Assembly (NCBI GenBank): GCA_004299495.1
Contig: SCPY01000269.1
Coordinates: 1-36,728 of the forward strand
DNA from: a bacterium
GTDB taxonomy: Bacteria > Omnitrophota > Gorgyraeia > Gygaellales > UBA12090
Direction: 5' to 3'
Length of the DNA: 36,728 nt
Position numbers and translations under genes: made by a program
Notes under the pieces: model-generated
Seen by the model: only the letters and a program-made list of their open reading frames with translations
Databases searched by the model: none
What the model was told of the DNA's origin: nothing
Part shown: positions 1 to 36,728 of the stretch, piece after piece
Layout of the letters: each line of letters begins with the position of its first letter
Numbering within the stretch: the first letter of the stretch is position 1

Positions 1-5
1 CCTCT

Positions 6-620
6 TTGCTTAAGGAGGCAAGCGATGGAGGCGGACGCCTTTTTGAAGTCAGCGGTCCGGTGTATGAAAAGATTGCCTTTGGCAACCGAAGCGAGGGTGT
101 TATCGCGGTGGCTGTTCGTCCGAGAGCATCCCTTAAGGACATACCCATAAGGGAAAATCCTCTTTTTGTGGTAATAGAGGGTATAGAAAAGCCCGGTAAC
201 TTGGGGGCGATTATCAGGACAGCCCAGGCCGCGGGGGCGGACGCGGTCTTGGTGGCGGATGCGCGTACCGATATCTATAATCCTTACGTGGTGCGTTCAA
301 GCATAGGGGCGTTATTTGAGGCCCGTGTGGTGCAGGCCGAATCCGGAGAAATAATTTCCTGGCTTAAAGAGCGCGAAGTGAGGATAGCCTGCGCCTGCGT
401 GAAAGGGGATATGGCGTATACTTCTGTTGATTTTCGGGGGCGGCTCGCCATAGCCGTAGGCAGCGAGGAAAAGGGACTCACCGGCCTCTGGAAAGAGAGC
501 GCGGATTCCAGGGTTACCATACCTATGGCAGGTAAAGTAGATTCGCTTAATGTGTCTTGCGCGGCGGCGATATTGCTCTTTGAAGCCGTGCGCCAGAGGG
601 GGGATATCGCCAGGAGGTAA
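6..620 (+). CDS. SpoU/TrmH-family RNA 2'-O-methyltransferase, probably 5'-truncated by the window edge
   Basis: SpoU motifs GNLGAIIRTAQAAGADAV, IAVGSEEKGL and IPMAGKVDSLNVSCAAAILLFE. The frame is open to the left edge. Confidence 0.85.
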   Translation: MLKEASDGGGRLFEVSGPVYEKIAFGNRSEGVIAVAVRPRASLKDIPIRENPLFVVIEGIEKPGNLGAIIRTAQAAGADAVLVADARTDIYNPYVVRSSIGALFEARVVQAESGEIISWLKEREVRIACACVKGDMAYTSVDFRGRLAIAVGSEEKGLTGLWKESADSRVTIPMAGKVDSLNVSCAAAILLFEAVRQRGDIARR

Positions 621-623
621 TAT

Positions 624-1181
624 ATGCCTTATGAAACCGCTGTCAAAAAAGCCTGGGAGGCGCTTGAGGATTTATCCGAAGGCAGGATTGCCTATGAAGT
701 TGCTTTGCTGGGAGACAGGTATGAGGTGAACCTGAAAGACAAAAGCATATTCTCAAATTCCTGCAACGTGCCGGCCAAGGAATATCTCGCCATACTGATA
801 TTGCATTATTTAATCGGTTCCCTGAAAGGGGCCTATATCCCCAGCGGAGAGTGGATTTCTTTTAAGGATATAGAAGGCGGAGAGACGTATTATCCCGCCT
901 ATCGAAAAAGCGTGATAGAAAGGCTGTTAAGGAAATTCGGGGAGAAGCCGGAAAATTTACTGAGCGTGCCGGAACGTTTCAAGGGGGTTACGGTTGAGGG
1001 GATAGCTGATGCCGCTATTGAGATCGAGACCTTTCTTAATGTAAAGGTAAGGGTAGCCATTTGGAAAGGCGATGAGGAGTTTGGCCCCGAGGCGAGCATC
1101 CTCTATGACAGAAATCTGACCCGGATTTATACTATGGAAGACATCACGGTCTTTTCGCATTTTATCGTGGGCAATCTCTAA
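624..1181 (+). CDS. DUF3786-domain protein
   Basis: GGAGG lies 6 nt upstream. ILILHYL...GEWISFKDIEGGETYYPAY...VAIWKGDEEFGPEASILYD matches my memory of the DUF3786 family, which is often found in acetyl-CoA-pathway organisms. Confidence 0.7.
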   Translation: MPYETAVKKAWEALEDLSEGRIAYEVALLGDRYEVNLKDKSIFSNSCNVPAKEYLAILILHYLIGSLKGAYIPSGEWISFKDIEGGETYYPAYRKSVIERLLRKFGEKPENLLSVPERFKGVTVEGIADAAIEIETFLNVKVRVAIWKGDEEFGPEASILYDRNLTRIYTMEDITVFSHFIVGNL

Positions 1182-1190
1182 AATAAAGCT

Positions 1191-1976
1191 ATGCGTAAAA
1201 TTATCTATGCGCTTTTAATTATGCTATTATGTATTGGGATTATTTATTCCCTTACGCGTAAGCCGGGGCTTAGCAAGATTGAATCCGATACCCGCGCGCT
1301 TGTCCGGGCCATAATCCAGAAAGAACAGCCCGCCGCTAAGGCTAAAGAGGAGGTTAAGCGTCCGGAGCGTGTCGGAGAGAAGATAGCCTATGACGTAAAA
1401 CTGGGAAAGATTTCTCTGGGCAAGGCAAAATACAGCCATTTGCCAAACGTTGAGCTTGACGGAAAACCGGCAATCCATATGACTTTTGAGACCAGATTGA
1501 CGCGTTTCTCGGACATAGAGAATATTTACAGCGATCCTGATACTTTCCTGCCGCTTAAAATAGAGCGCGCGATATCTTCCTGGCCGCTTTCGGAAGAGAT
1601 TTTTGAACTGTACGACCAGAAAAACTTCACCCTCACTATTACTAAACATAAATCCGGCAAGGGGCGGCAGCGCACCATAAAAAAAGACAGCCCTATCCAT
1701 AACGCGATAATGCTTCCGTTCTATGTGCGGCGCATGGAGGAGATTGACGCGGGATGGTCAATGACCGTGAACCTGCCTAACCAGAAGTTTGAAATAAAAT
1801 TTGTTTCCATGGAAGATGTGGCAGTTCCGGCCGGATCTTTTAAGGCCTATCATTTTAAAAGCGCTCCGGAGAGGTTTGAGGTATGGGTGAGCGCCGATGA
1901 GCGTAAAATCCCGGTGAAAATAAAAGGAAACGGAGCTTTGGGATACACCCTGGTGATGAGGGAATACAGCATTTAA
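1191..1976 (+). CDS. Signal-anchored protein, DUF3108-like
   Basis: N-terminal hydrophobic helix. YDVKLGKISLGKAKY plus a beta-rich remainder resembles DUF3108. The family call is tentative. Confidence 0.6.
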   Translation: MRKIIYALLIMLLCIGIIYSLTRKPGLSKIESDTRALVRAIIQKEQPAAKAKEEVKRPERVGEKIAYDVKLGKISLGKAKYSHLPNVELDGKPAIHMTFETRLTRFSDIENIYSDPDTFLPLKIERAISSWPLSEEIFELYDQKNFTLTITKHKSGKGRQRTIKKDSPIHNAIMLPFYVRRMEEIDAGWSMTVNLPNQKFEIKFVSMEDVAVPAGSFKAYHFKSAPERFEVWVSADERKIPVKIKGNGALGYTLVMREYSI

Positions 1977-1982
1977 TTTCCT

Positions 1983-2711
1983 ATGGCGATGTTATTCTTA
2001 ATTCTTCTGTTGTGCGCGGCTGTCGCGCTTATCGCGCTTTTGCTTGTGCCCGCCGAGGCTATAAAGCAATTATATAAAGGCAGGCCGCGCCTTTCCGGGC
2101 TTACTCTTAATATGCGTTCCGATTCCGGAGGGGAGCCGGATACAGCCGCTCCGGGCAAAGGCATTTCGGCACAACAGCCATTGGCTTCTCCGGAGAGCAA
2201 GGCGGAAGAATTAGCGGTAAAGTTAAAGGCTGCCCGCGAGGATATTCGCAAGCTTCAGGAAGATGCTGCCTTAGCAAAAAATAGCGAATCCGCGGCCCTT
2301 GCCGAGCTGAGTAAGTTCAAGCTGGGAACGGAAAAAGACGCAAGCGATCAGGAGAACCGCAAGAAGGAAATTCGCGAGCTCGCCGACAAACTGCTTGAGA
2401 AGGGCCGTGAATATGAAAAAGAGTTTTCGCTTAATCTAAGCCTCAATAAAGAATTAGGCGGGTATAAAGAGAAGTGCGAGCGTTTAGAAAGCGAAAACCG
2501 CCAGCAGGGCGAGAAGTTAGCGCTTTTAGAGGGGCATGTTAAGGCCTACAAGGAAGAGCTAAAGAAGCAGGCCCAGCTTATCTCTGAATTAACTAAAAAG
2601 AATGATGAGGCCCAATGGGTTTCCAAGAAGGAATATGAGGCGCTCCAGGCGCGGCTGGTAAAGGGAAAAGAAGATGAAAAGGGGATTGATGAAGAAGGAA
2701 GGCCTGCTTAG
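1983..2711 (+). CDS. Membrane-anchored coiled-coil protein, function unknown
   Basis: N-terminal TM helix (LFLILLLCAAVALIALLLV) followed by about 170 aa rich in E/K/L heptad-like sequence. The 3' end overlaps aroA by 38 nt. Confidence 0.6.
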   Translation: MAMLFLILLLCAAVALIALLLVPAEAIKQLYKGRPRLSGLTLNMRSDSGGEPDTAAPGKGISAQQPLASPESKAEELAVKLKAAREDIRKLQEDAALAKNSESAALAELSKFKLGTEKDASDQENRKKEIRELADKLLEKGREYEKEFSLNLSLNKELGGYKEKCERLESENRQQGEKLALLEGHVKAYKEELKKQAQLISELTKKNDEAQWVSKKEYEALQARLVKGKEDEKGIDEEGRPA

Positions 2712-3981
2712 GGTTGAGAAGGCTCAATGCCTAAAGGGAAAAGTTAAGGCCTCGCCTTCTAAGTCCTATACGATAAGAGCGATTGCCTGCGCCGCGCTTT
2801 CCGGCAGCGCAAAAATTATAAATCCCCTTATTTCAGAAGATACCCAAGCCGCGATAGTGGCTTTCGGGAATCTGGGAGCGTTGATAAAAAAGAGAGGAAA
2901 TACCCTTAAGGTAAAAGGCTTTGGCGCAAGGCCGTCTTTGGCCGGTGAGGTAAATGTGGGAGAGTCAGGGACCCTCCTGCGTCTGATTCTGCCTATTATC
3001 GCTTTAGGGAAAGGAAGATTCTTGGTGCGCGGAGAGGGCACTTTACTTAAGCGGCCCCATAAAGCGATAGCGGAGGTTTTATTGTCTCTGGGAGCGCGTA
3101 TTCAAGGCAAAGACAGCGAATTCCGGCTTCCTCTGCGTATTGACGGCAGGGGGGGGCTTGGCGGCGGAAAGGTCAAAGTGAGCGGACAGATGAGTTCGCA
3201 GGCGATTTCCTCCCTCTTAACCGTGGCGCCTCTCGCCGTACATGATGTGGAACTCGTGGTTAAGGACAGGGTAGTCTCCGCGCCATACATTGATATCACT
3301 TTAAACGTGCTTAAGCGCTTCGGGATAAAGGTGAAAAGGCAGGGATACAAAAGATTCTTCATCAAAGCTCCGCAAATTTATGAACCCAAAGAGGATTTTA
3401 TAATTCACGGAGATTATTCTTCAGCGGCATTTTTAATCGCCGCGGGATGCCTGGTTGAGTCGGATATTACCATAACCGATCTGGTCAAAGACAGCCAGGG
3501 CGACAGGAACATTATTCAGATTCTTAACAGTATGGGCGCGAAGATAATTCATGCCAATGGTTGCGCGCGTATCCGGGGCCCTTTTAATCTTAAGGGCAGG
3601 GATATTGATTGTTCCGATACCCCTGATTTGGTGCCTATCCTGGCGGTGGCAGGCTGTTTTGCCAAAGGCAAAACAAGGATACGTAATATCAGCCATCTGG
3701 CGTATAAGGAAAGCGATAGAATCCAGGCCCCCGCAGGCGAACTCAGGAAATTAGGGGCCAATATCCGCGCAGGCGCGGATTCCTTAATCATAGAAGAATC
3801 CGGTTTAAGGCCCGCGGTAGTGAGCGGCTGTAATGACCACAGAATAGCCATGGCCCTGGCGGTGTGCGGTTTAAGAATAGGCGGGATAGCCATTAAAGGC
3901 GTTGATTGCGTCAATAAGTCTTATCCCCGCTTTATCCCGGATATGGAATCGCTGGGCGCGAGATTTATTATTAAGAATTGA
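2674..3981 (+). CDS. aroA: 3-phosphoshikimate 1-carboxyvinyltransferase (EPSP synthase)
   Basis: SPSKSYTIRA, GESGTLLRL, DHRIAMALAV and VNKSYPRF motifs. The start could instead be the ATG at 2689. Confidence 0.9.
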   Translation: MKRGLMKKEGLLRVEKAQCLKGKVKASPSKSYTIRAIACAALSGSAKIINPLISEDTQAAIVAFGNLGALIKKRGNTLKVKGFGARPSLAGEVNVGESGTLLRLILPIIALGKGRFLVRGEGTLLKRPHKAIAEVLLSLGARIQGKDSEFRLPLRIDGRGGLGGGKVKVSGQMSSQAISSLLTVAPLAVHDVELVVKDRVVSAPYIDITLNVLKRFGIKVKRQGYKRFFIKAPQIYEPKEDFIIHGDYSSAAFLIAAGCLVESDITITDLVKDSQGDRNIIQILNSMGAKIIHANGCARIRGPFNLKGRDIDCSDTPDLVPILAVAGCFAKGKTRIRNISHLAYKESDRIQAPAGELRKLGANIRAGADSLIIEESGLRPAVVSGCNDHRIAMALAVCGLRIGGIAIKGVDCVNKSYPRFIPDMESLGARFIIKN

Positions 3982-4002
3982 GCCGGAGCCGCTCAAAAAA
4001 TC

Positions 4003-4031
4003 TTGCCCCGTCTTATATTTCGTGGTATACT
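4003..4031 (+). promoter_or_regulatory. Candidate sigma70-type promoter upstream of yebC
   Basis: TTGCCC, a 17-nt spacer ending in TGG, then TATACT. It lies in the 118-nt gap after aroA. Confidence 0.35.
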
Positions 4032-4099
4032 AATAGGTTATCTTAAGAGAAATTTAGTTCGCGGCGCAATTTAACTGCTTATAGAGGAGGTTATCTGTT

Positions 4100-4858
4100 A
4101 TGTCTGGACATTCAAAGTGGGCAAGTATAAAACATAAGAAAGGCGCGGCTGATGCCAGGAAGGGCGCCCTTTATACCAAGCTTATCAAAGAGATAACGAT
4201 GAGCGCGAGAAACGGCGGGGGGAATCCGGATATGAATCCGGCCTTACGCACCGCGATGAACAAGGCCAGAGAGGCGAATATGCCCTCTGATAACGTGAAA
4301 AACGCCATTAAACGCGGCACCGGAGAATTGCCGGGTGTGGTATATGAGACCGTGACTTATGAGGCCTATGGCCCGGCGGGCGTTGCCATAATGATTGAGG
4401 CGCTGACTGATAACAAAAACCGTACTACCGCGGAACTGCGCAACATTCTTTCTAAGAAAAGCGGGAATATGGCGGGTGCCGGCTCTGTGGCATGGATATT
4501 TCAAAAAAAGGGCTATATAGTCGTAGATAAGGCCGCTGTTAAAGAGGATGTGCTTATGGATGCCTCTTTAGAGGCGGGGGCGGAGGATATAAAATCTCAG
4601 GAAAAAAGCTTTGAGGTGCTGACTATCCCTCAGGATTTCGAGAAGGTAAAATCTCACCTTCAGGAAAAAGGCATAGCCTATCAAAGCGCGGAGGTAACTA
4701 TGCTGCCTACTTCGGTTATTAAAGTGTCCGGAGCGTCTGAGGCAAAGCAGATATTGAGTTTAGTTGAGGCGCTCGAAGACCACGACGACGTGCAGGAGGT
4801 CTATGCTAATTTTGATATTCCCGATGAATTGATTGAGCAGGTAGCGGCGGCCGGTTAA
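4100..4858 (+). CDS. yebC: YebC/PmpR-family DNA-binding regulator
   Basis: MSGHSKWASIKHKKG N-terminus, full-length family match, AGAGGAGG RBS. Confidence 0.95.
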   Translation: MSGHSKWASIKHKKGAADARKGALYTKLIKEITMSARNGGGNPDMNPALRTAMNKAREANMPSDNVKNAIKRGTGELPGVVYETVTYEAYGPAGVAIMIEALTDNKNRTTAELRNILSKKSGNMAGAGSVAWIFQKKGYIVVDKAAVKEDVLMDASLEAGAEDIKSQEKSFEVLTIPQDFEKVKSHLQEKGIAYQSAEVTMLPTSVIKVSGASEAKQILSLVEALEDHDDVQEVYANFDIPDELIEQVAAAG

Positions 4859-4864
4859 GTCTAT

Positions 4865-5347
4865 ATGCGTATCGCGGGGATTGACCCGGGGTTGCGTACC
4901 ACAGGTTACGGCTTGATTGACAGCCAGGGATTGAAAGTGAAATTGGTTGAGGCAGGCTATATCCGCACCAATCCGAAAGAAAAAATACAGGGCCGCCTGG
5001 GCCATCTGCACAGGGCAATAGGCGCGATAATTAGTAAGTTTAACCCGGAAGTTATGGTTTTGGAAAAATTATATGCCCATTGGAGGCACCCTGCCACGGC
5101 TTACGCTTTAGGCCAGGCAAGGGGGGTTATTTGCCTGGCGGCAAAAGAAAATAATATCGAACTGGTGGAATATGCCGCAACCAGGATAAAGAAGGCGATT
5201 GTAGGCAAAGGCCATGCCTCTAAGATGCAGGTCCAGCGCATGATTCAGCATTTGTTCTCCTTGTCCCAGGCGCCCGCGCCCGCGGATGTGAGCGATGCCC
5301 TGGCATTAGCGGTGGGGCATTCGTATATGATGAAGAAGCCGCAATGA
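4865..5347 (+). CDS. ruvC: Crossover junction endodeoxyribonuclease RuvC
   Basis: MRIAGIDPGLRTTGYG, EKLYAH, DVSDALALAVGH. Confidence 0.95.
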   Translation: MRIAGIDPGLRTTGYGLIDSQGLKVKLVEAGYIRTNPKEKIQGRLGHLHRAIGAIISKFNPEVMVLEKLYAHWRHPATAYALGQARGVICLAAKENNIELVEYAATRIKKAIVGKGHASKMQVQRMIQHLFSLSQAPAPADVSDALALAVGHSYMMKKPQ

Positions 5348-5976
5348 TTGCCCAGATTTCCGGTAATGTCATACGGCAGAATCAGAATTCGCTGCTGATG
5401 GATGTTTCGGGGATTTGCTACGAGGTCCTTGTGCCTACCGCCATCATGCAGAGAATCAGCAAGCTGATAGATAAGGAGCGGGCGCTAACCCTTATCACAT
5501 ATCATTACCACAGCGTCGAGCCGTCAAAGTCGGTCCCTATTTTAATTGGCTTCCTAAATGAGATAGAGCGGGATTTTTTCTTGCAGTTTATTACGGTTTC
5601 CGGAATCGGGCCCCGCGCGGCCCTGAGGGCGCTGGCCGCCTCTTTTTCAACCATTGCCCAGGCCATAGATGAAGGCAATGCCGGTTTCTTAAAATCCTTG
5701 CCGGGAATCGGAAGCCAGCGCGCGAAAGAGATTATCGCCAAACTCCAGGGTAAGGTGGGAAAATTCGGCCTTATTCAAGACGACGGATATAAAGATGAAT
5801 CACGCGCGATAGCTGCTGATGATACAGCGCAAGAGGCGGTGGAGGTGTTGGTTCAACTTCAGTATAAAAGGCAGGAAGCAAAAGAGATGGTGCGCCAGGC
5901 ATTGGAAAGGGCGCCACATATCAATCATACCGAAGAACTGCTTAACGAGGTATATAAGCATAAGGTAAAAAAATAA
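5344..5976 (+). CDS. ruvA: Holliday junction branch migration protein RuvA
   Basis: ATGA overlap with ruvC. HhH motifs VSGIGPRAALRAL and LPGIGSQRAKEII. Confidence 0.9.
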   Translation: MIAQISGNVIRQNQNSLLMDVSGICYEVLVPTAIMQRISKLIDKERALTLITYHYHSVEPSKSVPILIGFLNEIERDFFLQFITVSGIGPRAALRALAASFSTIAQAIDEGNAGFLKSLPGIGSQRAKEIIAKLQGKVGKFGLIQDDGYKDESRAIAADDTAQEAVEVLVQLQYKRQEAKEMVRQALERAPHINHTEELLNEVYKHKVKK

Positions 5977-5979
5977 CCA

Positions 5980-6612
5980 ATGAACGAAGAGAACCAGTCC
6001 AGTATAAATTATAAGGCGGCAATTGAGGCGTTTTTATTTGTCAGCGAAAAGCCCTTATTGATAGAGCAGGTTAAGGGCGTATTGGATGGCATGGAAGCGG
6101 ATAAAATACGGGATACGCTCTTAGAGTTAAAGAGCGATTATGAGAAAAGCGAGAGGGGCCTGCGCATTATTGAGATCGCGGGAGGCTTTCAGATTGTTAC
6201 TTCCCCGGAGGCCGCGGAGACCCTAAGGAAGTTTTACAAGCTCCGGGATGCCCAGCGATTAAGCAAATCCGCCCTGGAAACCCTGGCGATTATCGCCTAT
6301 AAGCAGCCGGTTACCCGCCTGGACATAGAGTCCTTGCGGGGGGTAAATGTTGATAGTATGATAAGAAGCCTGATGGAAAAAAATCTTATCCGTATCGCCG
6401 GGAGAAAAGATGTCATCGGCAGGCCTTTCGTTTATTCCACTACGAAACAATTCATGGAGTACTTCGGACTTGCGTCATTAGCTGACCTGCCGAAGGTGGA
6501 AGAATTAGCTAAAGGCGCGCAAAGCGCGCAGGACCCGGCACAATTACTCAGCCTAAGCAATAGGACTGAAAACTTTATAAGCGCGGTTAAGGATAACTCT
6601 AATGAACCTTGA
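5980..6612 (+). CDS. scpB: Segregation and condensation protein B
   Basis: AIEAFLFVSEKPL, IAGGFQIVT, LETLAIIAYKQPVTRLDIESLRGV. Confidence 0.9.
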   Translation: MNEENQSSINYKAAIEAFLFVSEKPLLIEQVKGVLDGMEADKIRDTLLELKSDYEKSERGLRIIEIAGGFQIVTSPEAAETLRKFYKLRDAQRLSKSALETLAIIAYKQPVTRLDIESLRGVNVDSMIRSLMEKNLIRIAGRKDVIGRPFVYSTTKQFMEYFGLASLADLPKVEELAKGAQSAQDPAQLLSLSNRTENFISAVKDNSNEP

Positions 6613-7663
6613 AAACTTAAGAAAACAGATTGACAGTATCGATACGCACATCGTAAATGCCCTGGGCAGGCGATGTGAAATTACCCTGAAGATCCGTAAG
6701 CTCAAAAAGAAATTGGGCAGGCAAATTTACTCTCCGGAGCGCGAGCGGCAGGTCTTGAGCCGCTTAAAAAAGATAAAGCGCGGCCCTCTCTCTGATGAGG
6801 CGCTGGAGGCAATCTACCGCGAGATTATGTCCGCGGCCCTTTCCCTGGAGAAGCCGTTAACCATCGCCTATCTTGGGCCTGAGGCAACCTTCACGCATTT
6901 AGCAGCGATAAAAAAATTCGGCCAGCAGCTGGCCTATCTGCCTTGCGATTCCATATCCAGCGTATTCAGAGAGGTGTTGAAACATAATGCTAACTACGGG
7001 GTGGTGCCGGTAGAAAATTCTATTGAAGGCGCGGTGACCCACACCCTGGACATGCTGATTGACTCGGATGTAAAGATATGCGCTCAGATTGTGATGAATG
7101 TGTCGCATAATCTGTTAAGCGAGTGCGCCAGAGGGGATATCCGCAAAATTTATTCTAACCCCCAGGTATTTGCGCAGTGCAGGCTCTGGCTGAAGGAAAA
7201 TTTCCCTAAGGCTGAGCTTATAGATACTCCTTCTACCAGCCGGGCGGCCCAGATTGCCAGGGATAATAAGAACACCGCTGCCATCGCCTCAATCTTAGCG
7301 GCACGGGTGTACGGGCTTAAGGTAATCGCTAAAGATATAGAGGACTCTCCCAGCAATATTACCCGTTTCCTGGTAATCGGAGAAAACGGCGCCGGGCCGA
7401 CAGGCAATGATAAGACCTCGGTGGTCTTCTCCATAAAAGACAGGGTGGGGGCATTGTATGACATGCTTTCCCCTTTTAAGAAATACCGCATCAACCTTAC
7501 CAAGATAGAATCCCGCCCCTCCAAAAAAAGGGCCTGGGATTATTATTTCTTCCTGGATTTAGAAGGCCATATCCAGGATAAAAATACCGCGAGAGCCCTA
7601 AAAGAATTAGAGTCGCGCGCCAAGTTCTTTAAGATACTCGGCTCATACCCAAACGCGGAATAA
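6602..7663 (+). CDS. pheA: Bifunctional chorismate mutase / prephenate dehydratase (P-protein)
   Basis: N-terminal CM domain (LRKQIDSIDTHIVNALGRR), PDT domain (IAYLGPEATFTH, VPVENSIEGAV) and ACT domain (ESRPSKKRAWDYYFFLDLEGH). Confidence 0.9.
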   Translation: MNLENLRKQIDSIDTHIVNALGRRCEITLKIRKLKKKLGRQIYSPERERQVLSRLKKIKRGPLSDEALEAIYREIMSAALSLEKPLTIAYLGPEATFTHLAAIKKFGQQLAYLPCDSISSVFREVLKHNANYGVVPVENSIEGAVTHTLDMLIDSDVKICAQIVMNVSHNLLSECARGDIRKIYSNPQVFAQCRLWLKENFPKAELIDTPSTSRAAQIARDNKNTAAIASILAARVYGLKVIAKDIEDSPSNITRFLVIGENGAGPTGNDKTSVVFSIKDRVGALYDMLSPFKKYRINLTKIESRPSKKRAWDYYFFLDLEGHIQDKNTARALKELESRAKFFKILGSYPNAE

Positions 7664-7678
7664 AAGTTTTAACCCACA

Positions 7679-8758
7679 ATGATTAACAGGAAAATCCTAG
7701 AGATTGCCCCGTATCAGCCGGGCAGGCCTATTGAAGAGGTGCAAAGGAGCTTAGGCCTTAAGGAAGTTATTAAGCTTGCCTCTAATGAAAACCCCCTTGG
7801 CCCCAGCCCAAAGGCGGTTTCGGCAATTAGAAAATCGCTGGGTAAGCTTAACCGCTATCCGGAAGGCTCTTGTTTTCTTTTGCGCCAACGCCTTGCTAAG
7901 GGCTTAGGCGTTAAGCCGGGCAATCTGATTTTCGGAAACGGCTCGGATGAGATTATTGATATAATTATTAAGGCATTTTCCGAGCCGGACGACGAAATTA
8001 TTACCTCAGATACCACCTTTCTGGAATATAAAATCATCTCCCGGCAAAATGGCAGGCGGGTTCGGCTCGTTCCCTTAAAAGATTTCAGGTATAATTTATC
8101 GGCGATAAAAAAGGCAATAGGCCCAAAGACAAAAGCCATATTTATTGCTAATCCTAATAATCCCACAGGCACATATGTGAACAAGGAGGAGGTGGATAAT
8201 TTCCTTAAGGCCTTGCCAAAACGCGTCGTGGTTATTTTTGACGAGGCCTATCTGGAATTTGCGGATAGAAGAGATTTTCCGAAGAGCCTGTCCTATTTCA
8301 GGCAGGGCAGGAATATAATTATCTTAAGAACATTCTCTAAGATTTACGGCCTGGCGGGGTTGAGAATTGGTTATGGGATTGCCGGAGAAGAGCTTATCCG
8401 GTACATGGAGCGCTGCCGCCAGCCGTTTAATGTAAATACCCTTGCCCAGGAAGCGGCGAGAGCGGCATTAGGCGATAGCGATTTTGTAAAGAAGGCGCAA
8501 AGGTTGGCCCGGGAGGGAAAGAAATACCTTTATCGCGAATTGAATAAGCTGAAAATGGATTATATCCTGTCCGCGGCAAACTTTATCTTGATTGACATAG
8601 GCCAAGACGGCCTCGCTGTCTTTAATAAGCTTCTTAGACAGGGTGTGATTGTCAGGGATATGCGCCAGTATGGCCTGAAAAATTTTATTCGGGTCACCAT
8701 CGGTACATATAAGGAAAATAAGAAATTTATTAAATCACTAAATAAAGTCTTAGCTTAG
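7679..8758 (+). CDS. hisC: Histidinol-phosphate/aromatic aminotransferase
   Basis: LASNENPLGPSP, NPNNPTG and the PLP-lysine motif RTFSKIYGLAGLRIGY. Confidence 0.9.
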   Translation: MINRKILEIAPYQPGRPIEEVQRSLGLKEVIKLASNENPLGPSPKAVSAIRKSLGKLNRYPEGSCFLLRQRLAKGLGVKPGNLIFGNGSDEIIDIIIKAFSEPDDEIITSDTTFLEYKIISRQNGRRVRLVPLKDFRYNLSAIKKAIGPKTKAIFIANPNNPTGTYVNKEEVDNFLKALPKRVVVIFDEAYLEFADRRDFPKSLSYFRQGRNIIILRTFSKIYGLAGLRIGYGIAGEELIRYMERCRQPFNVNTLAQEAARAALGDSDFVKKAQRLAREGKKYLYRELNKLKMDYILSAANFILIDIGQDGLAVFNKLLRQGVIVRDMRQYGLKNFIRVTIGTYKENKKFIKSLNKVLA

Positions 8759-8816
8759 ACAGCTTTAAGGCGGCCAAGCGACGATAAGGAGAATTATAAA
8801 AATTCTAAGACAGATA

Positions 8817-10067
8817 ATGGCATTAGGCGCAATGCTATTGTTTATGCTTGCTGGTTCATTGGCTTCTTATGCCAGCGATGGCCAAGAACTGATACAGGCA
8901 GCGCAAAATGGGGATATCGCAAACGTTACAACCTTGCTTGCTCGGGGAGCAGATGTAAACGCCAAACGCACTAGCGATGGTTGTACAGCCTTGGGTTTGG
9001 CATCTGGCGCGGGACATAGCGAGATAGTAAAAATATTGCTTGATAAGGGTGCGGATGTGAATGCTAATTACCTCATGACAGCTTTGATGATGGCATCCAA
9101 GGCAGGCCATAGCGAAACAGTAAAAATCTTGCTCAATAAGGGCGCGGACATAAATACTAAATCGGCTGGCAGTGATGGCCACACGGCCCTAGGCCTTGCG
9201 TCTCTAGAAGGCCATAGCGAGATCGTGAAAATTCTGCTTGAAAATGGAGCAGATGTGAATATTAAAGACAATAACGGTCATGCAGCCCTAATGTTAGCGT
9301 CAATGACAGGTAATAAAGAGATAGCAAAAATCCTGATTGATAATGGAGCGGATGTAAATGCTAAAAATAATGTTTACACGCCATCGGTTTATGCATCTTT
9401 AGAAGGACATGGCGAGATAGTGAAAATGCTGCGCGATAAAGGATCTGAGGTAAATCTTAGAGACAGTGATGGCATAACCGATCTTATGAAGGCGTGTGAG
9501 GAAGGCCGTAGCGATGTAGTAAAAATCCTACTCGCTCAAGGAGCAGATGTAAACGCCAAGGATAATAATGGCCTAACTGCCTTAATGCGGGCATCTCTAA
9601 TAGGCCATAGTGATATAGTTAAAATTCTGCTTGATAAAGGAGCAGATGTAAATGCCAAAGCAACCAACTATGCTGATGATACTGCCTTAAGCCTGGCATC
9701 TCTTGAAGGCCATAGTGAAATAGTGAAGATGCTTCTTGATTATGGTGCTGATGTAAACATCAAACATAGAGATGGTTTAACGGCCTTGATGCTGGCATCT
9801 CTATCTTTAACAAGCAATAGCGAGACGGTTAGAATTCTGCTTGATAAAGGAGCAGATGTGAACGCCAAAGATAGCAAAGGCGTAACGGCTCTTATGCGGG
9901 TCTCTCGGGGAGGTCCTGGCTATAATGATAAAGCAAAGATCCTGCTTGATTATGGCACAGATGTAAATATTAGAGATAATAGTGGCCGCACGGCCTTGAT
10001 GATAGCGTCTCAAGCAAATCAAAGCGAGACAATGCAACTTCTTAAAAAAGCAGGGGCCAAAGAATAG
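8817..10067 (+). CDS. Secreted ankyrin-repeat protein (12 repeats)
   Basis: Hydrophobic N-terminus ending ASYA|SDG, then 12 units of about 33 aa of type G.TALM.AS..GH.EIVKILLDKGADVNAK. The true start may be upstream and non-AUG (see findings). Confidence 0.9.
   Translation: MALGAMLLFMLAGSLASYASDGQELIQAAQNGDIANVTTLLARGADVNAKRTSDGCTALGLASGAGHSEIVKILLDKGADVNANYLMTALMMASKAGHSETVKILLNKGADINTKSAGSDGHTALGLASLEGHSEIVKILLENGADVNIKDNNGHAALMLASMTGNKEIAKILIDNGADVNAKNNVYTPSVYASLEGHGEIVKMLRDKGSEVNLRDSDGITDLMKACEEGRSDVVKILLAQGADVNAKDNNGLTALMRASLIGHSDIVKILLDKGADVNAKATNYADDTALSLASLEGHSEIVKMLLDYGADVNIKHRDGLTALMLASLSLTSNSETVRILLDKGADVNAKDSKGVTALMRVSRGGPGYNDKAKILLDYGTDVNIRDNSGRTALMIASQANQSETMQLLKKAGAKE
8880..10064 (+). 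repeat. Tandem array of about 99-bp ankyrin-encoding units, partly conserved at DNA level
   Basis: For example, 9621-9660 (aaaattctgcttgataaaggagcagatgtaaatgccaaag) and 9831-9870 (agaattctgcttgataaaggagcagatgtgaacgccaaag) are near-identical. Confidence 0.8.
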
Positions 10068-10151
10068 CTTACTGTGAGCGGCTTAATCGCAAAATAGAGG
10101 AGAAATAATGGATTATTACTACTTATTTAACCAAAATATAGAGAGGGGAAT

Positions 10152-11168
10152 ATGATTATTGTTCTGCGTCCGGGGGCAACGGAAAAACAGGTTGAGCATA
10201 TAGTTGAGCGGGTAACCAAGCTGGGGCTTAAGCCGATGGTTTCTAAAGGTACCGAGCGCACCATTATCGGAGTTATCGGACCGGAAGATATCCTGCGCTC
10301 TACCCCGCTAGAGGTGTTTGAGGGCGTGGAAAAGGTAATGCCGGTCCTGGCGCCCTACAAATTAGTCTCCCGGGAATTTCGCAAGGAGAATTCCATAATT
10401 GATATAGGTAAGGGTGTTAAAGTCGGCGGCCAGGAGCTCATTGTTGTCGCGGGCCCCTGCGCTATTGAGAATTATGAAATGTTATACCAAACGGCAAAAT
10501 TGGTAAAATCTTCCGGAGCAAAGGCCTTGCGCGCGGGGGCGTTTAAGCCCAGGACTTCACCCTACACCTTTCAGGGGCTTGGCGAAGAGGGGTTAAAATA
10601 TCTCAAGGATGTGGGAGAAAAGCTGAATATGCCTACCGTAACCGAGGTAATGGATACCCGGGACATAGAATTGGTAGCGCGTTACGCAGATGTGCTGCAG
10701 ATAGGCGCGCGCAATATGCAGAACTTTATTCTTTTAAAAGAGGTGGGGTTGACCAAAAAGCCGGTGATTTTAAAACGCGGGCTTTCGGCAACGGTTAAGG
10801 AATGGCTGATGTCCGCCGAATACATCCTGGCCGGAGGAAATATGAATGTCATTCTTTGCGAGCGCGGCATCCGCACTTTTGAGGATTCTACCAGAAATAC
10901 CCTGGATATAAGCGCTATCCCGGTGGTAAAACAGCTGAGCCATCTTCCGATTATCGCGGATCCTTCGCATGCCGCGGGCGCCCGCGGACTGGTAAATTCC
11001 TTGTCCCGCGCGGCGGTTGCCGCGGGCGCGGACGGCCTGCTTATTGAGGTGCATATCCGGCCCGAAGAGGCCCTTTCGGACGGAGCCCAGTCATTGACCC
11101 CGGATAATTTTACAGAGTCTATTTCCTCTCTTAAGGCAGTTGCGCAGGCAGTAGGAAGAAGGTTATGA
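10152..11168 (+). CDS. aroF: 3-deoxy-7-phosphoheptulonate (DAHP) synthase, type I-beta with N-terminal regulatory domain
   Basis: VAGPCAIE, RAGAFKPRTSPYTFQGLG, IADPSHA, GLLIEVH, plus an N-terminal ferredoxin-like extension of about 70 aa. Confidence 0.9.
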   Translation: MIIVLRPGATEKQVEHIVERVTKLGLKPMVSKGTERTIIGVIGPEDILRSTPLEVFEGVEKVMPVLAPYKLVSREFRKENSIIDIGKGVKVGGQELIVVAGPCAIENYEMLYQTAKLVKSSGAKALRAGAFKPRTSPYTFQGLGEEGLKYLKDVGEKLNMPTVTEVMDTRDIELVARYADVLQIGARNMQNFILLKEVGLTKKPVILKRGLSATVKEWLMSAEYILAGGNMNVILCERGIRTFEDSTRNTLDISAIPVVKQLSHLPIIADPSHAAGARGLVNSLSRAAVAAGADGLLIEVHIRPEEALSDGAQSLTPDNFTESISSLKAVAQAVGRRL

Positions 11169-11992
11169 GATTGTTTGATAGGATAGCTATAGTGGGAGTC
11201 GGCTTAATCGGAGGCTCTGTTGGTTTAGCGGTCAAAGAGAAGAAGATAGCCAAAAAAGTCATTGGTATCGGTCATCGCCGGGAATCTATCCGCCAGGCAT
11301 TAAGGCAAGGCGCGATTGACGAAGGTTATCTGGATTTGAGTAAAGTCAAAGGCGCCGGCCTGGTTATTCTGGCAGCTCCGGTATCGCAGATAATGAGTAT
11401 TTTGCCCCGGCTGTCCCGCTATGTAACCAGAGATACGCTGGTGATGGATGTCGGCTCAACCAAATCAGAAATCATCAAGGCAGCTCAAAAGAGCGGCCTT
11501 GAATTTGTCGGCTGCCATCCTTTGGCGGGCATGGAAAAGAAAGGCCCGGAAAATGCCAGGAGCGATCTATTCAAAGGTTCTCTCTGTCTGATTGTTCGGT
11601 CAAAGAAAATCAGGAGCGGCTCTCTACGCAGGGCTATACAATTCTGGAAAGCGATTGGGGCAAGGGTTGAGGTTCTGGATAGCTCAAGCCATGATCGTAT
11701 CCTTGCCTTTGTCAGCCACCTTCCGCATGCCGCGGCCTTCGGGATGCTGGATTGCATTAAGCCGGATTATCTGCGTTACGCCGCAAGCGGCCTGAAAGAC
11801 ACTACGCGCATAGGTTTGTCAGACCCGCTTCTGTGGCGGGATATCTTCCTTACTAACCAAAAAGAGCTGCTTAGGGCAATCGCCGGCTTTCGCGGTTCCC
11901 TTACTCGCCTGGAATCTCTGATCAAGAATAACCGCTCGGAGGCATTGGTATCATTTCTTGAGAAAGCCAGAAATAAGCGCTATGGCCTCTAG
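11165..11992 (+). CDS. tyrA: Prephenate dehydrogenase
   Basis: ATGA overlap with the DAHP synthase gene. Rossmann motif IAIVGVGLIGGSVG and catalytic GCHPLAGMEKKG. Confidence 0.9.
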   Translation: MRLFDRIAIVGVGLIGGSVGLAVKEKKIAKKVIGIGHRRESIRQALRQGAIDEGYLDLSKVKGAGLVILAAPVSQIMSILPRLSRYVTRDTLVMDVGSTKSEIIKAAQKSGLEFVGCHPLAGMEKKGPENARSDLFKGSLCLIVRSKKIRSGSLRRAIQFWKAIGARVEVLDSSSHDRILAFVSHLPHAAAFGMLDCIKPDYLRYAASGLKDTTRIGLSDPLLWRDIFLTNQKELLRAIAGFRGSLTRLESLIKNNRSEALVSFLEKARNKRYGL

Positions 11993-12665
11993 GCGGACCC
12001 GTAAGAAACTTATCATTGCTATTGACGGCCCCGCGGGCGCGGGCAAATCCACTATCGCCCGTTTGGTTGCCAGGAGCCTGGGGATACTTTATATTGACAC
12101 CGGGGCAATGTATCGGGCGCTTACCTTAAAGGCCATAAACGAAGGTGTGGATATCCGTAAGCCTCGCCTGTTAACTAAGCTCTCCAGAAACATAAAGATT
12201 GAATTAAGGAATAACCCCGACGGCTCAATAAATGTCTTTCTGGACGGCAGGGACGTATCAACCGATATTAGGCAGCCGCGCATCACTCAGGTGGTTTCGG
12301 ATGTGGCTAAGATTTCCGGAGTGAGAAGCTCAATGCTGGTTTTACAGCGAAAGATGGGGTTAAAATCTTCATGCGTTCTGGACGGCAGGGATATCGGGAC
12401 GGTGGTTTTTCCCGAAGCGGATAAAAAGTTTTTCTTAGACGCGGACTTTAAAGAGCGGGTAGGCAGGCGCCACAAAGAGCTGAGGGGTAACGGGGTAAAG
12501 ATCAGTTTTCAGGCAACGGAAAAGGACCTTAAGAACCGAGACACCATTGACTCTACGCGTAAATGCGCTCCTTTAAAAAAAGCTTCGGACGCGATATATG
12601 TGGATACAACGCGTATGAGCATTGAGGAAGTGGTAAGCACGCTCCTGGGAAAAATAAAGACTTAG
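11982..12665 (+). CDS. cmk: Cytidylate kinase
   Basis: P-loop IAIDGPAGAGKST and GRDIGTVVFP. I prefer the ATG at 11982 to the TTG at 11958 in the ORF track. Confidence 0.9.
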   Translation: MASRRTRKKLIIAIDGPAGAGKSTIARLVARSLGILYIDTGAMYRALTLKAINEGVDIRKPRLLTKLSRNIKIELRNNPDGSINVFLDGRDVSTDIRQPRITQVVSDVAKISGVRSSMLVLQRKMGLKSSCVLDGRDIGTVVFPEADKKFFLDADFKERVGRRHKELRGNGVKISFQATEKDLKNRDTIDSTRKCAPLKKASDAIYVDTTRMSIEEVVSTLLGKIKT

Positions 12666-12678
12666 TTTTTATTCACAT

Positions 12679-14475
12679 ATGGACAAATCTCTTATTCGTA
12701 ACTTCTCTATTATCGCGCACATTGACCACGGAAAATCCACGCTTGCCGACAGGATATTGGAATTCGTAGGCGCGATATCCGTCCGCGAATTCCACGCCCA
12801 GATGCTGGATGATATGGAGTTAGAGCGCGAGCGCGGGATTACCATTAAGGCATCCACCGTGCGCCTGGAATATAAAGCCAAAAACGGCTCTGTCTATACC
12901 TTAAACCTCATTGATACCCCGGGGCATGTGGATTTTACCTACGAGGTCTCAAAGGCCCTTGCCGCCTGCGAAGGAACGCTTCTTTTGGTAGACGCGACTC
13001 AAGGGATAGAGGCCCAGACGGTGGCCAATTTTAATTTAGCTAGAGACTTAAAGCTAAAAATCATCCCGGTGATTAACAAGATTGATTTACCCTCAAGCGA
13101 CATCGCGAGGGTAACTCAGCAATTGGTAGAGGTTTTTGGCTTTGAAGAAAAAGACATACTTCTGGCATCAGGAAAAGACGGCACCGGGATAGATGAAATC
13201 CTGGAAAAGATTGTCGCGGATATTCCCGCTCCCGCGGGAGATCCGGCAGGCGCGCTAAAGTCCCTGGTTTTTGATTCTGTGTTTGACGTCTACCGCGGGG
13301 TAATCGTGTATTTGAAGATAGTCGACGGCACGCTTTATCCCGGAGATACGGTTAAGCTGATGCAGTCCGGGAAGACCTATAAAATAGAAGAGCTGGGGGC
13401 GCTCAAGAACCTGAAGATGACAAAAGTGGATAGCTTATCCTCCGGCGAGGCAGGGTATTTTATCTCTAACATCAGGTCCGCCCAGGACGTGGCTGTGGGG
13501 GATACGGTGTTTAATATTAAAGAGCCGATAGGCGCTCCGCTTCCGGGTTTTAGAAAGCTAAAACCGCTGGTCTTCTGCGGATTGTATCCGGTGAACGCGG
13601 CGGATTTCGATGAGCTGCGCGCTTCCATAGAAAAACTGCGGCTTACCGATGCCTCATTTGTCTATGAGCCGGAAACTTCCCCGTCCTTTGGGTTTGGTTT
13701 CCGCTGCGGGTTTCTGGGGCTGTTGCATATGGAGATAGTCCAGGAAAGGCTGGAAAGAGAATATGGCCTGAATCTTATTTTGACCTCACCCAGCGTGGTC
13801 TATCAGGTTAAGAAGCGCGACTCATCCGTAATTGATGTGGATAATCCGGAGAAGTTTCCTTCTGCCCAGGATATTGCCGAGTGCGAAGAGCCATACGTCT
13901 CGGTAACCATGCTTGTGCCTACGGATACCCTGGACGCGGTGCATGAATTATCCAGGAATAAAAGGGGGATTTACAATACCTCGGAATTCCTGGGAGCCGA
14001 CAGGGTAAAAATTCTTTTTGATATGCCTCTCTCAGAAATTATCGTTGATTTTTATGACCGGTTAAAATCGGTTACCCGCGGATACGGTTCGCTGGACTAT
14101 GAATTTATTGGATACTTTCCCACAAAACTGGTAAAATTAGACATCCTGCTAAACGGCGATGTCTGCGATGCCTTTTCCTGCCTTGTGCATAAAGAGATGG
14201 CATATGAAAAGGGTAAAAGCCTGGTATCGCGCCTAAAGGATCTTATCCCCAAGCAGTTGTTTGAGGTAAGCCTGCAGGCGGCAATAGGCAGCCAGATTAT
14301 TGCCTCGGAGAAGATAAGGGCCGCGGGTAAGCACGTTACGGCAAAGTGCTATGGCGGGGATATCACCCGTAAGCGCAAGCTCTGGGAAAAGCAGAAGAAA
14401 GGCAAAGAGCGGATGAAACAGTTTGGCAAGGTGGAGATTCCTCAGGAAGCGTTCTTGGAGGTGTTAAAAATATAA
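12679..14475 (+). CDS. lepA: Translation elongation factor 4
   Basis: RNFSIIAHIDHGKSTLADR, DTPGHVDF, NKIDL and the LepA-specific C-terminus YGGDITRKRKLWEKQKKGKERMKQFGKVEIPQEAF. Confidence 0.97.
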   Translation: MDKSLIRNFSIIAHIDHGKSTLADRILEFVGAISVREFHAQMLDDMELERERGITIKASTVRLEYKAKNGSVYTLNLIDTPGHVDFTYEVSKALAACEGTLLLVDATQGIEAQTVANFNLARDLKLKIIPVINKIDLPSSDIARVTQQLVEVFGFEEKDILLASGKDGTGIDEILEKIVADIPAPAGDPAGALKSLVFDSVFDVYRGVIVYLKIVDGTLYPGDTVKLMQSGKTYKIEELGALKNLKMTKVDSLSSGEAGYFISNIRSAQDVAVGDTVFNIKEPIGAPLPGFRKLKPLVFCGLYPVNAADFDELRASIEKLRLTDASFVYEPETSPSFGFGFRCGFLGLLHMEIVQERLEREYGLNLILTSPSVVYQVKKRDSSVIDVDNPEKFPSAQDIAECEEPYVSVTMLVPTDTLDAVHELSRNKRGIYNTSEFLGADRVKILFDMPLSEIIVDFYDRLKSVTRGYGSLDYEFIGYFPTKLVKLDILLNGDVCDAFSCLVHKEMAYEKGKSLVSRLKDLIPKQLFEVSLQAAIGSQIIASEKIRAAGKHVTAKCYGGDITRKRKLWEKQKKGKERMKQFGKVEIPQEAFLEVLKI

Positions 14476-15080
14476 TGACTGAAGACCCGAGACCGAAGAC
14501 CCGAGACCAAAAGAAATCGGCTATCAGGGAATGGGTAGAGTCAATAATTATTGCTCTTATCCTGGCCCTTTTTATCCGCCAGTTTATTGTCCAGGCCTTT
14601 AAGATACCCACAGGTTCAATGCGCATGACCTTAATAGAAGGCGACAGGATCCTGGTGAATAAATTTATTTACGGGGCAAAGTTCCCGCTTACGGATTTTC
14701 GCCTTCCTTCCTTACGTAAGCCTAGAAGGGGGGATGTGATTGTTTTTATGTATCCCGAAGACCCCAAGAAGGATTTTATAAAACGGCTGGTGGCGCTCCC
14801 CGGAGAAACCATAGAAATCCGTAACGGCAATATTTACATTGACGGTAAATTGAGCGCTGACCCGCTCATCTATAACCGCTATTATTACAACCGCCTTGAC
14901 GGAGAATTCGGAAAAGAAGGCCAGAAAATTAAGGTGCCCGAGGGTTCATATTACGTATTAGGAGACAATTCTTCTTCTTCCAGGGACAGCCGTTACTGGG
15001 GTTTTGTGCCCCAGAAGAATATCCTGGGGAAAGCCATATTGATTTATTGGCCGCTTCAGCGCGTACGGTTAATTAAGTAG
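14475..15080 (+). CDS. lepB: Signal peptidase I
   Basis: TAATG junction with lepA. TM helix, catalytic IPTGSMRMTL, KRLVALPGE, GDNSSSSRDSRYWGFV. Confidence 0.92.
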   Translation: MTEDPRPKTRDQKKSAIREWVESIIIALILALFIRQFIVQAFKIPTGSMRMTLIEGDRILVNKFIYGAKFPLTDFRLPSLRKPRRGDVIVFMYPEDPKKDFIKRLVALPGETIEIRNGNIYIDGKLSADPLIYNRYYYNRLDGEFGKEGQKIKVPEGSYYVLGDNSSSSRDSRYWGFVPQKNILGKAILIYWPLQRVRLIK

Positions 15081-15082
15081 CT

Positions 15083-15670
15083 ATGGATAAGAAAGCCAAA
15101 GGAATGAGTTTTGCCAACAAGGTTTCTATTTTTCGGATTATCTCCGTGCCTTTTTTTGTGGCGGCTATTCTGTATTATCAGCCGCAGAGAGATTATTTAA
15201 GGTTCGCGGCCTTAGGCGTTTTTACCTTAGCTGTGTTTTCCGATTTCCTGGACGGTTTTCTGGCCAGGATAATGCAGCAGCGGACCAAGGCCGGTACCGT
15301 GTTAGACCCTTTGGCGGATAAGGTTTTATTATCCTGCGCCTTTATTTTTGTCTATCTTAAAGACAATCTCCCTCTCAATATTAATGTTCCCCTCTGGCTG
15401 GTTATTATAGTACTTAGCCGCGACCTGCTTATCCTTTTTGGCTCCGCGGTAATTTACGTTACTAAAAACGAGCTTATCCTAACCCCCAGCCGCTGGGGTA
15501 AATACACCACTTTTTTTCAGATGTTTACCATTGTCTCGGTTTTACTGCAGTTTAAGGCCACGTGTTATATTATTTTCTTTGCCGCCTTCTTTACCCTTTG
15601 CTCCGCGATAGACTACCTTAGGAAAGGATTAAAGGTCCTCTATGGCCCTGATATTCGGCATACTGCTTAG
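15083..15670 (+). CDS. pgsA: CDP-alcohol phosphatidyltransferase (PgsA-like)
   Basis: CDP-alcohol motif DFLDGFLAR(x8)G(x3)DPLADK. Multi-TM protein. Confidence 0.85.
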   Translation: MDKKAKGMSFANKVSIFRIISVPFFVAAILYYQPQRDYLRFAALGVFTLAVFSDFLDGFLARIMQQRTKAGTVLDPLADKVLLSCAFIFVYLKDNLPLNINVPLWLVIIVLSRDLLILFGSAVIYVTKNELILTPSRWGKYTTFFQMFTIVSVLLQFKATCYIIFFAAFFTLCSAIDYLRKGLKVLYGPDIRHTA

Positions 15671-16277
15671 TTATCTTATCGGCTCCATTCCCACGGCTTA
15701 CCTTCTGGGAAAATTAACCAAAGGCATTGATATTCGTCAGCACGGTTCAGGAAATGTGGGAGCCACCAACGCCTTTCGCGTGCTGGGAGCGCCTATCGGT
15801 ATTACCGTGTTGATTCTGGATGTCCTGAAAGGGGTTGTCTGCGTAATTTTCATCGCTGACTTAATTTTAAGGCAAAGAGTAACTATTGACAGCCTGTTTT
15901 TAAGGGCAATATTGGGAGCGGTTGCGGTCCTTGGCCACAGCCTAACGCTATTCTTAAAGTTTAAGGGCGGAAAGGGTATGGCAACCACTTTGGGAGTTAT
16001 GATAGGGTTATCTGTAAAATCTCCGGCTATCGGAATAATCTTAATGATTGAAGTTTTAATCTGGGGTGCTCTCTTTGCGATGAGCAGGATAGTTTCCTTG
16101 TCTTCCATAGTGAGCGCGGCATTTTTCCCCCTTCTTTTTATAATATTTAAACAGCCTCTGCCTCTGGTTTTAATCGGATTAATCCTGTCTATCTTTGTCA
16201 TCTTTCGTCACAAATCTAATATCTATAGGTTGTTACGTAACCAGGAACCCCGCCTGATTTCACGCCCGAAGGCATAA
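15642..16277 (+). CDS. plsY: Glycerol-3-phosphate acyltransferase PlsY
   Basis: YLIGSIPTAY, GSGNVGATNAFR, FLKFKGGKG. Confidence 0.92.
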   Translation: MALIFGILLSYLIGSIPTAYLLGKLTKGIDIRQHGSGNVGATNAFRVLGAPIGITVLILDVLKGVVCVIFIADLILRQRVTIDSLFLRAILGAVAVLGHSLTLFLKFKGGKGMATTLGVMIGLSVKSPAIGIILMIEVLIWGALFAMSRIVSLSSIVSAAFFPLLFIIFKQPLPLVLIGLILSIFVIFRHKSNIYRLLRNQEPRLISRPKA

Positions 16278-16320
16278 AATCTCCTTTCTGAAAGCGCTTT
16301 CTTTTAGAGCTGATTTAGTA

Positions 16321-16349
16321 TTGAATTGTGGATATCTGGATGTTATACT
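16321..16349 (+). promoter_or_regulatory. Candidate sigma70-type promoter upstream of the orphan ORF
   Basis: TTGAAT, 17-nt spacer, TATACT. Confidence 0.35.
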
Positions 16350-16467
16350 TTATCTAGAAGTTACCCCAAGGCAGGGAAATTTTTTAGCTATAGTTCCTAA
16401 AAACTTTTAAAAACTATACATAAGCTTAAGATCTCCGCCAGCCACAGGAGGAGCAGTTTAAAAAGTT

Positions 16468-16806
16468 ATGCGAAACCTGCTTTTCAAGAATGTTACTTCT
16501 GAGGACAGGAGGCGAAAGCGGCTCTCCAGTGTGGAATTCTTTGATCAGCCGGGCCTGCATACTACCGTCAACCGGCATATGGTCTGTAGGATTATGGACG
16601 CGGGAAAGCCGGACGCGCTTCTGCCGAGGCCTACTTTATATGTGTTTAAAAGGCGCGACACCAGGTTTAACATAGAGGAATTTTATTGCCGCATCAAAGG
16701 CCAGATGTATTGCGCCGACCAGGGCAGGATATATCTGGTGCACTTTATCAATTCTCTAAGAATTCACCTCAAGGCAAGTTCATCGGGAGTCGATAAAGTA
16801 ACCTGA
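16468..16806 (+). CDS. Hypothetical basic 112-aa protein, no family recognised
   Basis: ORF with GGAGGAG 14 nt upstream (rather far). It has no signal peptide or TM helix and is followed by a strong terminator. Confidence 0.5.
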   Translation: MRNLLFKNVTSEDRRRKRLSSVEFFDQPGLHTTVNRHMVCRIMDAGKPDALLPRPTLYVFKRRDTRFNIEEFYCRIKGQMYCADQGRIYLVHFINSLRIHLKASSSGVDKVT

Positions 16807-16856
16807 CAAGTAAATAACCGCAATATATACTTTATTTAAACTTTTGAAAACATTTT

Positions 16857-16970
16857 AGTCCGGCTTTCCTGATTATGCCTGCCGACAGGCAGGGGAAGGA
16901 GGTCAGGAAAAGCCACGGGAATTATTCAGCCGGATTGATTATGAAAATGGATCAGTCCGGCTTTTTGTTT
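16857..16970 (+). promoter_or_regulatory. Structured RNA element: nested stem-loop plus intrinsic terminator, with mutually exclusive pairings
   Basis: GGCTTTCCTGA (16862-16872) pairs with TCAGGAAAAGCC (16903-16914) and encloses CCTGCC-gaca-GGCAGG. The 11-mer AGTCCGGCTTT occurs at 16857-16867 and again in the terminator 3' arm at 16954-16964. Confidence 0.4.
16928..16970 (+). terminator. Rho-independent terminator
   Basis: AGCCGGATTGAT / ATCAGTCCGGCT forms a 12-bp stem (one G-U) with an 11-nt loop, followed by TTTTTGTTTT. Confidence 0.6.
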
Positions 16971-16996
16971 TCAAAAGCCTGAAATCGATATTTTCC

Positions 16997-17024
16997 TTGA
17001 CTCTGGTTATGCAAAGGGTAAAAT
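16997..17024 (+). promoter_or_regulatory. Candidate promoter of the fibre operon
   Basis: TTGACT, 16-nt spacer, TAAAAT. The -10 element ends only 9 nt before the ATG at 17034. Confidence 0.35.
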
Positions 17025-17033
17025 ATATATGTC

Positions 17034-18449
17034 ATGGGGCTTAAAATGATAAAAAAAGCTAACTCGGTAATTCTATCTTTCATTACGGTTTTCTCCGTTT
17101 TATTTATCCTTCCCCAGCATCTTCGGGCTGAAATTTCCCTGTCGGTTAACCCTCATGCAGGGGGAAGTGAGTTAGATTTTGGACAACTGAATCAGGTTTA
17201 TCAGGAAGTAAGCCGGCAGGTAGGCGTGGAAATCAGAGGCACTAATACGCAATATGAGCTAAGGCAGGAGCCCTTAAGCCCTCTACGAAATGCCAGAGGG
17301 GACGAAATTCCCTGGAGTAATCTTACCTTGAGAGGATTAGCCGGGACCAATAAGTTTGGCAGATTACAAGTAAACCCGGAACCGGTAAGGAATGCAGTGC
17401 TTTACACTGCTAACCAAGATGGAAATGCGGATTCCTTTACTTTGGTGTATACTCTCAAATTTTTTGAGGGTATCCGGCCTGATTTTTACCGCGGCCAGCT
17501 TAGGTTTAGCGTAATTCCTGTAAATGCCGGCCAGAGTTCAGTTTCTGCCATTTTAAACATTGTCGTAGTGGTAAAGCCGGAAACTGAGGCCGGAGTGCCC
17601 ATGCCTTACATAGAAATTACTACTGTTACCGGATCAAGATTTATTTACCTTAATTCCAAAAGAGAAGAAAGCAAAAGATGCGATGTTCTGGTAAAAATTA
17701 ACGGCAAATTTAACCGGCCTTTCTCTATATATCAAATTTTAAACCGTTTTCCCGAATCAGGAGAAGGGCAGAGCCTTGAGCCAGAGGCAGTAATGGTTGA
17801 AGCGCGAGGCGCGCGCGTAGGAGCGGGTTTGCCTTTGAGCGCGCTATCGCTAAATCCGCTGGTTATCTACAAATCAAAGCCGACCGGTGAGGCGGATAGC
17901 GGTTTTATTGTTTCTTATAGCTTGGGGGGCCATACTTCAGGCAGGGCAGGCAGGTATAGGTCGCGTATCCAGTTTGTCCTGGAGGAAATGGGTATAGAAA
18001 GAGAGCGACAGGCAATGGAATTAGATATAGAAATTGAGCGGGTTTTTGATCTGGTGATTACTTCTTCAGTGTTTGAGAGCGGGGATATTGAATTCCGCGG
18101 CCTTAGGCCGGGAGAGCCGCCCCAGGTAAATGAAGTGGTGGTAGAAATACTGAACAATACCGGTAAAAGATATCAACTCAACCAGAATATCTTATCAGAG
18201 TTAGTGGACAAGCAAGGTAACAAGATTGAGAGCAAGTATTTTACTCTTAGAACCGAAAGTATGCAGACCAAGGGGATATTAAAAGCCACCCAAAAACAGG
18301 AGGCCGGGAAGGGGGATACAGTTTTATATATTTCTGACAGCCGGGGTTCAAGCGATAAGTTTAAGATCATCTATGAATTAGAAGGCTCTCAGGATATAAA
18401 GGCCGGAGATTATGCCAGCAGGATAAGCTATTCTTTGTTGGAATTGTAG
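17034..18449 (+). CDS. Secreted protein of three tandem SCPU/Csu-pilin-like modules (putative tip/adhesin subunit)
   Basis: Signal peptide ending HLRA|EISL, then three modules of about 154 aa that share ordered motifs (see findings). The start could instead be the ATG at 17046. Confidence 0.85.
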   Translation: MGLKMIKKANSVILSFITVFSVLFILPQHLRAEISLSVNPHAGGSELDFGQLNQVYQEVSRQVGVEIRGTNTQYELRQEPLSPLRNARGDEIPWSNLTLRGLAGTNKFGRLQVNPEPVRNAVLYTANQDGNADSFTLVYTLKFFEGIRPDFYRGQLRFSVIPVNAGQSSVSAILNIVVVVKPETEAGVPMPYIEITTVTGSRFIYLNSKREESKRCDVLVKINGKFNRPFSIYQILNRFPESGEGQSLEPEAVMVEARGARVGAGLPLSALSLNPLVIYKSKPTGEADSGFIVSYSLGGHTSGRAGRYRSRIQFVLEEMGIERERQAMELDIEIERVFDLVITSSVFESGDIEFRGLRPGEPPQVNEVVVEILNNTGKRYQLNQNILSELVDKQGNKIESKYFTLRTESMQTKGILKATQKQEAGKGDTVLYISDSRGSSDKFKIIYELEGSQDIKAGDYASRISYSLLEL

Positions 18450-18529
18450 TGGTTTTAAAAGAATGAGGCGTTTTTTAAAAAAGCTCAATGGTGTTAGTGT
18501 TAGAAAAAATAAATCAGGAGGTAAAGAAA

Positions 18530-19117
18530 ATGAGAGTTATGAGTAAAGTTGTTTTGGCAGCTATTTTTGTTCTGTGGGCTGGCGCTTCGCTTTGTCTTGC
18601 CGCGGCAACAGCAACGAGGAATGTGAGGGCAATAGTTCCGACGATGAATCAGAGTTTGACCCTGACGGTAAGTAAGATTACCCCGGGCACTCCCGATGTG
18701 TGGACGCCGGCAACAGAGGTTGATTTCGGCACCCTGACCCACGATGCCGCTAACCACATCTTCAGGGGGGCGGTTTTTTATGCCATAGATGTGGACGTGG
18801 TGGACAATACCAATGCCTGGACCCTCAGCCATGCCAGGACTTCACTGAAGATGGATGCCGTTAACAATCTGGACGATAATGTCAATGTTGCTTTTGTGAA
18901 GCAAACATCAGGTACAGTTGGGGCAGAGCTGAGTAAGTTTAGTTTTAACAATAGCAATGGTAAGTCTTTTACCAAGGCTCAGCTTGATGGTGGATGGCTG
19001 AGGATTTATTATGGCGTAGCCACGGGCAGCGGAGACGCCACTGGCGTAGTGCTGGTTCCCGAAATCAAGCCCTCAGGCAGTTATCAGGGAACCATAACTT
19101 TGACTTTGACGCCATAG
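18530..19117 (+). CDS. Secreted single-module SCPU/Csu-pilin-like protein (putative major subunit)
   Basis: GGAGG lies 8 nt before the ATG at 18530. Signal peptide MRVMSKVVLAAIFVLWAGASLCLAAA, EVDFGTL motif, C-terminal KPSGSYQGTITLTLTP. Confidence 0.85.
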   Translation: MRVMSKVVLAAIFVLWAGASLCLAAATATRNVRAIVPTMNQSLTLTVSKITPGTPDVWTPATEVDFGTLTHDAANHIFRGAVFYAIDVDVVDNTNAWTLSHARTSLKMDAVNNLDDNVNVAFVKQTSGTVGAELSKFSFNNSNGKSFTKAQLDGGWLRIYYGVATGSGDATGVVLVPEIKPSGSYQGTITLTLTP

Positions 19118-19200
19118 GAAAAAAACCGCCAGAGATGGAAAATGAAAGCGGAAAGGCGGGAGGGTTTGTTTGTCTTTTAGGTTGACAAAGAGGAGGCTCT

Positions 19201-20097
19201 CTGATTAAAACAAAAGTTTCTAAGAAAATAGCACTATTAATTTTTGCATTCAGTTTTATTCAGCCATCCTGGGCAATTGAATTGCCTTATCTGGATAAGG
19301 CAAAAGTCCGCCTTACCCTTGCCCGAGGCTCACAAGAGTTTGGCGAGATTATTTTTAAGAACCCCAGTTCTCAGGCTGTCTCTATGCGGGTTTATCCTGA
19401 GGATTGGTTTTATGCTTCGGGAGGAGACGGTTCTAAGTCTTTTGCCCCTGCCGCCACAACTGACCGCTCCTGTAGTTCCTGGATAAGTTTTTCTCCGGCA
19501 GAGTTCAGCATACCCCCTAAGGGTGAGCAACGGGTAAGCTATAAGGTGAATGTGCCGCAGGATAACGGCTTAGAGGGCGGCTATTATGCGGTATTATTCT
19601 TTGAAAGCAAGGTTGGTGAATTAGCCCGTCCAGAGCAGGAGGCAGGCGCGGGGCTGAATTTGGTGGTGCGCTTAGGCGCCTTGTTTTACATTGAAATCAA
19701 TGGTACGGTAAAAAGAACGGCCGTGATTGATAATTTAAGCCTCAAAAAAGAACCTTCTCCTGACCGCCTTTTCATAGAAGCAGATTTTCGTAATAGCGGT
19801 AACGTGGACATTACAGCCAGCGGTACCTTTCATATCATGGACCGGGAAGGATTAGTTTATGCGCGGGGAGAGTTTAATACCCTGTATGCCTTTCCTGGAG
19901 ATGCGGCGGAATTAAGCGGCTCTTGGGATACCCGGAAGAATCCTATACCCAAGGGTAACTATGATGTCGTTTTGACCATTGATCTGGGCCGGGCTTTGAG
20001 TGAAGCAGGCCTTGGCCGTGGCCCGATACTTACCAAAGAGGCGGCAATAGAAATCGGGGATAAGGGAGAGATTCTTAGGGTCGGTGCATTAGAATGA
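19201..20097 (+). CDS. Periplasmic two-domain Ig-like, chaperone-like protein, probably with a non-AUG start
   Basis: The track ORF starts at TTG 19282. The frame is open from 19186 and encodes a textbook signal peptide (KTKVSKKIALLIFAFSFIQPSWA|IEL) behind GAGGAGG. The body is two beta-sandwich-like halves. Confidence 0.8.
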   Translation: MIKTKVSKKIALLIFAFSFIQPSWAIELPYLDKAKVRLTLARGSQEFGEIIFKNPSSQAVSMRVYPEDWFYASGGDGSKSFAPAATTDRSCSSWISFSPAEFSIPPKGEQRVSYKVNVPQDNGLEGGYYAVLFFESKVGELARPEQEAGAGLNLVVRLGALFYIEINGTVKRTAVIDNLSLKKEPSPDRLFIEADFRNSGNVDITASGTFHIMDREGLVYARGEFNTLYAFPGDAAELSGSWDTRKNPIPKGNYDVVLTIDLGRALSEAGLGRGPILTKEAAIEIGDKGEILRVGALE

Positions 20098-22841
20098 CTG
20101 ACAAGGGGAAAATGAGCCTGCGTGGTATTTGGAAAAAGATATTCTGCTTTACCCTGGCGGTTATCTTTTGGGGTGCGCAAAATCACCCGTTGTATGCTTA
20201 CTTAGAAATTCAGCAGTATTTGTGTGAATACGGAATTAAATTCTTCAACCAGGGTAAATACGATGAGGCAATGAATGAATTTAGAAAAGCCATTTTGGTT
20301 CAGTCTAACTATGAGCCCGCCTTACGTTATATCCAAATAATTGAAGAGAGTAGGGGTGTTCAGAAATATGAAGTCCGTCCCGAAACTAAGAAGGATGGGA
20401 TAATTGTTAAAGAATTGGATCGCATAGAGAAGAAAATCCTCTTTCCTCCCGCCGGATTAGGGGCTTTACCTCAAATAAAAAAGAAAGGCGCGCCGGTTGT
20501 GTTAAGTATTGATGAATACGCAATGTTTGGCCATCCGCTTGAGCTTCCTGAGGGAGAAAGCCTTATTCTTGCAGGCAGGAATATCCGAAAATTTTTGGTG
20601 ACTCATCCCGAGATTATCACGGTTGAGAAAAGAGGTTCTGATGAGATTATTGTTAGCGCAACTAACATCGGCTACGCTGACCTGCATGTCTGGGACGATA
20701 GGGGGCGCAGAACGGTAGAGGTTTTAGGCGTATTTGCACCCTTGGTTGAAGAGGGGGCGCTTTTGCGCGATATTGAGAAGGCGGATAATTTTAGGCTGCG
20801 TTATACCGTGGACTGGTCAACCTTTGAAACCGGAAGCAATGTGAAAAATTTCCGGCGTAGCAGCTATTACCTTAGGCACGGCATGGGGTTAGAAGGGGCC
20901 ACGCCATACGGAAGGTTTGATTCTTTTGCTGTTTTGAGCAGGTTTAAGACAAATTCTGATTTTACCTATTATACGGCAGGCATCACTGATGGCGTGTTTG
21001 GACGGTTTAAAGGGTGGTCTTTGCGTGGGTTTGATTTTTCTCCTCCTATTTATAACCTCGCTTTTCAATCTGTGGCCTTACGAGGCGTTCAGTTCAGGTC
21101 CCCCGCGTTTCATAACAAATTAGATTATACCGTATTCTCGGGAAGGGAAAAAGGCGGAGTTGTCGGAGCGCTCTCAACGGATTCGGAAAACAGGCAGGAA
21201 TCATTCTTAGAGGGCGTTAATCTAAGTTACTCTCCCCTAAAAAATCAAAACTACAAATTAACGATGCTGCACGGCTACGGCAGCGATAGGACGGATACCT
21301 TAAATCCCTTTGCGTATGATTTTATCGGCAGCCTGAATTTTAACCCTTGCGATTTTTCCTACGAAATCGCCAGCAATGGCGAGCGCTTTGCCCACCTTTT
21401 TAAAACTGCCTTGCGCCGGCCGAGACTTTTATTGAACACAGAATTCCGTGATATTGACCGAAATTTTACTACTATTCGCGGTACCGCTTCGCGCCAGGGA
21501 GAGATTGGAACGCTCCTGAGCCTTAATTATACCCCTACAAATAAATTAGGCATCCAGAGCAGTTTGGACGTATACCGGGACAGCCTTAATCCGGCCCTGG
21601 ATAATGATACCCGCCTGAATGAAGATTTTGGATGGAATGCGAATTACCAGCTGAACGAGCAAACATACTTGAGGTTTGACTATTCCCTCCAGAATCAGTT
21701 AGGCAGGCTGGCCCAATTCCGCTATCAAACCTTCGGTTCAGGGGTATATAAGAAGTTTAAGTTTATAAAGATGATTGATAGCCACTTCAATTATCAACAT
21801 CAGGAAAATGATAATTTTTCTTCCCCCGCTTCAGACTATATTAATGAAAAAATTGTTGCGGGCGTGCGCTTTAAGCTGCTGGGAGATTTACATTATTATT
21901 TCAATAAGGAGATTAACTGGTTTGATGAGAGATTTAGCGGAGTCCAAACTATACCCCATGCCTACGAGACCGGGATTGATTGGTCAAGTCCGGTTGGCGT
22001 TAGCCCATTATCCGGCACATTTCGATTGAGTTTTCGCGATGAGGAGGATACTGTTTCCAATTTAAGTTTTTTCAGCGGAGAGGATTTTCTTGAAACTTAT
22101 TTAGAATTAGCTTACCGGCCGCATGATGGGATGGAGCTATTCGGCTCTTGTCGTTTTCGCAATGTTTGGGCCGAAAGCCCCCGGGTGAATGCCCGTATGG
22201 AGGCTACCTTTAATGCCGGGATGCGCTATCTTTGGGATACCGGAATGCGCTGGGAATCAATAGGTGCTATTGAGGGGTATGTCTTTAACGATTATAATCT
22301 GAACGGTTTAAAAGAATCCTATGAGCCAGGCATGCCGGGGGTCAAGCTTTGGCTCGGAAAGGAAAAATCTATAAATACGGATGCTTCAGGTCATTATAAA
22401 TTTTCCAAGGTAAAGGCGCGTAAGAGCGCGGTGAGTGTGGATACCGCGACTATCGCGCCGGGTTATTTATTGACGTCGGCGCAAACGCAAGAGTTTAAAT
22501 TAGCCCACGGCGAGCTCGCCAGGATAGATTTTGGCCTCACCAGCCGTTCTGAGATCAGCGGAATCGTATTTGATGATATTAACAGAGATGGGAAGTTAAG
22601 CCAGAAAGAGCCTGGAGTTAAGGGCGTGATTATAACTATAGAAGACGGCACAAAAGCAGTAACTGATGATTTAGGAAGATATTTCTTTAGAAAGGCCAAG
22701 ACCGGAAAACACAGGCTCGCTTTGGATATTGACAGCCTGCCCGCGACATACCTGCCAGCAGTTTCTATCTATAGAGAGGTTGAGCTTTCCGAGGGAACAA
22801 GCTTTAAGTATGATATACCCTTAAAGAGGATTGAGAAATAG
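20094..22841 (+). CDS. Outer-membrane assembly/export protein: TPR-like + pilus-N-like domain + large beta-barrel + two SdrD-B/CarboxypepD_reg-like domains
   Basis: ATGA overlap with the upstream gene and a signal peptide. Residues about 136-213 resemble the CpaC-type pilus N-terminal domain. Residues about 232-720 have amphipathic Y/F/W-rich strands. Residues 725-912 hold two copies of G.VF.D.N.NG..(D/E)..E.G..GV. Confidence 0.9.
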   Translation: MTDKGKMSLRGIWKKIFCFTLAVIFWGAQNHPLYAYLEIQQYLCEYGIKFFNQGKYDEAMNEFRKAILVQSNYEPALRYIQIIEESRGVQKYEVRPETKKDGIIVKELDRIEKKILFPPAGLGALPQIKKKGAPVVLSIDEYAMFGHPLELPEGESLILAGRNIRKFLVTHPEIITVEKRGSDEIIVSATNIGYADLHVWDDRGRRTVEVLGVFAPLVEEGALLRDIEKADNFRLRYTVDWSTFETGSNVKNFRRSSYYLRHGMGLEGATPYGRFDSFAVLSRFKTNSDFTYYTAGITDGVFGRFKGWSLRGFDFSPPIYNLAFQSVALRGVQFRSPAFHNKLDYTVFSGREKGGVVGALSTDSENRQESFLEGVNLSYSPLKNQNYKLTMLHGYGSDRTDTLNPFAYDFIGSLNFNPCDFSYEIASNGERFAHLFKTALRRPRLLLNTEFRDIDRNFTTIRGTASRQGEIGTLLSLNYTPTNKLGIQSSLDVYRDSLNPALDNDTRLNEDFGWNANYQLNEQTYLRFDYSLQNQLGRLAQFRYQTFGSGVYKKFKFIKMIDSHFNYQHQENDNFSSPASDYINEKIVAGVRFKLLGDLHYYFNKEINWFDERFSGVQTIPHAYETGIDWSSPVGVSPLSGTFRLSFRDEEDTVSNLSFFSGEDFLETYLELAYRPHDGMELFGSCRFRNVWAESPRVNARMEATFNAGMRYLWDTGMRWESIGAIEGYVFNDYNLNGLKESYEPGMPGVKLWLGKEKSINTDASGHYKFSKVKARKSAVSVDTATIAPGYLLTSAQTQEFKLAHGELARIDFGLTSRSEISGIVFDDINRDGKLSQKEPGVKGVIITIEDGTKAVTDDLGRYFFRKAKTGKHRLALDIDSLPATYLPAVSIYREVELSEGTSFKYDIPLKRIEK

Positions 22842-22880
22842 ATAGAAACCGCGGCATCTCGCCCCTAAAAAATACGGGTA

Positions 22881-23198
22881 TTATCTATTGTAAATGGTTT
22901 TTACCAACACAAGGACGGAATTCTCTCCTTGTTCTGTTGTTTTTGCCTCTTGCGCGTCCTCTGTAATAACATAAGAGGCCTCTTGTTGATTTTCCCGCTG
23001 AATAGTTATATCCATTTCTCTTGGGGCGGGTTTTTGTTCCTCTATGAGCTGTTTTTCATCAGGCGCGGCATTTACTCCCGGTATAGCCGGTATGGTACAG
23101 GAAACGCCTAAGGTTTGGGCATTGCTTTGCGCAAACGTAATTGTCTGCACCAATAATATAGGTAACAAAGCCATTAATATCGCCAGGGAATTCTTCAT
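22881..23198 (-). CDS. Small secreted acidic protein (105 aa), unknown family
   Basis: The only credible minus-strand gene. AGAGGAGG lies 8 nt upstream of the ATG. Signal peptide MKNSLAILMALLPILLVQTITFAQSNA, then an E/Q-rich region and the terminal strand SVLVLVKTIYNR. Confidence 0.7.
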   Translation of the reverse strand: MKNSLAILMALLPILLVQTITFAQSNAQTLGVSCTIPAIPGVNAAPDEKQLIEEQKPAPREMDITIQRENQQEASYVITEDAQEAKTTEQGENSVLVLVKTIYNR

Positions 23199-23229
23199 AT
23201 TATTTACCTCCTCTTAGGCTAATTCTCAT

Positions 23230-23266
23230 AAAAAAGCCCTAAAGGCGCTTACAGCACCATTAGGGC
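23230..23266 (-). terminator. Intrinsic-terminator-like hairpin, minus strand, proximal to the small gene
   Basis: On the minus strand: GCCCTAA-t-GGTGC-tgtaa-GCGCC-t-TTAGGGC followed by TTTTTT. Confidence 0.5.
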
Positions 23267-23270
23267 GGAT

Positions 23271-23301
23271 AAAAAAACCTCAAAAAGGCTTTTTTGAGGT
23301 T
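23271..23301 (-). terminator. Intrinsic terminator, minus strand, distal
   Basis: Perfect 11-bp stem AACCTCAAAAA / TTTTTGAGGTT with a 4-nt loop, followed on the minus strand by a U-run. Confidence 0.55.
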
Positions 23302-23432
23302 TACGTTTACCACTGGCAGCCCCACTATCCCAATTTCTATTTAAGGATTGGTAGCTTTGCGCCCCAAGGTTACCCTTAGTTTGCCTTTTTCATTTGGTAA
23401 TTTTTTGCAAATTGTCAAAGTTCAATCTCTAT
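23271..23432 (-). ncRNA. Candidate transcript of about 160 nt (sRNA, or the 5' leader of the small secreted-protein gene)
   Basis: Bounded by a near-consensus minus-strand promoter and the 23271-23301 terminator. It contains no plausible ORF. Confidence 0.3.
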
Positions 23433-23438
23433 ATAAAA

Positions 23439-23466
23439 AGTATAACACAAAAATTGATTTTGTCAA
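23439..23466 (-). promoter_or_regulatory. Candidate sigma70-type promoter on the minus strand
   Basis: On the minus strand: TTGACA, 16-nt spacer, TATACT. Confidence 0.4.
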
Positions 23467-23488
23467 GGTATCGAACATAGGTTTTTGT

Positions 23489-23517
23489 TTGACTTTTGGC
23501 GGATGCGGTGTTACTAT
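23489..23517 (+). promoter_or_regulatory. Candidate promoter for gatCAB
   Basis: TTGACT, 17-nt spacer, TACTAT, 27 nt upstream of the gatC GTG start. Confidence 0.4.
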
Positions 23518-23543
23518 TACGCTATTACATATAGAGGTGAAAA

Positions 23544-23831
23544 GTGGCGATTTCGAGGGAAGATTTGCTTAAAATTGCGCATCTGGCGCGGATTGAATTA
23601 AGCGAGGAAGAGCTTAATTTGCTTTCCGGCCAGTTCGCGGATATTGTAGATTTTATAGATAAGCTAAAACGGCTGGATATTTCCGGGGTTAAGCCGATGA
23701 GCCATGTTTTAGACATTAAAGATATTTTCAGGCCGGATACCGCGAAGGATTGCCTCTCTCAGGAGGCGGCGCTTAAGAATGCTCCGGAAAGCTCCAGAGG
23801 GCATTTTAGGGTACCAAAGGTGATTGAGTGA
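23544..23831 (+). CDS. gatC: Asp/Glu-tRNA amidotransferase subunit C
   Basis: GTG start. [38 protein letters not shown] overlap with gatA. Confidence 0.9.
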
Positions 23832-25261
23832 AGCTCTGGGAATTGACTGCCTATGAGCTGCTGGAAAAGCTGCAGGGTAAGGCAATAACTTTAGAAGATG
23901 TTTACGCCGCTCTTCATCAAAGAATAGGGCAGTTAGAGGGTAAGGTAAGGGCCTATTGCCGCCCTGCCAAGGCAGATAATCCTTCGGGCCTGCCTATAGC
24001 CGTTAAAGATAATATCTGCATCCGGAATTATCCGGTTACCTGCGCTTCGCGGATTCTGGACGGATTCCATCCCCCTTACGACGCCACCGTCATCCAGAAA
24101 TTAAAAAAATCAGGGATTAGCCCTTACGGTCAAACCAATATGGATGAGTTTGCCTTTGGCTCATCCTGCGAGAACTCTTCATTTTATCCTACCCGTAATC
24201 CCTGGAACTTAGAGTGTGTTCCCGGCGGTTCATCCGGCGGCTCAGCCGCGGCAGTAGCCGCGGGCGAGGCGGTTTGGGCCTTGGGGAGCGATACCGGAGG
24301 CTCCATTCGCCAGCCGGCGTCTTTTTGCGGGGTGGTGGGCTTGAAGCCGACCTACGGCCGGGTATCGCGTTATGGACTTATCGCTTTTGCCTCCAGCCTT
24401 GATCAAGTTGGCCCCATTACCAGAGACGTCCGGGATGCGGCTGTGCTTTTAAATATCATTTCCGGCTATGACTCCCAGGATGCTACCTGCGTAAACCTCA
24501 GCGTGCCTGATTATGCCAAATCTTTAGGAAAGGATATTAAGGGCCTAAGAATAGCCGTGCCAAAAGAGTATTTTAGCTTGTCTAAAGAAAGCGAGTTTAA
24601 GGGGATAGATGAAGAAGTAAAGTCTTGCGTGGAAGAGGCGATTGAGCAGCTAAAGAAATCCGGCGCGCAGGTCCGCCAGGTGAGCCTGCCGCATACCGAA
24701 TACGCGGTTGCCGTCTATTACATTGTCGCTACCGCCGAGGCAAGCTCAAATCTCTCCCGTTTTGATGGGGTGCAATACGGCCTGCGGGATAAATCGGCAA
24801 ACAGCCTGATGGAAATGTATAAGCGTACCCGCCAAGGGGGCTTTGGCTTAGAGGCAAAACGCAGGATTATCCTGGGGACATACGTGTTATCGCACGGGTA
24901 TTACGAGGCCTATTATCTGCGGGCGCAAAAGGTGCGCGCGCTGATTGCCAGAGATTTCGCGCAGGTGTTTAAGGATTTTGATTGCGTTGTTACGCCTACC
25001 TCGCCCACTCCCGCGTTTAGGCTGGGAGAGAGGATGAAGAATCCTCTGGCAATGTATTTGTCCGATATCTATACCATCTCGGTCAACCTGGCGGGGATTC
25101 CGGCAATGTCTATTCCTTGCGGCATCAGTAAAGGCGGATTGCCCATCGGTTTACAATTAATGGCTAAGCCCTTTGCCGAAGAGACGCTTTTTCGGGTAGG
25201 CCATTGCTATGAGCAGGCAACCCCCTGGCATAAGATGAAACCCCAATTAACCAATGTATGA
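23828..25261 (+). CDS. gatA: Asp/Glu-tRNA amidotransferase subunit A
   Basis: Amidase signature [12 protein letters not shown]...[31 protein letters not shown]. Confidence 0.97.
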
Positions 25262-26675
25262 ACCGGTTATCGGTTTAGAAGTCCATGCCCAGCTAAAGAC
25301 AAGGACCAAGGCCTTTTGCGGCTGTTCGGTTGAGTTTGGAGCCGGCGCCAATACCCAGACCTGCCCGGTTTGCTTAGGTTTTCCGGGAAGCTTACCTGTG
25401 CTCAACGAAAAAGTGATGGAGTGCGGGATTAAAACTGCCCTGGCTCTTGCCTGCGAAGTGCAGGCCTTTACTAAATTTGACCGTAAGCATTATTTTTATC
25501 CTGACCTGCCGAAAAGCTATCAGATCTCCCAATACGATTTACCCCTGGCCTTAAGCGGATTCCTGGAGATTGAGGTAAATGGCGCCAGAAAAAGCATCGG
25601 CATAAAGAGGGTGCACTTAGAGGAGGACGCCGGCAAGCTGATACATGAGCCGGATTGCAGCCTGGTAGATTATAACCGGGCGGGGGTCCCGCTCCTTGAA
25701 ATAGTAAGCGAGCCGCATCTTAATTCTCCTGATGAGGCCTACGCTTACCTGGTTTCTTTAAAGGCGATACTAAAGTATTTAGGGGTCTGTGATTGTGATA
25801 TGGAAAAGGGGTCTTTACGCTGCGACGCGAATATCTCTTTGCGTAAAAAAGGCACCTCCGGCCTGGGCACAAAAACCGAATTAAAGAATATGAATTCCTT
25901 TAAAAGCGTAAAAGACGCCCTTGCCTATGAGATAAAAAGGCAGGGAGAAATTTTAGCGAGCGGTAAAGCAGTAGCCCAGGAAACCCGCCTCTGGGACGAT
26001 TCTGCCGCAAAGACCTCTGTTATGCGCACTAAAGAAGAGGCCATGGATTATCGTTATTTTCCGGAACCGGACCTGCCGCCCTTCAGTTTGAGCGCGCAAA
26101 TGATAAAAGCGCTTAAGGATGCCCTCCCGGAATTGCCCGAGGCGCTCAAGGCAAGGCTTATCTCTGCCTATGGCTTAAGCGATTATGACGTAGGCATACT
26201 GGCCGCGGATAAAGCGCTGGCGGATTATTTTGAATCCTGCGTTAAGCTTTATCATAAAACTAAGGCAATAGCCAACTGGATCATAGGGCCCTTAAGCCGC
26301 GAGCTTAATACGCGCAATCTAACTATAGAATCTCTTGGGCTTTCGGCGCAAGAGTTTATCTTGCTCTTAAAAGCGGTTGAGGAGGGCAAGGTGAGCGCGC
26401 TTTCGGCAAAGGATGTGCTGGCGGAAATGCTTAATACCGGGAAATCCGCGCATGATATCATTAGTGAAAAAGACCTGGGGCAGGTTTCTGACGCCGGTGA
26501 ATTAGAAAAGATAGTAACCGAAGCGCTTAGCCAAAACGAAAAGAGCGTTGAGGCTTATCGGGCGGGAAAATCCAATGCCCTGATGTTTCTGGTGGGCCAG
26601 GTAATGCGCTTAAGCAAAGGGAAAGCCAACCCTAAGACGGCGCAGGAGATTTTAAAACAAAAATTATCCGGTTAG
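25254..26675 (+). CDS. gatB: Asp/Glu-tRNA amidotransferase subunit B
   Basis: [35 protein letters not shown]. Confidence 0.97.
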
Positions 26676-26700
26676 TAGCGGATACGGGGAGGTTAACTTA

Positions 26701-27987
26701 ATGCGTAAAAAGATTTTTTTGTCTTCATTTGCCGCGGCCGTAGTTTTGCTGTCCGTATTTTCATTCTTGTCGTTTTCGGAGAATGAGCGCAAAAAAAAAG
26801 ATGAACTCTACAGGCAGTTTGAACTTTTTTCCGACGCGATGAATCTGGTGAAGGATCAGTATGTGGACGCGCCTGCCGATAAGGATTTGATTTATGGGGC
26901 GTTAAAGGGAATGTTGTCTTCTTTAGATCCCTATAGCGAATTCCTTGACCCGGAGCGCTATAATGAATTAAAGGTTGAGACCGAGGGCAGGTTCGGAGGT
27001 TTGGGAATTGAGATTGCCATTAAAGATGACCTGCTCACCGTGATGACCCCTATTGAGGATACGCCGGCCTGGAAGGCTGGTTTAAAGCCGCAAGATAGGA
27101 TTGTTAAGATTGACGGAGAGCTTACCAGGAATATCACCGCCAGCGACGCGGTAAAGAAGCTGCGCGGCAAGCCCGGCACGGAAGTGACGCTTACCATATT
27201 GCGTGAATCCCAGGAAAAGCTTTTTGAGGTAAAGATTGTCCGGGATATCATCAGAATTAAAGATATAAAGAACGCGCGTATTTTAGAAGACGATATCGGC
27301 TATGTGCGCCTGGTTGAATTCCGGGAAAATACCCCTTCTGATCTTGATGCTGTCCTTTCCCAGCTTAAGAAGTCAGGGATGGACAGCCTGATTTTGGATT
27401 TAAGGAATAATCCCGGAGGCCTGCTGGATGTCTCGGTGGATGTGGCAGAGCGGTTCATCCCTGCCGGTAAGCCCGTGGTCTCTACTAAAGGGCGTATACC
27501 GTCTCAGGCAATGGAGTTTAAATCTTCTTCTTTATCCACCCACTATTTAGATATGCCTTTGGTGATTTTGGTTAATGAGGGCTCCGCCTCAGGAAGCGAA
27601 ATCGTGGCCGGGGCATTGCAGGATTACAGGCGGGCAGTCATTGTCGGAGCAAAAACCTTTGGTAAGGGCTCGGTGCAGTCAGTGCTACCCCTGTTTGACG
27701 GATCCGCGTTGAAGCTGACCACGAGCAAGTATTATACGCCTTCAGGCAGGATGATTCATAATCAGGGCGTAGTTCCTGATGTCTTTGTGAATGGAGGAAG
27801 GCCGGGGCCGGTTCAGGCGGAGCCAGCCTCGGAAGGCGTATTCAATCAACTCGACGAGAAGGAACAGCCAAAGATTAAGGAGCAACCAGCAGGTAAGGAG
27901 GAAACGTTTGATTATAAGAATGATAATCAGATTGTTCGCAGTATAGACATCATTAAAGGGATTAAGGTTTATAAGGGTTCATCCTAA
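26701..27987 (+). CDS. Carboxy-terminal processing protease (S41 family)
   Basis: Signal anchor, PDZ domain (GGLGIEI), LILDLRNNPGGLL, GSASGSEIVAGALQD, TFGKGSVQ. Confidence 0.92.
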   Translation: MRKKIFLSSFAAAVVLLSVFSFLSFSENERKKKDELYRQFELFSDAMNLVKDQYVDAPADKDLIYGALKGMLSSLDPYSEFLDPERYNELKVETEGRFGGLGIEIAIKDDLLTVMTPIEDTPAWKAGLKPQDRIVKIDGELTRNITASDAVKKLRGKPGTEVTLTILRESQEKLFEVKIVRDIIRIKDIKNARILEDDIGYVRLVEFRENTPSDLDAVLSQLKKSGMDSLILDLRNNPGGLLDVSVDVAERFIPAGKPVVSTKGRIPSQAMEFKSSSLSTHYLDMPLVILVNEGSASGSEIVAGALQDYRRAVIVGAKTFGKGSVQSVLPLFDGSALKLTTSKYYTPSGRMIHNQGVVPDVFVNGGRPGPVQAEPASEGVFNQLDEKEQPKIKEQPAGKEETFDYKNDNQIVRSIDIIKGIKVYKGSS

Positions 27988-28011
27988 GCTTAAAGATAAG
28001 CCATAAGCTCC

Positions 28012-28860
28012 ATGGTAAAGGCCGGGCGTCAAGAAAATTATATCAGGATTTTTTATATACTCGTTTCTATCATTATCGTTGAATCCGCCCTTTTAATGGC
28101 CTCTTGCCAGAGAGAGCCGGGGGTTAAGGAAAAGGTTATCGCCAGAGAGAAGAAACCGGTTGAAGCGAAGGTTGAAAAGCCGGCAAGGCCCGGGACGTAT
28201 CAGGGTAGAATAGCGATTGTGCTGGATGACTGGGGATATAGCCTGAATAACGCCGAGACTTTAAAAGAAATAAAGGAACCTCTGACCCTGGCGATATTGC
28301 CGCGGCGCGCCTATTCGGGCGCGATTTCTCAGCTTGCCCTTGAGCTAAAGAAGGAAGCGATTCTGCATTTACCCCTTGAGCCGCGCCGCCAGCCGCAATA
28401 CCGGCTTGAGCCGGATACCATCGTCTCGTCTATGCCCAGGAAGGAAGTCGTCAGGATATTGGAAGCCGATATCAAGAGTGTTCCCGGCATCAAGGGAGTT
28501 TCCAATCATATGGGCTCGCTTGCCACCGAGAATGATAAATTAATGACGATTATTTTCGCTGAGCTTAAAAAGAGAGGGCTTTATTTTCTGGATAGCTTTA
28601 CCGGAAAGACCGTATGCAAGAAGCTGTCCGGCTCAATGGGTATACCTTATGCCCGCAGGCATGTTTTTTTAGACAATAAGCTGGATAGGAAGTATATCGT
28701 AGGGCAGATTGAGACCCTGGCAAAGATTTCCGCTCAGGAAGGCGCGGCTATCGGCATTGGCCACGACCGCGAAAAGACCATGGAAGTGTTGGCTGAGTGT
28801 ATGCCGGATTTGAGAAAACGCGGTTTTAAGTTTGTCTATGTTTCCGAATTGGTAAAATGA
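28012..28860 (+). CDS. Divergent polysaccharide deacetylase family protein (YibQ-like)
   Basis: N-terminal membrane anchor or lipobox-like LLMASC, IAIVLDDWGYS, VSNHMGS. Confidence 0.8.
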   Translation: MVKAGRQENYIRIFYILVSIIIVESALLMASCQREPGVKEKVIAREKKPVEAKVEKPARPGTYQGRIAIVLDDWGYSLNNAETLKEIKEPLTLAILPRRAYSGAISQLALELKKEAILHLPLEPRRQPQYRLEPDTIVSSMPRKEVVRILEADIKSVPGIKGVSNHMGSLATENDKLMTIIFAELKKRGLYFLDSFTGKTVCKKLSGSMGIPYARRHVFLDNKLDRKYIVGQIETLAKISAQEGAAIGIGHDREKTMEVLAECMPDLRKRGFKFVYVSELVK

Positions 28861-28864
28861 ACTT

Positions 28865-29869
28865 ATGTTGTCTTTAGGCATAGAAACTTCCTGTGACGAG
28901 ACCGCGGCCTCAGTGGTTCAAGACGGCCGGATAGTTCTTTCCAGTGTGATTGCCTCCAGCCTGCGCCTGCATAAAAAATATCAAGGCATTATCCCGGAGA
29001 TCGCCTTTCGCGCGCATATCGAATCTATATCTTTAGTAACCAGGCGGGCGCTTGAGGCAGCCGGAAAAAAGATAAAGGACGTAGGTTTAATCTGTGTTAC
29101 CAAAGGCCCGGGGCTCATCGGCTCGTTACTGCCGGGGATATCCTTTGCCAAGGGGCTTAGTTATTCCCTCAAAAAGCCGCTTATCGGGGTGGATCATCTG
29201 CAGGCGCATCTTTACGCCAGCTTCTTAACTAAGCGCGCCTCCGGACAGTGCCGGCGCAAAGAGCCTCCGTCCCTGCCTTTTATCGGATTGGTGGTTTCCG
29301 GAGGCCACACAAGTTTATTTCTTGTAGATAAGAATTTCACTTTCAGGCCCATTGGCGCGACCGTTGATGACGCCGCGGGCGAGGCGTTTGATAAGGTAGC
29401 CAAGATATTAAACCTGGGTTATCCCGGAGGCCCGATTATTGAGCGCGTAGCAAGAAAGGGAAGCCCCGAAGGAATGAGATTATCCTGTAGCGGGCCTGAG
29501 GATCTAAATTTCTCTTTTAGCGGCATAAAAACCGCTGTGTTATATAAGACAGGAGACAAGAGACAAAAGACAGGATACAGAGACATTGCCGCCAGTTTCC
29601 AAAAGGCAGTAGTAGAGGCGCTGCTTAAGAAGTCATTTATGGCCTGCGAGCGGAATAAAATAAATACGTTGGCCGTGGGAGGCGGGGTGTCGGCAAATAG
29701 GTATCTCAGGGAAAGGTTTGAGTATGAGGCTGGCTCAAGGCAGGGGTTTGAGGTTTATTTTCCGCCCCTGGATTTGAGCTTAGATAATGGCGCGATGATA
29801 GCCGGTTTGGGATATCGCCTTTTTAAAAAAGGCATAGCCTCGGATTATTATCTGAGCCCGGCAAGTTAA
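28865..29869 (+). CDS. tsaD: tRNA N6-adenosine threonylcarbamoyltransferase
   Basis: LGIETSCDETA, GPGLIGSLL, VDHLQAH, VVSGGHTS, GGGVSAN. Confidence 0.95.
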   Translation: MLSLGIETSCDETAASVVQDGRIVLSSVIASSLRLHKKYQGIIPEIAFRAHIESISLVTRRALEAAGKKIKDVGLICVTKGPGLIGSLLPGISFAKGLSYSLKKPLIGVDHLQAHLYASFLTKRASGQCRRKEPPSLPFIGLVVSGGHTSLFLVDKNFTFRPIGATVDDAAGEAFDKVAKILNLGYPGGPIIERVARKGSPEGMRLSCSGPEDLNFSFSGIKTAVLYKTGDKRQKTGYRDIAASFQKAVVEALLKKSFMACERNKINTLAVGGGVSANRYLRERFEYEAGSRQGFEVYFPPLDLSLDNGAMIAGLGYRLFKKGIASDYYLSPAS

Positions 29870-29890
29870 CCTCAGCTAAAAGGAGAATCT

Positions 29891-30325
29891 ATGGACGATA
29901 GGCAGGTAATTTTAAGGCTGATTTCATCAGCCCTGTTAAGCGGCTTACTCGGATTGGAGCGTCAGCTTCATCGTCGGGCAGCGGGCTTGCGCACCCATAT
30001 CCTGGTTTCCCTCGGTTCCACATTGATTATGTTGACATCCATATACATTTTTGATATATATAAAGGAAGCGCTTCGGTTGACCCGGCCAGGATTGCCTCC
30101 GGAGTAATTACCGGAATCGGGTTCTTAGGCGCGGGAACAATTATTCGTTACGGGGAAGAGGTTCGCGGCCTCACCACCGCGGCCAGCCTGTGGGTAGCCG
30201 CGGCTTTAGGCCTGGCGGTGGGATGTGGATTTTATATAGCGGCGCTTACCACTACTGCTTTGGTGCTTTTTTCTCTGCTTTTACTGCGCCGCATCGAAAA
30301 CAAAGTGTTGGGCAAACCCGGTTAA
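29891..30325 (+). CDS. MgtC/SapB-family membrane protein
   Basis: GLERQLHRRAAGLRTHILVSLGS, GFLGAGTI, GLTTAASLW. About 4 TM helices. Confidence 0.85.
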   Translation: MDDRQVILRLISSALLSGLLGLERQLHRRAAGLRTHILVSLGSTLIMLTSIYIFDIYKGSASVDPARIASGVITGIGFLGAGTIIRYGEEVRGLTTAASLWVAAALGLAVGCGFYIAALTTTALVLFSLLLLRRIENKVLGKPG

Positions 30326-30328
30326 TTA

Positions 30329-30389
30329 ATCCCGCCTCGTAAACCATGCCGAAATTCTCTTGCGATAATTTCGGCATACTCGGCGGGAT
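30329..30389. other. Long compound inverted repeat (two-tier hairpin) with no U-tract
   Basis: The outer arms ATCCCGCC / GGCGGGAT (8 bp) enclose the perfect inner arms ATGCCGAAATT / AATTTCGGCAT (11 bp) and a 10-nt loop. It begins 4 nt after the stop of the MgtC-family gene. Confidence 0.5.
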
Positions 30390-30454
30390 CAATTCGCACA
30401 GCGACTTATGTTCGCTAACGCTCCATAAGCCGCGTGCTCATTGAGGAGGTGGAT

Positions 30455-30964
30455 ATGGCCCTGAGAGACAGGCATAAGCCGGAAGAGGAGAAAATCATGG
30501 ATGTGGATGCCGCTATGTCCGGAAGCCTTACCTTTCGCGATCCCGTTAACCTGCGGATTAACGGTAAGTTTGAAGGTACCCTGGAGACAAAAGGAAATCT
30601 GGTTATCGGCCCGCAGGCGGTGGTGAATGCGCAGATTATAGGCGATGAGATTGTGGTGGCAGGACGGCTTAAGGGAGAAATATTGGCCAAGAAGAAATTA
30701 ACCCTCCTGGATTCGGCGGTGGCGGAAATCAAGGTAAGGACGGCAAAATTGACGGTTCACGAAGGAGCGATTTTTGAGGGTGTCTGCCATATGCTGGGGG
30801 AGAACTTGAGCGTTGATGATTTAGCCCGGTATCTGGAAGTGGATATGTCATCTATTGTTGAATGGGCAAACTCGGGAAAAATTCCCGCGATAAAGGAGCA
30901 AGACACCTGGAGGTTTGAACGCAAGAGTATTGATGAGTGGATTGCCGCGGGGAAAGTCAGGTAA
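30455..30964 (+). CDS. Bactofilin domain fused to a C-terminal excisionase-type (HTH_17) DNA-binding domain
   Basis: GAGGAGG lies 5 nt before the ATG at 30455. Bactofilin beta-helix repeats run from LTFRDPVNLRINGKFEGTLETKGNLVIGPQAVV to HEGAIFEGVCHM, followed by LSVDDLARYLEVDMSSIVEWANSGKIPAIKEQDTWRFERKSIDEWI. Confidence 0.85.
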   Translation: MALRDRHKPEEEKIMDVDAAMSGSLTFRDPVNLRINGKFEGTLETKGNLVIGPQAVVNAQIIGDEIVVAGRLKGEILAKKKLTLLDSAVAEIKVRTAKLTVHEGAIFEGVCHMLGENLSVDDLARYLEVDMSSIVEWANSGKIPAIKEQDTWRFERKSIDEWIAAGKVR

Positions 30965-30990
30965 AAAGAGGGATTAACAGGTAAACGCTT

Positions 30991-31290
30991 ATGGCAGAAA
31001 AGCTATTGACTATCAGAGATGTGTCTTCTATTTTAGGTATCAGCGAGAAGGAGGTAATTGAGCGGTCTGAGAAAGGGGAAATTCCCGCCTATAAGGTGGG
31101 AGGAGTATATCTACGCTTTCAAAAAGACCAGGTAGAGCGCCTTACGCATAGCTCACACCGCCGGAAAGCCGCCACGCATAGCGGTTATTCGGTGGGAGAG
31201 CAGCTACGCGATTTCTTCTACTTCTACGATTTTTATATACTTTCCGCTATATTGATACTGGTATTGCTGGTGATAATTACTCAGAGTTAA
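30991..31290 (+). CDS. Tail-anchored excisionase-type HTH protein
   Basis: LLTIRDVSSILGISEKEVIERSEKGEIPAYKVGGVYLRFQKDQVERL, plus the C-terminal TM helix FYILSAILILVLLVIIT. Confidence 0.8.
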   Translation: MAEKLLTIRDVSSILGISEKEVIERSEKGEIPAYKVGGVYLRFQKDQVERLTHSSHRRKAATHSGYSVGEQLRDFFYFYDFYILSAILILVLLVIITQS

Positions 31291-31971
31291 ATGCGGCATA
31301 ATGGCTACTGCGAGCTGGGGTTCGCCAAGCTTGATACAGACAGGGTTAAAAGAAGGGGTTTTCCTGAGGTTATATACGCTCCCGGAAAGACTGATTCCCA
31401 GATAAAAGATATCGCCGCGAAGATCATTGCCTGCCGCCAGGCCCTTTTAATTACCAAGTTAGAAAAAGAGACCTACGAATACCTGAAAGAATGTTTTTCC
31501 GGATTGTGCTATAATCCGTCTGCCAGGGCCGCTTATATAAAGACCGGTAGAGCCTCCAGGCTAAAGGGTTTTGTCTTGATAGTTTCCGCGGGAACCGCGG
31601 ATATTCCGGTTGCCGAGGAGGCGGCGGTGGCGCTGGAGATAATGGGTGTTCGGGTAGAACGGATGTACGATGTTGGCGTTGCCGGAGTGCACCGCCTCCT
31701 GGATAAAAAAAGCCTTCTTCGCCGGGCAAGGGTTATTGTGGTGGCGGCGGGTATGGAGGGGGCCCTGGCAAGCGTAGTGAGCGGCCTGGTGTCAAGCCCG
31801 GTGATTGCCTTGCCTACGAGTGTAGGATACGGGGCAAACTTCAAGGGGCTCTCCGCGCTTTTGACAATGCTAAACAGCTGTTCTCCGGGCGTGGCAGTGG
31901 TAAATATCGACAATGGATTCGGGGCGGGGTATTTCGCTGGCCTGATAAATAAAAAAAGTCAAAAGAGATGA
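31291..31971 (+). CDS. larB: LarB-like (PurE-family) NaAD carboxylase/hydrolase for nickel-pincer cofactor synthesis
   Basis: GFAKLDTDRVKRRGFPEVIYAPGK, VSAGTADIPVAEEA, AAGMEGALASVV, PTSVGYG. Confidence 0.85.
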   Translation: MRHNGYCELGFAKLDTDRVKRRGFPEVIYAPGKTDSQIKDIAAKIIACRQALLITKLEKETYEYLKECFSGLCYNPSARAAYIKTGRASRLKGFVLIVSAGTADIPVAEEAAVALEIMGVRVERMYDVGVAGVHRLLDKKSLLRRARVIVVAAGMEGALASVVSGLVSSPVIALPTSVGYGANFKGLSALLTMLNSCSPGVAVVNIDNGFGAGYFAGLINKKSQKR

Positions 31972-32387
31972 AGAAAAAAGAAATTCCTCTCATATGGGCA
32001 ATAGATTTTCATGGCCATTTAGGCCCGTATTTAGTTTTGGGCCTTCTAATGGGAAAATACGCGCTTAACAAACTAAAGGCGCGCCAGCATTTTGGATTAA
32101 GGGTAAAGGTGTGGGGGGTAAAAGACAGGCCGCGCTCCTGCCTTATTGACGGATTGCAGCTTTCTACCGGCTGTACCTACGGCAAGGGAAACATCGTAAA
32201 ATATAACGGAGCGGTTATAAAAGCGAATTTCCTCAATCAGGATACCAAAGAGAGCATAGTTTTACTTTTAAAAGATGAAGTGATTAAAAAGCTTAAAGCC
32301 GCTTCCAGTCACAGTTTGTCGGAGAAGTTGGCAAGAGAGCTTTATCGGGCTCAGCCGCAAGATTTATTCTTAATGCCTATTAACTAA
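31968..32387 (+). CDS. FmdE/FwdE-domain protein (short form)
   Basis: ATGA overlap with larB. DFHGHLGPYLVLG resembles the FHGH.CPG motif of FmdE but has Gly where I expect Cys. There is no C-terminal zinc ribbon. Confidence 0.7.
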   Translation: MKKKEIPLIWAIDFHGHLGPYLVLGLLMGKYALNKLKARQHFGLRVKVWGVKDRPRSCLIDGLQLSTGCTYGKGNIVKYNGAVIKANFLNQDTKESIVLLLKDEVIKKLKAASSHSLSEKLARELYRAQPQDLFLMPIN

Positions 32388-32397
32388 TGAGGTAAAC

Positions 32398-33732
32398 ATG
32401 CCATTATCAGGATTGGATATTTATAAGCTTCTTCCTAAAACCAATTGCCGCGAATGCGGTTTCCCCACTTGCCTTGCCTTCGCGCTTTCATTGGCCAAGA
32501 AGGCGGTGTCCCTGGAGAAATGCCCTTATGTAAGCGAGACGGCAAAACAGGCACTTGAGGCGCAATCCCAGCCGCCTATACGGCTTGTGCGTATAGGCGA
32601 TGACGAAAATAAGGTGGAGGTGGGAAACGAAACCGTGATGTTCAGGCATGAAGAGAAATTTCACCATCCCGCCGCTATTGGGTTTATTATTGAAGACAGC
32701 CTTTCTGATGAGGAGATAAAACGCCGCCTTGAAGCAATTCGCTCTTTGCAGTTTGAGCGCGTGGGCCAGCCCTTAAAGACCGACCTGGTTGCCGTAAAGC
32801 AGTCTAAGGACGCAAAGAGGTTTGCTCAGGCAGTTTCCCTGGTAACCTCTCTGACCAAATCCGGGATAGTATTAATGAGCGAAGATGCCTCTGCTTTAAA
32901 GGAAGCCTTAGGGGTTTTAGCCGGAAAGAGGCCGCTTATCTACGCGGCAGGCAGCCAAAATGTGACAGAGCTTGCAAAGCTTGCAAAAGAGCATGGCGCG
33001 TCCTTAGCGCTTAAGAGCGAATCTATAGATGGGTTGACTGAGCTGGCAAAGGCGGCAAACGAAACCGGCCTTACCGACCTGGTCCTGGCCATAAATACAA
33101 GCAATGCGAATGCAAAGGCAATCTGGGATTTGACGCAAGCGCGCAGGCTCGCGCTTAAGAAAGCAAACCGCCTGATGGGCTATCCTGTTGTCGCGGCAAT
33201 GCCTGAGCTGAATAGCTACGCTGAGGTGATTAAGGCCGGGGATTATATCGCTAAATACGGGAGCATCGTTTTATTGAGGGGTTTTGAGCCTTGGGCGGCC
33301 CTTGCCTTGCTTACCTTACGCCAAAACATCTATACCGACCCGCAAAAGCCTTTACAGATTGAGGCAAAGCTTTACCCGGTGGGCAATGTCAGCGAGAAAT
33401 CGCCTACCCTGGTAACCACCAATTTCTCTCTGACTTATTATACCGTCCTGGGAGAAGTTGAGGCGAGCAAGATTCCCACGTACATCCTGAGCGTGGACAC
33501 CGAAGGGATGTCTGTGCTTACCGCCTGGGCGGCGGAGAAATTCACTCCCGATAAAATCTCCGATAGCCTAAAGAAGTCCGGCGCCGAAGAGAAGCTTACC
33601 CATCGCCAGGTTATTATTCCAGGATATGTGGCGGTAATGAGCGGAGACCTGGAAGAAAAAAGCGGATGGAAAATCGTCGTCGGCCCGAAAGAGGCCGCGG
33701 GGATACCCACGTTCTTGAAGAACTTGTCATAA
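32398..33732 (+). CDS. acsC: Corrinoid iron-sulfur protein large subunit (acetyl-CoA decarbonylase/synthase gamma)
   Basis: N-terminal 4Fe-4S motif NCRECGFPTCLAFA...KCPY. Full-length resemblance to AcsC/CdhE. Confidence 0.92.
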   Translation: MPLSGLDIYKLLPKTNCRECGFPTCLAFALSLAKKAVSLEKCPYVSETAKQALEAQSQPPIRLVRIGDDENKVEVGNETVMFRHEEKFHHPAAIGFIIEDSLSDEEIKRRLEAIRSLQFERVGQPLKTDLVAVKQSKDAKRFAQAVSLVTSLTKSGIVLMSEDASALKEALGVLAGKRPLIYAAGSQNVTELAKLAKEHGASLALKSESIDGLTELAKAANETGLTDLVLAINTSNANAKAIWDLTQARRLALKKANRLMGYPVVAAMPELNSYAEVIKAGDYIAKYGSIVLLRGFEPWAALALLTLRQNIYTDPQKPLQIEAKLYPVGNVSEKSPTLVTTNFSLTYYTVLGEVEASKIPTYILSVDTEGMSVLTAWAAEKFTPDKISDSLKKSGAEEKLTHRQVIIPGYVAVMSGDLEEKSGWKIVVGPKEAAGIPTFLKNLS

Positions 33733-33747
33733 ATTAAGATTTTGCTT

Positions 33748-33770
33748 CCTTGCCTTCAGGCAGGGTTTTT
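33748..33770 (+). terminator. Rho-independent terminator-like hairpin after acsC
   Basis: CCTTGCC-ttca-GGCAGGG (7 bp including one G-U) followed by TTTTT. Confidence 0.5.
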
Positions 33771-33788
33771 AAATTTTAAATTTACAAG

Positions 33789-35726
33789 ATGGATAAATTC
33801 AAAGTATTATTTCTGCCGGATAATAAAATAATTGAAGCGGAGAAAGGCAAGACTATACTTTCCGCGGCTATTTCCGCCGGTATTCATATCAATTCCAGCT
33901 GCGGAGGAGACGGTGTCTGCGGCAGATGCAAGATTATTTTAAAGAAGGGTCAGTTATCCAGCCAGCCCACGGGAAGGATCACTTCCGAAGAGAAAAGAGG
34001 CGGATATTATCTTGCCTGCCTAAGCGTTGCCCAATCTGACGCGGAAGTTGAGATCCCGAAGGAATCCCGCCTTGACTCCGGCACTATCACCGAAGAAGAC
34101 GCCTATATGCTGCGGCTGAAGGGGATTTATTCGGAAGTAGTAGATATTGAGCGCGGAGAATCTATTTTGCCGGAGGAGCTTTTTATACATTCCCCCCTGG
34201 CGACAAAGCTTTATTTAGACCTCCCCAAGCCGAACCTTGAAGATAAGCTCAGCGATTTAGAGCGGATATACCGCCAGATTCGCTTAATCCAGGATATCCC
34301 TGTGCTTCAGACCGGGCTGTCCAATATCAGGCGGCTGGGCGCGCTTTTACATTCATCCGGATGGAAGATTACCGTAACCCTGGGTAAGCGCAACGGCACT
34401 ACCGAAATAGTGCTGATTGAGCCGGGAGATACTTCGGAAAAGAATTTTGGTTTTGCCTTTGATATAGGCACTACCACCATTTCCGGCCAGCTTATTGATT
34501 TGAATACCAAGAAAATTTTAGGCACCAAGGCGGCGTTCAACAAGCAGGCAAGCTTCGGCGCGGATGTTATTACCCGGATAATCTTCGCGCGGGAAGAGAA
34601 TGGCTTAGAAAAGCTGCACCACGCGGTAATTGACGAGATGAACATTATGATTCAGGAGCTGGCCCGGGAAAATAACGTTGACTTAAACGATGTTACCTGC
34701 TGTTTGTGCGCGGGCAATACCACAATGATTCACCTTTTATTGCGCGTTGACCCTACCTATATAAGGAGAGAGCCGTATGTGCCTACCGCTAATTTTGTCC
34801 CGGTAATCCGCGCGGCAGAGGCGGGAATCAAGATAAACCCGCGCGGGCTTCTGGATTGCGTTCCGGGGATTTCCAGCTATGTGGGAGGGGACCTTACCGC
34901 GGGAGCGCTTGCCTGCGGAATGGATAAGACCGAGAAGTTAAGCCTGCTTATTGATATCGGCACCAATGGAGAAATAGTCCTGGGAAATAAGGATTGGCTG
35001 ATTTCCTGCGCTGCGTCTGCCGGACCCTGCTTTGAGGGAAGCGGGGTTACGTCCGGAATGCGGGCTTCTAAAGGTGCGATTCAGCGGGTAAAGATTAACC
35101 CCAAGGATTTTAAACCGGAGTATTCCACTATATCGGATAAGCCCGCGGTAGGTATCTGCGGTTCCGGATATATTGACCTGATTGCCGAATTATTGCGCCG
35201 CGGCATTATTGACCGGGGCGGCAAGATTAGCCAGCGCCTATCCAGCAGCCGTATTCGCGACGGAGAATACGGCAGAGAGTTTGTGGTTGCTTTTAAAGAG
35301 GAGTCGGGAGCATCAGGCGACATTGTGATTAATGAGGTGGATATCGAGAATTTAAAAAGGGCGAAAGGCGCGATATACGCGGGGACATCAATGCTGGTGC
35401 GCCATATGCAGTTAAGCTTTGAGGATTTGGAAGAAATATTTATCGGCGGCGGCTTCGGCACCTATTTAGATATGGAAAACGCGATCTTTATCGGCCTCCT
35501 GCCGGATTTACCAAAAGAGAAATTTACTTTTGTCGGTAACAGTTCTTTGATAGGAGCGCGCCAGATGCTGCTTTCTCATCAGGCAATGAAGGACGCGGAA
35601 GATATCGCCAGAAAAATAACTTACCTGGAGATGTCTGTTGAGCCGCAGTATATGGATGAATATATGGCGTCTTTATTTTTTCCTCACACGGATTTATCAA
35701 AGTTTCCCAGCGTAAGGCTGGGTTAA
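33789..35726 (+). CDS. acsV: Reductive activator of the corrinoid Fe-S protein (RACo; 2Fe-2S ferredoxin + ASKHA ATPase, DUF4445)
   Basis: Plant-type 2Fe-2S motif SSCGGDGVCGRCK. ASKHA phosphate motifs DIGTTTISGQL and DIGTNGEIVLG. Confidence 0.9.
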   Translation: MDKFKVLFLPDNKIIEAEKGKTILSAAISAGIHINSSCGGDGVCGRCKIILKKGQLSSQPTGRITSEEKRGGYYLACLSVAQSDAEVEIPKESRLDSGTITEEDAYMLRLKGIYSEVVDIERGESILPEELFIHSPLATKLYLDLPKPNLEDKLSDLERIYRQIRLIQDIPVLQTGLSNIRRLGALLHSSGWKITVTLGKRNGTTEIVLIEPGDTSEKNFGFAFDIGTTTISGQLIDLNTKKILGTKAAFNKQASFGADVITRIIFAREENGLEKLHHAVIDEMNIMIQELARENNVDLNDVTCCLCAGNTTMIHLLLRVDPTYIRREPYVPTANFVPVIRAAEAGIKINPRGLLDCVPGISSYVGGDLTAGALACGMDKTEKLSLLIDIGTNGEIVLGNKDWLISCAASAGPCFEGSGVTSGMRASKGAIQRVKINPKDFKPEYSTISDKPAVGICGSGYIDLIAELLRRGIIDRGGKISQRLSSSRIRDGEYGREFVVAFKEESGASGDIVINEVDIENLKRAKGAIYAGTSMLVRHMQLSFEDLEEIFIGGGFGTYLDMENAIFIGLLPDLPKEKFTFVGNSSLIGARQMLLSHQAMKDAEDIARKITYLEMSVEPQYMDEYMASLFFPHTDLSKFPSVRLG

Positions 35727-35746
35727 TCAGGCTAAAGGAGATTCAG

Positions 35747-36718
35747 ATGGCGATAGAATTAGTAAAAGAGAAATGGGCTAACGCGGTGCACACGCTAACC
35801 ATAGGCGCAACTAAAGAGGAAGGCGGCACAAGGGGTTCTGCGGTAAAGTGCGGCGGAGAAGAAGGCCTGCCTTTTTTATTTTCCGAAGGCAGGATTCCCT
35901 ACCGGCCGGTTATCGCGATGGAGGTGCTGGATGTTGCTCCCGATGATTGGGCGCCTACATTAAGCTCGGCTATCGGAAGCCGGCTGAATAATCCTGCTGA
36001 TTGGGCGCTTGCCTGCGAAAAGGAGTTTAAGGCGGATTTAATCTGCCTGCGCCTTGCCGGCGCGCATCCCGATGCCCAGAATAAGCCCGCGGACGAGCTG
36101 ATAAAGACAGTGAAAGATGTCTTGAAGGCAACCACTATTCCGTTAATTATTATCGGATGCGGCGAAGACAAGCGCGATAATGAAATCCTTCCCCAGGTCT
36201 GCCAGGCGGCAAAGGGAGAAAGGGTTTTAATCGGTGAGGCAACCCAGGGAAACTATAAGACCCTTACCGCAAGCGCCCTTGCCGACGGGCATAGCATCAT
36301 TGCCCAGTCTCCCATTGACATCAATATCGCAAAGCAACTGAATATCTTAATCGGAGATATGGCAATGCCCCAGGAGAGGATAGTGATTAATCCCACGGTG
36401 GGAGCTTTAGGTTATGGCTTGGAGTATGCCTACTCAATTATGGAAAGGGCGCGCCTGGCTGCTTTGTCCGGCGACAAGATGTTGAGTATGCCATTTATAT
36501 GTTTTGTAGGATATGAAGCCTGGAAGGCAAAGGAGGCCAAGGCTTTACGGGAGGAATTCCCCGCTTGGGGCAACCAGTTAGAGCGCGGGATAATTTGGGA
36601 GGCGTTGACTTCTACCGCGTTCCTGCAGGCAGGAGCGGATATCTTAGTGATGCGCCATCCCAAGAGCGTGGATCTGGTAAGAAATCATATTAATGAATTG
36701 ATGAAAGGACAGGGGTGA
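35747..36718 (+). CDS. acsD: Corrinoid iron-sulfur protein small subunit (acetyl-CoA decarbonylase/synthase delta)
   Basis: AAAGGAG RBS. Length of about 320 aa and a TIM-barrel-like sequence typical of AcsD/CdhD. An ATG at 36720 probably opens the next gene. Confidence 0.9.
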   Translation: MAIELVKEKWANAVHTLTIGATKEEGGTRGSAVKCGGEEGLPFLFSEGRIPYRPVIAMEVLDVAPDDWAPTLSSAIGSRLNNPADWALACEKEFKADLICLRLAGAHPDAQNKPADELIKTVKDVLKATTIPLIIIGCGEDKRDNEILPQVCQAAKGERVLIGEATQGNYKTLTASALADGHSIIAQSPIDINIAKQLNILIGDMAMPQERIVINPTVGALGYGLEYAYSIMERARLAALSGDKMLSMPFICFVGYEAWKAKEAKALREEFPAWGNQLERGIIWEALTSTAFLQAGADILVMRHPKSVDLVRNHINELMKGQG

Positions 36719-36728
36719 AATGTTTATC

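Follow-up and report, generated by a model that had tools for sequence, protein, structure and literature searches.

A conserved gene cluster of Omnitrophota encodes a fimbrial-chaperone homologue and a candidate outer-membrane pore of a possible surface-fibre pathway

Introduction

What might be assembled at the cell surface by a compact cluster of four genes for secreted proteins in a member of the Omnitrophota, and is its machinery related to known chaperone-usher systems? The cluster lies in a window of 36,728 nucleotides (the whole stretch of DNA that was analysed; contig SCPY01000269.1, assembly GCA_004299495.1). A sequence-only reading had interpreted genes A-D as periplasmic machinery assembling a surface fibre independently of ATP, with spore-coat-U/Csu-like subunits (A and B), a chaperone-like protein (C) and an usher-like outer-membrane protein (D), either extremely divergent from or convergent with chaperone-usher pili. 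Here we examine this proposal using gene order, family profiles and predicted structures.

Results

Four co-directional ORFs were present as described, and the coordinates given earlier for A, B and D were exact (Table 1). Gaps of 80 nt (A/B) and 83 nt (B/C) and an ATGA overlap between C and D (GAATGACTG at 20092-20100) also read as claimed. N-termini resembling signal peptides, proposed for all four products, were visible by eye in A-D, and the AlphaFold models of B and C have N-terminal helices. In agreement with the earlier reading, domain-family scans of the four products gave no match to ATPase, secretin, sortase or prepilin families.

Table 1 Features of the cluster and the evidence on which they rest
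Feature	Position	Strand	Length	Candidate role	Basis
A	17034-18449	+	471 aa	Secreted; candidate large subunit or tip adhesin	Beta-rich, with three homologous domains in tandem
B	18530-19117	+	195 aa	Secreted single-domain beta-sandwich; candidate major fibre subunit	AGGAGG 8 nt upstream of ATG 18530
Shine-Dalgarno GAGGAGG of C	19190-19196	+		Serves the non-canonical start of C	Direct sequence reading
C	19204-20097	+	~297 aa	Candidate periplasmic two-domain Ig chaperone	ATT 19204 (or CTG 19201) start; AlphaFold, Foldseek, hhalign
D	20094-22841	+	915 aa	Candidate outer-membrane translocon	Pfam domains; ATGA overlap with C
E	22881-23198	-	105 aa	Small secreted protein, convergent with D	ORF; GGAGG 8 nt upstream of ATG

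Gene C, previously placed at 19201-20097, stands, while its start required correction. The reading frame is open from 19186, and its first ATG, GTG or TTG codon is TTG 19282, the use of which would cut off the signal peptide. Since no such codon precedes the signal peptide, and homologues keep an equivalent one after ordinary starts, C needs a non-canonical start. This is most plausibly the ATT at 19204, which has a 7-nt spacer to the GAGGAGG, with the CTG at 19201 as the other option.

Synteny across relatives, which had been put forward as a check, is kept phylum-wide: the order A-B-C-D was found again at ~79 Omnitrophota loci, each from a different species, so the arrangement is more than chance and, by its recurrence, marks the four genes as a unit of function. 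At loci that appear to read A-C, a divergent B-family gene sits in the gap. Some loci are arranged B-C-A-B'-C-D, giving each subunit set its own C paralogue behind it; these paired paralogues can be compared with ECP, where a second chaperone gene, ecpE, lies beside ecpB and adjoins the adhesin gene ecpD. The cluster is usually accompanied by the small convergent gene E, which directly follows D in ~43 of ~70 D-containing loci (several of the others end at a contig edge). The flanking ORFs that were annotated or recognised by eye, part of the window's ORFs, are all housekeeping genes (lepA-lepB ... gatCAB). Such surroundings would also be compatible with a structural part of the envelope instead of a pilus.

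In a component-by-component hhalign comparison with CFA/I-type (alpha) systems, corresponding pairs returned 94% for C, 54% for B and 46% for D, against ≤4% in 16 of 16 non-corresponding pairs and ≤0.5% for reversed templates.

The figure for C (family of 308 relatives) is 90% when signal peptides are removed; hhalign also gave 85% to EcpB and 92-95% to a mixed chaperone profile, compared with only 76% in the positive control of alpha versus classical chaperones. A profile HMM of C searched against PDB sequences recovered EcpB at E 3.1e-4. The AlphaFold model (pLDDT 93.5) is a tandem two-domain Ig protein, which bears out the suggestion of two beta-sandwich halves with PapD-like logic, fimbrial chaperones being matched by both Foldseek and profiles. 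In domain 1, a disordered, low-confidence loop (138-152) followed by a long strand (155-166) resembles the flexible loop that fimbrial chaperones carry ahead of their donor strand. The best 50 Foldseek matches of the model all have probability 1.00, with CfaA (as the CfaA-CfaE complex 6k73), FimC, Caf1M and CsuC at ~1e-8 (CsuC at rank 44, E 1.2e-7). The first strand contains an invariant R37, paired with FimC Arg8 in an alignment that is not significant. C is thereby a distant member of the fimbrial chaperone superfamily, nearest to the non-classical EcpB and CfaA. EcpB, CfaA, EcpC and CfaC, all genuine non-classical proteins, likewise have no PapD or Usher Pfam match, and the missing matches in this cluster therefore mean little.

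In Foldseek, E. faecium WxLIP takes the three top ranks for C (E 2e-11 to 7e-11), one entry including a bound WxL protein. That its best structural match is the partner of non-polymerising Gram-positive surface proteins counts against a fibre.

These matches raise the alternative of a diderm equivalent to the Gram-positive WxL cluster, displaying surface proteins that do not polymerise: C would be a permanent WxLIP-like partner whose strand insertion stabilises B and A, and D would export or anchor the complex, with no fibre formed. B does contain WxL-like strings (WTL at 97-99 and a Y-x-G-x-I-T-L-T-L-x-P end), which we take to be comparable to the canonical WxL motifs, and the C profile faintly matches EfmWxLIP1 (E 0.26). 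One large, one small and one two-Ig protein is, moreover, the commonest composition of WxL clusters (PMC10599100). We nevertheless consider this alternative unlikely. WxLIP is defined by a C-terminal transmembrane helix (PMC10599100) that C lacks, and in profile comparisons C scores far better against fimbrial chaperones (E 3e-4; 85-95%) than against WxLIP. The Pfam matches listed for A, B, C and 51 B relatives include no WxL (PF13731), DUF916 or DUF3324. No WxL chain is picked up by the B profile in a search of PDB sequences (E up to 10) or occurs in the best 50 Foldseek matches of B. Polymerisation also requires a free N-terminal strand, and B, A and E all carry a conserved one.

This strand is best seen in B (family of 51 relatives), modelled by AlphaFold as a beta-sandwich (pLDDT 89.5) whose first strand begins at residue 42. 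The preceding stretch, residues 26-41, is left without secondary structure in the model and yet is strongly conserved, with alternating hydrophobics (V/I in 88% at position 30, V/I/L in 95% at 32, A34 in 97%, V/I36 in 100%). The consensus of this extension, (K/Q)T(I/V)xVxAx(V/I)P, is close to the donor strand VEKNITVTASVDP of the CFA/I pilin CfaB. In the weak hhalign alignment of B with CFA/I-type pilins, the segment pairs with the CfaB N-terminus, which serves as the CfaB donor strand; the 54% obtained with major pilins of this type includes signal peptides and drops to 10% without them. Foldseek matches of B are weak (TM-scores 0.25-0.49), the best being CfaE at E 2.3e-3. They include donor-strand fibre subunits (CfaE, Pyrodictium cannulae, a Pyrobaculum bundling pilin, TasA) and many carbohydrate-binding jelly-rolls and discoidin-type domains (CBM32, chitobiase C-terminal domains, muskelin).

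The motifs EVDFGTL and KPSGSYQGTITLTLTP had been noted in B; they are indeed present, and are kept across 51-62 relatives. Being of the FGTL and G-x-Y-x-G-x-V-T-L-T types, they recall CsuA/B, and together with the CsuC match of C and the general failure of Pfam to find non-classical systems they could indicate an ordinary archaic (sigma-type, Csu/spore-coat-U) operon that has drifted past profile reach. We regard this as highly improbable. The Pfam matches listed for A and 51 B relatives do not include SCPU (PF05229), the B family gives 0.4% against verified CsuA/B in hhalign, covering a 14-residue FGTL stretch alone, and the best 50 Foldseek matches of B contain no Csu chain. By each of these three results B is not a spore-coat-U/Csu pilin, and the earlier assignment of A and B to that class is not supported. 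The closest relatives of C, and the faint indications from B, fall in the 'alternative' CFA/I-ECP branch and not in sigma.

The three domains of A (about 30-185, 186-332 and 333-471) are mutually homologous (hhalign 99.1-99.7%, E 1e-19 to 1e-27) and weakly, colinearly B-like (48%, 2% and 13%); a Pfam/NCBIfam scan of A returned no family. Complete tandem domains are not typical of a simple pilin. A has a conserved N-terminus, F-x-L-S-(Y/V)-x-(P/L)..GG, and E has a conserved N-terminal VSCTIPAIPGVNAP and a conserved C-terminal V-x-T-I-Y-S-R, joined by a linker that is variable and acidic/Q-rich. The position of the C-terminus is invariant in 64 of 65 relatives of A and in all 42 aligned homologues of E, and the C-terminal strand of B likewise ends at a fixed position across relatives. 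Such ends resemble those of chaperone-usher subunits, which stop right after the final strand, their terminal carboxylate being anchored there by the chaperone. E may, speculatively, be an accessory component, for example a cap, terminator or anchor.

D comprises a signal peptide, one TPR (~42-73), a Tad-secretin-type N domain (PF13629, 148-206, E 1.7e-6), a beta region (~222-722) and two SdrD-B/transthyretin-like domains (726 to ~900, SdrD_B E 2.7e-17), and was thus correctly described as built from PF13629-type and SdrD-B-like domains. The order of N-domain, barrel-like region and two C-terminal beta-sandwich domains, also proposed earlier and found here by Pfam and sequence pattern, parallels that of an usher. 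The amphipathic beta region is 500-512 aa long among relatives, nearly indel-free and of alternating hydrophobic pattern, from which we infer a barrel. A barrel-only profile retrieved just 263 relatives (representatives) from 1.84 billion proteins, all with D's domain order and none of them an usher; the region forms a closed, previously undescribed family. The 46% hhalign value of D against ushers reflects a short local match that falls to 19%, 10% and 0.6% with richer profiles, and the all-usher profile gives <1%, whereas genuine ushers of different classes reach 95-99% with one another over ~600 columns. D thus shows no robust similarity to ushers; its escape from so easily detected a relationship, and the usher-free set of 263, tell further against a drifted archaic operon. 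Weak matches link a genuine usher, EcpC, to CarboxypepD_reg in its C-terminal domain, and CooC_C, an usher C-terminal domain, to 3 of 52 D relatives. Of the earlier 'divergent or convergent', divergence is upheld for C, which is homologous, and is not robustly supported for D.

Nutrient capture or uptake would assign other roles: D a large outer-membrane channel, A and B secreted or surface carbohydrate-binding jelly-rolls, and C a periplasmic holdase or binding protein. The carbohydrate-binding and discoidin-type matches of B fit this scheme, as do weak matches among D relatives to SlipAM, a surface lipoprotein assembly modifier family (1 of 52), and OMP_b-brl (3), the occurrence of CarboxypepD_reg-type domains on SusC-like transporters, and housekeeping surroundings with phylum-wide presence, which suit a core physiological function. 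It is nonetheless quite improbable: Pfam scans, including 52 D relatives, gave no TonB-dependent receptor, plug or SusD match, and the CarboxypepD_reg-like domains of D are C-terminal, not N-terminal. Uptake also gives no reason for the translational coupling of a fimbrial-chaperone homologue to D, or for the conserved N-terminal strand and fixed C-termini common to A, B and E.

Discussion

We favour, with a probability of roughly 0.55, a chaperone-usher-like pathway in which a surface fibre is put together without ATP. On this best reading, the chaperone and probably the subunits descend from the non-classical branch, and the outer-membrane component is new. In its general logic the earlier proposal holds: a periplasmic line that assembles a surface structure independently of ATP, with a PapD-like C and an usher-like domain order in D.

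In such a pathway, A, B and probably E would be exported by Sec and lose their signal peptides. C would capture each subunit in the periplasm, completing its beta-sandwich with its own strand after the 138-152 loop and holding the invariant-length C-terminus, and, being translationally coupled to D, would hand subunits on to it. At the outer membrane, the TPR and Tad-secretin-type N domain of D may dock the complexes, the ~500-aa beta region may form the pore, and the two transthyretin-like domains may act as usher CTD1 and CTD2. There, the N-terminal strand of an incoming subunit would displace the chaperone strand in the previous one (donor-strand exchange), so that the fibre grows outward. 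B would form the shaft, and A, with its three tandem B-like domains, the tip or an adhesive portion; E, with its strand motif and no domain, may cap or anchor the fibre.

In the Omnitrophota, an uncultured phylum, this conserved cluster looks like an energy-independent fibre assembly line with a pore of a new family.

Layout of the gene cluster and its genomic neighbourhood

Reading of the open reading frames (ORFs) recovered A, B and D at the coordinates claimed in the sequence-only reading, which had proposed four co-directional ORFs encoding candidate fibre subunits (A and B), a chaperone-like protein (C) and an outer-membrane protein (D). Its spacing, with gaps of 80 and 83 nt followed by an ATGA overlap of C and D, was likewise read from the sequence. 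A fifth, convergent gene (E), absent from its list, is preceded by a good ribosome-binding site.

Genes of the cluster and the basis of each assignment
Gene	Position	Strand	Basis
A	17034-18449	+	ORF, 471 aa
B	18530-19117	+	ORF, 195 aa
C	frame ending 20097; start ATT 19204 or CTG 19201	+	signal peptide and GAGGAGG
D	20094-22841	+	ORF, 915 aa
E	22881-23198	-	105-aa ORF, convergent; GGAGG ribosome-binding site

The sole ATG, GTG or TTG codon in the open frame of C is the TTG at 19282. The in-frame peptide upstream of it, LIKTKVSKKIALLIFAFSFIQPSWA, is a signal peptide that can be aligned with those of homologues, and GAGGAGG (19190-19196) is followed first by the CTG and then by the ATT codon. Since the signal peptide precedes the only TTG, and CTG and ATT stand behind GAGGAGG, the start of C must be non-canonical; this could mean either a true rare start codon or an erroneous base in the assembly. 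The public gene call (P0001, 271 aa) begins at TTG 19282, and the signal peptide is therefore missing from it.

A search for terminators or attenuators between the cluster genes yielded none that was convincing. All other ORFs in the window that reach 150 aa lie on the cluster's strand, except for two minus-strand ORFs nested in larger plus-strand ORFs. The neighbours of the cluster are housekeeping genes: upstream are lepA and lepB together with pgsA-like and plsY ORFs, the last two read by eye and in agreement with family matches at the corresponding positions in a relative locus (L002), and downstream are gatC, gatA and gatB, also read by eye. A 112-aa ORF between plsY and A (16468-16806, +) has neither a signal peptide nor a family match; a homologue stands at the equivalent position in almost every relative locus with the lepA-plsY context and was not detected in most relative loci lacking that context. 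Further away, a 416-aa protein composed almost entirely of ankyrin repeats (8817-10067, +; Ank_2, E = 1.7e-86) is an unusual neighbour of the aromatic amino-acid biosynthesis genes that flank it (pheA-like, aminotransferase, DAHP synthase and prephenate dehydrogenase). The region 32398-35726 encodes CdhD, the delta subunit of CO dehydrogenase/acetyl-CoA synthase, and a RACo-type corrinoid activator, from which it follows that the organism probably has the Wood-Ljungdahl pathway.

C is a remote member of the fimbrial chaperone superfamily

As a single sequence, C had no match in Pfam, NCBIfam or PDB sequences. Its AlphaFold model, built with 104 relatives in the alignment (pLDDT 93.5), consists of two beta-sandwich domains and includes a low-confidence loop (residues 138-152) followed by a long strand (155-166). 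When this model was compared with the PDB using Foldseek, WxLIP of E. faecium ranked first (E = 2e-11, TM-score 0.37-0.45), and dozens of fimbrial chaperones, including CfaA, FimC, Caf1M, FaeE, SafB and CsuC, were matched at probability 1.00; the top TM-scores belonged to CfaA (0.45 by query length, 0.61 by target length). In a search of the C family profile against all PDB sequences, EcpB was found at E = 3.1e-4 and WxLIP at just E = 0.26.

hhalign scores for C and D, with controls
Comparison	Score
C vs EcpB	85%
C vs mixed set of eight E. coli chaperones	92-95%
C vs six CFA/I-type chaperones	94%
C vs six CFA/I-type chaperones, signal peptides removed	90%
Control, CFA/I-type chaperones vs EcpB	98%
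Control, CFA/I-type (alpha) vs classical chaperones	76%
Control for C, reversed template	0.1%
D vs EcpC	0.2%
D vs FimD	0.6-0.8%
D vs CfaC	9%
D 14-sequence barrel profile vs seven CFA/I-type ushers	46%
Richer D profiles vs seven CFA/I-type ushers	19%, 10%, 0.6%
D vs 13-usher profile	below 1%
Control, CFA/I-type ushers vs EcpC (~600 columns)	98.9%
Control, CFA/I-type ushers vs classical ushers (~600 columns)	95.5%

The fold match, the profile scores and their controls together place C in the fimbrial chaperone superfamily, as a remote but real member nearest to its non-classical branch; AlphaFold, Foldseek, the profile HMM and hhalign agree on a two-Ig chaperone homologous to PapD-like chaperones. 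The two PapD-like beta-sandwich halves proposed from sequence alone are thus borne out, while the accompanying argument from missing canonical PapD-family motifs carries little weight, as non-classical chaperone-usher proteins also miss the classical Pfam models. The only Pfam match of EcpB was EcpB_C and CfaA had none, while the ushers EcpC (3808-6333 of the E. coli K-12 ecp locus, L082) and CfaC (39148-41757 of the ETEC cfa locus, L084) matched TcfC-type models and not PF00577. The absence of PapD and Usher Pfam matches was accordingly rejected as counter-evidence to a chaperone-usher system, and any screen relying on PF00345 or PF00577 calls for the same caution.

In PapD, Arg8 and Lys112 are the conserved basic cleft residues that anchor the subunit C-terminus. 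The C family has invariant K35 and R37 in its first strand and a nearly invariant R157 in the long strand that follows the flexible loop; R37 pairs with FimC Arg8, in an alignment that is itself non-significant. C ends in ...EIGDKGEILRVGALE, with no hydrophobic tail.

The first rank of WxLIP among the structural matches of C raises the main rival to a fibre pathway, namely a non-polymerising, WxL-like surface-protein complex. The WxL clusters of Firmicutes, in which WxLIP corresponds to DUF916-DUF3324, have the same composition of one small, one large and one two-Ig protein, and AlphaFold2 predicts a WxLIP strand inserted into WxL (PMC10599100). However, WxLIP has a C-terminal transmembrane helix (PMC10599100) that C lacks, the C profile reaches it only at E = 0.26, C has no Pfam match, no WxL domain was detected by sequence in A or B or by structure in B, and the host here is diderm, with an outer-membrane protein added to the set. 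A role of the locus in nutrient capture is a weaker rival.

B, A and E are candidate fibre subunits

The 51-62 relatives of B share strongly conserved motifs. In its AlphaFold model (pLDDT 89.5), residues 42-195 form an eleven-strand beta-sandwich, and residues 26-41, the mature N-terminus, have no assigned secondary structure. This segment is among the best conserved in the family, with alternating hydrophobic positions (V/I at position 30 in 88% and V/I/L at position 32 in 95%), A34 in 97%, V/I36 in 100% and P37 in 73%. Foldseek matches of B were weak, the best being CfaE in the CfaA-CfaE complex (E = 2.3e-3), followed by Pyrodictium cannulae, a Pyrobaculum bundling pilin, TasA and CupB6, interspersed with carbohydrate-binding jelly-rolls. 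For TasA, the archaeal bundling pili and the cannulae, TM-scores were 0.28-0.49, below significance. In these three systems an N-terminal donor strand drives polymerisation; they differ from the present locus in having no dedicated chaperone or outer-membrane translocon.

Aligned by hhalign with CFA/I-type major pilins, B scored 54% in a colinear, full-length alignment (reversed control, 0.3-0.5%), in which its (K/Q)T(I/V)xVxAx(V/I)P segment pairs with the CfaB donor strand VEKNITVTASVDP and its end, G-x-Y-x-G-x-V-T-L-T-L-T-P, with AGNYSGVVSLVMTL; the C-terminal end of CfaE is AGQYMGNIKITFTPS. The score fell to 10% without signal peptides, and the match, being partly driven by them, was kept as a hint alone. 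B would be the shaft subunit, with a putative donor strand at its N-terminus.

The sequence-only reading had assigned A and B to the spore-coat-U/Csu (SCPU) pilins. B does share with that family the short motifs FGTL and C-terminal G-x-Y-x-x-T-L-x-V-T, and CsuC is among the structural matches of C; the identity nevertheless failed at family level, as PF05229 was absent from the listed matches (E up to 1) of A, B and 51 B relatives. DUF4402 was matched by two of the 51, at E = 0.64. A CsuA/B-type pilin was also rejected for B on an hhalign score of 0.4% over 14 columns, obtained with a CsuA/B sequence confirmed to match 7zl4_A exactly, and on the lack of any Csu chain in the top 50 of the Foldseek results. 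With these tests negative and no usher match for D, an ordinary sigma-type operon is essentially excluded.

The WxLIP match of C, together with the strings WTL and YxGxITLTLxP in B, had also suggested B as a WxL domain. The data did not support this idea: PF13731 was not among the listed Pfam matches of B, a PDB profile search returned no WxL chain, and none was present among the 50 best Foldseek matches.

A is built from three homologous domains in tandem (hhalign, 99% or more), each of which aligns weakly with B with the motifs in the same order. In the small secreted protein E, the signal peptide is followed by the B-like N-terminal motif VSCTIPAIPGVNAP and then by an acidic or Q-rich linker of variable sequence; the C-terminus, V-x-T-I-Y-S-R, is conserved. 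A, B and E each terminate at a fixed position, immediately behind a conserved strand. A may serve as a tip, and E as a cap or anchor.

By sequence, D belongs to a family distinct from ushers

SdrD_B domains were found in all of the first 21 D relatives and in 52/52 of a wider set, PF13629 in 21/21 and 44/52, and TPR in most. The central region of D, 500-512 aa long and almost free of indels in 70 homologues, shows alternation of hydrophobic positions throughout. Some 26-30 strand-like segments could be counted by eye from the conservation pattern, an unreliable count, and an automatic pattern search flagged 13 runs; a crude beta-strand predictor was discarded since it under-called strands.

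None of the listed Pfam matches of D and its 52 relatives was Usher, PapC, Usher_TcfC, the TcfC plug or secretin (PF00263). The central-region profile, searched against 1.84 billion representative proteins, matched 263 proteins and no ushers; each of the matches listed among these spans the region entirely or for the most part, and the sole named one is from Omnitrophota. Ten that were checked all had D's own domain order, nine of them with a PF13629 match.

In hhalign runs that used individual E. coli templates or a small profile of classical proteins, classical ushers and chaperones scored just 0.3-3.6% against EcpC, CfaC, EcpB and CfaA. Owing to this control failure, the corresponding negatives for D were discounted, and CFA/I-type profiles were built instead, from seven loci on plasmid records. 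With these, the corresponding pairs scored 94% (C and chaperone), 54% (B and major pilin) and 46% (D and usher), and all sixteen non-corresponding pairs 4% or less. Such a pattern hints at a shared ancestry for the system as a whole; by these profile comparisons, only the result for C is robust. The D-usher match comprised one local stretch (D ~485-680 versus usher ~286-449, with a core of ~585-680 versus 371-445). It was rejected as homology, since it shrank as the D profile was enriched and disappeared when all ushers were pooled into one profile.

By any of these sequence tests, D is no usher. The usher-like protein of the sequence-only reading thus keeps its domain order and its PF13629 domain; Pfam, hhalign and the barrel profile gave no robust match to the usher family. 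That reading had also allowed for C and D being ordinary PapD and PapC members; D has no usher match, and C is remote, nearest to non-classical chaperones. Ushers such as PapC, FimD, CfaC and EcpC are 24-stranded barrels with an inserted plug, an N-terminal domain (NTD) and two C-terminal domains. EcpC, a true usher, has a weak CarboxypepD_reg match in its C-terminal domain (E = 1.2e-4), and CooC_C, the C-terminal domain of CFA/I-type ushers, was weakly matched by three of the 52 D relatives. In sequence terms, the domain order of D and the type of its C-terminal domains weakly parallel ushers.

With Tad/Flp secretins (CpaC/RcpA), D shares their typical N-terminal PF13629 domain and faint profile matches to 8jvb and 8odn. 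It differs from them in having no secretin domain and, as its main body, an amphipathic beta region of a separate family, and the locus lacks a Tad ATPase, platform and Flp pilin.

The cluster is conserved across Omnitrophota

Close relatives of C, B and D came only from Omnitrophota metagenome bins. The C profile identified 168 stretches encoding a C relative across 185,579 species genomes, and the 79 loci fetched are from Omnitrophota, bar a few third-party bins under other labels. Those bins (L023, L033, L036-L039, L042, L043, L050, L062, L071, L076 and L081) carry the otherwise Omnitrophota-specific cluster and are labelled 'uncultured Planctomycetales', 'Planctomycetia', 'Clostridia' or 'Margulisiibacteriota', labels that are probably wrong.

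ORF-by-ORF searching confirmed the order A-B-C-D in nearly all of the 79 loci. Where the order first looked like A-C, the gap holds a divergent B-family ORF (hmmsearch E 1e-8 to 1e-44). E directly follows D in ~43 of the ~70 loci containing D, and several of the rest end at a contig boundary. Some variant loci have two B genes, and five (L048, L056, L057, L071 and L042) have the order B-C-A-B'-C-D, with two C paralogues, one behind each subunit set, which suggests subunit-specific chaperones. Extra D-like genes (~850-930 aa) lie beside or near the cluster in L002 (10523-13093), L017, L027 and L052.

As in the window, the cluster in many genomes lies between lepA-lepB-...-plsY and gatCAB. This frequent placement, and the presence of the cluster in at least 168 species genomes, suggest that it is a core part of the envelope and not an accessory adhesin.

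A proposed chaperone-usher-like pathway with a different outer-membrane partner

The best-supported reading of the locus is a chaperone-usher-like, ATP-independent fibre pathway, as judged from sequence analyses and the two AlphaFold monomer models. A, B and perhaps E would be Sec-exported subunits, C their homologous donor-strand chaperone, and D a new outer-membrane component with usher-like domain logic, forming a putative pore; assembly may proceed by donor-strand complementation and exchange.

The closest parallels are CFA/I-CS1 class 5 (CfaA/B/C/E) and ECP (EcpA-E), with which the locus shares an ATPase-free operon of subunits, a two-Ig chaperone and a large outer-membrane protein. EcpB and CfaA-type chaperones are detectable homologues of C, PDB 6k73 (CfaA-CfaE) contains the best fimbrial match for C and B alike, and the N- and C-terminal strands of CfaB and CfaE resemble those of B. 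ECP also sets a large multi-domain protein beside a ~195-aa subunit (EcpD and EcpA), as A and B do here, and has two chaperone genes (ecpB and ecpE), as do some relative loci. CarboxypepD_reg-type signals occur in the C-terminal domains of both the ushers and D. In contrast to these systems, D has no detectable usher match among the listed results and carries TPR and a Tad-secretin-type domain in place of the usher NTD; C is ~70 residues longer than fimbrial chaperones, B is ~25 residues longer than CfaB with sub-threshold similarity, A is built of three tandem repeats, E has no counterpart, and the host belongs to the Omnitrophota rather than to the Proteobacteria.

In its fullest form, to which we assign a probability of roughly one in three, the fibre-pathway reading holds that Omnitrophota possess a phylum-wide, anciently diverged donor-strand chaperone branch, with a chaperone and pilin-like subunits that are homologues of the non-classical pilus proteins and intermediate in structure to WxLIP, in which the usher has been replaced by an unrelated barrel family with Tad-secretin-type docking and transthyretin-like C-terminal domains. 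If true, this would be a new class of fibre-secretion machine, and the chaperone-subunit module would predate the usher and be the more portable of the two.

In chaperone-usher systems the two name-giving components are regarded as inseparable; here, by sequence comparison, a real if distant homologue of the chaperone is combined with an outer-membrane protein from another family. The chaperone-usher comparators used here all come from Proteobacteria, as, to our knowledge, do all characterised chaperone-usher systems. The Omnitrophota are thought to depend on host contact, and we know of no cultured member. Discussion of their pili covers type IVa and Tad only (PMC10066038). Two genome papers on the phylum mention neither ushers nor fimbriae, and a search for chaperone-usher systems, fimbriae or PF13629 barrels in the phylum returned nothing. 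As far as sequences and models indicate, the locus would encode a system of chaperone-usher type, conserved across this candidate phylum, whose partner in the outer membrane is not an usher.

The 'hypothetical' proteins of the cluster can now receive testable roles. If a fibre is built, the donor-strand chaperone module would work with a non-usher pore, diderm fimbrial chaperones would be linked to the Gram-positive WxLIP, and the Omnitrophota would have a third, ATP-independent appendage.
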